Positions 1-64,000 of a stretch of DNA of 64,000 nt are shown piece by piece. Each line of letters opens with the position of its first letter. Position 1 is the stretch's first letter. The DNA is from an uncultured Nitrospiraceae bacterium (lineage in GTDB: Bacteria > Nitrospirota > Nitrospiria > Nitrospirales > Nitrospiraceae), in contig CAWJWJ010000002.1 in NCBI GenBank assembly GCA_963846575.1, positions 160,001-224,000 on the forward strand. The letters are read 5' to 3'. The position numbers and the translations under genes were made by a program. The notes beneath the pieces are model-generated. The model had not been told where the DNA came from. It did not search any database and saw only the letters and a program-made list of their open reading frames with translations.

Positions 1-2
1 CA

Positions 3-56
3 CGCATACAGAAACTCCTGCTTAAATATGGTTTTGACGAACCTTTGAAAGGGTGA
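3..56 (+). CDS. 3' end of a gene entering the window (..RIQKLLLKYGFDEPLKG*), possibly a ModA-like substrate-binding protein
   Basis: Open frame to TGA at 54-56. The LLKYGF ending resembles ModA C-termini, but only 17 codons are visible. Confidence 0.3.
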   Translation, partial: RIQKLLLKYGFDEPLKG

Positions 57-390
57 CCTTTCTCCCTGGTGGCGACAAAACCGCCGGCGTACACTGCTCG
101 GCTCGAACTCCCGGTACCACGACACTGCCTTGGCCGGCCTCATAGATACATATCTCTCTGCGGACAACGTGATCCCCTTCCTGGTGACACTACGCCCGGT
201 ATGAACCGGGTCGTGGTCATGTTCCCTATTCGTCTGAACGGTGGTTAGCTCCGGTGCCTCCTATCAGTCTCGCTGGCTGGAGCACGGTGCCGTCAATTCC
301 TCTGGTCACTGCGCCGGGGCATTTGATAATACCAACGCCCCCAACGTACTCTACTATGTGATGTTTCACGATCCGGGTGAGGTGATGCCC

Positions 391-1839
391 ATGGCCCTTC
401 CAGTCAGAGAAACGCGTGAGCGCGAAATCAAGCTCGCTGTGCACCCAAGCTTTACCCTGCCCCCGCTTTCGGGAGAGCCGCTGCCTACTCGAATCCTGAC
501 CTCTGTCTACTACGATACCGACCAGCATCAACTGGCACGGGCCGGCATTACACTCCGTTATCGCGTCGAAGCGCGAAAGGGGGTCTGGCAACTGAAGCTT
601 CCCCGCGACAAGGCCAGGCTGGAGTTGGAGTGTGCCGGCGACCGCAGTCGGCCACCGGTATTCCTCATGAAGCTCCTGTTCGCACAGTTGCGGGGGCAGC
701 CGGTCAAGATGATCGCCACATTGCGTACAAGACGGACGGGGATACTCGTGGGCGGGGCCGCCAGGCCGGTGGCCGAGGTCGTGAGAGATGTGGTCGTCGC
801 GCTGGAGGGACGTCGCATCGTGCATCGGATGTGTGAGTTGGAAGTCGAACTCACAGGCGGGAAAGAGAAAGATCTTCGGAAGATCGAAAAAGCGTTACGT
901 GAGGCCGGGGCACAGGATGGCGATCCGAGGCCTAAGGTGGTTCAGGCCCTCTCGCTGGAACTTCCCACTCCGCCCGATCCGCCGCCCCCATCGGCCCCGC
1001 CGATCGAACAGCTCAAGGCCCTGCTGCGCACTCAACTGGAACTGATTCTGAGACACGATCCCGGAACGAGACTGGGCAGTGAACCGGAAGAACTTCATAA
1101 GATGCGGGTCGCGACGCGACGACTTCGCGCCTATGTCCGAGCCGCCCATGAGATTCTCCAGCCGGAATGGGCAGAGCAGATCTGTACGGAAGTGGCCTGG
1201 CTGAGGACTGTGCTGGGACCGGTCCGTGACCTGGATGTCTTGATCGAGCATCTCGAGAAACAATGTTCCACCCTGCGTCCCGCCGAGCGCCGCGCGTTTG
1301 AACACTTGTTGCAGCGACTTCAAGCTCAACGAACGGCGGCACGAGAAGCGCTTGTGCAGGCCCTCGAAGGCGATCGGTATCTGGCCCTGCTCGACCGGCT
1401 CGACGGCGCCTGTCGATCCCCGGCCGTGAGCGGCGCCACGGTGTCATTGAGGGATATCGCAGAGGCCGGGTTTAAGAAACTTCGTCGAGCCATTAAGAAG
1501 TGCGGCCTGGATGCGAGTGATACGGTGCTCCATGAGATCCGTATTAAGGGAAAGCGGGCACGGTATGCAGCGGAACTGGCTCAGGTTTGTGTCGGTAAAT
1601 CGGCCACACGCTTCCTGGATCACGCCAAAACGTTTCAGGACCTTCTGGGCGACCATCACGACGCGGTCGTGACGGAGCAGCGGTTACGCCAACTCCTCGG
1701 GCAGGCCCACAGCGGCATCGCGGCCTTCGCCATGGGACGGCTCATCGAGCGGCAGTGTGAACGCCGCGGGAAAGTGCGGACGACCCTCCCCGAGGCCTGG
1801 AGCAAGTTAAAGAAGCACGGAAAGAAAGCCTGGGGGTAG
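391..1839 (+). CDS. CYTH + CHAD domain protein (triphosphate tunnel metalloenzyme fused to a polyphosphate-binding domain)
   Basis: EREIKL (ExExK), YYDT..L, ELEVEL motifs; CHAD motifs LHKMRVATRRLRA, LHEIRIKGKRARY, QDLLGDHHD. Start moved from 241 to ATG 391, which follows GAGGTG. Confidence 0.9.
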   Translation: MALPVRETREREIKLAVHPSFTLPPLSGEPLPTRILTSVYYDTDQHQLARAGITLRYRVEARKGVWQLKLPRDKARLELECAGDRSRPPVFLMKLLFAQLRGQPVKMIATLRTRRTGILVGGAARPVAEVVRDVVVALEGRRIVHRMCELEVELTGGKEKDLRKIEKALREAGAQDGDPRPKVVQALSLELPTPPDPPPPSAPPIEQLKALLRTQLELILRHDPGTRLGSEPEELHKMRVATRRLRAYVRAAHEILQPEWAEQICTEVAWLRTVLGPVRDLDVLIEHLEKQCSTLRPAERRAFEHLLQRLQAQRTAAREALVQALEGDRYLALLDRLDGACRSPAVSGATVSLRDIAEAGFKKLRRAIKKCGLDASDTVLHEIRIKGKRARYAAELAQVCVGKSATRFLDHAKTFQDLLGDHHDAVVTEQRLRQLLGQAHSGIAAFAMGRLIERQCERRGKVRTTLPEAWSKLKKHGKKAWG

Positions 1840-2071
1840 TTTGGACGAGCCGGTCCAAAGCGTCGGGCTACGGCACGTCAGGCACTCCTGCAGCCTCAGT
1901 CAGCGGTGAGACCCGCGTCGACACGAGCCAAGCGATACCCCCTCCGTTGCCCGGGACCATCTATCGGGCATGCCAGCAGCCATGCTGACATCCGTCCTCC
2001 TCGAGGGTGCACCACCATCTTGTTCGCCTATCGCCTCGTCTGTCATCCGCTAGTCTCCCATCAGGCGCCCC

Positions 2072-3157
2072 TCAGCTCGGCAGGCGGACTGCGGGTTGGG
2101 CATCCACTATTGTGCGGCCTGCGACGGCATGCAGCGTGCCGGCTACGAGGTGTTGAACCAGATTGTAGAAGATGATCGGAACCATGACTCTGGGGTAGGA
2201 GGTGAGAACGAGGGCGGCCAGGACCAGGCCGGTGCCATTGTTATGCATCCCAAGCCCATACATGAGTGAGACACGTTCGGCTTGATCGAGGCGAAACAAG
2301 CGGCTCAGCCCGGAGCCGGAGGCAAACGCCGTGACGCAGAGACCCGTCGTCAAACCTACCGTGACAGCCAAAAAATCCCAATCGCGATCCGCCACTGCCT
2401 GGGGTAGCGAGACGGAGGCATTCGAATAATTGAGCAACAGCAGTACGACGGAGTTGGTCAACTTGATCAGCGGCAACAGCCTGCTGAGTCTCGCTTCGCC
2501 AAGGGTCACACGCAGCGCGATGCCTAACATGGAGGGGAGGACGACCCAGAGACCCAAGAACGCGGCCGATCCGTAGGCCGCGAGTCCATCCAGGACACGC
2601 TCAAATTCCTGGGATGCCATGTCCCCGAACACGTGCAGCGAGAGCGGCGTGATGATGGGACTGAGCACAGTCGACGACAGCACTAACCCCAAGCTCAGGG
2701 CGAGGTTGCCGTTAGAGTTCTGCGCCCAGGCGGTTGAGGCGCCAGCGACCGGCATGGCGGCAACCAGGGCCAGGCCGACCAGAATATACTGCGCTTCCTC
2801 CGGTTCGTACCAGAACCGCATGACCACCGTGACGAAAAAAATATAGGCCATGGGGATGACGAGATTGGCCGTGAGCCCGGTCAGCAATACCGGAAGCCTG
2901 CGCCACAACGAGGTGAGGTGCGCAGTCTTCACACCTAACCCGGCATTGAACATGAGTGTGGCGAGAAGGAGCAAAAGGAGCGAGACGTGGATGTTCACAT
3001 GGAAGAGGGTGACATGATCGACGCGTAGATTCCTGATCCACAAACCGGGCGCGGGGAATGCCGCGGCTGCGGCATAGGCCGCGAGTAAGCACCAGAGTAA
3101 ATGATGGTGAATGAACTGAGATGCTGCGAGTGCCGCCTGTTTCAGCCTGCCGAACAT
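2072..3157 (-). CDS. Bile acid:sodium symporter (BASS/SBF) family transporter
   Basis: About 9-10 hydrophobic helices; MFNAGL, AAMPVAGAS, GNLALSLGL, GMHNNGTGL motifs. Confidence 0.85.
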   Translation of the reverse strand: MFGRLKQAALAASQFIHHHLLWCLLAAYAAAAAFPAPGLWIRNLRVDHVTLFHVNIHVSLLLLLLATLMFNAGLGVKTAHLTSLWRRLPVLLTGLTANLVIPMAYIFFVTVVMRFWYEPEEAQYILVGLALVAAMPVAGASTAWAQNSNGNLALSLGLVLSSTVLSPIITPLSLHVFGDMASQEFERVLDGLAAYGSAAFLGLWVVLPSMLGIALRVTLGEARLSRLLPLIKLTNSVVLLLLNYSNASVSLPQAVADRDWDFLAVTVGLTTGLCVTAFASGSGLSRLFRLDQAERVSLMYGLGMHNNGTGLVLAALVLTSYPRVMVPIIFYNLVQHLVAGTLHAVAGRTIVDAQPAVRLPS

Positions 3158-3349
3158 TCGTGACTCTGCAACTTCCGCATCCCGTTGAGACTGAGCAGCG
3201 TGAGTATGCCTGGATCGGGTTGCGTTTGGCCAGTGGACCGTCAGGCGGGCACGAGCGGGAGTTTGTGTCTACGTGAATGCGCGTGCGGCTCGTGCGGATG
3301 GCATGACCGGAGAGTCGGAGGGGCCCTCCGGCAGGATGCGGGAAATGTC

Positions 3350-6300
3350 TTAGCTCGTCAGTGGGTGGGGAGTGACGGAGAGCTCGGTGTTGTCGGGAAA
3401 TGCCGCGCCCAGCCTGACTGTCCGTGAGGGGCCCTGTAGGTGCACCTGCATGGTATGTCCATCCCACTGCCAATCGACTGATCCGCCAGGAATTGCCAGT
3501 CCGGAAACCGCCATCGGTCGGGTGAGCCATGAAGGAGGAATGCCACCACCGATGACCAGCGCGGCGCTCCCGGTCCTGTCGTCCACATAGGCCAGCATGT
3601 CCTGCTGTAGCAGCAAGAGCAATGCCGCCGTCTGATAATCCGGAGAGACCGCCCGCTGGTTGTGCCACCCTCGTACGTATTGCCATCCGTCCGCTACGTC
3701 TGACGTTGCCGGTCTGGGTGCATCCCACGTGTAGAGCCCGGGCGATGCCTGTCGCTCCCACAGCTGGTCAAGGAGTGCCCAGAGCGCGTCCGGCCGTCCC
3801 GACCGGAGGAGGTGGTGCGCCACGATCATGGTTGTCGCCGGGCTGTGATCGTCGGGAGTAGGACTGTAGAGGGGCAACGGTTGCTCCAACGGGCTGCGCG
3901 GGGAAAGCGGGCCCGGAGAATGCCGCGCGTCTACACGGGAGTCGGCTACGTGGAGGGGACCGGCGGCGGTCCGGTGCTGCCAGCTCGTCTGCAAAGCCGC
4001 TGCGAGGTCGCGCCACCGCGCGGCATCACGCTGTTTGCCGAGTCGGTCAGCCAATTCCGAGGCCGCAACCAGTCCCTGGTAACTCACGGCGTTGACGTAC
4101 AGTGACGGCCATTCGTTTCCGACACGTCCTACGATCAGCCCGTCACGGGCCGGCTGCGCCAGCACACGAAGGCTGGTCTGTTGTCCGTTCGAGATGTCGT
4201 AAGGCGTGGGCACCAGAAAGGTCTCCTCGATGGATTCCCGGGTCCGGAGCATCTCCTCGATGCGGTGTGCCTTACGAAGAATATGCGGCCAGAGCCAGCG
4301 ATCATAGTCCTTGTCGGCAATATAAGCGGCGGCTTGCGTGAGTGACCAAATGGCCACACCGGGGGCATCGGCCTCCGGCCCATCCCCTCCGGCGAAGTCA
4401 TGGGTAGCCACAAATTGGGAGAGGACGCGGCTGACGTGCGGATCGCCGGTGCGAGCGAGGGCCGCGGTGATGTAGGCTCCCTGTCTCTGCCAGGCACGAT
4501 AGAAAAAAACAGGATCACCCGGTCTTGTTTCTCGCCCGATCAGGCTCATCATGAGATGAGTCACTTGCGCATCCATGGACGCCTGGAAGCGGGAGTCGGG
4601 CAGGCTGAGCCGCATGCGTGGCGACGACTCTTTGTACCAATGATTCATCTGGACCGGGACGCGGCTATCGGAGAGGATGAGTCGATATTCCCGATTCGCA
4701 GAATCCGGAGGCAGGAGCAGGCGAGCATAACCCCAGCCGGACTCGCCCTCCCACGATGTGGTTGAAGGAGGGGCCGTCATCCATCCCGCCGAGTTCTCAT
4801 CTCCCAATGCGACGCCGGCAGGAGCAGGCGAGAGGGCGACGGTCCAGCGATGATTGACTGCCACCTGCTTGCCGTCCCAACTCAAGGCGGTGACGGGTCC
4901 ACCCGCCGGCCCTACGCTACGAATCAGGATGGCCGGGATATGGGATGTGAGATTCTTCAACCGCAGCTCCCAGCCGGTGGCGTCCACTCGCGACCAGGAC
5001 GCTTCATAATACGGTGTCCTGGTGACGATGGCAGGCAGAGCCGAATGTTCGGAAAGGGCAAATGTCTGGCGGATCTCGCTGAGCGGCAGCGTTTGGCTGG
5101 TCATGACCGGGTGTCCGGTGGCATCGCAGAGCCAGAGCGAGATTCCGAAGCTGGGGGTTTGCGGACTGAAGTCTCCGCCAGGCTCGTGATAGGCATGGCC
5201 GCCTTCCGACGAGCCGGGTAGCGCCAAGGGCACGTGTCCGACAGACCTCGGCCAGGGACGGTCGGGATCCTTCTGCATCATGCTCGTCATCGCATCGCGC
5301 TGCGGGGTGAAGTGGGTTGCCTGCGCTCTGGCGTCCTGGAACTGGTGCCAGTTGTTCAGACCGGCGCACAGGGCAAGCAGGCCGGCGGCGACGAGCACCA
5401 GTGGCCGCCCTGGGCTGAGCGCACCCAGCGCGGCCACGGCCAGGAGCAGGGGGATGAAATTCAGACTGTAGGTGAAGGTTTCTTCTCCGTAGACCATGTG
5501 CAATGAGAACTCAAAGAGCAACATGGCCGCCAGCACAAGTCGAAAACGGAGTTGACGGTCCAAGGTGACCATTCTCCACAGTCCGTTGAGGAGCAGGACG
5601 GACCAGAGGCCGACGGCGATCAGCCCAAGTGGACCTGCAGACCCCGGAGCTGAGAACTGAAAGGACAGGCGCTGTGATAACCGGAAAGAATCGTCACCGA
5701 ACAGGATGAAGCCGTCATCGTCGATGAACCGGATGGCTGGAGCGACGAGGGTGTGAAAGGCAAACGCGGAGACGATGTTCTGCTTGCCTCCCGCCTGGGG
5801 ATGATTGACCCAATTGGCTTCAGTGCGGCCGCCGATGAAGAACTCGGCTGATGGAAACATGAATTTTTGTGCGCCCCACAAGAGCACCACCAGGCAGAAC
5901 GCGTTGATGGAAAGTTGCACCGTCTGTTTGAGGGGCCAGCGGGCCAGCGTCGCCAACAGGCCGGCCATCCAGTTCGTGACCGTGATGCTGAGCGTGAAGG
6001 CGCTGGCGGCCACATAGGCGGTGGCGCCGAAGCGGCGCTGTTCGGCGAACAGGAGCAGGGCGAGCGCGATCATAATCGACCACGATCCCCAGGTATAGGA
6101 ATTGGGCACAGGGAGCCAGAAGATGGCCGATGCACTGGACAGCCCGAGTGCCGTGAAGATGCTGCCATCGAGTTTCCGGCAGCCGAGGAGGCGCAGGAGC
6201 AGAAAGAGTGTCGCGGCCCACAGGCCTCCCATGAGGCCGGTGACGTGTAACACGGCCTGCAGGGGAGGAACGCCCAACGCCTGTTTTGCGAGATACACCG

Positions 6301-6754
6301 GGGTAAAGGTCAGTATCGAGAACAGCGGGTGAACAGAGGTCCGGGAGTGGTCGTCCGTCCTGGAGGTCATATTCGAGACTTCACGAACAGTATCGGACTC
6401 GAACCAGAAATCCATCGACTGAAGCAGATAGGGAGGAAGGGTATTGGCAATCAGGAAACAGCCGGTGCCGACGGCCAGGGCCAGCAGGGCTGCCATCAGC
6501 CAATCCGCCCGATTCAATCTGGCGAAATCGACGGCTAATTGCCCGGAATGCTCCGGCCACGCGTCATCATCACTGATGAGGGGGGAGGGCTCATCATAGG
6601 GTAATGGGCGTGCGGTATTGCCGTCTCTCACGATTAGCCTCAATGTTCCTTGTTCCGTCGAACGAACAACGTGCGACCGGGCATCAGCTGTCCTGACTGA
6701 ATCGGACGATCCGGGGGAAGACTGAAGCGGGGTGGCAGGGGCCAGGCAGGCCAC
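3350..6754 (-). CDS. Large fusion protein: polytopic GT-C-like membrane domain plus C-terminal six-hairpin glycosidase-like domain
   Basis: 1134 aa ORF. Many TM segments in the N-terminal ~470 aa with a DFWFESD loop; C-terminal RPGDP..YRAWQRQGAY and EADAPG resemble (alpha/alpha)6 glycoside hydrolase motifs. Start codon uncertain. Confidence 0.65.
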   Translation of the reverse strand: MACLAPATPLQSSPGSSDSVRTADARSHVVRSTEQGTLRLIVRDGNTARPLPYDEPSPLISDDDAWPEHSGQLAVDFARLNRADWLMAALLALAVGTGCFLIANTLPPYLLQSMDFWFESDTVREVSNMTSRTDDHSRTSVHPLFSILTFTPVYLAKQALGVPPLQAVLHVTGLMGGLWAATLFLLLRLLGCRKLDGSIFTALGLSSASAIFWLPVPNSYTWGSWSIMIALALLLFAEQRRFGATAYVAASAFTLSITVTNWMAGLLATLARWPLKQTVQLSINAFCLVVLLWGAQKFMFPSAEFFIGGRTEANWVNHPQAGGKQNIVSAFAFHTLVAPAIRFIDDDGFILFGDDSFRLSQRLSFQFSAPGSAGPLGLIAVGLWSVLLLNGLWRMVTLDRQLRFRLVLAAMLLFEFSLHMVYGEETFTYSLNFIPLLLAVAALGALSPGRPLVLVAAGLLALCAGLNNWHQFQDARAQATHFTPQRDAMTSMMQKDPDRPWPRSVGHVPLALPGSSEGGHAYHEPGGDFSPQTPSFGISLWLCDATGHPVMTSQTLPLSEIRQTFALSEHSALPAIVTRTPYYEASWSRVDATGWELRLKNLTSHIPAILIRSVGPAGGPVTALSWDGKQVAVNHRWTVALSPAPAGVALGDENSAGWMTAPPSTTSWEGESGWGYARLLLPPDSANREYRLILSDSRVPVQMNHWYKESSPRMRLSLPDSRFQASMDAQVTHLMMSLIGRETRPGDPVFFYRAWQRQGAYITAALARTGDPHVSRVLSQFVATHDFAGGDGPEADAPGVAIWSLTQAAAYIADKDYDRWLWPHILRKAHRIEEMLRTRESIEETFLVPTPYDISNGQQTSLRVLAQPARDGLIVGRVGNEWPSLYVNAVSYQGLVAASELADRLGKQRDAARWRDLAAALQTSWQHRTAAGPLHVADSRVDARHSPGPLSPRSPLEQPLPLYSPTPDDHSPATTMIVAHHLLRSGRPDALWALLDQLWERQASPGLYTWDAPRPATSDVADGWQYVRGWHNQRAVSPDYQTAALLLLLQQDMLAYVDDRTGSAALVIGGGIPPSWLTRPMAVSGLAIPGGSVDWQWDGHTMQVHLQGPSRTVRLGAAFPDNTELSVTPHPLTS

Positions 6755-7037
6755 GCATCACATGTCCTGCTCGTAAATCCCTAAGTGTGGACAGTACTGG
6801 ATGAGGCTGCAGCGAAGGCTCCGTCTGCTCCCTGCCCGACAACACCTTGGATGGCGACCCGTTATTCTCCCGACAGAGCGGCAATGATCGCCGGCGAATT
6901 GAACATTCTTCTTGTCAGGCTGGACGTCGACTGATAAGAAAAATCTCGCTGAATAAAGAGCCTTGCTGCCGGAGCCGGCCACGGCTGCGGGAATGCCAGG
7001 GGTGACACCTGCGGCACGATGAACGTTCGCAGGTGTC

Positions 7038-8405
7038 ATGGGGCCAGCAACACCGGCGGTCACTGTCATGCGCGATTATGCGATCTTCTATGCCTTGGCC
7101 GCTCTGGCTGGCTTTCTCTGGTTTCTCGCCTTCCGGTATGGCTCCGATCGAACCGCGTTTCGCGCGCTTCTGGGCTGCACGCTCGGGGGCCTAGCGCTGT
7201 GGATGTGGGAGGTTTCGGAGCCGTCGGTCGCGTTTTCGGACTTCAACGTGGCTTACTATCCGGCCGGCCGCGCCATTCTGCAGGATCTGCCGCATCTATT
7301 CAGGCGTTGCTGGGATACCCCCGTCTGCGGCTTCGTGAACATCCCCATTGTCGCGTTTCTGTTCACCCCGTTCGCCATGCTCACACTGCCCCATGCTCAG
7401 TGGCTGTTTGCCAGCTTGTCCGTGGTCAGCCTGATTCTGAGCCTGGTTCTGCTGTGGTCCATCACGGATCGGGCCTGGTCACGGAGGTGGGCGATCCTCC
7501 TGCTCTTTGCCGTGAACGGCCCGCTGTTTTACAGTCTCAAGGAGGGGAACCTCACCCACTTCGCGCTGCTCCTGCTGGTTGCGGGAGTGGTCTGCCTGGA
7601 GAAGAGGTGGGACCGGAGCGCAGGAGCCTGCTTCGCCATGGCCGCGATCATCAAGCTGCCCTTGCTGCTTTTCGGAGTCTACTTTGTCGGCCGGCGGCAG
7701 TGGGCCGTGGTCATTGGTTATGCCGCCGCGGGATTGGCGGTTTCGCTGGCTTCAGTATGGTATGCGGGATGGGACAACCATGTGAATTGGTACCGTGAAG
7801 TGATTCTGCCCTTCTCGAATAGGGGCCTCACAGCCTTCAACGTACAATCGACTCAGGGGGTATTGCTCCGGCTGCACCTGGATTCCCCGTTGTATAGTTG
7901 GAAGCCGGTGGAAGTGGCGTGGGGCGTGAAGGTCATCGAGAGGGTCTGTGGGGCCTTCCTGATGGGAGTCTCGTGTCTCCTGTTTGTGCGTCAACCCGGG
8001 AGGCAGCTCCAGAACACCATCTATCTTGAATTGTCGATGGTGCTCTGTCTCGCGCTGATCGTCAGCCCGATTTCGTGGAGCCACTATTATCTTCTCCTGT
8101 TGCTGCCGTTGGCCTTATATGCGGGTGATCGGTTGCCGATTCCCGATCGTGGCTGGTGGCCCCTCGCGATGCTGCTGTGCCTGCTCTGCGTCACGCCTCC
8201 GGTGACCTTCGCGATCGGGGAGGCTACGGGGGATGATTGGATCGCCAAGTTGGTCCTCTCTCACTATGTAACGGGCGCACTCTTATTGTGGACGCTGCTG
8301 GCCTATGCACGCTGGCGCGTGGCCGAAGTCCGCCACTGTCGCTTGGTGCCGGCGGGTCCCGTCGCTCGCGCTGCGGTTCCCACGATCAAGCGGATTGACG
8401 CGTAA
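7038..8405 (+). CDS. Glycosyltransferase family 87 (DUF2029) membrane protein
   Basis: SDFNVAYY, GFVNIP...LFTPF, EGN, IIKLP and SPISWSHY motifs typical of GT87; polytopic. Confidence 0.85.
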   Translation: MGPATPAVTVMRDYAIFYALAALAGFLWFLAFRYGSDRTAFRALLGCTLGGLALWMWEVSEPSVAFSDFNVAYYPAGRAILQDLPHLFRRCWDTPVCGFVNIPIVAFLFTPFAMLTLPHAQWLFASLSVVSLILSLVLLWSITDRAWSRRWAILLLFAVNGPLFYSLKEGNLTHFALLLLVAGVVCLEKRWDRSAGACFAMAAIIKLPLLLFGVYFVGRRQWAVVIGYAAAGLAVSLASVWYAGWDNHVNWYREVILPFSNRGLTAFNVQSTQGVLLRLHLDSPLYSWKPVEVAWGVKVIERVCGAFLMGVSCLLFVRQPGRQLQNTIYLELSMVLCLALIVSPISWSHYYLLLLLPLALYAGDRLPIPDRGWWPLAMLLCLLCVTPPVTFAIGEATGDDWIAKLVLSHYVTGALLLWTLLAYARWRVAEVRHCRLVPAGPVARAAVPTIKRIDA

Positions 8406-8834
8406 GACTCCAAGGCGTCCGGCGATCGACAGGCGGCAGGGTGAAGAGAGCCCCGCAGCAGGGCGGTTCATTCGATCCGCTTGGCCGTCGCGCAACGGCC
8501 AGCCGGGCTTGGGTGCGTCGAAGGGCAAACACGTGACGAGCAAGAGTTCGTGCCGGTCGCGTTCCAGAGGACGACGTGGCGCCGGGAAACCAGGACCATC
8601 CCCGTGCGCGCTCTATAGCGATGTCTTGCCCCTCCGTTCCGGTCAGGTCCGACTCATATCCCCGCTACGACATCCTTCAAAAAACATACGTGCGTATCTC
8701 GATGTCCGGTCAGCAGCATCGTGCCTGCCTGTTCTGGCGGGGCGGTGGAGGTGACATGGCCGGGGCCGAACGCCAAGGTTCACCGGGTGCCCTGAGAAAG
8801 ACGAGCGTCCTTCCCAGGGTACACCCACATTGAA

Positions 8835-9647
8835 CTAGTTGCCGACGGTGGACTCGGGGAGCGGATTATCCGAGTCTGAATCAGCGGGCGGAATGCCTTC
8901 ATCGTTCGATTCGTTTCCGTCAGTTTGGGTTGACGGATCGATAGCGGCTTCGATAGGATCCGTCGTTGTTTCGACGACCGGGGTGGAAACCACCAGGTGT
9001 TCCAGACCGACCTTCCGCATCTCCAAGTGCACGCGGCGATTCATCGCTCGGCAGATGTCGCTGGTATCGATGCACAAGGCACCTTCTTCTCCCAGGCTGA
9101 CGGTGCGGATCGAAGTCTCAGGCACACCCAGCGCGATCAGCTGCTGCTTGACGGTTTCGGCCCGTTTCATGCCCAGAATTTTATTGAAGCGCATGGAGCC
9201 CTGTTGGTCGGTATAACCTTGGAGAAGGATGCCCCAATCCGGTTCACTCTTCAGAAATTCCGCATGTCGCTGCAGGGCGGCCTTGCCGTCGTCGGTCAGG
9301 CCTTTTCTCCCGATTTCAAACTGAATGTCATCGTGGAGGATGTCCGTCCTCCTGGTGGCCACTGGGACGGCATCCACATAGATGGCCGGCGTCGCTGCGT
9401 AGACCGGGACGTTGTTGCTGGAATCGTTGAGGACCTGTGATACCTGGTGGTCGTTGAGCGCTTCTCCTGAACGGTTGCTATGGGCCGCCTCATCTGCCTG
9501 AGAGTAGTACCAGAAGGCGGCGACGACGAGCGCGAGAAAGAGCACGAGTCCGCCGAGAATATAGACATCTTTCATTTCCCGGTCCGGTCCGACGATCGTG
9601 GGGGCTACGGGTCCTGCACTGACGGTAGCTGCGGGTGTCTTCTGCAT
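8835..9647 (-). CDS. OmpA-family peptidoglycan-binding protein with N-terminal membrane anchor
   Basis: One TM helix, then IQFE..K..L, GYTDQQGS..FN..LG..RAETV and NRRV (OmpA C-terminal domain); acidic tail; GGAGGAG RBS. Confidence 0.9.
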   Translation of the reverse strand: MQKTPAATVSAGPVAPTIVGPDREMKDVYILGGLVLFLALVVAAFWYYSQADEAAHSNRSGEALNDHQVSQVLNDSSNNVPVYAATPAIYVDAVPVATRRTDILHDDIQFEIGRKGLTDDGKAALQRHAEFLKSEPDWGILLQGYTDQQGSMRFNKILGMKRAETVKQQLIALGVPETSIRTVSLGEEGALCIDTSDICRAMNRRVHLEMRKVGLEHLVVSTPVVETTTDPIEAAIDPSTQTDGNESNDEGIPPADSDSDNPLPESTVGN

Positions 9648-10120
9648 GGTGTCTGCTCCTCCGGGTAGTAGGGCCGGATGGTCCGGCGCTGTTGTAGTGG
9701 ATAGACCGATTGTCCTCTTGCTGCGAAATCGGCGTTGCCGGCCATCACCTCCTTTCCGCCGGCAGCCCGCTGCCGGTCGGGCTGTAGAGCAAGGGAGAGA
9801 CCAGCCGAGCCGCGGCGGCCGAACGGGCCTATTCGAAAAGAAATGAAGGAGTTCGGAGGACGGTCACGATCGGAAGGGCATCGCGGTCATGCGGGGACCG
9901 CGGGGGATTGCGGGGATAGCCCCGCATGGCTCGCGTCCCGGGCGGTGAACAGGCGAGGATGCGTCTCGCCGGACGCAGGGTTGCAGGAAAGGTTTTGACA
10001 GTTTCCGGGGCCGCGGTACCATTGGACAAGCTATTCGAGAAACCTTGCGAGCATGTAAGCACTCATCAGCCTAGCGCAGGCTACGGCACAGCACTCGGGT
10101 AACACGTGAGGAGTCGTTCA

Positions 10121-10933
10121 ATGAAAAAGTTCGTCTCATGTTTGTTGGCGTTCTGGTTCCTGTTGATCCAGGTGGCGTATGCCGGGGATTTCAAACTGAT
10201 CATCGGTGAAAGGATCGAAGTGTGTGAGGCGTGTAAACGCAATCTGGAGCGGATGACCACACACCCGGCCTGCGAACGGGACTATAGTGGCCAATTAGGG
10301 CTGGGAGCCCCTGAGTGGAAACCGTTCGACGTGGCGGGCCATCTTGGAGCGATGGAGCAAGTCCTGCGATTCCTCGCGACTGGCAGCGAATCCGCCGTGG
10401 ATCGATACGGCCTGGGAGAAGATCAGTTCGAGGATACCGTGAAGAGGATCAGCACCAGGGAGGAGACCTGGGCCTACTGGGCTCAGATTGATATCAATAA
10501 TGATGGCAAGCCGGAGCCGGTGCTCAAACTGCATTCGTCGCTCTGCAACCTGAGAAATGACGGGTCCTTCGGCCGGGCCTATTCCGCCCCCATCGTCGTG
10601 CTTCAGGAAAACTTGAGTGGCATTGATCGCGGCCTGACGGAGCTTGTCATCCAGAACCCCCACCGGGACGGGGGCGTGCCAGGGGAAACCAACTACCAGC
10701 TCTACGGGGTGTTCAGCTACAAGGGCGAAACGTATTTCGATCGTTGGAACGACACGGGGAGTGGGGACGAGAACGAACGCTCGACGCTGAGTATTTATGA
10801 ATCACAAGGCAACCAGACACGAAAGCTCTGTCAGCTGAAGGAGTTGCAGGTCAGACGGTGGGTTCCCACCAAGCCCTGCGCGTTTCGAAACTGCCAGTCG
10901 GTGAAACCAGTTCCCGTGAACCTCACTCGCTGA
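10121..10933 (+). CDS. Hypothetical secreted Cys-containing protein
   Basis: GAGGAG RBS before ATG 10121; signal peptide MKKFVSCLLAFWFLLIQVAYA; DINNDG Ca-binding-like loop. Confidence 0.7.
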   Translation: MKKFVSCLLAFWFLLIQVAYAGDFKLIIGERIEVCEACKRNLERMTTHPACERDYSGQLGLGAPEWKPFDVAGHLGAMEQVLRFLATGSESAVDRYGLGEDQFEDTVKRISTREETWAYWAQIDINNDGKPEPVLKLHSSLCNLRNDGSFGRAYSAPIVVLQENLSGIDRGLTELVIQNPHRDGGVPGETNYQLYGVFSYKGETYFDRWNDTGSGDENERSTLSIYESQGNQTRKLCQLKELQVRRWVPTKPCAFRNCQSVKPVPVNLTR

Positions 10934-10948
10934 ATCCCGAAATGGGGT

Positions 10949-12079
10949 TCACGTCCTTCCTCGCACCCCCAGCCGCCAGAGCGATGTCAGTTCCGCCGCT
11001 CGGGCGGCGCGGAGCGGGTCGGCCCGGTCGGAGGCCCGGGGATGTGTTGGACGAACATCGGTCTTTCCAAGAACGGTGAGTCCCGCCTGGTCAACGGCGG
11101 CGAGTAGTTCTGCCCTGGTTCGCAGCTCTAGATGCTCGGCCAGGTCTGACAGTAACAGCCATCCTTCGCCGTGTGGCTCGAGATGGGCTGCGAGGCCGTT
11201 GAGAAAGCCGCGTAGCATTCGACTCTCAGAATCGTAAATCGATTGTTCGATAGGGGAAGTGGGCCGCGCTGGTACCCAGGGCGGGTTGCAGACCACCAGG
11301 TGCGCCTTTCCCTCGGGAAAGAGATCGGCCTGCACGACCTCCACTCGCTCGGTCAACCGCAGCCGCTCAAGGTTCTCCCGGGCGCAGGCCAGGGCGCGCG
11401 GATCCTGGTCGGTGGCAATGATGTGCGAGAGGCCCCGGTGGGCCAATATCGCCGCCAGCACTCCTGTCCCGGTTCCGATATCGAAGGCACGGGTAGCGGA
11501 AGGTAACGGCTCCCCGGCCACCAGGCTCACATATTCTCCCCTGATCGGAGAAAAGACACCGTAGTGCGGGTAGATTCTCCCACCGAGCGCGGGGATCTCG
11601 ATCCCGCTTTTGCGCCACTGATGGGCGCCAATCAATCCCTGCAACTCCCGCAACGCCACCAGCGAGCGTTCTTCGGATGGACCATAGGCTTCTGTGCAGG
11701 CCTGGCGAATGTCCGGTGCGCGGGGCAAGGGTACCCGGTAGTCGTCGTCAAGCGTGACCAGCAGCATGCTCAAGATCCGCGCGCGCCGGGATTGGGTCTG
11801 TCGGTGAAAATGAAAGGCCTCGGCCGGCGATGAACCTGCTTTGGGAGGGTGCCGGTCGACGCGTCGGGCCAAGGCATTCAGCAACTGGCGCGCATTCTGA
11901 AAGTCGCCCCGCCATAACACTGCGGTGCCCTCACACGTCAGCCGAAAGGCGGCATCGGCGGTCATGCGGTCATCGGCAATGGCCACCCTGGCCGGTGGCG
12001 GAGAGCCCCACTCAGAGCGCCAGCGCGCCGAGCAGGCCTCGCCCGCTTCAGTCCAGTTGATCCTGGGCGGCTCAGTCAT
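10949..12079 (-). CDS. Class I SAM-dependent methyltransferase (MTS/HemK-like)
   Basis: DIGTGTG SAM motif, NPPW motif, YGVFSP. Start taken at ATG 12079. Confidence 0.85.
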   Translation of the reverse strand: MTEPPRINWTEAGEACSARWRSEWGSPPPARVAIADDRMTADAAFRLTCEGTAVLWRGDFQNARQLLNALARRVDRHPPKAGSSPAEAFHFHRQTQSRRARILSMLLVTLDDDYRVPLPRAPDIRQACTEAYGPSEERSLVALRELQGLIGAHQWRKSGIEIPALGGRIYPHYGVFSPIRGEYVSLVAGEPLPSATRAFDIGTGTGVLAAILAHRGLSHIIATDQDPRALACARENLERLRLTERVEVVQADLFPEGKAHLVVCNPPWVPARPTSPIEQSIYDSESRMLRGFLNGLAAHLEPHGEGWLLLSDLAEHLELRTRAELLAAVDQAGLTVLGKTDVRPTHPRASDRADPLRAARAAELTSLWRLGVRGRT

Positions 12080-12128
12080 GATGGCACCGGCGACGTTGTC
12101 ACCATGTGTGGGAAAAATCTGTCGCGGT

Positions 12129-14855
12129 TCATGATGCCGTCTCTGTCCGGTCACTGAAAAATCTCCGGACGAGGGTCTCGACCGATTTAAAGTGCCGATC
12201 CGGAAGATTTTTGAAGCGTCGTTTGCAATCCTGTAACGCGTCGTCCACGGTGGTGAAGGGTTGGATCGTGGCCGTGAGGTGCCCGTAATAGTCCATCAGT
12301 TTTAACTCCACCGCGCGCAAGAGGGCCGGATCGCCAGATAACGCTGTCGCCGCTTTTGCCCGGTCCCCATCCGATTCCACAAGCGCCTGAAAGCAGAGTC
12401 CCTTGAGTCGCTGCGTCACCGTACTGCGATCCCATCCCAGCGCTTTGGCCGTCGCTTGCATGTCGAAGCGGTACTGGCGCAGGTGATGTAACACGGCAGC
12501 GTCGCCGGCCGGGTCCGGACGAATCGGCTCCACGACGGGCGGTTCCATTACCGACGGAGCCTGGCTCTGAATGCGCAGGTCGGCCGTGGTAATGATGGGG
12601 CCATCCGAAAGGGCCACCGCCTGCTCGAGACAGTGCCGGAGTTCCCGCACGTTGCCTTTCCACGGTTGCGCCCTGAGCGTCGTGACGGCCTCTTCCGACA
12701 ACTGTAGACCGGCCTGATGCGCCTCTTTCGCAGTTTCTCGCAAGCAGGTTGTGGCGAGGAGAGGGATATCTTCAGGGCGTTCGCGCAGGGGTGGAAGATG
12801 CAGCACCAGGCCTTTCAGCCGGAAATACAGGTCCTCGCGAAACCAGCCCTCCGACACCCCGCGTTGCAGGTCCTTGTTGGTGGCGGCGACGATCCGGACA
12901 TCGACAGTGGTGGGATTGGTCGCTCCGACGCGATAGAAGGTCCGGTCCTGCAAGACCCGCAACAGTTTGCTTTGATGGTCGAGGCGCAAATCCCCGATCT
13001 CATCCAAAAAAATCGTCCCCTGGTGCGCGAGTTCAAAATAGCCCTTTCGATCGGTGAGTGCGCCGGTGAAGCTTCCCCGCACGTGACCGAAGAGTTCACT
13101 CTCGAAAAGTTCCGGAGAAATCGCCGCCATATTGACCGCGATAAATGGCTTGGCCGCTCTGGGACTGAGGCGATGCACCGCACGGGCGAATAGTTCCTTG
13201 CCCGTACCCGGTTCGCCGGTGATCAACACCGTGACGGTGGAGCGGGCGCCTTTCCTGAGGTCGCGAAACATGGCGAGAATGGTGGGGTTCCTGGTGATGA
13301 TGCCCCATTGCTCGCAGTCCCGCCGGATCGCCTCCTGTTCGACATTGCCGAGCGGAGGGGGGGCGGTGCTCGCGGCCTGCATATCGTGCAGCTGCCGTTC
13401 GAGTTCTTCCATCCGCCGGCGCGTCGCGTCTTCCTGTGCCTGGGCGTCGTCGATTTGCTGTTGCAGGTCGAGGGCCAGTCTGGTCGATGCGGCTTCCTTT
13501 GACACCGAGTGGGAGATACTGGCGCGGGCCGACTCCAGGTCTTCCTGCAGCGTTTCGACGGCGGTTTCCCGGTAGACGAGGGCCTCCCGGACAGCCACAA
13601 GATCCTGCTGGATCGCAAGCATGTCCTGCTCGAGCAACGCGACGCGCCGGGTGGCCACGACCTGGCCGAGCAGACTGGTCGATAGCAGAACGATCACCGT
13701 TGCGGTCACCGGGATGACAAACGGCATGACCCACTGAGCGCCGGAGAGCAGGACCAGGGCCGCGGCCAGATAGAGCCCGAGGCCGCCCAGTCCCAGTAGC
13801 AAACCCTTCCAATCCGCCCATCGGAGGATGACCCAGGCCAGGCAGAGACAGAGGATGAAAGTCACCACCAGCCGCTGAAGCGAGGAGAGTTCACGAATCC
13901 AGTCCTGCGCGAGCAGCGTGTGAAGCCCGTGGGCCTGTATGAGAAAGTCTGACGTCTCTTCGCCGGATGGCAGAGTGCGTTCAGCTTGAGGCCGAGTTTG
14001 CGCGAGCAGGATTACGGCTTTGCCCTCGACCAGGCTCGAGAGCCGCTCATTGTCTTTCCGGTCGATCAGTTGGGAAAGCTCAAGAAAGGTCACCGAGGAA
14101 AAAAAGTTCTGCGAATGGGATCCGGGATAGTTGAGCAGGAGCCGGCCCCTTGGATCGAGGGGGATGCTCACTGTTGATACCGTGCCCTCTGGTCCTCGTG
14201 CATCCCGCAGCGTGACCAGTCCCGTTCGGCCTGCGACTTGATCGGGGGAGAGATGCCAGAACATGGAGGCCAAGGTGAATCCCAGGGAAGGAAGTTCGCC
14301 CGTCCCGCTGTGCTGATAGAGCGGCATCCGACGAACGATGCGGTCATTGTCTATCGCGGGCTGTATCGTGCTCCTGCCCGGCGTGACGGCATCGGACGGG
14401 ACCAGCGGCAGTCCTGAATCCCGGTCGAATGCTGAAGACGAGAATGCGGGATAGGCGACGGTCCCGGCCGATTTGACCGCTTCAATCAGCAGGGCATCGC
14501 TGACCGCGCCGCCGAGGTTGGGCGGGCTGGGCAGGTCGAGCGGAATGTCGATTCCGATCGCTGCGGATCCCGCGTCGTGCAGTGCCGTGATCAACCGGGC
14601 CGGGATACTGCGATCCCAATGGCCGACGCCAAACTGTTGCTCACTCGCATGGTCTCTGACCACGAGAAGAACATGGGAAGGACGGGCGGGGTGAGCACGC
14701 AGCCGCATCCAGGTGTCGTAAGGGGCCCATTCCAGGGCCGCATAGGTGGCGGGCGATGGCGACCAGAGGAGTTCCGCGCAGAGGGTGGCGGCGAACGCCA
14801 TCAAGACGGCTTGCAGCCAGACGTTCCTGACGAACAAGCGGGTGGCGATACGCAT
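12129..14855 (-). CDS. Membrane-anchored sigma54 activator: CHASE2 - 3TM - coiled coil - AAA+ - HTH
   Basis: CHASE2-like motifs (W.R..A.LI..L..AG..AIGIDI, DNDRIVRR, INY-like LLNY); GEPGTGKE, ESELFGHVRGSFTGA, FLDEIG, FREDLYFRL, WKGNVREL; TAKALG.DRSTV HTH. Confidence 0.9.
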   Translation of the reverse strand: MRIATRLFVRNVWLQAVLMAFAATLCAELLWSPSPATYAALEWAPYDTWMRLRAHPARPSHVLLVVRDHASEQQFGVGHWDRSIPARLITALHDAGSAAIGIDIPLDLPSPPNLGGAVSDALLIEAVKSAGTVAYPAFSSSAFDRDSGLPLVPSDAVTPGRSTIQPAIDNDRIVRRMPLYQHSGTGELPSLGFTLASMFWHLSPDQVAGRTGLVTLRDARGPEGTVSTVSIPLDPRGRLLLNYPGSHSQNFFSSVTFLELSQLIDRKDNERLSSLVEGKAVILLAQTRPQAERTLPSGEETSDFLIQAHGLHTLLAQDWIRELSSLQRLVVTFILCLCLAWVILRWADWKGLLLGLGGLGLYLAAALVLLSGAQWVMPFVIPVTATVIVLLSTSLLGQVVATRRVALLEQDMLAIQQDLVAVREALVYRETAVETLQEDLESARASISHSVSKEAASTRLALDLQQQIDDAQAQEDATRRRMEELERQLHDMQAASTAPPPLGNVEQEAIRRDCEQWGIITRNPTILAMFRDLRKGARSTVTVLITGEPGTGKELFARAVHRLSPRAAKPFIAVNMAAISPELFESELFGHVRGSFTGALTDRKGYFELAHQGTIFLDEIGDLRLDHQSKLLRVLQDRTFYRVGATNPTTVDVRIVAATNKDLQRGVSEGWFREDLYFRLKGLVLHLPPLRERPEDIPLLATTCLRETAKEAHQAGLQLSEEAVTTLRAQPWKGNVRELRHCLEQAVALSDGPIITTADLRIQSQAPSVMEPPVVEPIRPDPAGDAAVLHHLRQYRFDMQATAKALGWDRSTVTQRLKGLCFQALVESDGDRAKAATALSGDPALLRAVELKLMDYYGHLTATIQPFTTVDDALQDCKRRFKNLPDRHFKSVETLVRRFFSDRTETAS

Positions 14856-14867
14856 AGGCTGGGGTGA

Positions 14868-16148
14868 TTACGGTTTGGGGGGCTCGGACGATGCCTCGTC
14901 GAGAATGCGTTTCACGTCATCGCGCGGCAACCCCTTCAGGTAGCTCTTGGCCTTGGCCAGGTCCGGGGCCAGGCCGAGCCCCTTTGCATAAATACGCGCC
15001 AGGGCCATGCGGGAGGGAATCGACCCATCCGCCGCCGTCGATTCCAGATAACTCATGACCCACTGGCCATGGGGGGGAAGCTGGCCGTCGAGTCCCTCTT
15101 CGTACAACCGGACGAGTGCCGCGTGCGAAATATCATTCAGGGCATAGGCTTCGCGCAGGAGCACCGGCAGCGCCTCGGCCGTGCGACCCTGCTCGAGCAG
15201 GGTTGTGCCGACGGTGTGAGTGGCATCTTGACGGTCGAGATCGGGAAAGTCGAGCCAGAGTTGATCGCAATAATTCTTGAACGCCTCTGCAGCGGCTTTC
15301 GATTGTTTCGTCTGCGCGGGTCCCTTGACCACCGCCAAACGTCGAAGTTGTGTCAGTGCCTGCGAGGCTTCCGGCAATCCCTGCTCGAAGGCGCGGGCCC
15401 ACCAGGTGATGGCCATGACCGGGCTCTTCTCCACGCCATGCCCGGACCGATAGGCATTACCAAGAAAATATTGAGCTTTGGCGATCCCTGCGAGCGCAGC
15501 CAGCTCCAGTTCCTGGGCCGCGTCCTTTTCGCGTCCCGCGACCTTGAGAACGAGGCCCAACCGGTAATGGGCTTCGGCAAAATCCGGGCTCAAGCGTAAG
15601 GCTTCCTGGTAGGCCTTGATCGCGGACTGCACGTTTCCTCGGGTGTAATGAATCGTGCCGAGGCTGTAATGGGCTTGCACCAGCGCCGGATCCAGACGGA
15701 TCGCTTCCTGAAGTTCCGCCATGGCGGAGCGCCAATCCTGTTTCGCCATGAGGGCGGTTCCAAGATCCAAATGGGCCTGGGCCACGGTGGGGTGGAACCG
15801 GAGCGCTGTGCGGTACTCGTCGATGGCTCCGTCCGTATCCCCCAACTGGAACAATGTTCTGCCCAGGGTCAGGCGCGGTCCTTCGGCGTCCGGTTCTATA
15901 TGGAGGGCCTGTCTGGCCTCGGTCAGGGTGTCCAGCAGGCTCACCGGCGCGGGTGCGGGCGGCGGATCCGGCGGGGTCAGTGCTTCGACGGGGAGCGGTT
16001 CTTCCCGCAGGACTTCGGGGGCTGGTTCTGGCGCGGGTATGGGATTCGGGATGTCATCTTCCTGAGCCAACGCTGCTGAAGGAAGGAGGCCGAGGGTCAT
16101 GGATAGGATCAGAAGCCACCCTCCCATGGTGGCGCGGTGCAAAAACAT
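14868..16148 (-). CDS. Exported TPR and Sel1-like repeat protein
   Basis: Signal peptide (ALA|Q), Pro-rich linker, TPRs (AQAHLDLG, VQAHYSLG, AEAHYRLG), Sel1 repeats (AQYFLGNAYRSGHGV, LARIYAKGLG). Confidence 0.85.
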   Translation of the reverse strand: MFLHRATMGGWLLILSMTLGLLPSAALAQEDDIPNPIPAPEPAPEVLREEPLPVEALTPPDPPPAPAPVSLLDTLTEARQALHIEPDAEGPRLTLGRTLFQLGDTDGAIDEYRTALRFHPTVAQAHLDLGTALMAKQDWRSAMAELQEAIRLDPALVQAHYSLGTIHYTRGNVQSAIKAYQEALRLSPDFAEAHYRLGLVLKVAGREKDAAQELELAALAGIAKAQYFLGNAYRSGHGVEKSPVMAITWWARAFEQGLPEASQALTQLRRLAVVKGPAQTKQSKAAAEAFKNYCDQLWLDFPDLDRQDATHTVGTTLLEQGRTAEALPVLLREAYALNDISHAALVRLYEEGLDGQLPPHGQWVMSYLESTAADGSIPSRMALARIYAKGLGLAPDLAKAKSYLKGLPRDDVKRILDEASSEPPKP

Positions 16149-16305
16149 AGGCGCTCACAGACCTCCGCATGAAAAAGACTGTCTCTATATACACACAGAC
16201 AGATTAGAAATTCCATGGGCCGTGATCGAGAGTCGCGGGCGCAGCCTTGGAGCAGAGAGCTCGGCCTGTCCCGCCCGTGGCTTTCGTATTCGAGGTTTGG
16301 GCCGG

Positions 16306-16959
16306 TCAGGTCGTGAGCACAGCGAGGACGACAGCGATGACGATCAAGAGGCCCAAGAATCCCAGGACGAGATATCGCCACCACCACAGTTGATCCTGAA
16401 CCACCATGAATCCCAGACTGACGCCTTCTGCAAGCAGCCAATTGCGAAACTCATGGGGCGCAACCACGGTCAGTCCCCGCTCGGTGCAGGAGGCGATGAA
16501 CCGATCTACGACCACGCCGCGCAGCGTAGAGCGTATCAGACGTTCCATCCACCGCGGCAGCCGGAGGCGGCGGCTGGTCTGATTCACCGTTTGATCCACG
16601 ACCTCCTCGTATTCGTGCCTGGTGGTGGAAACAGAGCGTCCCGTCCGTACGGCGGCCGGACCCATATTGGGAAGCGTATGAAGCAGTTCCCTCAGGGCCC
16701 GTTCCACTTCGGCAACCACCTGTTCGGCCGCATTCAGCAGGCCTGCCACGGTTCCCCCGATCAGTGCGAAGATGAAATAGAGCGCGGCCATCGCCCACCC
16801 ACCGAGGGAGGCCCATGCGCCGCGGCCAGCGACGGAGAGGTTGTAATAGAGCGCGGCACTTTCGACCAGGGTGATCGCTACCAGCAGATGCAGGGGCAAC
16901 GTCCAGATCAGCGTGCGGAAAAAGTATCGAGGGGGTTGCGGGCTTGATGGTTGCGGCAA
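16306..16959 (-). CDS. Hypothetical membrane protein (about 3 TM)
   Basis: 217 aa ORF with hydrophobic segments, co-oriented within the operon; start uncertain. Confidence 0.65.
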   Translation of the reverse strand: MPQPSSPQPPRYFFRTLIWTLPLHLLVAITLVESAALYYNLSVAGRGAWASLGGWAMAALYFIFALIGGTVAGLLNAAEQVVAEVERALRELLHTLPNMGPAAVRTGRSVSTTRHEYEEVVDQTVNQTSRRLRLPRWMERLIRSTLRGVVVDRFIASCTERGLTVVAPHEFRNWLLAEGVSLGFMVVQDQLWWWRYLVLGFLGLLIVIAVVLAVLTT

Positions 16960-16995
16960 GGTCGTACACTCGCAGGGCGTTGTGCGCTGGAGGCG

Positions 16996-17433
16996 CTAGG
17001 GCCGGGTCCCCTGACCAGGCCACGCCTTCCGCAGTCGCCCGATGATCGAAGCACGCTCGTCTGGCGAGAGCGCGACCGGTGCGTGCGCGATCTGCCAGAC
17101 CGGCTCGTGGGGAGCAGGATCCTGCGCCAGTCTGGGAATCACATGCCAGTGGATGTGCGGAAGTTGGTTGCCGAGCAATTCATAATTGATTTTGACCGCC
17201 GTCCATTGTCTTGCCAGTAGGGCGGCCACGGCGGAGACCTCCTCGATCAGCTGGCTCCGGTCGCCGCGGGCAAGGTCAAACAGTTCGGTGGCATGCTGCT
17301 TCAGCACCAGCACCGTCCAGCCGGGGAAGAATTGATCCTCGTGGAGATAGGCGCGGGTAAGCCCGCAGTCGGCGATGAAATGGTCCTCTCGAGGCCATGT
17401 TCCGAGACAAGCCTTGCATGCCGCGCTGTTCAT
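16996..17433 (-). CDS. HIT family hydrolase
   Basis: CxxC N-terminus; GNQLPHIHWHVIPR histidine triad. Confidence 0.9.
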   Translation of the reverse strand: MNSAACKACLGTWPREDHFIADCGLTRAYLHEDQFFPGWTVLVLKQHATELFDLARGDRSQLIEEVSAVAALLARQWTAVKINYELLGNQLPHIHWHVIPRLAQDPAPHEPVWQIAHAPVALSPDERASIIGRLRKAWPGQGTRP

Positions 17434-18056
17434 GGTTGAGTGAGCGCCCGTCCCTCTTCGGGAGTGATCAGGCCTTTCTTGATCAACAGCTGAATCAGTT
17501 TCTCCGTGGTCGCCTTGTACGGTGCGACGGCGGACGACGCCGCCGCTGCTGGGCTCTTTTGTTTGGGAGGGTCGCGTTTCACCCCCATCACATGAAACGA
17601 GGGAGTGAAGACGACGACGTAGTCTTTGTTTCGGATCCGCACCGACACGGGTGGACTCTCGCTGTTGGGGAGAAGGTCCGGGCTCGATCCAGCCGGGACG
17701 CGAAAAAAAGGTTTGCCGTCCTCTGTCGTGCCGTCCTGGCCGAGGATCTCCATTTTGCTGAGGTAGGAATCGCCGGTCAGGTTCTCATTGGCCTGCCCGG
17801 CATTGTTGTAGATCTGATCCAGAACGAGGATGAGCGAATCGGCGACAAAAATGTCGGGCGAATGATTGCGGACCGTGACGTCGTACCGGTATTCCGCCAC
17901 AAAGTTATCCCGGCCTCGCAAGGTGACGATCGGCGTCACCTTACCGCTCAGATCGGCCAACTGATCGACAGCGACTGCCTGAATGGGGGCATAGCTCTCT
18001 GCCAGCGAGATGCAGGCGCCGGCCACCACAATCCGTAGGAATCGAGTCATGCTCAT
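17430..18056 (-). CDS. Hypothetical exported protein (beta-rich)
   Basis: GAGGAGG RBS, signal-like N-terminus, 4-nt overlap with the HIT gene, C-terminal LLIKKGLITPEE helix. Confidence 0.75.
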   Translation of the reverse strand: MSMTRFLRIVVAGACISLAESYAPIQAVAVDQLADLSGKVTPIVTLRGRDNFVAEYRYDVTVRNHSPDIFVADSLILVLDQIYNNAGQANENLTGDSYLSKMEILGQDGTTEDGKPFFRVPAGSSPDLLPNSESPPVSVRIRNKDYVVVFTPSFHVMGVKRDPPKQKSPAAAASSAVAPYKATTEKLIQLLIKKGLITPEEGRALTQP

Positions 18057-18137
18057 GATGCCCTCCTCATCGTCGGTCCCGCTCAGAATAACAAAGCGCC
18101 AGGGTCAGCGCGAGGAAATCCTGTCCGGCCGCGCGGC

Positions 18138-18167
18138 TTGACACGTTCTTTTCACGGGCGATATTCT
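18138..18167 (+). promoter_or_regulatory. Putative sigma70 promoter
   Basis: TTGACA-18 nt-TATTCT upstream of 18206. Confidence 0.5.
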
Positions 18168-18205
18168 GCCGCCGGTCATCCATCCGGGCCGGTTCATCAC
18201 ATCGC

Positions 18206-19078
18206 ATGTCGCAAACACATATGACGTCTGCTCCGCTCCTGGTCCCTCGCGCCCTGGTGTCCAAACTCCTGCATCTATACGACTATCCGGACCCGCGTCG
18301 GCCGGGACGCGTCATCAGAGGGTATGACTGCCCCCATGCCTTGCGGACCGCCCGGATGTGCGCCGCGGTGGCGCAACGGATGGGGCACGAGCCGGCCCGC
18401 GTGAAACAGTATCAAATCGCCTGCATTCTGCATGATCTCGGCCGTGCCGGGCTCGATCGTCCCCTTTTCGGTCGCATCTGGTCCTGGGCTCGCGAACGGG
18501 GGATCCCGACCAGGCCGCGTGAGTGGCGGGCTGTTTATCCTGAGACCGCATACGGGCGGGAGACCGAGGCATTCGTGGCGCGTTATAAAACGTCACTGGA
18601 GGCATCGGGAATCGTCCTGGACCGCTGGGCCCGCGAGCAAGTGGAAATGCGTCTGGGCTATGCTCGTCGGTTGTCCGCCCGGTTGCGCGTTGTGAAGCCC
18701 CTGTTGCAGGATCTGGCCGTCACCTGGTCGCCCTGGATGAGCCGGATCATGTTGTACTACTACTATCCTGAAAAATTGGCTGGGGCGCCGCCCTGGGAGC
18801 GAAACCTCGCCGAAATCCTGGTAGCCTGCGAACAGTTTGAGGCCTACAGCAACCAGAGGCGTGGGCGCGACTATTATGCGCGCCGTCGGGAAGACCTCTC
18901 GGAAGCGTTCGGGTATCTCAAGTCGTTGCAGCGGGAGGAGATTCTCAGTCGTCCGGTGGTTCAGACCTTGCGCGAGCTTGCGGCGGAAGGTGCCTTCGAC
19001 AAGGTATTGGCACAGGCCAAGGGACGTTCATTATCCAGACGGGAGCGCCTGCTCCTCCGTCAGGCCGGTCAGGAGTAA
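18206..19078 (+). CDS. HD-domain protein of unknown function
   Basis: PHALRTA...CILHDLGR motif. Confidence 0.75.
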   Translation: MSQTHMTSAPLLVPRALVSKLLHLYDYPDPRRPGRVIRGYDCPHALRTARMCAAVAQRMGHEPARVKQYQIACILHDLGRAGLDRPLFGRIWSWARERGIPTRPREWRAVYPETAYGRETEAFVARYKTSLEASGIVLDRWAREQVEMRLGYARRLSARLRVVKPLLQDLAVTWSPWMSRIMLYYYYPEKLAGAPPWERNLAEILVACEQFEAYSNQRRGRDYYARRREDLSEAFGYLKSLQREEILSRPVVQTLRELAAEGAFDKVLAQAKGRSLSRRERLLLRQAGQE

Positions 19079-19081
19079 GCC

Positions 19082-19504
19082 ATGGCAGTGAGAAGTCTTT
19101 CGATCCAGGTGCGGATGCAGGGTGATTGCCACATAGAGAATATCACCCGGCAGGTGCAGGAAGCGGTGGGACAGAGCAAGTTGCAGGCGGGGATTCTCAC
19201 CCTGTTTATCAAGCACACGACCGCTTCCGTGCTCATTATCGAGGATGAGCCCGGCATCCGCGCCGATACAAAAAACATCTGGCAACGATTGATTCCCGAC
19301 GACCCCGGTTGGCAGCACAATACCCGCAATCAGGGCGAGGACAATGGCCACAGTCACCTTCGCGGCCAATTGCAGGGCCAGTCGCTCACGATTCCGTTTA
19401 ATGAGGGGGTGATGACCCTGGGGACCTGGCAGCAGATCGTTCTGCTGGATTTCGATACGCGGGCTCGGACTCGAGAATTGGTCGTGCAGGTCATGGGTGA
19501 ATAG
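19082..19504 (+). CDS. yjbQ: YjbQ/UPF0047 family protein
   Basis: HTTAS..I.E, DNGHSHL, LGTWQ.I.L.DFD. Confidence 0.92.
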   Translation: MAVRSLSIQVRMQGDCHIENITRQVQEAVGQSKLQAGILTLFIKHTTASVLIIEDEPGIRADTKNIWQRLIPDDPGWQHNTRNQGEDNGHSHLRGQLQGQSLTIPFNEGVMTLGTWQQIVLLDFDTRARTRELVVQVMGE

Positions 19505-20633
19505 GATGGGAGCGTGCAACCTCAGAGACGGCGGCGGGGACGCGGGACGGATCAGGCTCAGCGTCGCGGCGGCGCTCTTGCTGGGCGGCTCCGCCCTTAC
19601 CCTGCTGCCTGCCGTGGATGGCCCGAACGACTTGTTCGCCGCGCAACCGGCCGGACCGACTGAGCTCAGTCCGGATGAACAGGCGACGATTGAGGTCTTT
19701 GAGCGGGCGACACGATCGGTGGTGTTCATCGCCAATACGGCGATGCAGCGGGATCCTTGGTCCTTCAATCTGTTTGAGGTCCCGCAGGGATCAGGGACGG
19801 GCTTCGTCTGGAGCCGGCAGGGCCATATCGTCACGAACTTCCATGTCATATATGGTGCCGATGCGATCACCGTGACCCTGGCCGATCAAATCGAATACAA
19901 AGCCAAGGTCGTCGGCGTCGATCCTGACCACGATATCGCGGTGCTGCAGATTCAAGCTCCTGAAGCGGCGCTCCAACCGGTGACCGTCGGAAACTCTCAC
20001 TCACTGCGGGTCGGGCAAAAGGTGCTGGCGATCGGTAATCCCTTTGGGCTCGACCATACTCTCACCACCGGGGTGGTCAGCGCGCTCGGCCGCACGATCA
20101 AGTCGATGAGCAACCGGACGATCGAAGGCGTCATTCAAACCGATGCCGCCATCAATCCGGGCAACTCAGGCGGTCCTCTTCTGGATAGCGCAGGCCGTCT
20201 CATCGGCATGAATACCCAAATTGTGAGTCCGAGCGGCGCGTTCGCCGGAATCGGGTTTGCCGTTCCCGCCGACACCGTCAATCGGGCGGTACCGGAATTG
20301 ATCAAACATGGGAAACTGATCCGGCCCGGGTTGGGCATCTCGCTGGTGCCCGACGCGCTGGCGCGGCGCTGGGGCGTCCAGGGGGTGGTCATCGGAAAAA
20401 TCGGACGCGGCAGCGTCGCGGAGCGAGCCGGTTTGCGTGGAGCGCGGGAGACTTCCGGCGGCCGCATCGAACTGGGTGACATTATCGTGGCCGTGGACGG
20501 GAGGCCCGTAGAGACCATCGATGGATTCATGGGGCTGATGGATCAACGTAAGGTGGGCGATCAAGTCCTTATCGACTATGTGCGTGGTAACCGCAAGTTG
20601 CAGGTGACGGTCACGTTGCAGGCCATCAACTAA
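19497..20633 (+). CDS. HtrA/DegP-family (S1C) serine protease with one PDZ domain
   Basis: GSGTGF, VTNFHVI, DIAVL, IQTDAAINPGNSGGPL; C-terminal PDZ. Confidence 0.95.
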   Translation: MNRMGACNLRDGGGDAGRIRLSVAAALLLGGSALTLLPAVDGPNDLFAAQPAGPTELSPDEQATIEVFERATRSVVFIANTAMQRDPWSFNLFEVPQGSGTGFVWSRQGHIVTNFHVIYGADAITVTLADQIEYKAKVVGVDPDHDIAVLQIQAPEAALQPVTVGNSHSLRVGQKVLAIGNPFGLDHTLTTGVVSALGRTIKSMSNRTIEGVIQTDAAINPGNSGGPLLDSAGRLIGMNTQIVSPSGAFAGIGFAVPADTVNRAVPELIKHGKLIRPGLGISLVPDALARRWGVQGVVIGKIGRGSVAERAGLRGARETSGGRIELGDIIVAVDGRPVETIDGFMGLMDQRKVGDQVLIDYVRGNRKLQVTVTLQAIN

Positions 20634-20834
20634 ACCAAATTCCACGAGGCTCCTGCCGAACCATCCGTGAGGCTGATGCACGAGAGCGAGGTGCCAGGTC
20701 ACGCTGCAGTGGAGCGAAGCGTCCGCACGCCAGCCGATCCCCGTTCCCGACCTGCCGGACGCCGGTGATCCAAGGCGACAGCGACCTTGTCCACTGTGTT
20801 AGGATGTCCACAGTCAGATCAGCCGGAGGACTAC

Positions 20835-22586
20835 ATGAGCGACCATAGAAAATCGGATCAGCCTGAATCGGGAGGGCAACTGCCGCCGCGGCACGAGGGT
20901 TCGGCATCCGCTGATCCGCTCGAACTGATCGAGGAATGTCTGGCGGCCTTTCCCGACGCCGATCCCCGACAGAAGCTGCTCTACAAACTACGACATGTGA
21001 TGACGGCTCAATCCGTCGTCCAGGACCGTCGCGAAACGGAATTCAAGAAAATGAACGAGGTCGTGGCCAAGTTGACGGCACCGGCCAATCGTGTGGGCCT
21101 GCTCGTGGAGGTCCCGGCGGAGGGCCTGGCGCGAATCGTCGTCGGCGGGGCCGAATACTACGCCAACATCGACCCGCGACTGCCGGCGGAAGAACTGAAG
21201 ATCGGGACGCAGATCCTGGTCAACGAAGCCTACACCGTCATCAAGGCCCTGGGATACGACCGCAATGGTCCGGTGTTGAAGGTGGCTGAGGTGCTACCGG
21301 ACGGGCGTATCCGCTTCGAGCAGGATATGGGCCGGCAGGCGCTGATTCTCCAGCGCTCCACCGACCTGTTGGGCGTAGACCTCAAGGCCGGCGACGAGGT
21401 CCGTATTGAGCCGTCCCATCGAATCGCCATCGAACGGTTCGAGAATCGTCAAGCGCGGACGCACCTGCTGGACGAGGTGCCCCGCGTCACGTGGGAACAA
21501 ATCGGTGGCCAGCATCAGGCGATCGAGGCGATTCGGAAAGCGATCGAATACCCGCTGCTTCATGCCGACACCTTTACGAAATATGAGTTTACGCAGCCGA
21601 AGGGATTCCTGCTCTACGGCCCGCCCGGCTGCGGCAAAACGCTGATCGGACAGGCGGCTGCCGCCAGTTTGTCCCAACTCGTGCGCGCCTCGCAGGCCCT
21701 GACTCCCTCCGACGGGAAGGCCCACAGCCCACCGGTGACGAGCGGAGCCTTTCTGCACATCAAGGGACCGGAGATTCTGAATATGTGGCTGGGCGAATCC
21801 GAGCGGATCGTGCGGGACCTTTTTGCGAAGGCCCGTGCCAGACGCAAGGAGGGGGCGCTGCCGTTTATTTTTATCGACGAAGCGGAGTCCGTCCTGGGGA
21901 CCAGGCGGTCGATGCGCGCATTCAACATCAATAACACGCTGGTGCCGATGTTCTGCGCCGAAATGGACGGCATCGAATCCCTGCAGGACGTCGTAATCAT
22001 CCTGGCCTCGAACCGCCCTGACCTGATTGATCCGGCGGTGCTGAGACCGGGCCGCATCGACCGGAAGATCAAGGTCGCGCGTCCGAATCGAGCGGCAGCG
22101 GTCGAAATTCTGGCCGTGTATCTCACTCCGGCTCTGCCGATTGATTCCGAGTTGTTGGGACGGAACGGGCAGGATCATGAAGCGGCCCGTCGCTCCGTCA
22201 TCGAGCAGGTCGTGGAAAGTCTCTTTTCCCGGACGGATGAGAATCGGGTTTTGTCGATCCGTCTGCGGAACGGGCATCACAAGGTTCTCTATCGGGGAGA
22301 CCTGGTCAGCGGTGCCATTCTTTCCTCGATCGTGCAGCGGGCGAAGGAAAAAGCGATTGAACGGGTGATTGCTCAAGAGGGAACCGCGTCGGGTGGCGGG
22401 ATTCGCGCGCAGGACCTCCTCGATGCGGTGCATGAGGAATATCGGGAAGGTGAGATGTTGCCGCCTGATGATGCAGCCGAAGAATGGCTCAAATTGTTGG
22501 ATCACCATCCTGAACAGGTCGTCGGCGTGTCGTCCTTCCGCCGTGGACGGCAGACCGAAGAACGACTGGTGAATCAGATCATTTAA
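20835..22586 (+). CDS. arc: Proteasomal AAA+ ATPase ARC/Mpa
   Basis: N-terminal coiled coil and OB domains, GPPGCGKT, IKGPEILNMWLGESER, FIDEAE, RPGRIDRKI; first gene of the proteasome operon. ATG 20835 follows GGAGG. Confidence 0.93.
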   Translation: MSDHRKSDQPESGGQLPPRHEGSASADPLELIEECLAAFPDADPRQKLLYKLRHVMTAQSVVQDRRETEFKKMNEVVAKLTAPANRVGLLVEVPAEGLARIVVGGAEYYANIDPRLPAEELKIGTQILVNEAYTVIKALGYDRNGPVLKVAEVLPDGRIRFEQDMGRQALILQRSTDLLGVDLKAGDEVRIEPSHRIAIERFENRQARTHLLDEVPRVTWEQIGGQHQAIEAIRKAIEYPLLHADTFTKYEFTQPKGFLLYGPPGCGKTLIGQAAAASLSQLVRASQALTPSDGKAHSPPVTSGAFLHIKGPEILNMWLGESERIVRDLFAKARARRKEGALPFIFIDEAESVLGTRRSMRAFNINNTLVPMFCAEMDGIESLQDVVIILASNRPDLIDPAVLRPGRIDRKIKVARPNRAAAVEILAVYLTPALPIDSELLGRNGQDHEAARRSVIEQVVESLFSRTDENRVLSIRLRNGHHKVLYRGDLVSGAILSSIVQRAKEKAIERVIAQEGTASGGGIRAQDLLDAVHEEYREGEMLPPDDAAEEWLKLLDHHPEQVVGVSSFRRGRQTEERLVNQII

Positions 22587-22641
22587 CCACGAGCGGCTGG
22601 TACCTGGGCTCATACCTCGCTCGGCCAGGGACGAATCAGAC

Positions 22642-24162
22642 ATGCATCTGTTCGGTATCGAGACGGAATACGGGATCACGCGGGAGGATCTCGAGGTAGT
22701 CGATCCGGTCGAGGAGTCGATGGAGCTGGTCCGCGCCCACCTGACCGGCCGGTTCGAGCGTCGCTGGGATTATCGGGGCGAAGACCCGCATGAGGATGCG
22801 CGCGGGTTCCGTGTCTCCGGCCTGCAACAGGATAAGGAAGAAGACGATTTCGCCAAGATCGATGCTCATCGGCCCTTCTCGTTTCACGAAATGAAAAGTG
22901 ATCTGGTCCTGCCGAACGGCGCGCGGTTCTACAACGACCATACCCATCCCGAGTACTCCACTCCTGAATGTCGCACTCTCAAGGATCTGTTGGCGCATGA
23001 CCGGGCGGGGGAGCGCATCGTGCAGCGGGCCGCGGAACGCCGGAACCAGCATCTGGGCGGTGCGCATGTGCAGCTTTACAAGAACAATACCGATTTTCAT
23101 GGCCACAGCTATGGGTGCCACGACAACTACCTGGTGTCGCGCGCGCTTCCCTTTGCTCAGCTGGTCAGCGGGTTACTGCCGTTTCTGGTCAGCCGTCAGC
23201 TGCTGGCCGGCACCGGAAAGCTCGGGACCGAGGCGCAGGAGTCCGGCTTTGTGCCGGGGGGCTATCAACTCTCGCAGCGCGCGGACTTCATGGAAACGGA
23301 ACTGGGCGTGGATACGATGCACAATCGCCCGATTCTGAATACGCGCGATGAGCCGCATGCCGATCGGACGAAGTACCGGCGTCTCCATCTGATTCTCGGT
23401 GACGCCAACATGTGCGAATACGCGACTGCGCTGAAGGTAGGGACCACGAGGCTTGTGCTGGATCTCCTCCAGCAGGGGGGCGCGCCGGATCTTGAATTGG
23501 AGCATCCGGTCGCAGCGATCAAGCAGTTGTCGCGAGACCCGGACCTGAAGGCCACGGTGCGACTCAAGGATGGCCGCACGATCTCGGGTCTGGCGATTCA
23601 GGAGGCCTATTGGAATGCCGCGAGCCAGTGCAGCCGTGGCAGTGATCCGGATGCCGCTTGGGTCTTGCGGGAATGGCAGGACACCTTGCGCCTGCTCGCC
23701 CAGGATCGCAGTCAGTTGGTCGGGAAGCTCGATTGGGTGACGAAACACTGGTTGCTGGAGACGTTTGTCCGGGAAGAACGGCTTGCATGGGATGATCCCT
23801 GGCTGACCAGCTTGGATTTGGAATATCATAATATGAGTCCTGACCGGGGGTTGTTTCTCGGTTTGGAAGCAGAGGGGAAAACCTGGCGGATGACGAGCGA
23901 TCATGACATTGCCCGGGCCTTGTCTGTCGGTCCTGAGGACACACGGGGGGGACTGCGCGGACTCTGTGTCAGGCGATTCTCCGAGCAAATCACGACCATG
24001 CAGTGGGAACGAGTTCAATTTTCGGGAGGGCTCCGCGCGCGGACGCTTGAAATGGGTGACTTATTCCATCCCGATGACGTGCGGGCCTGTGCCGCCCTGT
24101 TTGAAACCGCGACTTCTCCAGCCGATGCCTTGGCTGCGTGGTCGAGACGAAAGGATGCCTGA
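22642..24162 (+). CDS. dop: Dop-like depupylase/deamidase
   Basis: GIETEYG, NGARFYNDHTHPEYSTPEC, YKNNTD..G.SYGCH, RPILNTRDEPHAD..YRRLH. Confidence 0.9.
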   Translation: MHLFGIETEYGITREDLEVVDPVEESMELVRAHLTGRFERRWDYRGEDPHEDARGFRVSGLQQDKEEDDFAKIDAHRPFSFHEMKSDLVLPNGARFYNDHTHPEYSTPECRTLKDLLAHDRAGERIVQRAAERRNQHLGGAHVQLYKNNTDFHGHSYGCHDNYLVSRALPFAQLVSGLLPFLVSRQLLAGTGKLGTEAQESGFVPGGYQLSQRADFMETELGVDTMHNRPILNTRDEPHADRTKYRRLHLILGDANMCEYATALKVGTTRLVLDLLQQGGAPDLELEHPVAAIKQLSRDPDLKATVRLKDGRTISGLAIQEAYWNAASQCSRGSDPDAAWVLREWQDTLRLLAQDRSQLVGKLDWVTKHWLLETFVREERLAWDDPWLTSLDLEYHNMSPDRGLFLGLEAEGKTWRMTSDHDIARALSVGPEDTRGGLRGLCVRRFSEQITTMQWERVQFSGGLRARTLEMGDLFHPDDVRACAALFETATSPADALAAWSRRKDA

Positions 24163-24164
24163 CG

Positions 24165-24359
24165 ATGCACTATATGCTCATGCCGGAACGCCGTGAGGGA
24201 CCCGGCGATCCCATGCCGAAGCCCTCGAGTCCTTCAGAAGAGGGGGGCGGGCCTCGAAGGCCGGACACGGGTTCGCCTGATAAGGATAACCTGCTGAAGC
24301 GAATGCGTAAGGTCGATCCCAAACAGGCGGAACGTTACAAGCAACGAACCGGTGAGTGA
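24165..24359 (+). CDS. ubact: UBact, prokaryotic ubiquitin-like modifier
   Basis: Small Pro/Gly-rich disordered protein between dop and prcB, ending LLKRMRKVDPKQAERYKQRTGE (R[T/S]G[E/Q] UBact terminus). Start may be 24165, 24174 or 24180. Confidence 0.92.
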   Translation: MHYMLMPERREGPGDPMPKPSSPSEEGGGPRRPDTGSPDKDNLLKRMRKVDPKQAERYKQRTGE

Positions 24360-24488
24360 GGCTGGCCGCCGGGAAGGGGAGGTGCACGATCGGGGTGGCG
24401 TGCGAAGGCCACCGTGGTAAGCCCGTCAGCCTGCCCGGGTCTCTTGGGGAATCGGAGTGAGAACACGTTGGAAAGGGTGGACAAGAGC

Positions 24489-25286
24489 ATGGGGATGCAA
24501 GGGGATTTTTTTCAGCTCTTGAAGGAGCAGGGTTATCAGTTTGGAAATCCTGTCGCCGCCGCGGCCGGGATCGATATTCCCAATGCCACGACGATCCTTG
24601 CGCTGAAGTATCGGGATGGCGTCCTGGTCGCAGGAGATCGCCGGGCCACGGCGGGCAACATGGTCATGTATGACCGGACCGATAAGGTCTTGGAAATCGA
24701 TCGCCATAGCGTGATGGCTATTGCAGGAGTCCCGGCAACCGCCTACGAGATGGTGCGCGTGCTGGAACATTCCTTCAAATACTATCGCCGTACGCAGCTG
24801 CAGGAACTCAGCTTTGAGGGAAAGCTCCGGGCCGTCTCCAAGCTGCTGAAGGAGAATGTGCCGGCCGCGCTGGCCGGAACCGGTGCGGTGGTGCCTGTTT
24901 TTGCGGGATATGACCATGAACAGGGTGCGGCCAAGATTTATTTCTACGATATCCTGGGCGCGGAATTCGAAGCGGTCGAATATGCCGTGTCCGGCTCGGG
25001 CTCGCCGACGATTCGAGGGATCCTCCATTATATGAATACCTGGGGACCGCAGCCCCTGGCCATGCTCCCCGAAGAGGAAGCGACGATTCACGCGCTCCGG
25101 CTGCTGACAAGTGCTGCGGAATTTGACTCCGCCACCGGCGGTGTGAACCGGGAACTCAATCTGTACCCCGTGATCAAGCTCATCACGGCGGCCGGAGTGC
25201 AGCCGATTGCAGGAGAAAAATTAAAACGTCTGTACGAAGCGGAAGTGGTACGCGGGGTCTCAACTCCGCCTGTCGTGCCGAGATGA
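24489..25286 (+). CDS. prcB: 20S proteasome beta subunit
   Basis: Propeptide, then T1 (nt 24588) TTILAL, D17 (GDRRAT), K33, GSGS, DSATGG. Confidence 0.93.
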   Translation: MGMQGDFFQLLKEQGYQFGNPVAAAAGIDIPNATTILALKYRDGVLVAGDRRATAGNMVMYDRTDKVLEIDRHSVMAIAGVPATAYEMVRVLEHSFKYYRRTQLQELSFEGKLRAVSKLLKENVPAALAGTGAVVPVFAGYDHEQGAAKIYFYDILGAEFEAVEYAVSGSGSPTIRGILHYMNTWGPQPLAMLPEEEATIHALRLLTSAAEFDSATGGVNRELNLYPVIKLITAAGVQPIAGEKLKRLYEAEVVRGVSTPPVVPR

Positions 25287-25318
25287 GCTGGTTTATCACA
25301 TCCTGAGGGTGACACGTC

Positions 25319-26158
25319 ATGTATGAAGAACCGTATCGGTGGGTCGAAGCAGTCGGCAATCGACGACAATATCTAGACGAACAATTCACCAAGGGTGCAC
25401 CGGTCGTGGCGTTGGCCTATGCCGGCGGCATCCTGATGCTCACCGTCAGCCGGGGGACCCCCAAGCTGTACGAGATCTATGATCGCATTGCCCTGGGCGG
25501 CATGGGGCATCCGGCGGACCTGGAAAAGTTGCGGTTCTCCCTGCTCGAGATGGCGCACGTCGAGGGATTTAATCGCTCGCCCTCCGATGTCACGGGCGCT
25601 CGCCTGATGAAGTACGGATTGGCTCCCACTATCAAGCAGGCCTTCGAAGAAATTTACAAGGCGCCGTTCATCGCGAAGATTCTGCTCGCGGAATTGGGAT
25701 CAAAGCCTGAGCGCGATTTGTTTTTGACGATCAATTATGACGGAACCTTTGAGGAAAGCCGTCGTCGGGCAGTGTTAGGAGCAACCGCGACAATTCAAAG
25801 GCGGATGAGCGACTATCTGGAATCGCAACCGGAATCCGGCCACACTTCTTTGGCCCAGGCTGTTGAAATCGCGCTCTGTGCCTGGGCGGTAGGGTCGCTG
25901 GCGCAGCTTTCCCATACGGCCGCGGACGGAGAGCCTACTGCCGGGCCCGGTCCGGCGGAAAAATCGTCTGAGGGTTCTTCGGCCATCCCGGGAAAGGCGG
26001 TTTTGTTGGGACATGTCCGCCAGACGGTCGTGGAAAAGGCGCTTGAATGTGTGTTGCTCGAACGCAACGGGCCAGGATCCTCAAAATATCGTGCACTCCG
26101 CACCGAGGACCTCGGTGCCCTGCTCCCGGCGGCCATGAAGGAGGCCGGCGCATCCTAA
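25319..26158 (+). CDS. prcA: 20S proteasome alpha subunit
   Basis: G.PVVAL.Y..GIL, KLYEIYDRI, SPSDVTG, KAPF; lies between prcB and pafA. Confidence 0.88.
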   Translation: MYEEPYRWVEAVGNRRQYLDEQFTKGAPVVALAYAGGILMLTVSRGTPKLYEIYDRIALGGMGHPADLEKLRFSLLEMAHVEGFNRSPSDVTGARLMKYGLAPTIKQAFEEIYKAPFIAKILLAELGSKPERDLFLTINYDGTFEESRRRAVLGATATIQRRMSDYLESQPESGHTSLAQAVEIALCAWAVGSLAQLSHTAADGEPTAGPGPAEKSSEGSSAIPGKAVLLGHVRQTVVEKALECVLLERNGPGSSKYRALRTEDLGALLPAAMKEAGAS

Positions 26159-26160
26159 CC

Positions 26161-27651
26161 ATGCTCAATCGTATTTTCGGCCTCGAAACTGAATATGGCC
26201 TGTTGGTGAATCAGGACCGACCTGATCACTCGCCCTCCTGGATTGCCCAGCGCATTCGCGATCACATTTTTCAGGCCGACCGACGCGGGCTCATGGATCT
26301 TCACCATCGAGGCCACGACGAGCCGCCCGGCAATGGGGGTTTCTTGACCAATGCGGGACGCATCTATATCGACATGGGGCATCTGGAGTATGCGTCTCCC
26401 GAATGTACGACATTGGCCGACCTGGTGGCCTCGGATCGCGCCGGAGACCGGATCATTCAGAATGCGGTCGCGGCGTTAAACCTGGACGAGACCGTGTCCC
26501 TCATCAAGAACAACATCGATCACGAAACCGACGCGACGTTCGGCTCGCATGAAAACTATCTCGTCACCAGACAATTCCCTTTCTCGCGCCGCGGACTTGG
26601 GCCGCTGGTGACGTTCCTCGTCACGCGTCAGGTGTTTACGGGGTCAGGCCGTATCGGTTGCGCGCGTGATCCGAATGAGTGGGTCCAGGTCGGAGGACTT
26701 ATCCTGCACAGGCCGGGGCTGCGGGATGCGACAGATCGGACGATTGTGCCGTTCCAGATCTCTCAGCGGGCGGATTATATCGTCAACGACTTCTTCGAGT
26801 GGGTGCAGCACAACCGGGCCATCGTCAATACGCGGGATGAGCCCCTGGCAGATCCTAATCAGTACCGTCGGATCCATCTGCTGTGCGGAGATTCCAATAT
26901 GGCCGAATACGCCACCGCGTTGAAAATGGGAACCACCGGTCTGGTCCTGCAACTGATCGAAGCCGGGCAGGCCCCGCGCGGGGTGGGCATCAACGAGCCG
27001 GTGGAGGCGCTCCAGGATATTTCACGCGATCCCGATCGTCAGTGGCTTGTGCAACTGGATTCGGGACATTCCATTTCCGCGCTCGATATACAGGAACAGT
27101 TTCTTGCGGCGGCGCAGCGCCATTGCAAGGGACAGGATGAGGAGACCGATTGGGTTCTGAAGGAATGGGAAGCCGTGTTGACCGATTTGCGAGGGGACTA
27201 TACCAAATTGGTGGGCCGGGTCGATTGGGCATCCAAGTTGTGGCTTCTGGAGACGTATCGGGAGGCCGAGCAGGCCGGCTGGGATGATCCTATGCTTAAG
27301 AGCCTCGATTTGGAATACCACAATCTGCACCCGGAGCGGGGCCTCTGTTATGGCCTGGAAGAGGAGGGGCGCGGCCCTCGGCTTACAACCGACAAGGCGG
27401 TCCATCTCGCGCAGGACAATCCGCCGCGCAACACGCGAGCGTTCGGCAGGGGCGAGTTGGTTCGACACCTCTTGGCCGGCGGTTCGCCGGAGGACCGTGG
27501 CGATGAGTTCGCGGACACTGACGACCGGCCGGACTGCGACTACATTATCAACTGGTCGAATTTTAAACTGCGGGGCACATCTCCGTTTTTTATGGCCGAC
27601 CCGTTCAAAACCTACGTGCAGGAAGTTCACGAACACATCGCCGGCCGGTAG
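26161..27651 (+). CDS. pafA: PafA-like modifier-protein ligase
   Basis: MLNRIFGLETEYG, GGFLTNAGRIYIDMGHLEYASPEC, HENYL, RAIVNTRDEPLAD, DLEYH. Start ATG 26161. Confidence 0.9.
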   Translation: MLNRIFGLETEYGLLVNQDRPDHSPSWIAQRIRDHIFQADRRGLMDLHHRGHDEPPGNGGFLTNAGRIYIDMGHLEYASPECTTLADLVASDRAGDRIIQNAVAALNLDETVSLIKNNIDHETDATFGSHENYLVTRQFPFSRRGLGPLVTFLVTRQVFTGSGRIGCARDPNEWVQVGGLILHRPGLRDATDRTIVPFQISQRADYIVNDFFEWVQHNRAIVNTRDEPLADPNQYRRIHLLCGDSNMAEYATALKMGTTGLVLQLIEAGQAPRGVGINEPVEALQDISRDPDRQWLVQLDSGHSISALDIQEQFLAAAQRHCKGQDEETDWVLKEWEAVLTDLRGDYTKLVGRVDWASKLWLLETYREAEQAGWDDPMLKSLDLEYHNLHPERGLCYGLEEEGRGPRLTTDKAVHLAQDNPPRNTRAFGRGELVRHLLAGGSPEDRGDEFADTDDRPDCDYIINWSNFKLRGTSPFFMADPFKTYVQEVHEHIAGR

Positions 27652-27658
27652 CTGCTGA

Positions 27659-28612
27659 CTACGGTTTCTTGCCGATCCGTTCCAGCCTGGCTTTCGACAC
27701 ATCGAACGCAAACCGCAATTGCACTGCATAGTACTTCTGGACGAGACCGGGTTGGTCCAATGGCCGGTCTTCTTCCCGGTAAAACGCCAGTTCCATATCA
27801 TTCCACCGCACCGCGATGCCGAGAATCCAGTCGAGTTCCGTGGGATTGAGCGTATTACCGGCATCCCGATCGGTAAAAAAATTCATATCGCCGTACAGCA
27901 CCACCCTGTTTTTATATAAATCAAGATCGGCATGGGCTACGTAACGGAAAAGGGCCCGTCCGGTATTGTTGGGGCGAGCAAAATAGTTTCTATTGTGAAA
28001 GAGCCATCCGCCCCCGGCGTAAGCGGTGAGATTTTGATGCGGAAAGGTCCCACGCCACCAGGTGGAGTCCTGACTCGCAAGAAAGCGCGCTGTCACGAGC
28101 GTATCGGCGTAGGCCTGTACGATACCGCTTCGATCCAGCGGGGCGTCACGCTCGTATTGGAGGCGCCAGTTGAATCGGTTCAGGGCACCGGTGAACGCGT
28201 AGGTGCCATCCCACTCGGAGAGTTGGATCCATCCGTTGGTACGGTCGGAAAAAAAGTTCTGATCAGTATAAAAGGTGAGGTACTGTTTGAAAAGATCTGT
28301 TTCCAGATGCAACATGTGCCGCATTCCGACCAGGCCTGAATTGTCGGGCCTGGCCGCGAAGGACGGATTCTTGACGAAGGCGCCGGTGAGGAGATATCCG
28401 CCGAATAATGGTTCTTCCTCCTCCCGGACTTCGTGTTCCGCTTCTTCCATGGAAGGGAGCGGGCGCCCGTATTTTTCCAGTCCGAAGGCCTGCACCGGGA
28501 AGAAAGACAAGACGGATAATAGACAACCGATCAACAGCAACAAACCGCGTGGGTCTCGATTCGGGTATTGACAGCACATCATTCTTGGCAACGGGCAAAA
28601 ACCTCTTCGCAA
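27659..28612 (-). CDS. Hypothetical exported/outer-membrane beta-rich protein with a two-fold internal repeat
   Basis: Signal-like hydrophobic stretch; repeated ARPxNxG...NFF[ST]DR...PLDxxGxVQxY unit; start uncertain. Confidence 0.75.
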   Translation of the reverse strand: MRRGFCPLPRMMCCQYPNRDPRGLLLLIGCLLSVLSFFPVQAFGLEKYGRPLPSMEEAEHEVREEEEPLFGGYLLTGAFVKNPSFAARPDNSGLVGMRHMLHLETDLFKQYLTFYTDQNFFSDRTNGWIQLSEWDGTYAFTGALNRFNWRLQYERDAPLDRSGIVQAYADTLVTARFLASQDSTWWRGTFPHQNLTAYAGGGWLFHNRNYFARPNNTGRALFRYVAHADLDLYKNRVVLYGDMNFFTDRDAGNTLNPTELDWILGIAVRWNDMELAFYREEDRPLDQPGLVQKYYAVQLRFAFDVSKARLERIGKKP

Positions 28613-29541
28613 TGATCCGAGGCATTGACCGACCGAGGGACGAACCGATATGCGACCCGGTCAACTCGCCCCTGATGAATGGTCACGATCGCCCGGCAGC
28701 CATGATGCACAAGGGGACAGCTGCTCTTGGAAGATGCCATGGACTCTTCGAGCAACGGTGTTTCCCGATAGTACCGAAGCCGGGTGAACTGTCCGCTCCG
28801 CCATTCGCGTAATGACTGGCCGGCACAGGTCAGCACCTGTACCTCGCTCTTTCCTCGCAACGAGAGCTGTTGCGGATATCCTTGAGTGGTGGGTGGGGCA
28901 CTGGGGCAGCCCAGTGCCAAGCGGCAGGGGTGATGGTGAGAATCCCTCTGAACGCTCGCACGGAGGTCGTTCGCATAAAGAATGTGTGCCCAGGGAGGAA
29001 TGGAGCACATTGGGTAGCATACCCGCTTAGTCAAAGCAACAAGGCCTGGGACGGTCTGAGGTGGACCCTGGACCTGACGCAATGTGTCTCAGGCCGCAAG
29101 TGCTAGGAGTGAGCAGAGAATAGGATGTTGGTACGGGCAGTCTTGGAGCATGGCGTCCACAGAGGGCCGCGATTGTCATGGCTCTAACTCGCGGCGATCT
29201 TTCTCCATATGCCCGGGCATTTAATGAGCCGAAGTCCATACTTATGTACGCCCTGTATATTTTGTGCGTACACCAACCGGAAATTGTCTCTCTCTCCACG
29301 ATCTGCAGATGATGATGTGAAGTAGGGCCGAATGGCTAGAGACAATCGGCTCATTTGTCGGCTGAGTAGGTTGTTTCTCTGCATGCCTGACCATGCACAT
29401 TCCACACATGCTGTGTAATTAGAACGTTTTGTGATCATTTGCGAAAGGTTGTCGCAGTGTTGAGCTTCCCAGACGTCTTATGTATCAGGCAACGACTGCA
29501 TTGAATGTTTTCTTCAAACGTCAATTCGCGGGTCAAGTAGG

Positions 29542-29570
29542 TTGAAAAGAATTTGTTAGTTAGGTAGTAT
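29542..29570 (+). promoter_or_regulatory. Putative sigma70 promoter for the PilZ-UndA-like gene
   Basis: TTGAAA-17 nt-TAGTAT in an AT-rich region. Confidence 0.45.
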
Positions 29571-29694
29571 ATCTGAATGCTTATGCATACAACGTAACTA
29601 TACGTATACATATGGCAGATTAATGCGGCTTGAATCTCCCCACTAAGACGATAGGCTAGCTTGGGTTATCCGCGTTTCGTCGAAGGAGAAAAGA

Positions 29695-30975
29695 ATGCTT
29701 AAACATGAACCTCAGGGCCGCTTAAAGACGAAGCCCCGGCATAATCCTGTTAATGAGCGCATGGACTCAGCCAGTTCAGAAATGGGCGCCATCAACATCC
29801 GCGTGAGACTTCGGGTGCAGGATGAGGCTCGTAACGTGGAGGGCATGACCTTTTCCATAGGTCCTCAATGCATCTCGTTTAACACAAACTATGTCATGCG
29901 TACCTCAACTGGCCTTTCGCTGAAATTCAGAGTGGGAGCAGGGCTGTGCTATCTTAGTTTCTACGGACAGGTGATTTCTTGCATCCCGGCCGAGGATCAA
30001 GCTTACAAGCATCAAGTAAGGGTTCGATTGGCTCCTATTGAAGAGTTTGAGCAACGCATGCTTCAGTCAGTATTGAAGGAGATGCTGCACGATGAATCGA
30101 TGAGGGAAAAGACGTTGCTGACCATCCAGCCGACCTGTGAGACGTCGACCGATGAAGCTACAGGGGTTCCCGAAGAAACATTCCTGCCACTTCGCTCTCC
30201 GCTGGGGAGCCCTCACAAAACAAATAGTGATGATGCTGCCGATGATCCGGTATGGATCATAGAGATGAAACGGGAATTGAAACCTTACTGGGATGCTGTG
30301 CTGGAGTCTCGCATAGTGCAGGAAGCCTCAACGGGGACCCTTTCGCTCCCGCGAATGCAGGGGTGGCTGATTCAGCTATATCCATTCATCGAGACATTTC
30401 CTAAATGGATTGCCTTGACCATTGCGCGGGCCTCTGACCACCGAACCAGGTCTTTCATGATCGACAATATCAGAATCGAAAAGCGCCACGCCGCCCAGTG
30501 GGTCGACATGGCCAAAGGTTTTGGAATTACTCAGGCAGAAATGGACTCAGTGCAGACTCTTCCAGAGGTCGATGCTCTGACCCATTGGCTGTGGTCAGTT
30601 AATTCATGGGGTTCCCTCGCTGAAGGAGTAGCCGCCACGAACTATGCCGTCGAGGGTGTAACCCAGGGCATAGCAAAGCTCACCGTGATGGGATTCCCTC
30701 GGTATGCGAAGATGCAGGGCCTTAATCTCGACAAACGAGCCTATGCGTGGATGGTCAACCACGCACGATACGACGAGGTGCACCCACTGCAGGCGCTGGA
30801 AGTCATTAAAATGTATACCTCTCGTGAATTACAAGAGAAGGTTGTTTTCGCCGCTCGCCGGAGCCTTGAGTATCTTTTTATGGCATTGGATGCATGCTAT
30901 GTTAAATACGCTCCTGTGTCGACAGCTTCAAGTCGCCGCGAGCTTTCCTCGCGGTCCCGTGCAAAAATCTGCTGA
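29695..30975 (+). CDS. PilZ-like domain fused to a heme-oxygenase-like diiron oxidase of the UndA/TenA/PqqC superfamily
   Basis: AAGGAG RBS. C-terminal domain has NIRIEKRH, PEVDALTHWLW, AATNYAVEG and HARYDEVHPLQALEVI, giving ligands E262/H265/E320/H356/D360/H363. N-terminal beta-strand pattern is PilZ-like. Confidence 0.85.
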   Translation: MLKHEPQGRLKTKPRHNPVNERMDSASSEMGAINIRVRLRVQDEARNVEGMTFSIGPQCISFNTNYVMRTSTGLSLKFRVGAGLCYLSFYGQVISCIPAEDQAYKHQVRVRLAPIEEFEQRMLQSVLKEMLHDESMREKTLLTIQPTCETSTDEATGVPEETFLPLRSPLGSPHKTNSDDAADDPVWIIEMKRELKPYWDAVLESRIVQEASTGTLSLPRMQGWLIQLYPFIETFPKWIALTIARASDHRTRSFMIDNIRIEKRHAAQWVDMAKGFGITQAEMDSVQTLPEVDALTHWLWSVNSWGSLAEGVAATNYAVEGVTQGIAKLTVMGFPRYAKMQGLNLDKRAYAWMVNHARYDEVHPLQALEVIKMYTSRELQEKVVFAARRSLEYLFMALDACYVKYAPVSTASSRRELSSRSRAKIC

Positions 30976-31231
30976 GATCTCCGACGGGTGAACACCGTCG
31001 GGGTTGCCGCCTACCTTTGAGTTATTCTCACCAAAGCCTTACAATAATGCCGGTTTGCTATCTTGTTTTCTTCGGATGAATCGCTGCGAGTGCCCTGCGC
31101 TGGCTCTGTCGACCATTCAGGGCCGTGAACGATCCTGAAAATGCAATGGAGACTGCTTCGTTCTCTTGACATGTGGACTTGATCAACCCCTTGCCCTGAT
31201 CGGTCCATTGATACCCGTTTAGGGAGAGCTA

Positions 31232-34200
31232 ATGAATGCCTTTGCGGTCTCTGGGCTCCTCATAGGGCTGACCTCGACTGCGCTCGGATACTTTGTGTAT
31301 CTCAAGGGACGGGAACGATCGGTCAACCGTTTGTGGTTCTACTTCAGTCTCTCCGTTGCAGTGTGGGGATGGGGGGGGGATGTGGATCGGCCTCGCCAGA
31401 ACACCCCCAGAGGCGTTATTGGCTTGGCGTGTCGCATTTGCGTGTGGCGTAGTTTGGATTCCGATTTTGTTTGCACATTTTGTTACTGAATTCTGTGAGC
31501 GGCCTCGGAAGCATTTTTTCGCTATAAGTTATGCCCACGGGCTCCTCTTTGCTCCACTGGTATGGACCGATCTGTTTTTCAGCAATGTCCGGCCGGTGTT
31601 CTCCTTTTTTTATGCGACCCCCGGGTACGTGTTTCCCTATTTCGTCCTTTGGTGGATGGCTACGGTTGCGTATAGCCACGTTATACTCGCATCAACCGGT
31701 AGGCAGCGTACTGGGCAGAAGAAGACTCAGATCGCATATTTTCTCCTAGCTACGTCCATTGGCTACGTTTTCGGGGCGCTGGACTATCTCCCTATTTTTT
31801 CAATAGACCTCTACCCTTATGGGAATTTTGCAATCGTACTGTATCCCGTCATCATGACCTACGCAATTGTGCGCTACCGTCTACTAGATATTAGCGTAGT
31901 CCTGAACAAGGGATTGGCGTATGCGATAGTGCTCGGCATCATTGTAGTGGCCACCTCGATCGGGGCGGTCCTCAGTCAGCGCGCCACGGGATACTCCACC
32001 CCCCCCCTATTGGCCGGAACTCTATTTCTGATTTGTGCTTTATGGGTGCTCAGCAACAATCCGCATTCGAAGTCTAATGTCCTCTTCAGTGGGATGTGCG
32101 GCGCCGCCTGCTTCTGGTTGTTCGGCTGTTTCATGCTGTTCTCCGCGTCTGAGGAGGATGAAGCGTTTTTTTGGATGAGGGTCATTTATATCGGTATTGC
32201 GCTCTTGCCCGCCTTGACCTATCACTTTGCGCGGTCCATCACCGGAGAGGCTGCGCGTGACCGCCTGATCAGCTGGAATTATGCAATCGGTGGCGTGTTT
32301 CTTGGTCTAGCATTCACTTCATACCTGTTTGCTGGGCAGTACACGTACTACTGGGGCCGCTACCCCAAGGCGGGACCACTGCACCCACTATTAGTGCTCT
32401 ACGTGCTGGTGGTCGGATTTCAGACGCTCCGTAGCCTGTACAAAGAGTTTCGCCTGCATGGCCGATCATCCCCTTTGCTTGGGGCTCAATTGAAATACAC
32501 CCTGGCGGCGCTGGCCCTTGGGTTTATGGCTCCTCTCGATTTTCTGCAGAACTACGGGGTGGGGTTTTATCCAGTGGGCTACCTGCTGGCGGGCCTTTCG
32601 GTCACGGTCGTCTCCTATGCGATCGCCCGTTATGAATTGATGGATGTGTCCTTCGTGCCGACACGCCCCAAAGTTATGCTGTCTATTAAGTTAATGGGAT
32701 TGATTCCGGCTTACATGGTGATCTTGCTTGTCATTCGGATCTTTACCGGAACGTTTCATTACCTGCTGGCAGGGGTGTTGTTTGCTTTATTCGTCGTCGT
32801 ATCCAATGGTTTGGCCAACCTTCAAAAAGGGGTGGAACGAGCGATCGGGCAAACCCTGTTCAGGGAACGCTACGACGCGTACGATACGCTGGTGCAGTTT
32901 TCAAAGTCTCTTGTGGCGATTCTCGAACTGAAATCACTCACGAAGGAGATCGTTCAGACGTTGGCGCGCGTGATGAATATCAAAAGTGCGTCGGTCTATG
33001 TACTCGATAAAGAACAAGGGATATACAGTCTGACCGCTTCCTATGGATTTGCCACCCGTGATTCCCTCGTGTCGCCGATCAAGATGGAGAGTGAGTTTCC
33101 CCGGGCGCTGCTCCGCACCGACTCGGCACTTGTGCGAGAGGAAATAGAATATGATCGGGCCGAGACGGACTACTTACGACTGCTCGACACCTTAAAAGCG
33201 TTAGAGTCGGAGGTCTGTATCCCCCTCATCAGCAAGGAGCGCCTCGTCGGGTTCTGCAATTTGGGCCGACGCTCGAATCACGGCATTTATTCAACAGAGG
33301 AGCTAAGCCTCCTTAAAACACTGGCCCAGCACGCCGCCATAGCTATCGACAATGCCTTGTTGTACGAAGATCTGCGCCGGTCACAGCTGTTGATGCGACG
33401 TACCGACCGGTTACGTTCACTCGAAACCATGGCCGGAGGGTTTGCGCACGAGATTCGGAATCCGCTGACCTCCATCAAAACGTTTGTGCAGCTGGCTCCG
33501 GAACGACGTGACGATGTTGAATTTATGGAGCAGTTCAGTCAGGTGGTGTGCGAGGACGTCGAGCGCATTGAGCGGTTGGTGCACGAGATTCTGGATTACG
33601 CACGCTACATGACGCCAAAGCTCACTCAGGAGAATCTAAACGATGTGGTGTCTTCGTGCCTTTATTTTATTGAGGTGAAGGCGAGCAGCAAGGCTATCAC
33701 GATTCAGAAAGACCTGGCCGGTGATCTCCAATGCGTGAAGCTCGATCGACAGCAAATAAAGCAGGTCTTGCTGAACCTCTTCATTAACGCCATGGAGGCA
33801 ATCGGAGGTGAGCAGGCAGGACGGCTGGTTGTTCGCACGCGGAAGCTGGTCCGGCCCGCCAATGATCCTTGGGTTCAGATCGAGGTGGAGGATAGCGGAC
33901 CCGGTATCGACCCCGGAGATCTCGACCATATTTTTGATCCGTTTTATACCACGAAACATGAAAGCGGAGAGCGTGAGGGAACTGGGTTGGGCCTGACCAT
34001 CGCACATCAAATCGTTCAGGAGCATGGCGGCTATCTCGAGGTCACCAGCGAAGTCGGCCGCGGCACCAAATTCATGGTCAATCTTCCCGTAAATCCACCC
34101 GTGGCGGAGTGGCACGCTGCCCAGCCGGTCTATGAAGAGGGGAAAAAACTAACCGGCGGGTTTCTCGCCAGACCGCAGCTGGGATTGGAAGAGCAATTTC

Positions 34201-34235
34201 ACAAACCATCCTTCGGGGGAAACGTGACGACATAG
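31232..34235 (+). CDS. Sensor histidine kinase, 2x HisKA_7TM - GAF - HisKA - HATPase, with a +1 frameshift at a G9 tract (31371-31379)
   Basis: ATG 31232 after an AGGGAG RBS reads MNAFAVSG..AVWGWGG; removing one G joins it to the 31293-34235 frame (MWIG..) giving 1000 aa. H-box FAHEIRNPL, N-box QVLLNLFINA, DSGPGI, IFDPFYTTK, GTGLGL. Confidence 0.88.
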
Positions 34236-34344
34236 GTGTTCTGTCCTGCTGTTACCCCTATTGCGACGGTGCGTGCACGCGCGTGGCTTCATAGGTCTCG
34301 GGGATCGGCGGATTAGTGGACTTCTTTCACTCTAGGATTTGGGG

Positions 34345-35340
34345 CTAGTCGAGCCCACTCGGTTCCGCCGAAACCACCTCCAGGATTTTCTGTTCCGCCC
34401 AAAAGTGATCTCCGCCCGCTCGACCCTTCTGCAGAAAACCGCAATGGCCCCCGTAGCGCGGCGTCAGCAGCTTGATGTTCGGATTGCGCTTGATCGCCGG
34501 TATGTCAAACATTGAGAACGGTATAAAGGGGTCATCGTGGGCGGTGATAATCAGGGTGGGGACAGCGATATCCTGCATCACATGGCGAGCTCCCGCTCGA
34601 TCGTAATAATCGGCACAGTTCGTATACCCTCCATCGCGGGCGGTAAATACCTCATCAAACTGTCGGATGCTCTTAATCGAACGTAGTGCGTCGAGATCCC
34701 ACTTGCCAGGGAAAATTTTGGCTTTGCGCTTCATGCGGGCTTTCAGGCCGGAAAGAAAGTGCCGGTGGTAGAGCCAGTTTCCTGGTTGTTCCAAAGCCGC
34801 CACGCATTGGGAAGGATCAATATTGGGACTGACCGCCACTATGCCTGTCAGGCTCGAATAAGAGCTGCCCAGTTCCCCTGCTGCCTTTAGCACAAGGTTC
34901 CCTCCCATCGAATACCCTATGAACCAGATTCTGTTCATGCCCTCCATTACCGTAAGCTCATGCAGGATTCTCCGAAAATCCTTACTGCGTCCGCTGTTAT
35001 ATAGCGTGGGAGTTAGATGGTCAGTCCCGCCACATGTTCGCTGATTCATGCGGAGGACATTAAACCCCGCAGAGTAAGCCTTCGCTGTAATGCCGTGCAT
35101 GTAATGAGAATCGGCGCTTCCTTCCAGACCATGAACTAACACGACGGTTGGCGACGCTCTAGGATTGTTCTGCCAGTGCGAGTAGCCCAGTAGTTGTGTG
35201 CCTGGTTCCGTAGTAAAAAACCGCCGGCTTTCTGGAATAAGCTTAGACCAATTTTCACGCGGCCAATATCGAGAAACAATCGTCATGAGGTGAGGATTGC
35301 GTAGTAACTGGATGGGGATGAAGTCGTCTGTAACGTTCAT
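34345..35340 (-). CDS. YheT-family alpha/beta hydrolase
   Basis: NPHLMTI, HGLEGS, GYSMGG nucleophile, DDPFI, GGHCGF. Confidence 0.9.
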   Translation of the reverse strand: MNVTDDFIPIQLLRNPHLMTIVSRYWPRENWSKLIPESRRFFTTEPGTQLLGYSHWQNNPRASPTVVLVHGLEGSADSHYMHGITAKAYSAGFNVLRMNQRTCGGTDHLTPTLYNSGRSKDFRRILHELTVMEGMNRIWFIGYSMGGNLVLKAAGELGSSYSSLTGIVAVSPNIDPSQCVAALEQPGNWLYHRHFLSGLKARMKRKAKIFPGKWDLDALRSIKSIRQFDEVFTARDGGYTNCADYYDRAGARHVMQDIAVPTLIITAHDDPFIPFSMFDIPAIKRNPNIKLLTPRYGGHCGFLQKGRAGGDHFWAEQKILEVVSAEPSGLD

Positions 35341-35612
35341 GCGCCTTCCATTTTAAACAATCACGTTTCCGAGCGGGCGGGCTATTCCTTTCATCTGCAG
35401 GAAGTGTACTGAGGATGGGGGTGAATCGATTCGATGAGCAATGGGGAACAGGTTAAGATATTACCATGGCCAAGAGAAAGCGAGGCAGGTTTCCGGTACG
35501 CCCGGTGGCTATATCTGTAAGGAAGAGGCGATCAGGTCGGTAAAGAAACTTCCTTGCCATCAGCCACCAGGCCCAGGGAGGTCCACACCTAATACAGAAT
35601 AAGGTGGTTACT

Positions 35613-35649
35613 AAAAGAAGAGGCTGTTGGCAGCTGCCAACAGCCTCTT
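35613..35649 (-). terminator. Intrinsic terminator after tRNA-Asn
   Basis: Perfect 32-bp palindrome AAGAGGCTGTTGGCAG|CTGCCAACAGCCTCTT (35618-35649) followed by U residues on the minus strand. Confidence 0.8.
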
Positions 35650-35656
35650 TGATATT

Positions 35657-35732
35657 TGGCTCCCCGGGCAGGACTCGAACCTGCGACCAGCCGGTTAACA
35701 GCCGGCTGCTCTACCAACTGAGCTACCGGGGA
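35657..35732 (-). tRNA. tRNA-Asn (GTT)
   Basis: TCCCCGG acceptor, D-arm AGCTCAGTTGGTAGAGC, anticodon loop CTGTTAA, GGTTCGAGTCC, encoded CCA; 76 nt. Confidence 0.97.
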
Positions 35733-35796
35733 ACAATGTGATGCGTTATAAACTTTTGCATTCTAGCAAAAGCAGGGAGGGAAGGGGGAGTCTTTT

Positions 35797-36066
35797 TTAG
35801 ACCCCAAAGTCTTCCATGTCATCTTCATCGGACGACGCGTCTGTGTTTCCCTCTGCAAGGGCTGCGAAATGCTTCGCCCAGGTGAGATAGAGATTTCCGC
35901 TATCCCGCATCGTGTCCGCGGCCTTGACAAGTTTTTCTGCCAATTCTGGATCTTTTCCGCTGGCATGTATGGCTGCAGCATGGCGTTCTATGGCTTTGGG
36001 ATATTCATGCAACAAGCCGGCGATGTCGCGGAGAAGTCCATCAAGCACATTGTCTTCTTGTTCCAT
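35797..36066 (-). CDS. Small helical hypothetical protein with an acidic tail
   Basis: 89 aa ORF with an AAAGGA RBS, between the oxidoreductase terminator and tRNA-Asn. Confidence 0.75.
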   Translation of the reverse strand: MEQEDNVLDGLLRDIAGLLHEYPKAIERHAAAIHASGKDPELAEKLVKAADTMRDSGNLYLTWAKHFAALAEGNTDASSDEDDMEDFGV

Positions 36067-36092
36067 GAAATCCTTTCAATCGCCATCTCAAG

Positions 36093-36127
36093 AAAAAACC
36101 CCATAGCGCGATACGCCATGGGGTTTT
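36093..36127 (-). terminator. Intrinsic terminator of the oxidoreductase operon
   Basis: Minus strand AAAACCCCATGGCG-TATCG-CGCTATGGGGTTTTTT. Confidence 0.8.
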
Positions 36128-36144
36128 AAAGATGCGTGTGCTGT

Positions 36145-36423
36145 TTATCCTTGGTAGGCTTGTCCGAGGGCAGCGGACTCGCCTTTATGGGTCATCAATT
36201 GCCCCGTGGCGCTAACAGCCTGCATCTCAATGGCCTCATGCTTTGCGGCGTTACAGACGACGACGCAGAGTTCGCAACCCTTGCATCGATCAATCGTTAC
36301 TTCTGCCACCATTTTGGCGGAATTAAGATCAAGACAGTTGGCTTCTGGACAATACATGATGCAGAGGCGGCAGCCCTTCTTGGCCACGCATTTCTCGTCG
36401 ATGACTTGCGCTACGTTATACAT
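36145..36423 (-). CDS. porE: 2-oxoacid:ferredoxin oxidoreductase ferredoxin-like (epsilon) subunit
   Basis: C....GCRLC...CP and CKGCELC...C 4Fe-4S motifs; last gene of the five-subunit operon. por versus for assignment uncertain. Confidence 0.8.
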   Translation of the reverse strand: MYNVAQVIDEKCVAKKGCRLCIMYCPEANCLDLNSAKMVAEVTIDRCKGCELCVVVCNAAKHEAIEMQAVSATGQLMTHKGESAALGQAYQG

Positions 36424-36446
36424 GCGACGTGGTCCCTTCTCTCTCG

Positions 36447-37154
36447 TTAAGCCGCAACGGCAGGATTACCGACCTGCAACTCGATTTTATTCTTGTCGGC
36501 CCATTCGCTCGCGATCTCATAAGCCGCTTTAACCGTCGCCAGGTTCTTTGCTAGTAACATTTCCTTCTTGGCGAATTTCTTTTTGATTGCCTCGTCCAAT
36601 GAAGCAGTTCCGCCTGAGGCAACAAATTTCTTGCCGAATCTTTCTTGCAACGCACCGTCTAGAGCTTCCATGGAGACACATTTGGTAATGCCTGCCACCG
36701 AGCCAATCATGGCCATGTTCGTTGATAGCTCCGTGCCCGCAACTTCGATCGCAAGTTCGGTCCCTGCAATATAAAACAAGGCGACATTCAGATCTTTGAG
36801 TCGCTGGATGTCTTCCTCTGACAACAGAGGTTGGGCTGAGTTGATGATCACGACGCCACCTTCTTTTACGCCGGAGTAGAAGGGCATGGTGTAACTTTTT
36901 CCCATGGTAATGACCTGGGGATGAAACACCTCGATGACGTCTGGGAACACTAGCTCACCACGGTCATAAATCCGCTCGATGCCAATGCGGCAGTAACTTT
37001 CTGCGGGAGCCATACGCTTCTCAGCACCAAAGAACGGATTTGATATTGAAAACTTTCCGTCCCGGTTCGCTGCCATCGCCATTACATGGGCTGCCGTGAC
37101 TGCACCTTGTCCGCCCAGCCCTGACATTCGAATATTGAGTCTTTTCTTAATCAT
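36447..37154 (-). CDS. porC: Pyruvate (or 2-oxoglutarate):ferredoxin oxidoreductase gamma subunit
   Basis: IRMSGLGGQG, FGAEKR..P, NMAMIG. Confidence 0.88.
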   Translation of the reverse strand: MIKKRLNIRMSGLGGQGAVTAAHVMAMAANRDGKFSISNPFFGAEKRMAPAESYCRIGIERIYDRGELVFPDVIEVFHPQVITMGKSYTMPFYSGVKEGGVVIINSAQPLLSEEDIQRLKDLNVALFYIAGTELAIEVAGTELSTNMAMIGSVAGITKCVSMEALDGALQERFGKKFVASGGTASLDEAIKKKFAKKEMLLAKNLATVKAAYEIASEWADKNKIELQVGNPAVAA

Positions 37155-37170
37155 GAACGACCTCCGATCC

Positions 37171-38073
37171 TTAAGCTTTTTCTGCTAACTGTTTGGCGGC
37201 GGCTTTCTTTTCCTTGGCCTTGGCATCTCGCTCCGCCAAAAGCTGCTTCGCCGGCTCGCTGATATATTCTTTGTACGCGAAGCGTTCGGCTGGTTTCTCG
37301 GAGTCCCGCATTTCCTGCAGGCCTTCCATGCTGTTCTTGCCAATTTCCAAAATGCAGGGGGTGTAAAGCTGCAGATAGGTCGGGCCGAGCTCTCGTGCAA
37401 TTAGGACTGCATTGCGGACGACCTTCTCGACCAGGGACGGCTTGCTCACGGTGCAGTTCACAACGTAGTGACAGCCGGATTCGCGAGCAATCTCAGGCAG
37501 ACGAACTTTGTCGAACAGTTTGCCAACCGGAGCCATTTTAGCGACGAAGCCTTTCTGCATCAGGCCACTCTCCTGTCCACCTGTATTGGCGTACAGTTCG
37601 TTGTCAAAGCAGATGGTCGTGAACTTCTCTTGCCGGAACCAGGCCTGCAAGGTCATATCTAACCCAATGTCGACTGTGGCTCCGTCACCTGCCAAAACAA
37701 CCACATCCTTGATGCGGTCGGGGAATCGGACGGAAAGTGCGCGTTTCAATCCTGAAGCAATAGCGTTCTGATTTCCAAAAAGGGAATGGATATTGTGGAC
37801 GGCTACCATGGGGAATACGAGGCTTGTGCAGCCCGTTGATCCAACCATTACCGTATCTTCCGGATTTGGGAGTGAGGCCAGAATATAGCGGAACGCCATG
37901 GATTCCGGACAACCGGCACATAGGGAATGTTGCTCAATCAGTTCCTTTGATGTTCCAATATCTTTCCAGCCACGGTCCTCTTTTCCATAGGTGGCGCTTT
38001 GGACCAAGTCTTGGTAGTCCGACGGCATGATGTCATACAGATCTTCAGAAATCTTGATTCGCTCTTTGCTCAT
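37171..38073 (-). CDS. porB: Pyruvate (or 2-oxoglutarate):ferredoxin oxidoreductase beta subunit
   Basis: CAGC, TGC, GDG..DIG, DNELYANTGGQ TPP-binding motif, YTPC. Confidence 0.9.
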   Translation of the reverse strand: MSKERIKISEDLYDIMPSDYQDLVQSATYGKEDRGWKDIGTSKELIEQHSLCAGCPESMAFRYILASLPNPEDTVMVGSTGCTSLVFPMVAVHNIHSLFGNQNAIASGLKRALSVRFPDRIKDVVVLAGDGATVDIGLDMTLQAWFRQEKFTTICFDNELYANTGGQESGLMQKGFVAKMAPVGKLFDKVRLPEIARESGCHYVVNCTVSKPSLVEKVVRNAVLIARELGPTYLQLYTPCILEIGKNSMEGLQEMRDSEKPAERFAYKEYISEPAKQLLAERDAKAKEKKAAAKQLAEKA

Positions 38074-38135
38074 ATATGCCTCCTCAAAGCCTATTGTTCG
38101 TAAACAGTAAATGGAAATTCAATGCATGGCTGGCT

Positions 38136-39347
38136 TCAGCTACCTCTGCCCGCGAGCGACTCCGAACGCAAGCCCAGAGCGGTCTTGATTTCAGAGACAA
38201 TGATTTCAGGAGGCATTGTCATGCCGCCACACACATGAGGTCCAGCATGGACCCGCTCACTGTTAGGAATGGTCGATTTGATTTCTTTTGCCAGCCAGCC
38301 GGTCACATTGAACTCCGGCACAAAAATGTGTTTGGCGTTCTTTGTGGCCTCACGAATTTCTTCTCCGGGCCAGGGTCGAAGCGACTTCACCTTCACTAAG
38401 CCGCAACGCAAGCCCTCGTCTTCAAGGAGGCGGATGGCCTCTCGGCCTTGCGAAACGGCCGTACCTGAAGCAACAATCACGATATCTGCATCGGTATTTT
38501 CCGTGTCAACCAGGCCGTTGATCCATTTAATTGTATGTTTACGGGACCGTTCTATCGCTGCCCAGATCTCCTGCTGCCATGACGCATGAGTGGCATAGCT
38601 GATGTAGTTGCTCTTCATGATAAAAGGATCACGCATCATCCGAACAGGAGGGCACTCCATGTCCATGCACGGCACAGGGGATCGATACGGATCATATGGC
38701 GGAAGGCACATGTCGGCAGGCGTGAGATTGACGACATCTTTGGTGTGGGTCACAAAGAATCCATCACAACAGAGCGCTAGCGGCAAATGCACTTCGGGTT
38801 CCTCGGATACCATGAAGCCTTTCAGAATCCAGTCGAAAAAATCCTGGGCCGTTTCTGCATGCCAAACAAGCATACCGGTATTCAACAAATAGGAAATTTC
38901 GATGGTATCTGGCTGAATTGACAATGGCGAATTAATCCCGCGGCAAGTGACGATCATTTGAATGGGAAGACGTGCTCCTGCCCACATGGGAAAATTTTCC
39001 ATGGCACGCATCGTTCCGGGACCGGCAGTCGTAGTGAACACGCGTGCACCGCCGAATGCCGCACCTGCACACTGGGACATGACGGCAAATTCGCTCTCGC
39101 CACGGAAATAATCACCGATATAACCCTCGGCAAACAACTCCCCGATGAGAGCTGCAGCTTCGCTTTGTGGGGTAATCGGGTATGCAATCATGACGTCGCA
39201 ACTGGCTCGCCGGAGGGCCTCCTTGATAACCTCGCTTCCGGTATAGAAAGAGGGATTACGGGGGGCGTCGTGCATCATCGTCCAGGCGTCTGTAAACGTT
39301 TGACCTTTTTTATTCTGTGTCCCGATCAGGGATTTTGTTTCCGCCAT
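38136..39347 (-). CDS. porA: Pyruvate (or 2-oxoglutarate):ferredoxin oxidoreductase alpha subunit
   Basis: AYPITPQS, ESE, TTTAGPG, DGFFVTH, LRPWP. Confidence 0.9.
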   Translation of the reverse strand: MAETKSLIGTQNKKGQTFTDAWTMMHDAPRNPSFYTGSEVIKEALRRASCDVMIAYPITPQSEAAALIGELFAEGYIGDYFRGESEFAVMSQCAGAAFGGARVFTTTAGPGTMRAMENFPMWAGARLPIQMIVTCRGINSPLSIQPDTIEISYLLNTGMLVWHAETAQDFFDWILKGFMVSEEPEVHLPLALCCDGFFVTHTKDVVNLTPADMCLPPYDPYRSPVPCMDMECPPVRMMRDPFIMKSNYISYATHASWQQEIWAAIERSRKHTIKWINGLVDTENTDADIVIVASGTAVSQGREAIRLLEDEGLRCGLVKVKSLRPWPGEEIREATKNAKHIFVPEFNVTGWLAKEIKSTIPNSERVHAGPHVCGGMTMPPEIIVSEIKTALGLRSESLAGRGS

Positions 39348-39397
39348 GGTCTTGGCCTCCTTTCGATCTTCGTTAGAAGAGTTGAAACCTCTCGTCT

Positions 39398-40033
39398 TTA
39401 GTTGGAAGCGCTTGTCTTGGCCGATGTCAGTCTTGGTTTCACCGTGCCTTTAAGTTTGCGGATCCAATCCCCCAGTCTTAAGATTTTCTCAACTGAGGCA
39501 TCTCTGAAAGAGAGCATGGCATCTTCGTGCCCTGCCTGAGCACACATAGCAACCGTATAGCATGAGGTGCCACCGCGAATAATCTTGAGAGATAAGTTCG
39601 CTTGGTGACAGTGTACGCCAATGAACATGCAGCAGTCGATTTTGTTATGCCAAATTGTTAGATTAGGGTGGTTCGGATTAATTTCGACTTCGGGATTGAT
39701 CTTCGGATACTTCGGACGATAGTCAGGCATGGGGATCAGCATCGGCTTTTGACCTGGCTGAACGCATTCTTTCAAAATCTCATATAGTTTTCTGACGGCG
39801 GCTGCCTTCTTCGCTGCTTTCTCGTTCCATGCCCAGAGAACTAAAGGGCCAGGGAAAATTGTTGGAACCTGTGCCATTAGAAATTGCCGAGCCGCTTCCT
39901 CGTAAGCCTTTTCTTCTGGCACGATTACACCATTAATATGCGCCTCCCCTGGATTGGGTAGATAAATACCCATGGATGCCGCAGCCGGGGGGAGGAAATG
40001 TTCTGGGCCTGGTAGCACGCGATACTGAGTCAT
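39398..40033 (-). CDS. porD: Five-subunit 2-oxoacid:ferredoxin oxidoreductase delta subunit
   Basis: First gene of the operon; PTIFPGPL, MPDYRPKYPKI.PE.EINPNHPN, GVHCH as in Aquificota/Nitrospirota five-subunit enzymes. Confidence 0.8.
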   Translation of the reverse strand: MTQYRVLPGPEHFLPPAAASMGIYLPNPGEAHINGVIVPEEKAYEEAARQFLMAQVPTIFPGPLVLWAWNEKAAKKAAAVRKLYEILKECVQPGQKPMLIPMPDYRPKYPKINPEVEINPNHPNLTIWHNKIDCCMFIGVHCHQANLSLKIIRGGTSCYTVAMCAQAGHEDAMLSFRDASVEKILRLGDWIRKLKGTVKPRLTSAKTSASN

Positions 40034-40244
40034 TCGGACCTGCTCTCTTTCTGGGGTTTAACAAACTTGGAGAAAGGGATATCCTCGGTTATAGCGTGAG
40101 GTCGAGTCACTCTATGCTTTCCCGGCGGTTCCCTGCAAGACGGCAGAAGGCCCACTTATGGGAAATTAAGGGCTAGCATCTATGAAAGCGGTTAGGCCTT
40201 TGGAACTAGAGTGATCAGACTTGAGCGAACAGATCTAAGTGCGC

Positions 40245-40274
40245 ATTATAGGGGGCATTCTTTAAGGTTGTCAA
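40245..40274 (-). promoter_or_regulatory. Consensus sigma70 promoter of the oxidoreductase operon
   Basis: Minus strand TTGACA-18 nt-TATAAT. Confidence 0.8.
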
Positions 40275-40380
40275 TCTGTCTTGGGAGGGCTGGGTGCTGA
40301 TCGGTTCGGCTGATTGTTCCGGTGGGAGGCCATGGGCTGGCAAATTCAGGCAAAGTTTCCTCTGGTTTTAAATAGCCCCG

Positions 40381-40665
40381 TCAGACGTTAGTTGCAGAGG
40401 GCAACACTTGTTGAAAGGGGTGCACCTCTATTCGTTCGAAAACGCCTTCCACTGTGTAAGGGTCATTTTGAGCGATCTGCCGTGCCTGTTCGAGGGACTC
40501 TGCCTCAATAATTATTAGGCTACCCGCTTTGTCCGTGAACGGGCCAGCCAGAACTACTTTTCCCTCTCGCCTGAGAGGCTCCAGGCCGGCAAGGTGCGCC
40601 GCCCGATGAATTTTTCGTTTTGCCTGTCCATCAGGTCCATCATACCCTAGAATGACGAATTTCAT
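40381..40665 (-). CDS. YciI family protein
   Basis: R..HR.AHL, LAGPF, GSLII, NDPY...GV. Confidence 0.9.
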   Translation of the reverse strand: MKFVILGYDGPDGQAKRKIHRAAHLAGLEPLRREGKVVLAGPFTDKAGSLIIIEAESLEQARQIAQNDPYTVEGVFERIEVHPFQQVLPSATNV

Positions 40666-40684
40666 GGTTCACATTTAGAGCACA

Positions 40685-41098
40685 TTATCCTGTTACTCCA
40701 TCCAGGGGGTGCCGATCTTTGTAGCCACATGAAACTTCATGCCACCATTGGATTTGGTCTTCACCAAATTTCCAGCAGAGGTACACGACGCGGTCTGCCA
40801 ACTGATAGGGAAAGTCGCACAGCCCTAAATCAACATCCTTTATGACTACGCCAAGTTCATGAATGGCCTGCAAGCTACCACTAATCTCATGAAGAGCCCT
40901 GATATAGAGTGCCCCTACCGGGCTTCCTCCTCCGGAGGCTGCCTGCGCACTGGCTTTACCCACTTCTTCCTTAGTGCTAGATATAACAGCCTTGGCTCGT
41001 CGAACAGCAGCGAATCTTTGGTTGAGTTGAGGAACCAGTTCATTGGCCTCTGCCAATGTGAAGATGCGTTCGGGTGCGTCATTATCGGATTTTGCCAT
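40685..41098 (-). CDS. DUF2203 family protein
   Basis: FTLAEAN.L.P, GVVIKD...GLCDFP, VYLCWK.GE..I.WWH....G...R.PL. Confidence 0.85.
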   Translation of the reverse strand: MAKSDNDAPERIFTLAEANELVPQLNQRFAAVRRAKAVISSTKEEVGKASAQAASGGGSPVGALYIRALHEISGSLQAIHELGVVIKDVDLGLCDFPYQLADRVVYLCWKFGEDQIQWWHEVSCGYKDRHPLDGVTG

Positions 41099-41281
41099 GA
41101 ATATTTTCCCGAGGTGATCTTTAGCACATCACTTGATGAGCTTCAACAGTGTTAAGGTGAGAGTAAGGTACAAAGTGAGCCGTTGATAAACGGTGATGGA
41201 CCTGCCGGTTCGTCTAACAGTAGTGATTCAGGGTGGAGCAAATAAGTTTCTCGTATATCAGGCACAGTGACCATTAATGGG

Positions 41282-41310
41282 TTGACATACTTCGTAGTGG
41301 AGGCTAGAAT
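41282..41310 (+). promoter_or_regulatory. sigma70 promoter of rho
   Basis: TTGACA-17 nt-TAGAAT. Confidence 0.8.
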
Positions 41311-41597
41311 TAGGGCAACTTCGCAATCCTAGTAAATAGTTTTTACCTTCTTTGCGCCAACTCCCGAGACCCACTCAATCGTAAATATTCCAGGGCGTCT
41401 CAGCGTTACTCGTGCAACAGTGAATCATTTTCATTTCCGCGAAACTTAAGCACTAACATCTTCAGCATCGAACCAGCCAGTCTTACACAACCAGCAGGTT
41501 GACACCGAGACAATCACCTCCGTGAATCATTCATGAGCACTAAATCGTTTTTCTCATTTTGGGGAGCTATCAGGTCGAGAGCCTGATAGGGAAGGGT

Positions 41598-42869
41598 ATG
41601 ACACAGGTTAAAGCGGAAGTTATGCATCTTGCGGAACTCAAACAGAAATCCATTGCCGATCTGAATGAAGTGGCGCGAGATCTAAAGATCGAAGGTGCGG
41701 CGAATCTACGCAAGCAAGAACTCATATTTGCCATACTCCAGGCCCAGACAGAGAAAAACGGAGTGGTGTTCGGTGAAGGGGTATTGGAAACCCTGCCAGA
41801 TGGATTCGGATTTCTCCGGGCTCCTGACTCTAACTATCTGCCTGGCCCGGATGACATCTATATTTCACCGTCCCAGATTCGACGATTCAATCTCCGAACA
41901 GGCGATATTGTCTCCGGTCAGATTCGGCCGCCGAAGGAAAGTGAACGCTACTTTGCTTTGCTCAAGGTGGAAAAGGTCAATTATGAGGATCCAGAGGTTG
42001 CACGCGACAAGATTCTCTTTGACAACCTAACGCCGCTCTACCCCGAGGAACGACTTAATCTTGAATTTGACCGTGAGGAATACTGCACCCGTGTAATGGA
42101 TCTCACAACACCAATCGGCAAAGGCCAGCGCGGTTTGATTGTCGCAGCCCCGCGAACCGGAAAAACGATGCTCTTGCAGGCAATCGCCCGCGCCATCCTC
42201 AAAAACCATAAGGAAGTCACCTTAATTGTCCTCCTGATTGACGAACGACCCGAAGAGGTCACAGACTGGCAACGTCAGGTGAAGGCTGAGGTCATTAGTT
42301 CCACCTTCGACGAGCCCGCGCAACGTCATGCGCAGGTCGCGGAGATGGTTCTTGAAAAAGCGAAGCGGCTTGTTGAGCATAAGAAAGATGTCGTGATTTT
42401 GCTCGATAGCATCACTCGCTTGGCCAGGGCGTACAATACAATTGCGCCTCCCAGCGGGAAGGTGCTTTCAGGCGGTTTGGACTCCAATGCCCTTCAACGT
42501 CCCAAGCGGTTCTTTGGCGCCGCCCGCAACATCGAGAATGGCGGAAGCTTGACCATTATGGCCACCGCTCTGATCGATACCGGTAGCCGCATGGATGATG
42601 TGATCTTTGAAGAATTTAAGGGAACCGGCAACATGGAAGTCCATTTGGATCGACGCTTGGCGGATAAGCGCCTCTTCCCAGCAATCGACATCAGTCAATC
42701 CGGAACGCGTAAGGAAGAGCTCCTTGTGGATCGCGATCGCTTGAACAAGATGTGGATCTTGCGCAAGGTCTTAAGTCCATTAGGTACTATGGAGGCTATG
42801 GAGTTCTTAATGGACAAGATTGGCGGAACCAAAACCAATCAAGAGTTCTTGCAGTCCATGAATCGTTAG
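41598..42869 (+). CDS. rho: Transcription termination factor Rho
   Basis: [53 protein letters not shown]. Start 41598 or 41622. Confidence 0.98.
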
Positions 42870-42966
42870 ACCGCCGCTTGCCAGCGCGAGCCACTCCAGT
42901 GTAAAGTCGGTCACCCTAAGTTCAAGATCTCTGAGGTAACGAACCAAGCGTCGTATAGGAGCAGAT

Positions 42967-43173
42967 ATGCAAAAGGGAATTCATCCAGTGTACCGAGAAG
43001 CGACGGTCCATTGTGCTTGCGGGAATACGTTTAAAACGCGATCCACTATTGGAAACATTAAGGTCGACATCTGTGCAGGATGCCATCCATTCTTTACAGG
43101 AACCCAGAAAATCGTCGATACCGAAGGGCGTGTTGAACGGTTTAAGAAGAAGTACGCCAAAAAAGAAAAGTAG
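42967..43173 (+). CDS. rpmE: 50S ribosomal protein L31 (Zn-binding type)
   Basis: [28 protein letters not shown]. Confidence 0.97.
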
Positions 43174-43194
43174 GCCTCAGTCAGGACATAATGG

Positions 43195-43233
43195 AGACCC
43201 TGCTTCCTTTTGGGGCAGGGTCTTTTGTTTTTT
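43195..43233 (+). terminator. Intrinsic terminator after rpmE
   Basis: AGACCCTGCT...GGCAGGGTCT stem followed by TTTGTTTTTT. Confidence 0.75.
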
Positions 43234-43267
43234 CAGCCAAGAGGCTTAAAAGCAGAATGGGCAAGAC

Positions 43268-44350
43268 ATGGAAGATGTGCTGATCAAGAAATGGGAGGGG
43301 ATCGCCGCGCGCTACCAAGAGCTGACCAATCAGCTCATGGATCCGGTCATTCTCAATCAGCCTGGTATGATTCACAAGCTGAATAAGGAGCGGACCGAGT
43401 TGGAGCCGGCGGCGCTTCAGTTCGTCACCTACTGCGAGATGAAGAAACAGCTCGAAGAAGTGTCTGTCTTGCTTCAGGACCCCTCAACGGGAAGTGAAAT
43501 GAAGCAGCTGTTTATGGAGGAAAGTAGCCATCTGAAACTGCAACTGCAGGATCTGGAAAATCAAGCCATAGCCTCACTCACTCCCAAAGATCCGCGGGAT
43601 GAGAAAAATGTCTTTCTCGAGATTCGCGCCGGGACCGGAGGAGATGAAGCGGCATTGTTTGCCGGCGATCTTTTTCGCATGTACCTGAAGTATGCCGAGC
43701 GCAACCGACTTCGACTGGAAGTAGTCGACGCATCCGAGACAGGTATTGGTGGATATCGCGAGGTCATCGCCCTGCTTGAAGGAAAGGGGAGCTATGGACG
43801 GCTCCGTTACGAAAGTGGCGTGCATCGTGTCCAGCGTGTCCCTACGACAGAAGCGAGTGGGAGAATTCATACCTCGACGGTCACTGTGGCGGTTATGCCG
43901 GAGGTTGATGAGGTTGAGGTAAATATCGATCCCAAGGATTTACGCATTGATACGTTTTGCTCTTCCGGAGCCGGTGGGCAAAGTGTCAATACAACCTATT
44001 CGGCGGTGAGAATTACCCACATTCCAACCGGAGTCGTCGTGAGTTGTCAGGATGAGCGGTCCCAACTAAAAAACAGGACTAAAGCCATGCGAACTTTGCG
44101 AGCGCGCATTGTAGAAGCTGAACGAGAAAAACAGGATGCGGAAATCGCGCAACACCGGAAGGCACAGGTAGGAACGGGGGATCGCAGCGAAAAGATCCGT
44201 ACCTATAACTTTCCGCAGAATCGGGTAACGGACCATCGTATCGGTTTGACGGTGCATAAACTGGATCAGGTGCTAACAGGTGATTTGGAGGAGATCGTGC
44301 AGGCCTTACGTGCTCATTACGAGCACTTGGCTACGATGGAGTCTCGATGA
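43268..44350 (+). CDS. prfA: Peptide chain release factor 1
   Basis: [21 protein letters not shown] (PxT), GAGGQ, RTYNFPQ. Confidence 0.97.
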
Positions 44351-45273
44351 GTGCTCAGGGGCAAATAAGCTGCACCTCTTCGCTCAATATCGGAAGGTTG
44401 TTAGTTGAAGCCGAGGCCCGACTGAGCGCGGCCGGGATCGAGCATCACATGCTTGAGGCCGCGTGGTTGTTGGAGAATGCCCTCAATGTATCGCCCCTGC
44501 TGCAGCGGGTGAGTCCGGAACGTGAGGTCACGGCTGCAGGATGGGCGCGCGTACAGGAACTAGTCGCGCGACGCGCGCAGCGCGAACCACTACAATATAT
44601 ACTGGGTACGCAAGAATTCTCGGGTCGGGAATTTCATGTCACCCCCGCAGTGTTAATTCCCCGTCCCGAAAGCCGGTTGTTGGTCACCGAGACAATTCGA
44701 CGGTGTAAGGAAAATCCTGCAGCGACAGTGGTGGACGTCGGAACCGGCTCTGGCTGCCTGGCCGTGTCGGTGGCTGCGGCCCTTCCGGCTGCGAGAGTGT
44801 TGGCTATCGATGCTTCGCCTGAGGCGTTGTCGGTGGCCCGCGACAATATGAGACTGCATGGCGTTGCTGAGCGAATCGAGTGTTTTTGCGGTGATCTCTT
44901 ATCTGCGTTGGAAACGTCTCTCCCGATGAATGGGGCGGATGTAATTTTCTCTAATCCTCCGTATATTGCCGAATCAGACTGGATGGCCCTCCAACCAGAA
45001 GTCCGATGTTTTGAGCCACGGCTTGCTTTAGCTGGAGGGCGAGATGGCATGGACCTGCATCGGCGACTCATGCAGCAAGCACCCTTCTATCTCAAGCCCG
45101 GCGGAGTGTTATTAATGGAAGTGGGCGCAGGTCAAGCGAAGTCAGTCTGCCGCGTCGCACAAATGAGCGGCCGGTTTGTGGTTGATGGTGTTATTCGGGA
45201 TGAAGCCCGGATAGACCGCGTGGTGTGCTTTATCGAGAATGGTACCTGCTTAGGCCGCAGCACACTTCCGTAG
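44347..45273 (+). CDS. prmC: Release factor glutamine methyltransferase
   Basis: [26 protein letters not shown]; follows prfA. Confidence 0.95.
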
Positions 45274-45303
45274 GTGTCAGAACCCATTCGCCATACCTAA
45301 TCA

Positions 45304-46560
45304 ATGGATCGAATCGTCATTCAAGGGGGAAGGCCGCTTCGGGGTGAGGTCCGCACGAGCGGAGCCAAGAACGCCGCGCTTCCTATTTTGGCCTCCTCGA
45401 TTCTTGGAGGCGGTGAGTGCGTCCTGTCAAATATGCCTCATGTGGTCGATGTCGTGACCATGGGAAAGTTGCTCGGCATGTTGGGAATCGCTGTGACACA
45501 CGAGGGCAACCATACCGTGGTGCAGGCCGACACAGTAGCGTCTACAGAAGCGCCCTACGATCTCGTTCGCACGATGCGGGCGTCCGTGTTGGTATTGGGT
45601 CCGCTGGTGGCTCGGTTCGGCGAGGCCAAGGTTTCACTACCGGGTGGTTGTGCCATCGGCTCTCGACCGGTGAATTTTCACCTGGCGGGCCTGGAGAAAA
45701 TGGGTGCCATGGTCGAAATTGAACATGGTTATATCAAGGCGACGGCACGCCGTTTGAAGGGGTGTCGGATTTATTTTGATACGCCCAGCGTGACCGGGAC
45801 CGAGAATCTCATGATGGCCGCCGTACTCGCGGAAGGCACCACGGTGCTCGAAAATGCCGCCAAAGAACCAGAGATCACTGATCTGGCGGAGTTTCTTGTC
45901 AAACGCGGAGCACGCATAGTCGGGGCGGGAACGGACATGATTACGATCGAAGGCGTTACAGCGCTGCACGGTGCGGATCATGAGGTGATCCCGGACCGAA
46001 TCGAGGCTGGTACCTACCTGATCGCCGGAGCTATAACCGGCGGCGAGGTGGTAGTAGAGCGTTGTCGGCCCGAGCACATGGAGCCTCTGCTCATGAAACT
46101 TCGCGAAAGCGGGGTGGAGTTGATCGAGGACAAGGAGCGGGTCTGCCTTAAGGTCTCCGGTCGTCTGAAGGGGACGAATGTCCGCACCAGTCCGCATCCT
46201 GGATTTCCCACAGATATGCAGGCTCAGTTTGTAGCGTTGATGGCAGGTGCCGAAGGGACCAGTGTGGTCACGGAAACGATTTTTGAAAGTCGGTTCATGC
46301 ATGTGGAAGAGTTGCGCCGGATGGGCGCTGATATCCGGGTCGAAGGAAACCGTGTTGTAGTGACTGGCAGGGAGCGGTTGACAGGCGCGCCGGTGATGGC
46401 CTCGGACCTTCGAGCCAGTGCCGGACTGATTGTGGCTGGACTTGCGGCAGAGGGCACGACCGAAATTTCTCGGGTCTATCACCTTGATCGGGGCTACGAG
46501 CGTCTCGAAGAAAAGCTTTGCGCTCTGGGCGCCAGCGTCGAACGCAGAAAGGGAACGTGA
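45304..46560 (+). CDS. murA: UDP-N-acetylglucosamine 1-carboxyvinyltransferase
   Basis: [40 protein letters not shown]. Confidence 0.98.
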
Positions 46561-47258
46561 CGGTGAAGGCGAGGAGGTCGAACAAGGAGAAATTACCTGG
46601 TCTGACGATCGCGCTGTCCAAGGGGAAACTGCTGGGTCCGGTGTTGCAGCTTCTGCGGCAGGCTGGATACTACAGTCCAGGACTGTCTAACGAGAGTCGG
46701 AAGTTAATGTTCCCCTGTTCGTCTAAGGAGGCCACATTTCTGATTGTCAGGCCGACCGATGTACCGACCTATGTCGAGCACGGCGCGGCCGATGTCGGAG
46801 TAGTCGGCAAGGATGTGCTGCTGGAGCAGGAGAGTGATGTCTATGAGCCGTTGGATTTGAAGGTGGGAGCGTGTAGAATCTCCGTCGCCGCGCTGCAGGG
46901 GCAAGCTTCGCCGGACAGGTGGTCGTCGAAGATTCGGGTGGCCACCAAGTATCCCAACGTCACTGAACGCTATTTTAATCAGCGCGGGATACCGGTCGAG
47001 ATTGTCAAACTGTACGGATCCATAGAATTGGCCCCGATTGTTGGGCTAGCGGACCGCATCGTAGACCTGGTCGAAACCGGCAGTACTTTGAAGGCCCATG
47101 ACCTTGTGGAGGTCGAGGTGATCAGCGACTCCACGGCACGGTTGATTGTAAATAGGGCCAGTCTAAAACTGAAGCACGAGCCCTTGATGGCCTTGATCCA
47201 GCAGTTGCGAGAAGCGGTCGCTGGGGAGCAGAAAAGTCAACCGGTTTTGCGCAAATAA
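46557..47258 (+). CDS. hisG: ATP phosphoribosyltransferase, short form (HisZ-dependent)
   Basis: IALSKG, RPTDVPTYVE.G.AD, VATKYP, GSIELAP, DLVETGSTL; no C-terminal regulatory domain. GTG overlaps the murA stop. Confidence 0.95.
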   Translation: MTVKARRSNKEKLPGLTIALSKGKLLGPVLQLLRQAGYYSPGLSNESRKLMFPCSSKEATFLIVRPTDVPTYVEHGAADVGVVGKDVLLEQESDVYEPLDLKVGACRISVAALQGQASPDRWSSKIRVATKYPNVTERYFNQRGIPVEIVKLYGSIELAPIVGLADRIVDLVETGSTLKAHDLVEVEVISDSTARLIVNRASLKLKHEPLMALIQQLREAVAGEQKSQPVLRK

Positions 47259-47321
47259 CGCTGCAGGTCCCTCAGTATGGCACCTGATCCTGAGAGCGCT
47301 CGCAGTGACAGGACAAATGAC

Positions 47322-48605
47322 ATGACCATTTTTGCGAGTACCGATCCAACCTTTGCCAAGGCATTGTCTAAAATCGTGAACCGTTCGCAGTCTCAAGGCG
47401 CAAGCGTTGAGAAGAATGTGCGGACAATTCTCAAGGGCGTCGAACGAAGCGGGGATTCTGCGGTATTGCGTTATACGAAGAAATTCGATCGGCTCTCCTT
47501 GAAAGTCGACCACATGCGTGTGACTGCGGAGGAGATCAAGGAGGCGTATCATCACATCCGCAAGGGTGAAGGGGACTCCCTCCGGTATGCCGCGGAACGT
47601 GTGCGACAATTTCACGAGCGTCAGCGCACTAAAACCTGGATGTACCAGGATCAGACGGCCACGCTCGGCCAGTTGGTCACGCCTCTTGATGCCGTTGGCG
47701 TCTACGTGCCCGGCGGCAAGGCGGTTTACCCTTCCTCGGTACTCATGTGCGCGATTCCCGCGAAGGTTGCGGGGGTTCGGCGGATCGTCATGTGCACCCC
47801 CACTCCTAAGGGAGAAATCAATCCCTACCTGTTGGTCGCGGCGGATATCGCGGGTGTCGATGAAATTTACCGTGTGGGTGGAGTGCAAGCGATCGGCGCC
47901 ATGGCGTACGGCACAAAGACCATAGCCAAAGTCGATAAAATCGTGGGGCCCGGCAATATCTTTGTCGCAACGGCGAAGCGGCTGCTGTATGGAACCGTCG
48001 GAATCGACATGGTGGCCGGCCCCAGTGAGTTGTTGGTTGTGGCGGATGCTGATGCCAATCCGGCGCATGTCGCGGCAGATCTGCTTTGCGAAGCCGAACA
48101 CGATGAAGATGCGCAGGTCTATCTCGTCACTATTTCTGCCTCGCTCGCGAAAGAAGTGGTGCGCCTGCTCCAGCAACAATTGAAAGGGCTGCAACGCGAA
48201 AAGATTGCCTCTAAATCGATTGCGAGACACTTTGCGGCGTTCGTTGTGCCAACGATGGATGTGGCCATCGAAGTGGCGAACGACATTGCACCGGAGCACC
48301 TCACACTCTCGGTAGATCGGCCGTTCGACTATTTGGACCAGATTCGTCACGCCGGGGCATTGTTTTTAGGGCGTTACACACCGCCGGCTGTGGCGGATTA
48401 TGTAGCAGGCCCGAATCACGTATTGCCGACGGGTGCGACCGCGCGTTTCTTTTCTCCGCTATCGGTGAGCGATTACGTGAAGGTCAGTAATATCGTACAC
48501 TACACCAAGGAAGAGTTGACGAAGGCCAAGGATCATATCGTCCGACTGGCGCATATCGAGGGCTTCGATGCGCATGCCAAATCAACCCAGAGTAGGTTTT
48601 CATGA
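47322..48605 (+). CDS. hisD: Histidinol dehydrogenase
   Basis: [46 protein letters not shown]. Confidence 0.97.
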
Positions 48606-49207
48606 AAAAAACCGGAGCCTCGAGACAAGCCTCGCTTCACCGCACCACGAAGGAAACTGACGTGCGTGTTGACTGGACCCTGGATGGTACCGGGCAGGGG
48701 AAGATTGACACCTCCATCCGGTTCTTTGACCACATGCTGGATCTTTTGGCTAGGCATGGATTCTTTGACCTGACCGTGCAGGCCAAGGGAGATACTGAAA
48801 TCGATGATCACCATACCGTGGAGGATGTCGGGATTGTCATGGGTAAGGCCTTGCATGAGGCGTTGGGTGAAAAGGCGGGTATCAAGCGATTCGGCTGGGC
48901 ATCGGTCCCCTTGGACGAAACTCTCGCCCAGGTGACTGTTGATATAAGCGGGCGGCCATATCTCGTCTATAACGTGACGTTGCCTGATCGAAAGATCAAG
49001 ACCTTCGACCTGGGTTTGTTTGAGGATTTCTTCCAGGCGTTTGTGACGAATGGTGGATTGAATCTTCACGTGAATCTTCAGTACGGGCGCAATCCGCACC
49101 ACATCATGGAAGCCATCTTCAAGGCATTGGCCAAAGCCCTGGATCAAGCCACGATGCATGAAGAGCGTTTGTCCGGGGGCGTACTGTCGACCAAAGGAAG
49201 TCTCTAA
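48602..49207 (+). CDS. hisB: Imidazoleglycerol-phosphate dehydratase
   Basis: [36 protein letters not shown]. Confidence 0.97.
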
Positions 49208-49290
49208 ACCTACCCCCAGGCATGAAAGCCCCCGGCGAGTGGACTGTCCGAAACTCTCCATTGTCCGTATGATCAGCTACTAACATTATC

Positions 49291-49899
49291 ATGATTGCCA
49301 TCATTGATTATGGTATGGGCAACCTTCGGAGCGTCCATAAGGCGTTCGAAGCAGTCGGGCATCAGGCCGTGGTAACGCGTGAGGCGCGTGTCATTGCGGA
49401 CGCCAGCCATGTTGTGCTGCCGGGTGTGGGGGCATTTGGTGATTGCATGGCCAATCTCGATCAGTATGGGCTGAGCGACCCGATTCGCAGTGCGATCCAA
49501 TCCGGCAAACCTTTCTTGGGGATTTGTCTAGGGCTGCAACTATTGTTCACAGAGAGTGAAGAGTTCGGTATTCATAAAGGCCTCGGTGTGATCCCTGGCC
49601 GAGTCAGAAAATTCGTGTTGGATCCGAGCTTGAAGGTGCCGCACACGGGCTGGAATGAAATCGACATTGTGCGGGTACCGCCACCTCTGAGAGGGATCAA
49701 CTCAGGCAGCCATTGTTATTTTGTGCATTCCTATTACGTCGAACCGCTCGATCCCGGCGTGGTTGCCACGGTGACGGGGTACGGCCATCGATTTGCCTCC
49801 GCCGTGTGGAAAGACAATCTCGTCGCATGTCAATTTCATCCAGAAAAGAGTCAGGCTGTCGGGCTGCAGATCATCAAGAATTTCGGGGCCTGGACGTGA
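49291..49899 (+). CDS. hisH: Imidazole glycerol phosphate synthase glutaminase subunit
   Basis: IIDYGMGNL.S, PGVG, GICLGLQ, FVHSY, QFHPEKS. Confidence 0.97.
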   Translation: MIAIIDYGMGNLRSVHKAFEAVGHQAVVTREARVIADASHVVLPGVGAFGDCMANLDQYGLSDPIRSAIQSGKPFLGICLGLQLLFTESEEFGIHKGLGVIPGRVRKFVLDPSLKVPHTGWNEIDIVRVPPPLRGINSGSHCYFVHSYYVEPLDPGVVATVTGYGHRFASAVWKDNLVACQFHPEKSQAVGLQIIKNFGAWT

Positions 49900-50621
49900 G
49901 GGGCTGGTATCCATGCGGCATATGGATCTTGATGGTGGTATTGACGCTATCGGGCTGCAGTGGGACAAAAGTGACAACCAGGGCTTTCCCGCAACTGGGT
50001 AAGTACCGGATACATACGATCGCGCTTATGCCGTTTGAAACGATGATGACTCCACAAGCGATGGAGTCATCCGGCCCCTCGTTCCCTGTGCCTTCGGGTG
50101 CGCGGCGATCGGAAATGGCCGTGGCCATTCCGCCCACGACCGAACAGTACCCACGGGAAACTCATATCGTGCCGCCTGCCGCTGGGGAAACAATCACGCG
50201 GCTCATGTGGACCAAACTCAAGGCACGCTCGGGCTTAGACGTTCTCTCACCTACAGAGTCGAGTTCGGCGGCGCGAGAGTTGGGAGGAGGGGCCGCTCCC
50301 GCGACAGTGCCGGCTCATAAAGTCGCCCAGCGTCTTCGCGCCGATGCGGCACTGAGCGGAAAAGTGCTGGTGTATCAGGAGCGTGTGGGGGGACGGTTCG
50401 GCGCAGATCCGCCCGCGATCGTTGGCTTTGAAGTGAAGCTCGTCGCTCCGGATGGAAGCGTGCTGTGGGAAGGCAACTATTATGAAAAACAGCGGCCGAT
50501 GATCGAAGACTTCGTTGGTTTTATTCGGCGGTATGGAATGTTTGTGACCGCTGAGGAGTTGGCGGCATATGGGGCGGCAGAGCTGGCAAAGGCGCTGCCC
50601 GTCGGCAGCGTTGACGAATAG
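49896..50621 (+). CDS. Hypothetical lipoprotein inside the his operon
   Basis: GTG overlapping the hisH stop; hydrophobic stretch and lipobox LSG|C; TIALMPF alpha/beta pattern. Confidence 0.75.
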   Translation: MRGWYPCGIWILMVVLTLSGCSGTKVTTRAFPQLGKYRIHTIALMPFETMMTPQAMESSGPSFPVPSGARRSEMAVAIPPTTEQYPRETHIVPPAAGETITRLMWTKLKARSGLDVLSPTESSSAARELGGGAAPATVPAHKVAQRLRADAALSGKVLVYQERVGGRFGADPPAIVGFEVKLVAPDGSVLWEGNYYEKQRPMIEDFVGFIRRYGMFVTAEELAAYGAAELAKALPVGSVDE

Positions 50622-50653
50622 TTCTCAGGCATGCCTCGGGAGAAGGTGTATCC

Positions 50654-51379
50654 ATGCAGGTGATTCCCGCGATAGATTTAAAAGACGGCCGGTGCGTGCG
50701 ACTCCGACAGGGCGATATGGCCGCAGAGACCGTCTATTCCGAGGATGTGCCGATGGTGGCCCACGGCTGGCAACAGCAGGGAGCCAGTCTCATTCACGTC
50801 GTTGATCTGAATGGTGCGGTTGATGGAGAACCGAAGAATCTTCCGCAGATCGAAGCGGTGATCAAGACGGTGAGCGTGAAGGTGCAAGTCGGTGGCGGCA
50901 TTCGTACGATCGGCACGGTGCGGCAGTATCTTAAGGCGGGTGTGGCTCGCGTAGTATTGGGAACCGCGGCCCTCACGGACCGGGCATTCCTGGCGCAGGC
51001 TTGCCGGGAGTTTCCGCAGCAAATTGTACTAGGCCTTGATGCGCGTGACGGCAATGTGGCGGTGAAGGGATGGACGAGTGTCTCCGCAACGAAAGCCACT
51101 GATCTCCTCACAGATCTGGCCGGCCTCGAGCTGGGTGCCGTTATCTACACGGATATTGCCCGCGATGGCATGTTGAACGGACCCAATTTGGAAGCCCTGC
51201 AGGAAATCGTCGCGCTATCAGTATTTCCGGTGATTGCGTCCGGCGGCATCAGCCGCATCGAAGACCTGCTGGCGGTCCAACTGATGGGTTCGCGGGTGGA
51301 GGGCGCCATTGTGGGGAAAGCCTTTTACGACGGCAAAATGAACTATCGAGAAGCGCTCGCTGCGCTCAGGAACGGATGA
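50654..51379 (+). CDS. hisA: ProFAR isomerase
   Basis: IPAIDLKDG.CVRL.QG, HVVDL, GGGIR, TDI.RDG.L.GPN. Confidence 0.97.
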   Translation: MQVIPAIDLKDGRCVRLRQGDMAAETVYSEDVPMVAHGWQQQGASLIHVVDLNGAVDGEPKNLPQIEAVIKTVSVKVQVGGGIRTIGTVRQYLKAGVARVVLGTAALTDRAFLAQACREFPQQIVLGLDARDGNVAVKGWTSVSATKATDLLTDLAGLELGAVIYTDIARDGMLNGPNLEALQEIVALSVFPVIASGGISRIEDLLAVQLMGSRVEGAIVGKAFYDGKMNYREALAALRNG

Positions 51380-51405
51380 GATGGATGCGGGTGATCGGGT
51401 GATGT

Positions 51406-52170
51406 ATGTTGACTAAGCGCATCATCCCCTGCTTGGACGTCAAAGATGGTCGAGTCGTCAAGGGGGTGAGTTTCGTTAATCTTCGTGATGCGGGCGATCC
51501 GGTCGAAATTGCCACTATCTATGACGGTGAAGGGGCGGACGAGCTGTGCTTTCTGGACATCACCGCGTCGCATGAAAACCGCAAGACCATTATTCATGTG
51601 GTAGAGCAAACTGCGGCCAGAGTGTTCATGCCGCTGACGGTCGGGGGCGGCGTGCGGACGTTGGAGGACATTCGAGCACTGCTCAATGCAGGAGCCGACA
51701 AGGTCAGTATCAATACAACAGCTGTTCAAGATCCGGAGTTCGTGCGAGCGGCCGCGACCCGGTTCGGTTCACAGTGCGTCGTCGTGGCGATCGATGCCAG
51801 GCGATCTGGGCAGGACGGAGGCTGGGCGGTCTTTACTCATGGCGGCCGCAAGCCGACCGAACTCGATGCAATCGAATGGGCACAACGCATGGAAGCGTAT
51901 GGAGCCGGGGAGATCCTTTTGACCAGCATGGATCAGGACGGACGCCAGAATGGGTACGATCTGGCATTGACTGCGGCGGTATCGGCACGTCTCACCATCC
52001 CAGTGATTGCCTCCGGCGGAGTAGGGACCCTGGACCACTTGTACGATGGACTTGTGAAAGGCAGAGCGGACGCGGTTCTGGCCGCTTCGATATTTCATTT
52101 TCGAGTCCATACCATTCAAGAGGCGAAGAGCTATCTGTGCGAAAGAGGCGTGCCGGTTCGGTTGACCTAA
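51406..52170 (+). CDS. hisF: Imidazole glycerol phosphate synthase cyclase subunit
   Basis: [47 protein letters not shown]. Confidence 0.97.
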
Positions 52171-52188
52171 GGGAGAAGACGGGACGCG

Positions 52189-52863
52189 ATGTCAACGGAG
52201 AGTCGAAGCGTAGCATATGACGGGCAGGGCCTCATTCCCGCGGTGATCCAGGATTGGCTGGACGGCACGGTCTTGATGGTGGGCTATATGAATGCGGATG
52301 CCATTGCTGAGACCCTTCGGACTCGATCAGTCCATTTTTGGAGTCGCTCACGCCAAAAGCTCTGGAAAAAAGGGGAAACCTCCGGGCATTGGCTTCACGT
52401 GAAAGACCTCTTTATTGATTGTGATCGCGATACGATTCTGGTGAAGGCCGAGCCCGTTGGGCCGACCTGCCATACCGGAGAACGTGCGTGTTTCTTCGCC
52501 CGGCTGGACGATCAAGGTTTTGCCGGAGAGGCGAGCACGCAAGAGGCCTGGGGCGGCATTTTGGAAGGCGTACTTCGCACCATTTGTCAGCGACGGGCCC
52601 ATCCACAGCCTGGCTCGTACACGACGAAATTATTTGATGGCGGCCATGACAAGATCCTCAAGAAAGTGGCCGAAGAGGCCGGGGAAGTCCTCTTGGCCTC
52701 CAAAGGCGGAAAGCGCGAGGAAGTGATCTACGAAGTGGCGGATCTCTTCTTTCACACCTTAATGGTGTTGGGGTATCACGGCATCGCGCTGCACGACATC
52801 TATCGGGAATTAGGGACCCGTTTCGGCAAGCCAGGACTCCGGCAACCATCAGAGGGAGCCTAG
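52189..52863 (+). CDS. hisIE: Bifunctional phosphoribosyl-AMP cyclohydrolase / phosphoribosyl-ATP pyrophosphatase
   Basis: SRSRQ.LW.KGETSG, DCDRD, CHTG..CF; SYT..L, KKVAEEAGE, EVADL.FH. Confidence 0.96.
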   Translation: MSTESRSVAYDGQGLIPAVIQDWLDGTVLMVGYMNADAIAETLRTRSVHFWSRSRQKLWKKGETSGHWLHVKDLFIDCDRDTILVKAEPVGPTCHTGERACFFARLDDQGFAGEASTQEAWGGILEGVLRTICQRRAHPQPGSYTTKLFDGGHDKILKKVAEEAGEVLLASKGGKREEVIYEVADLFFHTLMVLGYHGIALHDIYRELGTRFGKPGLRQPSEGA

Positions 52864-52864
52864 T

Positions 52865-53209
52865 ATGAGCGACTGCATTTTTTGTCTTATCGTAGACGGT
52901 AAAATTCCGGCAAGGATCGTGCATCAGGATGAACAGATGCTGGCCTTCGAAGACATCAATGCACAGGCTCCCGTGCATATCCTCGTGATTCCCAAACGCC
53001 ATGTGGCGTCTGTTCAGAATTGCCAGGAAAAGGATCAGGCGCTTCTGGGCCATCTGATGTTGACCTGCTCGAAGATTGCGCAGATGAAGAATTTGACCAC
53101 ATCCGGTTATCGGATCGTGACGAACACCGGACCGGATGGGGGCCAGACCGTGGCCCATCTTCACTTCCATATTTTTGGTGGAAGAGCCATGACATGGCCT
53201 CCCGGTTAG
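52865..53209 (+). CDS. hinT: Histidine triad nucleotide-binding protein (HinT-like)
   Basis: DCIFC.I..G.IP, APVHILVIPK.H, GQTVAHLHFH, WPPG. Confidence 0.92.
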   Translation: MSDCIFCLIVDGKIPARIVHQDEQMLAFEDINAQAPVHILVIPKRHVASVQNCQEKDQALLGHLMLTCSKIAQMKNLTTSGYRIVTNTGPDGGQTVAHLHFHIFGGRAMTWPPG

Positions 53210-53225
53210 GACCTCGCCTCTCCGA

Positions 53226-53255
53226 TTGACAGTGGCGTGAATCGTTTGTTAGGCT
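53226..53255 (+). promoter_or_regulatory. Putative sigma70 promoter of dnaG-rpoD
   Basis: TTGACA-18 nt-TAGGCT with an extended TG. Confidence 0.55.
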
Positions 53256-53338
53256 AAACGGTCAACTTTCAATCCTGTTCAATGTGTCCAACCGAGGATT
53301 AGACCGGTTGGATTCCTGCGGGTGCAAGCGAGGACCGC

Positions 53339-55174
53339 GTGGGCCAAGGCCTGATTTCGGACGACGTCATCAACCAAATCAGAGACCGGGTGGACATTGC
53401 AGAGGTCGTCGGCCACCATGTGGCCTTGACCAGGGCCGGCCAAAACCTTAAGGGCCTGTGCCCATTTCATCAGGAAAAGTCTCCTTCCTTCACTGTCAGT
53501 GCTTCACGACAGATCTTCCACTGTTTCGGATGCGGAGCCGGCGGGAATGTGTATACGTTCCTTATGAAACTGACGGGGGCAGGTTTTCCTGAGATTGTCC
53601 GGGATCTGGGGCGCAAGGTAGGAGTCGATGTTCCCGAATCAGCCGGGGGTCAGCCCAGCCGAGAACGCGCGCAGCTGGCGCGCCTGGAGCAGCTGAATAC
53701 CGCCGCCAGCGCTTGGTACCAACGCATGTTGATGGACGAGGGAGGGGCTCCGGCGAGGGCCTATCTTGACGGGCGAGGTATACAACCGGACACGATGAAA
53801 CAGTTCCAGATGGGATATGCACCGCCGGAATGGGATGCGCTCACGAAAGCCATGCTGAAGGCGGGGTTCGCCCCGGCGGATCTGGTCGTAGCAGGTTTAT
53901 CTATTCCGCGAGATCAGAGTGGGCAGCAGAGGAGCGCCTTGGCCGGATATTATGATCGTTTTCGTTCTCGAGTGATGTTTCCGATTCTGGATTTGCGCAA
54001 GCGGGTCGTGGCGTTTGGTGGCCGGATGCTCGGGGAAGGGATGCCCAAATATCTGAATTCCCCGGAGACTCCGTTGTTTCAGAAGGGGCAGACGTTGTTC
54101 GCGATGGATGCGGCTCGAGAGGCGGCCGGGCAGCACAATACTTTGATCATCGTCGAAGGGTACTTCGATGCGATCGCACTGCATCAGGCGGGCATCCGTC
54201 ATGCGGTAGCAACCTTGGGAACGTCTTTGACGGCGGAGCACATCACGATCATCCGGCGGTTTGCCTCCAATGTCGTCTTACTGTTCGACCCCGACCAAGC
54301 CGGAGTCAGGGCAGCACTGCGGACCCTCGACCTGTTTGTCAATAGCGGTCTCGGGGTCAAGGTGGTGTCGCTGCCTCAAGGAGATGATCCGGATACGTAT
54401 GTCCGCCAACATGGGGCGGATGGATTTACCGCCCTGCACCAATCGGCGCCGACCCTTCTGGATTTTGCAGTGGAGCAGAGTCTGCGGACGGCCGAGTCGG
54501 GGACGATCGAAGATCGCATCCGTGCCGTGGATGCCGTATTGCGCATTCTCCAGAAAAGTGCGCATCCCATCGAGAGAGAGGAACGGATTCGCCTGGTGGC
54601 CGAACGGTTAGGACTGAACCAACAACGATTGATCGATCGGTATCCGACGCTCACGCCGGAAGATCAGCGGCGGAATCAGGCTCGCACTCCAGTGGCCAAC
54701 GCACCGTTGAAACCCAAATCCAATCCCGAAGAGCGTGATTTGGCACACTTGCTTGTCCAAGGGAGCTTGTCTCCCGCTGACCTTCGGGCTCTGTCTCCGG
54801 ATGCCTTTTCGACGCCGGTCTATAGCCGTCTCGTTGCTTGCGCCTTGCAGCATGTGGGACACGACGGACGGCTGTCCGTTAAGGACCTGCTGGATGAGCT
54901 CGTCAACGATAACGAGTGCGGGCCGCTCGTCACGGAATTGTCGATGTCGGAGCAGCACTATGATGACATTTCCGCGCACATTGCCGGATGTTTGGATACG
55001 CTGGAGCGGAGAGGCCGTGAGCGGAGCTTGGGGGCCTTGATTCAAGAGTTGAAAACTGCAGAACGTGAACGGCGAGAGGATGATGTGCATCGCCTGAATA
55101 GACAGATTAACGATATGCGGATTCGGAAAGCCGGCCTCACGCCGGCTGCGCTGACGTCTGCGGTGAAGGAGTAG
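53339..55174 (+). CDS. dnaG: DNA primase
   Basis: CPFH.EKSPSF, CFGCG zinc finger, [27 protein letters not shown]. Confidence 0.97.
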
Positions 55175-55176
55175 GT

Positions 55177-56982
55177 ATGCCGAAACAAGAATTACTCGGC
55201 GAGGTGAAGAAGCTCATTAATCTTGGAAAAGAGAAGGGCTTTCTCACATACGACGATCTAAATAGCACCTTGCCGGCCGATGTCGTCTCGTCGGACCAAT
55301 TCAGTACGATCATGACGATGTTTGGTGAAATGGACATCGAGATTGTGGAATCCGCCGAGACTGAGCGCACTCCGAAGGCGGCCGATGGTGAGGAAGCGAT
55401 TGAGGAAAGCGAAGAGGGAGACGCTCCCGAAGAGAACGAAAAGGAGATCGATCTCACGCCAGGTGCCCTTAGCCGGACCGATGACCCCGTCAGGCTCTAT
55501 CTCAAAGAGATGGGAAGTGTGGCGCTGTTGAGCCGTGAGGGGGAGATTGAGATCGCTAAGCGTATCGAAGAGGGCAAGAAAGATATTGCCACGGTCGTCT
55601 ATGGGTTGCCGATGACCCTGGAATTTGTCTTGAATCTCCGAGATCAATTGAAGAACGGCAAGATCGATGTCCGTGAGATCGTACCGGTGGTTGAGACGGA
55701 AGAAGACTTCGAGGAGGAAGCCGTCGAGAAGGACTACGAAGAACTGCGGGTCAAGACGCTGGACTCTTTGAACTCGGTCCGCAAGGTGTCCGCTTCCCTG
55801 AAGGAACTGTACGATAAGGTTCGCCAGGCCAGCGGCGATGCGGAGAAGTTAAAACGTCTGCGCAAACAAATTGATACCGTGCGCGGACAGGTTGTGGACA
55901 AGATGGAGTCCGTCAATCTGCACGGCGTCCTGAAAGATCGAATGACGCAGCGGGTGCGCGACCTCAACCTCCTGTTCCGTACTGCGGAACGAGAAGTCAC
56001 GAGTTGTCAGCGACGCCTGGGGGTGGGCGGGGAAGCGGGGGCGGAGCTGCTGCGGCGGCTATGCCGAACTCACAAGGATGTGTTGGCTGTAAAGCGGAGG
56101 ACCGGCGTTTCGGAAGAGGTTTTGCAGGACATCAAAAAGCACTATCAGGCAGCCAAAGGCCGAATTCGTCAATTGGAGGCGGAAGAGGCGCTGGTCTCAG
56201 CCGAAGAAATCAGGGATGCAGTCAAGCACCTCGATGTGGCGGAAGAGAAGGTCAAGCGGGGCAAGGCCGAGCTCGTCGAAGCCAATCTACGGTTAGTGGT
56301 CAGTATTGCCAAGAAATATACGAACCGAGGGTTACAGTTTCTGGATCTGATTCAAGAGGGCAACATCGGCCTCATGAAGGCAGTCGACAAGTTTGAATAT
56401 AAGCGCGGTTACAAATTTAGTACCTACGCGACTTGGTGGATCCGTCAGGCGATTACCCGTGCGATTGCCGATCAAGCTCGCACTATCCGCATTCCGGTGC
56501 ACATGATCGAAACCATCAATAAACTGATCCGTACATCTCGCCATTTGGTGCAGAAGCTGGGGCGTGAACCGACTCCCGAGGAAATCGCTGAACGAATGGA
56601 TTTGCCGCTCGACAAGGTGCGTAAGATTCTTAAAATTGCGCGCGAACCGATTTCTCTCGAGACCCCCATCGGTGAGGAAGAAGACAGCCATTTGGGAGAC
56701 TTTATCGAAGACAAGAAAGCGGTGTCTCCGTTAGAAGCGGCCATTCGCTACGACCTGCAGCGTCAGATCAACGGTGCGCTGGAAACGCTCACTCCCCGCG
56801 AGGAAAAGGTGTTGCGAAAACGGTTTGGTATCGGGGAGGCCACCGATCATACGCTCGAGGAAGTGGGACAGGACTTCGAGGTGACGCGCGAACGCATTCG
56901 TCAAATTGAAGCCAAGGCGTTGCGCAAACTCCGACATCCTAGTCGCAGTAAAAAGTTGCGCAGTTTTGTGGAGAGCCTCTGA
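55177..56982 (+). CDS. rpoD: RNA polymerase primary sigma factor
   Basis: Region 1.1, [56 protein letters not shown]. Confidence 0.98.
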
Positions 56983-57002
56983 AGTCCTGTAATGAGCATT
57001 GT

Positions 57003-57031
57003 TTGACTCTATCGGAATGGCAGCCTAAAAT
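57003..57031 (+). promoter_or_regulatory. Putative sigma70 promoter of the tRNA
   Basis: TTGACT-17 nt-TAAAAT. Confidence 0.65.
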
Positions 57032-57132
57032 CAGGCGTTCGAAGCACGCATGGGTCGCTCGAGTGCCTGTGGCGTTTAGTTGACGCAACCGACCAGTTTG
57101 AAGTCCGAGAGCAGGCCAAGGCTCGCAGGGCT

Positions 57133-57209
57133 GGGCCCATAGCTCAGGTGGTTAGAGCGGCTGACTCATAATCAGCTGGTCCTAGGTTCAAGTCCTAGTG
57201 GGCCCACCA
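57133..57209 (+). tRNA. tRNA with CAT anticodon, most likely tRNA-Ile2 (lysidine)
   Basis: 77-nt cloverleaf GGGCCCA..CTCATAA..GGTTCAAGTCC..TGGGCCCACCA. Paired G1-C72 and no GGG/CCC anticodon stem argue against the initiator; position after rpoD matches ileX. Confidence 0.9.
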
Positions 57210-57285
57210 GCCTGAGTGTCTTATGACGATGACGGTACGACTGGTGTCGCGTGGTGGTGCCGTCGTGCAACCTAAAAGGAGCCCG

Positions 57286-58062
57286 TTGAACCTACAGCTC
57301 TCCCCCCTCATTGACCTGCAGAAAATCGATCTTCGAATCGCCGAACTCAAAGAACAGCGGCGGAAAATTCCAGAACGGCTTGAGCTAAACGAGGCGCCTC
57401 TCCGAGAAGCAAAACGCGTGGTGCACGAAATGTCGGTGTCAACCGAAGCGCTGATCAAGGAACGCCGTAGCCACGAAAAGGACCTTGAGGCGCATGAGGA
57501 CCGTATTTCAAAAATGAAAGATCGCGCCGCTCAGCTCAAGACCAATCAGGAGTATCAAGCGCACCTCTTCGAGGTGGAACTGGCCAGCAAGAAAAAGGGC
57601 GAAATCGAGGAGAAAATTTTGCTGGCGATGGAGCAGATCGAACAGACGCAGCGTGTAATGGCGGAGGCGCAGGCGAAGCTGAAGGAGTCAGAGGCTCTGT
57701 TCACGAAGGAAAAGGCCACGTTGGATGCACGCGATCAAGCGTTGTCTGCGGAGCTGGGGGACCTGGACATCAAGCAGCAGCAATTGGCGGGCCAGATAGA
57801 GAAGACGCTCCTGGCTCGATACAATAAGCTGAAGACGACGAGGAAGGACCAAGCCCTGGCATTAGTCAAGGATGGGATTTGTCTGGGATGTCGGCTTCAG
57901 CTGCCGCCACAGCTGGTTTCTCAGGTCAAGCGTGCGCAAGATGTGCATACCTGCCCCTACTGTTACAGGATGCTCTATTGGGAAGGAGAGCCTGCCATCG
58001 GAGCGAAGGGCCCTGTCGATGCCGAACAAGCTCAGAATTTTGAAGTCGGCGAGTCGGTCTAG
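57286..58062 (+). CDS. Coiled-coil C4 zinc-ribbon protein (DUF164 family)
   Basis: L..LQ.ID, long coiled coil, CLGCRLQLPPQ...CPYCYRML; TTG start after AGGAG. Confidence 0.9.
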   Translation: MNLQLSPLIDLQKIDLRIAELKEQRRKIPERLELNEAPLREAKRVVHEMSVSTEALIKERRSHEKDLEAHEDRISKMKDRAAQLKTNQEYQAHLFEVELASKKKGEIEEKILLAMEQIEQTQRVMAEAQAKLKESEALFTKEKATLDARDQALSAELGDLDIKQQQLAGQIEKTLLARYNKLKTTRKDQALALVKDGICLGCRLQLPPQLVSQVKRAQDVHTCPYCYRMLYWEGEPAIGAKGPVDAEQAQNFEVGESV

Positions 58063-58718
58063 AGGCCATTCAAGATCTGCTGTGTCGTTTTGAAGTGCAA
58101 TTTCGCCACCGCGTTTAGTCGACCCTGCCCGAATTTCTTGATCACCATTCTTCCGGCAAGCTCCACAGCAGGCGACGCACCCTTGGGCAACATCGTATTC
58201 AGCTCCTGAGACAACCTGTGCAGGCGCTGAAGAAATTCTGCGCGAGCCAGGATCGAGGCAGCTGCCACGGCCACATCGGATTCTGCTTTTGTTCGTTGGA
58301 CGAGCTGAATCTGTTTGCCCTGCTCTTGGAGTGCATCGAGAATTAACCGCTCATCGCCGAATTGATCAGCAATGGCCAGATTGCAGTCGACCTGCTGGAG
58401 CAGATTCTCAAGCGCCCTGGCATGGCCCCAGGCCAGTAGGCGATTCAGATTTTTTATTTTCGCATACAGTTCATTGTACCGTAGCGGCCCGATGGCGACG
58501 ATGCTATGGGGACAGAGCCGGCGAATGTGTGGATCCATTTCCGCCACCCTTGCATCTGAAAGTTTCTTGCTGTCGCGAACCTGCATGAGGACGAGATCCT
58601 GCTGAATGACCGGTGTCACGAACGCGGCGGCGATCACGAGCGGGCCGAAATAGTCCCCTTTGCCAGACTCATCAATTCCGATACGTGAGAGGGCTGAGAG
58701 GTCGGAAGGGGCAGGCAT
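58059..58718 (-). CDS. rnhC: Ribonuclease HIII-type enzyme (catalytic domain only)
   Basis: IGIDESGKGDYFGP, DSKKL, DQFG, KAE...VAAASILAR, AKLHFKT. Confidence 0.85.
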   Translation of the reverse strand: MPAPSDLSALSRIGIDESGKGDYFGPLVIAAAFVTPVIQQDLVLMQVRDSKKLSDARVAEMDPHIRRLCPHSIVAIGPLRYNELYAKIKNLNRLLAWGHARALENLLQQVDCNLAIADQFGDERLILDALQEQGKQIQLVQRTKAESDVAVAAASILARAEFLQRLHRLSQELNTMLPKGASPAVELAGRMVIKKFGQGRLNAVAKLHFKTTQQILNGL

Positions 58719-58834
58719 GGGAAACTCCCAGGTGAAAACCGGTAAGACGGCGCGGTAATCTAGCAGGGCTCGGGAAATCGGTCAATTTGCGGAGGCACAG
58801 GATGAACATTCAAGCGGACACCGTCACGAAGCAA

Positions 58835-59695
58835 ATGTCCAGGAGGCCTTCGGCTGTCGTCTGGATGGCCCTGGGCATTCTGGTGTTGGTCACTACGGCA
58901 ACGGGCTGTCAAACCAATCCGTATACCGGACGTTGGCAACTGATGATGATGCCGATGTCCCAAGAAGTCCAAATGGGCGTGCAAGCGTACGCTCAGGTGA
59001 AGCATGATCCGAAGATGAAGGTCTCAAACGACCCGCGAGAAATTGATCCGGTGAAGCGAGTCGCGGCTCGAGTGATTGAAGCGGCTAAGCATTCAAAATA
59101 TAGCGAAATTGCGAATCAATTTGAATGGGAAGTGACCGTGATTAAGGATGATACAACGATGAATGCTTTCGCATTGCCGGGCGGAAAAATTGCCGTGTAT
59201 ACAGGCATTTTCCCGGTGGCTAAGACCGAAGCGGGTCTCGCGGCGGTTATGGGCCACGAAGTTGTGCATGCGCTGGCGAGGCATGGCGGCGAACGGATGA
59301 GCCAAAATACCCTGGCGCAGACGACGCTTCAGGTCATTGGTGTCGCATTAGGAGTCAGCGGCGCCAATCCCGTTCTATCGCAAGCCGGGATGGCCGCATT
59401 GGGCGTTGGAACGCAGGTGGGAGTATTACTTCCCTTCAGCCGGAAACACGAGTCGGAAGCCGATTATGTCGGGGTTCTGCTGGCGGCTGAGGCCGGGTAT
59501 GACCCCCGTGAATCTATTCGTCTCTGGACACGGATGGGTGAGTTGTCGGAAGGTAAAGAGCCCTCGGAATTCATGTCCACCCACCCCAACCATGAAACTA
59601 GAATACAACAACTCGAAGAATGGATGGCCGAAGCCTTGCCGATTTACCGGTCGAAACCACCGGCGCCCAATGGAGAGCTTCCCGCGCTCAAGTAG
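58835..59695 (+). CDS. M48 family zinc metallopeptidase, probable lipoprotein
   Basis: Lipobox-like ATG|C, TNPYTGR.Q, NAFALPGG, GHEVVHA, FSR.HESEAD, STHP; start uncertain (58787-58835). Confidence 0.92.
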   Translation: MSRRPSAVVWMALGILVLVTTATGCQTNPYTGRWQLMMMPMSQEVQMGVQAYAQVKHDPKMKVSNDPREIDPVKRVAARVIEAAKHSKYSEIANQFEWEVTVIKDDTTMNAFALPGGKIAVYTGIFPVAKTEAGLAAVMGHEVVHALARHGGERMSQNTLAQTTLQVIGVALGVSGANPVLSQAGMAALGVGTQVGVLLPFSRKHESEADYVGVLLAAEAGYDPRESIRLWTRMGELSEGKEPSEFMSTHPNHETRIQQLEEWMAEALPIYRSKPPAPNGELPALK

Positions 59696-59832
59696 TAAGT
59701 ACACGTGCAGGGCATTCGTTTGAGCCACCGATGCGGTATCGCCTGATCAGCCCTTGTCGGGATACCAATTCCTTCGAGGGTTTGGTGAATGAACTGTTGA
59801 ATCCCGGTCTCCTGGCCACTTATATTGAAGGT

Positions 59833-60268
59833 GCGCGCTGGAGGGACACGGGTGCTCGCTCGTCGAGCTGGCTTGACGGGAGGAAAGTCCGGACTCCAAG
59901 GGCAAGGACGCTGGATAACGTCCAGGCGGAGAGATCCGACACCAGCACCACAGAGAACAGACCGCCGATGGCCGGTGCCATCAACCTCGGTTGATGGCGT
60001 CGGATCAGGTAAGGGTGAAACGGTGGGGTAAGAGCCTACCGCGGTGATGGCGACATCAACGGCACGGTAAGCGTCGTCCGGAGCAAGACCAAATAGGGGG
60101 ACGCCTGCGGCGCTCGTAAGAGTCCAGCAGAAAGGCCGGCCCGGCCGAGGTCCCCGGGTAGGTTGCTTGAGGCTCGAGGTAACTCGAGTCCCAGAGAAAT
60201 GATCACCCTCGCGTGAGCGCAAGTTTCACGCGGGACAGAATCCGGCTTATAGGGTTTTTCCAACGCGC
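59833..60268 (+). ncRNA. rnpB: RNase P RNA (bacterial class A)
   Basis: GAGGAAAGTCCGGACTC, ACAGAGAACAGACCGCC, GGGTGAAACGGTGGGGTAAGAGC, GAGCAAGACCAAATAGG, ACAGAATCCGGCTTAT; 5' and 3' ends pair as P1; TTGAAT-18-TATATT promoter upstream. Confidence 0.96.
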
Positions 60269-60508
60269 TTTTTTAATCGCCGTCCGCAACGCGCTTCCGG
60301 TTATCTTGCCGGAAAGCGCTTCTCGTCCATCGATGAGGACGACCGGAACGTGATCGCCGTATCGGACCATGGCCTCCGAATCGCTGTCCACATCCAACGC
60401 AGCGAGTTCGAACGGGATTTCCTGTTGCAGTTGCGTCGCGACGCGGTAGGCCACCCGGCAGAGGTGACAATCGTGACGAGACAGGATGGTGACGCGAACA
60501 GCAGTCAT
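60203..60508 (-). CDS. Glutaredoxin-like (DUF836) protein
   Basis: CHLC, DVD, YG..VPVVLIDG; 3' end overlaps rnpB antisense. Confidence 0.85.
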   Translation of the reverse strand: MTAVRVTILSRHDCHLCRVAYRVATQLQQEIPFELAALDVDSDSEAMVRYGDHVPVVLIDGREALSGKITGSALRTAIKKARWKNPISRILSRVKLALTRG

Positions 60509-60596
60509 GGGTTCCTAACCAGCTGACCGGAATATTTCCATACCACAAACCTCCGGTGACCACCAGCTAGCACAAGCCATTGTCCCATCCGATCTC

Positions 60597-60626
60597 TTGA
60601 CCTCAGTTGAGATCTGGTGATACGAT
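60597..60626 (+). promoter_or_regulatory. Putative promoter of the ilv operon
   Basis: TTGACC-18 nt-TACGAT with an extended TG. Confidence 0.5.
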
Positions 60627-60750
60627 CCGCCATCTTACTCATTGTTTTTTCAGTAAGAATGTATCAACCTGTTTCCTGGGTGTGCAGGGAGAGAATTGTT
60701 CTCATTTAGATTTCGAGACCTTCGGCATGGATTGCGAAGGGGAGGTTGAT

Positions 60751-62529
60751 ATGAAACTCACCGGATCAGAAATTCTGATCGAATGCCTTAAACGCGAAGG
60801 TGTGAAGACGATTTTTGCCTTGCCCGGCGGAGTCGTGCTGAAGATCTTCGACATGCTTCATCAGCAAAAAGATATTGAAGTCGTTTTGACCCGACATGAG
60901 CAGGGTGCCGGTCACATGGCTGAAGGTTATGCCAAGGCGACCGGGAAGCCTGGAGTCTGCCTGGTGACATCAGGGCCGGGAATGACCAATGTCATCACCG
61001 CACTGGCTGATGCTTACATGGATTCCGTGCCGCTGGTCTGTTTCAGTGGACAGGTGTCGACGAGTTTGATCGGCAACGATGCATTTCAAGAAGCCGATAA
61101 TATCGGCCTGAGCCGGCCCTGCACCAAATACAATTTTCTCGTGAAAGACGTCAACGATCTCGCCACGACCATTAAGGAAGCCTTTTATATTGCCACCACG
61201 GGACGACCTGGACCGGTCTTGGTCGATATCCCTAAAGACGTTTCTATGGCCAAAGGCGACTTTACCTATCCCACCTCTGTCGCAATTCGCGGGTACAGTC
61301 CGACCTACGAAGGCAACAAGTGGCAAATTAAGCAAGCCGCCGAAGCGATCATGAAGGCCAAAAAGCCGATCCTGTATGTTGGCGGAGGCGTCATATTTTC
61401 AGGGGCTTCCAAAGAACTGCTGGAATTGGCAGAGATGACACAAATTCCCGTGGACATGACGTTGATGGGGCTGGGAGCGTTCCCCGGCGAACATTCCCAG
61501 TCGATGGGCATGATGGGAATGCACGGTACCTATTGCGCCAACATGGCGGTACACTATTCCGACTTGGTGATTGCGGTCGGAGCACGGTTTGATGACCGTG
61601 TGACGGGAAAAGTTTCGGAGTTCTGCCCCCACGCAAAGGTCATTCATATTGATATCGACCCGACCTCTATCCGGAAGAATATCAATGTTGATATTCCGAT
61701 TGTGGGCGATTGCAAAGCCGTCCTGAGGGAGTTGAATCAGATCCTGAAGGCGACCGTCAATGGAGAGCAGAGAGACCTTCGCAAGCCTTGGTGGGACCAA
61801 ATCCGTGAATGGCAACAGGCCCACCCCTTGTCCTATCAGCAGGAGGCAGACGGGCCGATCAAGCCGCAACATGTCATTCAGCGGCTTTATGACCTGACAA
61901 AGGATCGCGATCCGATCGTTTCCACGGATGTCGGCCAGCATCAGATGTGGACCGCGCAATATTTCAAGCTCGCCAAGCCGAATCGCTGGCTGACCTCTGG
62001 CGGCTTAGGCACGATGGGGTTCGGTTTCCCTGCTGCGATGGGGGCGCAAGCGGCGTTTAGAAACCGCCTTGTGCTCTGCGTGGCCGGTGACGGCAGCGTG
62101 CAAATGAATATGCAGGAAATGGCCACTGCTGTCGTATCCAAACTGCCGGTGAAAGTGATCATTTTGAATAACCGTTTCCACGGCATGGTTCGTCAATGGC
62201 AGGACTTGTTCTATGAAGGACGGTATGCCTCCAGTTATCTCGATACCACGCCTGATTTTGTGAAGCTTGCGGAGGCCTATGGTGCCGTAGGTCTCCGTGC
62301 GAACAAAGTGGCTGATCTCGATTCCGTATTGAAGGAGGCCATTGCCACAGATAAGCCAGTGGTCGTGGATGTGCCGACATATCCCTATGAAAATTGCTAC
62401 CCGATGATTCCCGCAGGTGGGTGCAACCACGAGATGATTCTCGAAGATCCGCCCGAATTGAAGAGAAGAATGGCTGGAGTTCCTGGTACCGGGTCAAACG
62501 AAGACAAAGATACGATTCTCACAGCCTAG
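60751..62529 (+). CDS. ilvB: Acetolactate synthase large subunit
   Basis: ATG after GGAGG; RHEQGA, TSGPG, FQEAD, GRPGPV.VD.PKD, DVGQHQMW, GDGS TPP motif. Confidence 0.97.
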   Translation: MKLTGSEILIECLKREGVKTIFALPGGVVLKIFDMLHQQKDIEVVLTRHEQGAGHMAEGYAKATGKPGVCLVTSGPGMTNVITALADAYMDSVPLVCFSGQVSTSLIGNDAFQEADNIGLSRPCTKYNFLVKDVNDLATTIKEAFYIATTGRPGPVLVDIPKDVSMAKGDFTYPTSVAIRGYSPTYEGNKWQIKQAAEAIMKAKKPILYVGGGVIFSGASKELLELAEMTQIPVDMTLMGLGAFPGEHSQSMGMMGMHGTYCANMAVHYSDLVIAVGARFDDRVTGKVSEFCPHAKVIHIDIDPTSIRKNINVDIPIVGDCKAVLRELNQILKATVNGEQRDLRKPWWDQIREWQQAHPLSYQQEADGPIKPQHVIQRLYDLTKDRDPIVSTDVGQHQMWTAQYFKLAKPNRWLTSGGLGTMGFGFPAAMGAQAAFRNRLVLCVAGDGSVQMNMQEMATAVVSKLPVKVIILNNRFHGMVRQWQDLFYEGRYASSYLDTTPDFVKLAEAYGAVGLRANKVADLDSVLKEAIATDKPVVVDVPTYPYENCYPMIPAGGCNHEMILEDPPELKRRMAGVPGTGSNEDKDTILTA

Positions 62530-62639
62530 GGAGAAAGAGCTCATGGCAGACAGCATGTAGGGGAGATAGAAGATCGAGGACCCAGATCTTTTCGCCACTC
62601 CCGGCAGGTGCTCTCGGCTATTCGCGCTTCGAATTTCAA

Positions 62640-63158
62640 ATGGAACACATCATTTCAGTCACCGTAGAGAATAAGTTCGGCGTTCTATCTCGTGTGGCCG
62701 GGCTATTCAGCGGCCGCGGTTTCAACATCGAAAGCCTTTCGGTTGCACCCACACTTGATCCGTCCATGTCGCAAATGACCATTGTGACGTCGGGAGACGA
62801 TCGGATCGTGGAACAAATCGTGAAACAGCTCAACAAGTTAATCGACGTCATCAAAGTGGTGGATCTGAATGAGAGCGAGTTCGTTTCCCGGGAAACGGCG
62901 CTGATCAAGGTTCACACCAAATCTGAGGATCGAGCGGAAGCATTGAGGATCGCGGATATTTTCCGAGCGAATGTTATCGACTCGACGCCCTCGACGTACA
63001 CGATCGAGGTGACGGGGGATCCGAAGAAGATTGAAGCCATCATCAATCTGCTGCAGCCGCTGGGGATCAAGGAACTGATACGGACCGGGCGCGTGGCGAT
63101 TGCGCGCGAACCGATCAGGCCGGCCGTCAGCCAACCGAAAAAAGTCGCCCGAGAATAG
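62640..63158 (+). CDS. ilvN: Acetolactate synthase small subunit
   Basis: MEHIISVTVENKFGVLSRVAGLFSGRGFNIESL ACT domain, QLNKLIDV. Confidence 0.95.
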   Translation: MEHIISVTVENKFGVLSRVAGLFSGRGFNIESLSVAPTLDPSMSQMTIVTSGDDRIVEQIVKQLNKLIDVIKVVDLNESEFVSRETALIKVHTKSEDRAEALRIADIFRANVIDSTPSTYTIEVTGDPKKIEAIINLLQPLGIKELIRTGRVAIAREPIRPAVSQPKKVARE

Positions 63159-63222
63159 CTCGCTCATCCCCTGTGCACAGCCGTCGTTTCCACCCATGTG
63201 CCTATAGAACATCCAGGAGTGA

Positions 63223-64000
<778 letters not shown>

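Follow-up and report, generated by a model that had tools for sequence, protein, structure and literature searches.

An UndA-like enzyme gene and the first 7TM domain of its neighbouring kinase form an exchangeable cassette, a candidate lipid-signal synthase and receptor, in Nitrospira-family bacteria

The window, the whole stretch of DNA analysed here, comprises 64,000 nucleotides from an uncultured Nitrospiraceae bacterium. It contains a two-gene unit, in which an enzyme gene (gene 1) is followed in the same orientation by a sensor histidine kinase gene (gene 2). The features at this locus, in window positions and with the evidence for each, are as follows:

29041..31839, + strand: variable cassette, running from the upstream region through the PilZ-UndA-like gene and the spacer into the first 7TM domain, most of which it covers (blastn against loci L147-L150)
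29041..29694, no strand: AT-rich upstream region within the cassette, likely promoter (GC content; motif scans)
29695..30975, + strand: gene 1, PilZ-UndA-like HO-like diiron enzyme, ORF of 426 aa (Pfam, structure matches, model)
29791..30132, + strand: degenerate PilZ-like beta-barrel, aa 33-146 (model, weak TIGR02266, motif check)
30250..30906, + strand: diiron domain, aa 186-404 (alignment to UndA; 120 homologues)
31232..34235, + strand: gene 2, sensor histidine kinase, 7TM-7TM-GAF-HisKA-HATPase, in two frames here (ORFs, Pfam, intact relatives)
31232..31892, + strand: first 7TM domain, enzyme-matched sensor of the UndA type (alignments, trees, blastn, orthologue model)
31371..31379, + strand: G9 run, frame break (sequence; ORF comparison with relatives)
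32007..32648, + strand: second 7TM domain, which follows lineage (change counts)
32925..34094, + strand: GAF, HisKA and HATPase_c (Pfam; comparison with congener kinases)
34345..35340, - strand: YheT-like alpha/beta hydrolase, flanking the slot on its right and conserved there (domain matches; NF008218 below cut-off)

A sequence-only reading of this DNA had described a standalone unit with its own AT-rich upstream region and no adjacent response regulator. The gene map shows such a unit with no response regulator beside it, and GC content upstream is indeed low (0.44 at 29200-29599 versus 0.58 genome-wide); "standalone" has to be amended in that the unit occupies a conserved slot, which congeners fill with another enzyme and sensor. 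Sigma-70-like sites upstream of gene 1 occur at chance level (3 found, including 29542-29570, versus 2.5 expected), as do hits in a terminator scan of the locus. The sigma-54 consensus is absent upstream of gene 1 and present in 1 of 72 upstream regions of family enzymes; such promoters are not enriched there, which leaves autoinduction unsupported. A search of the genome for PF02461 (amoA) gave no match, and the control also matched nowhere.

The gene 1 product matches PF14518 and PF03070, both above cut-off. Its closest solved structures are UndA chains (4wwj, 6p5q and 3oql, E ~1e-30), with CADD next (7e-10); profile comparison gave E-values of 4e-44 for UndA versus 2e-11 for CADD, and a Foldseek search with the model, which has an HO-like fold, gave 6e-14 versus 2e-10. 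By sequence and fold, the closest characterised relative of the enzyme is UndA, and TenA, PqqC and CADD were rejected as identities on their far weaker scores. The ESM Atlas held no usable match. The diiron domain is ~33-35% identical to that of UndA and retains all six iron ligands (E262, H265, E320, H356, D360 and H363) in the HDO pattern E-x2-H, E, H-x3-D-x2-H. These align in the same order to UndA E101, H104, E159, H194, D198 and H201, where we take E101, H104, E159, H194 and H201 to be the ligand numbers. The first five are present in 120 of 120 homologues and H363 in 119. Around UndA V65 and F68 (numbered, like D198, as in PMC7848743), helix aux-alpha2 is uninterrupted and aligns without gaps or an extra Glu insertion; I232 and F235 occupy these two positions, in 118 and 120 of the 120 homologues, respectively.

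One pocket position departs from UndA. A397 sits where UndA has F239 (numbering of PMC6361979), and the same 120 homologues carry Ala (115) or Gly (4) there. The F239-type pocket floor, which limits UndA to C10-C14 substrates, is absent from gene 1, and the F239A mutation extends the UndA substrate range to C16-C18 (PMC6361979). The chemistry of the HDO superfamily is varied (PMC7848743); from its sequence, the gene 1 enzyme is predicted to decarboxylate long-chain fatty acids to 1-alkenes. Because of the Ala at the F239 position, the predicted product is a long-chain (~C15-C17) alkene rather than volatile 1-undecene, which speaks against the earlier suggestion of a possibly volatile signal.

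The same reading had called gene 1 a PilZ-like/diiron fusion, which holds, with a PilZ-like part that is degenerate. In the model this part shows a beta-barrel at residues 36-146. Pfam PilZ does not match the product itself and TIGR02266 matches weakly, with PF07238 found on many homologues. The motifs RxxxR and [DN]xSxxG mark PilZ domains as c-di-GMP receptors; both are absent from the gene 1 domain and both are present in 41 of 108 PilZ-bearing homologues.

Gene 2 was confirmed as a kinase with two 7TM sensors and a GAF domain: it encodes two HisKA_7TM stretches, GAF, HisKA and HATPase_c, with PF16927, HisKA and HATPase_c above cut-off, and is the only HisKA_7TM gene in its genome. Its true start is the ATG at 31232, in agreement with the N-terminus of intact relatives (L016, L017 and L042, 1001-1005 aa). 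In most windows of 40 residues, the GAF-HisKA-HATPase_c part shares 80-100% identity with congener kinases, and the DHp is 75% identical to that of a paralogue adjoining two response regulators. The first 7TM domain, modelled for the L016 orthologue, has seven helices plus a beta-hairpin. The best structural match is adhesion GPCR 8jmt (Z 16.4, rmsd 4.0, 206 residues aligned), and many GPCRs score 12-14; helical bundles attain Z ~13-14 through arrangement alone. Foldseek returned no match to this model at E <= 0.001, and the ESM Atlas search with an intact gene 2 relative returned generic 7TM-kinase clusters only.

While the domains are as described, the reading frame in this assembly is broken at the G9 run. 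It is possible, if doubtful, that the run is a real slipped-strand mutation that turns the receptor off in this strain and leaves the cell signal-blind or phase-variable. G-rich codons occupy the site in relatives, and frameshift-like breaks are not in excess at long G/C runs across the assembly (1 of 16 runs of at least 9, versus 52 of 400 random sites). Against a real mutation, long-read assemblies often contain homopolymer errors and the remainder of gene 2 is intact and well conserved; moreover, 42 representatives carry 4-7 G at this site, which excludes a conserved phase-variable tract. A receptor-off state at the strain level would be compatible with a synthase-receptor explanation for the family.

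The pairing itself is widely conserved, as the co-occurrence check proposed for UndA-like genes and HisKA_7TM kinases had envisaged. Of 74 related loci that could be tested, 69 have the two genes side by side (63 with the kinase directly downstream, 6 divergent), as do 46 of the 48 clusters formed at 90% identity; L030, L039 and L041 have the enzyme with no adjacent kinase. In the reverse direction, 67 of 69 family kinases, chosen by sensor profile and with at least 700 nt of upstream sequence available, lie directly 3' of one of five acyl-thioester or fatty-acid enzymes, the two exceptions having a LuxD-methyltransferase in the same frame and a PilZ-thioesterase. The kinase at L264 has no such enzyme directly upstream. 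Physical linkage alone yields some co-inheritance.

Among 33 congeners, 30 have the kinase and none has the UndA-like gene. Instead, congener loci carry PilZ-LuxD-methyltransferase at this slot, and all 18 congener kinases examined lie downstream of LuxD-methyltransferase. Comparison with four such loci (L147-L150) by blastn revealed 75-79% identity on both flanks; homology ends at 28802-29040 and restarts at 31840-31854, with no match between. The right breakpoint (~31840) falls where the first 7TM domain ends. Within a single genus, G434 and G435 differ in having the UndA and the LuxD allele, respectively, at this slot. Other partner enzymes match LuxD (1tht, E 2e-21), acyl-ACP reductase (6jzu, 7e-17), HMG-CoA reductase and FabH. 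In short, the UndA-like gene and the first 7TM domain are one exchangeable cassette, with the second 7TM and the kinase core outside it, and in Nitrospira-family bacteria this cassette alternates with four unrelated enzymes, each with its own sensor type. The enzyme-receptor unit proposed earlier holds as a pairing, with two amendments: the cassette comes in several enzyme versions, of which this is a single allele, and its sensor part is confined to the first 7TM.

Kinases were grouped by five enzyme types: UndA, LuxD-methyltransferase, acyl-ACP reductase, HMG-CoA-reductase-like and FabH. Across 71 kinases, the first 7TM sorts perfectly by neighbouring enzyme, whereas the remainder of the kinase goes with lineage. 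On the first-7TM tree each enzyme type is one clade (SH-like support 96-100) and four enzyme changes suffice, the minimum, versus a shuffled mean of 37.1 and versus 15 changes for the GAF-kinase part; all trees are from FastTree only, and related genomes are not independent. First-7TM identity is 57-73% within enzyme types and 26-46% between them, and for all 91 representatives the nearest neighbour comes with the same enzyme. In 37 double kinases the second 7TM requires 12 changes versus 4 for the first, and it was rejected as the enzyme-matched sensor. For the UndA type alone, distances between enzymes correlate more strongly with those between sensors (rho 0.85) than with those between kinase cores (0.50; 20 pairs). 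Sister kinase cores with different enzymes were found repeatedly (L156 and two genus-mates; L167 and L170; L017 and L157; L042 and four congeners of the window). The tree congruence put forward as a check was borne out for the sensor domain, which co-varies with the enzyme as a unit, as expected of a synthase and its receptor.

Could the sensor simply travel with the enzyme in recombination tracts that end mid-kinase, with no functional coupling? The right breakpoint does fall where conservation rises (aa ~200), and the PilZ domain likewise tracks the enzyme (5-6 changes), which disqualified PilZ as a lineage-following recombination anchor. Yet the match also holds in the divergent layout (6 loci) and in single, double and hybrid kinases, tandem arrays give each enzyme its own sensor type (L045, L051 and L052), and UndA-type sensors keep many invariant residues. 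We consider such hitchhiking very improbable.

The other alleles also bear on what the kinase detects. The LuxD, acyl-ACP reductase, FabH and FabF families are biosynthetic, and alleles of these kinds (LuxD with methyltransferase, acyl-ACP reductase, FabH, FabF clusters) draw on acyl-ACP/CoA from inside the cell. This counts against the idea of a kinase that senses a fatty acid from outside, or a foreign signal such as DSF, which the enzyme destroys or converts. Free fatty acids are indeed the substrates of UndA, FadL is a channel for uptake, and the same phylum is known to have DSF fatty-acid signals, according to the accessible part of PMC8357829, but we regard this explanation as distinctly unlikely. 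Somewhat less unlikely is cell-autonomous lipid control, in which the enzyme would make a membrane hydrocarbon or lipid that the 7TM domain monitors in the same cell, with no intercellular message. The long, poorly volatile alkene predicted from the Ala at F239 and the lack of an autoinduction motif in the sigma-54 scan are consistent with it, and UndA and acyl-ACP reductase products can be membrane hydrocarbons in cyanobacteria (PMC6361979). However, a housekeeping membrane role would not need close relatives to swap unrelated chemistries at one slot, and FadL channels recur near the loci (in 15 of the 25 representative loci of the reductase type and 3 of the 43 of the UndA type).

Because the pairing is conserved and the sensor domain tracks the enzyme, the genomic prediction for a synthase-receptor pair agrees with what was found. 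From these sequence patterns, we put at roughly 0.6 the probability that the UndA-like enzyme and the first 7TM domain are an enzyme that makes a signal and the receptor matched to it; the cassette is probably the mark of a not yet described family of cell-to-cell signals derived from lipids. In such a system, a thioesterase, for example the LuxD-type protein at G000:C2:798519-802742, may supply free fatty acid, which gene 1 would convert by O2-dependent decarboxylation to a C15-C17 1-alkene. This product could pass between cells, possibly via FadL-type channels, and would be bound within the membrane by the first 7TM domain, shifting kinase activity. Phosphoryl groups would then reach REC-sigma-54 and REC-HD-GYP proteins, candidates for which lie at G000:C2:794365-797131, and HD-GYP activity might alter c-di-GMP and feed back on motif-keeping PilZ domains, which the window's is not. 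The cognate regulators (sigma-54, HD-GYP) likely sit elsewhere in the genome; a sigma-54 response regulator occurs in 4 of 43 UndA-type loci, many of which are short.

Swapping enzyme and sensor together would change the chemical dialect and keep the downstream wiring. At a little short of even odds, we propose that Nitrospirota, together with one or more further deep lineages, possess an undescribed chemical-dialect system, in which a conserved kinase/c-di-GMP circuit is served by interchangeable cassettes of enzyme and GPCR-like 7TM domain, the window's allele being a dedicated receptor for a self-made long-chain alkene. The product classes under this proposal would be alkene, methyl ester, aldehyde, alcohol or mevalonate-like, and beta-keto or free acid.

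The accessible passage of the literature on HisKA_7TM domains gives no ligand, and no receptor for bacterial 1-alkenes was found in the literature searched. The matched enzyme-sensor pairs that the cassettes supply allow candidate ligands to be produced and assayed directly, and the remaining alleles serve as internal controls for specificity. Should the signals pass between cells, strain-level lipid dialects would be in use, besides AHL or DSF, among the Nitrospira relatives of soils and treatment plants. For the production of long-chain alpha-olefins, the natural F239A-type UndA family also offers a candidate catalyst. No description of this cassette system was found in a literature search that left subscription journals largely uncovered; these proteins may be listed in the HDO network supplement to PMC7848743.

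Several known systems resemble parts of this one. Pseudomonas UndA (PDB 4WWJ, 6P5Q) shares the fold, all six residues that bind iron and the substrate contacts V65/F68, but the enzyme here is ~33-35% identical, has an N-terminal PilZ fusion and carries Ala for F239. Pseudomonas undA also adjoins a signalling gene, rbdA, which encodes a c-di-GMP phosphodiesterase, whereas the partner here is a 7TM histidine kinase; the accessible text of PMC10614000 presents 1-undecene from UndA as a proposed aerial signal and identifies no receptor for it. PrsK, the XrtA/PEP-CTERM kinase (TIGR02916), has a similar layout of membrane sensor, GAF and kinase and a sigma-54 regulator, but gene 2 scores 148.3 against a cut-off of 300, over the cytoplasmic part only (an intact single-7TM relative scores 148.7), and the exopolysaccharide context is absent.

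The DSF/Rpf system (RpfF-RpfC-RpfG) also joins a fatty-acid signal enzyme to a kinase and a REC-HD-GYP output via c-di-GMP and is present in Leptospirillum (accessible part of PMC8357829); the cassette differs in lacking an RpfF-type crotonase, gene 1 being an HDO, in its sensor and in a gene 2 without REC or Hpt. In Ralstonia Phc, a volatile methyl ester of a fatty acid (3-OH PAME, made by the methyltransferase PhcB) is sensed by a histidine kinase (accessible part of PMC10614000). By analogy, the LuxD-methyltransferase allele would work like Phc, while the window's allele is a predicted decarboxylase. The arrangement also resembles staphylococcal agr, in which, as the accessible part of PMC12312760 describes, a variable block of signal-making genes and part of the kinase gene defines groups. 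The agr alleles are homologous peptide variants, whereas here whole unrelated enzyme folds, predicted to yield different lipids, are swapped at one locus together with a HisKA_7TM sensor, which goes beyond agr-type variation.

The sequence-only reading proposed a unit of an UndA-like enzyme gene and a double-7TM kinase gene, which ORFs and domain matches bear out. Gene 1 (29695-30975) encodes 426 aa that score above the cut-offs of both Haem_oxygenas_2 and TENA_THI-4; among solved structures, UndA chains come closest (E about 1e-30). The predicted structure (mean pLDDT 83.4) comprises a beta-barrel (residues 36-146) and a helical domain (186-404), with UndA (4wx0, E 6e-14) as top Foldseek match. 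Gene 2 extends from ATG 31232 to 34235 and, in this assembly, loses its reading frame within a run of nine G (31371-31379); it encodes two HisKA_7TM domains, GAF, HisKA and HATPase_c, and is the only HisKA_7TM gene in its genome. The closest titled relatives are Nitrospiraceae. In another assembly, the orthologous kinase is split over three frames (L032:11404-14297).

We found 91 loci with an UndA-like gene and retained 74 after excluding two distant ones (<44% identity) and 15 with <600 nt downstream. The proposed co-occurrence with a HisKA_7TM kinase is conserved in other genomes: the kinase lies directly downstream at 63 of the 74 loci, divergently at 6 and 7 kb off at one, while four have none (two of them without upstream flank; both cluster with the divergent loci). 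Counted per cluster at 90% identity, pairing holds in 46/48. The UndA-like gene itself is patchy, being present in 12/284 family genomes (a set that, here and for the sensor profile, includes two unpublished genomes, G451 and G455, which enter no other result), 0/33 congeners and 8/401 genomes of the phylum sample. Four loci (L034, L036, L037, L039) carry UndA-like proteins of ~265 aa without PilZ, 3' of HPF-like and CBS-domain genes (labelled by eye); at L039, an IS-like ORF follows and a kinase is 7 kb distant.

The reverse test, from sensor to upstream enzyme, changed this picture, revealing several enzyme types rather than UndA alone. When the family genomes were searched with a first-7TM profile, 96/284 matched, in tiers; at E <= 1e-100 there are nine other genomes, eight of them with the UndA-like gene, and in the ninth the contig stops 226 nt upstream. 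We took 80 regions around profile matches (most non-congener matches and 18/30 congeners), with a 7TM ORF in 79, a family GAF-kinase in 72 and sufficient upstream flank in 69. An enzyme directly precedes the kinase in 67/69: acyl-ACP-reductase-like in 27, LuxD-methyltransferase in 26, HMG-CoA-reductase-like in 8, FabH-like in 3 and UndA-like in 3; three of these types (reductase, HMG-CoA reductase, FabH) are labelled 'like' because they score below NCBIfam cut-offs. A related PilZ-like domain occurs on 76/92 upstream enzymes tested. The remaining two regions have a LuxD-methyltransferase in the kinase's own frame and a PilZ hot-dog thioesterase. The former is one 1641-aa frame (L172:1783-6708) whose junction looks out of frame, possibly a frameshift artefact; the latter (PF13279, L198:3528-4604), a sixth enzyme type, lies 5' of a double-7TM kinase and adjoins an IS-like fragment. 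No enzyme of this sort neighbours four 7TM proteins that are more distant and lack the family kinase core.

Tandem cassettes occur at L045, L051 and L052, where a PilZ-reductase and its sensor kinase precede a PilZ-UndA and its own, followed at L051 and L052 by sigma-54 and HD-GYP regulators. That the sensor merely hitchhikes with the enzyme is a weakened explanation, as inverted and tandem layouts count against it. Five loci (L076, L077, L078, L093, L097) carry an UndA-type sensor on different, hybrid kinase cores, 24-30% identical to the usual core and up to 1400 aa with REC.

In four 20-kb congener loci, the gene order is shared: Pup-proteasome genes come first, then two unknown genes, the enzyme, the kinase and a YheT-like hydrolase. 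Features of the window around this slot are:

20787-27651, cluster resembling a Pup-proteasome (an ATPase, a Dop/PafA pair and both alpha and beta subunits; labelled from translations), conserved left flank
27659-28612, minus strand, conserved gene between proteasome cluster and cassette, no Pfam match, secreted/outer-membrane-like look
28579-29082, minus strand, conserved gene between proteasome cluster and cassette, no Pfam match, lipoprotein-like look
29041-31839, plus strand, cassette
36145-40033, minus strand, ferredoxin plus 2-oxoacid:ferredoxin oxidoreductase-like subunits (assigned by eye), conserved on the right-hand side of the slot

The slot enzyme is a PilZ-LuxD-methyltransferase in these four loci and in 18/18 congeners examined. 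The window matches congener DNA at 75-79% identity as far as 28802-29040, and the match resumes at 31840-31854. Compared 40 residues at a time, the kinase shares 22-42% identity with congener kinases within residues 1-200 but 57-100% within 241-960. For residues 1-200, identity to the two nearest UndA-type kinases, which come from other genera, is 60-92%. From the breakpoints and this identity shift, therefore, the exchanged unit is probable promoter, enzyme and first sensor domain. UndA and LuxD also alternate at this slot between G434 and G435, which belong to one genus.

Across the family, the sensor follows the enzyme and the kinase follows lineage. We reduced 134 enzyme-kinase pairs to 91 representatives, and in 91/91 the most similar first 7TM domain belonged to the same enzyme type. 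FastTree trees were built from the 71 representatives with a complete family-type core. As descriptive contrasts within the same proteins, since related genomes are non-independent, enzyme type changes 4 times on the first-7TM tree (the minimum; shuffled mean 37.1) versus 15 (GAF), 16 (DHp-CA) and 15 (GAF + kinase) times on core trees; the second 7TM domain of 37 double kinases resembles the core (12 changes); and enzyme distances correlate with those of the sensor more than with those of the core (rho 0.85 vs 0.50, 20 UndA-type pairs).

Elsewhere in the window's genome, an array (G000:C2:794365-802742) encodes, by similarity, a REC-PAS-PilZ-LuxD-methyltransferase, a GAF-kinase without 7TM, REC-sigma-54 and REC-HD; by its look, this is the same array but with no cassette in the slot. 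The DHp helix of its GAF-kinase is 75% identical to that of the window kinase over 60 residues (next full-length match, 33%), and four loci (L020, L063, L074, L160) have the same array with an enzyme-7TM cassette in its middle. The REC-sigma-54 and REC-HD proteins are the likely partners of the orphan window kinase. Further afield, in the phylum of G619, related sensors occur in 23/201 genomes. About eight lie 3' of FabF-like genes, accompanied in some cases by ACP, FadL and a methyltransferase but not by PilZ; the weakest matches there lie in sugar-epimerase contexts. PilZ-less versions in low-GC genomes (L257, L260) place FadL, FabF, a short-chain reductase and an ICMT-like methyltransferase 5' of a 7TM-GAF kinase and regulator, with ACP also present in L257.

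Sequence alignment equates the UndA iron ligands E101/H104/E159/H194/D198/H201 with gene 1 E262/H265/E320/H356/D360/H363. Among 120 homologues, five of the ligands are invariant (120/120) and H363 is kept in 119. UndA V65/F68 correspond to I232/F235, and F239 to A397, which sits in a helix that aligns without gaps and is held in register by identical S, Y, L and C; this position is Ala in 115 of the 120 homologues and Gly in 4. The alignment, with a two-residue offset, was checked on V65, F68 and D198 against PMC7848743. According to PMC6361979, native UndA favours C10-C14 substrates, and the F239A change broadens its range to C16-C18; because A397 occupies this site, a long-chain alkene is the likeliest predicted product. 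The PilZ-like domain of gene 1 has neither c-di-GMP motif, both of which are kept in 41/108 PilZ-bearing homologues.

The modelled first 7TM domain of L016 (pLDDT 87.5) has seven helices and a beta-hairpin, and aligns best to GPCR folds (Z 16.4, rmsd 4.0), which is a lead only; Foldseek gave no match at E <= 0.001. UndA-type sensors (window 31232-31892) keep His82, Cys88 and His149 (H82, C88 and H149 of alignment A2), and at Cys88 the four other types all have Leu. In ethylene receptors, the alkene is bound by copper that Cys and His hold in place.

A lipid-signal synthase with a matched receptor is the best-supported model, its observed part being anatomy, adjacency, boundaries and enzyme-sensor co-sorting. 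The enzyme would make a lipid product that would be released and bound by the matched sensor, with phosphotransfer from the kinase and, perhaps, c-di-GMP feedback. Against it stand three loci where the enzyme has no kinase next to it, a family kinase without enzyme (L264), the frameshift in the window kinase and a search for an autoinduction motif that found none. Detection of the enzyme's substrate by the kinase is compatible with UndA but does not fit the biosynthetic alleles, and cell-autonomous lipid monitoring is possible.

The accessible part of PMC5847659 lists HisKA_7TM without a ligand, and that of PMC8895600 makes no mention of an enzyme-sensor cassette system; nor did we find one described in the mostly open-access literature searched. 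The cassette family would work in the manner of agr with its hypervariable block (PMC12312760), Rpf (PMC8357829) and Phc or 1-undecene signalling (PMC10614000), but is a member of none of the known systems tested.
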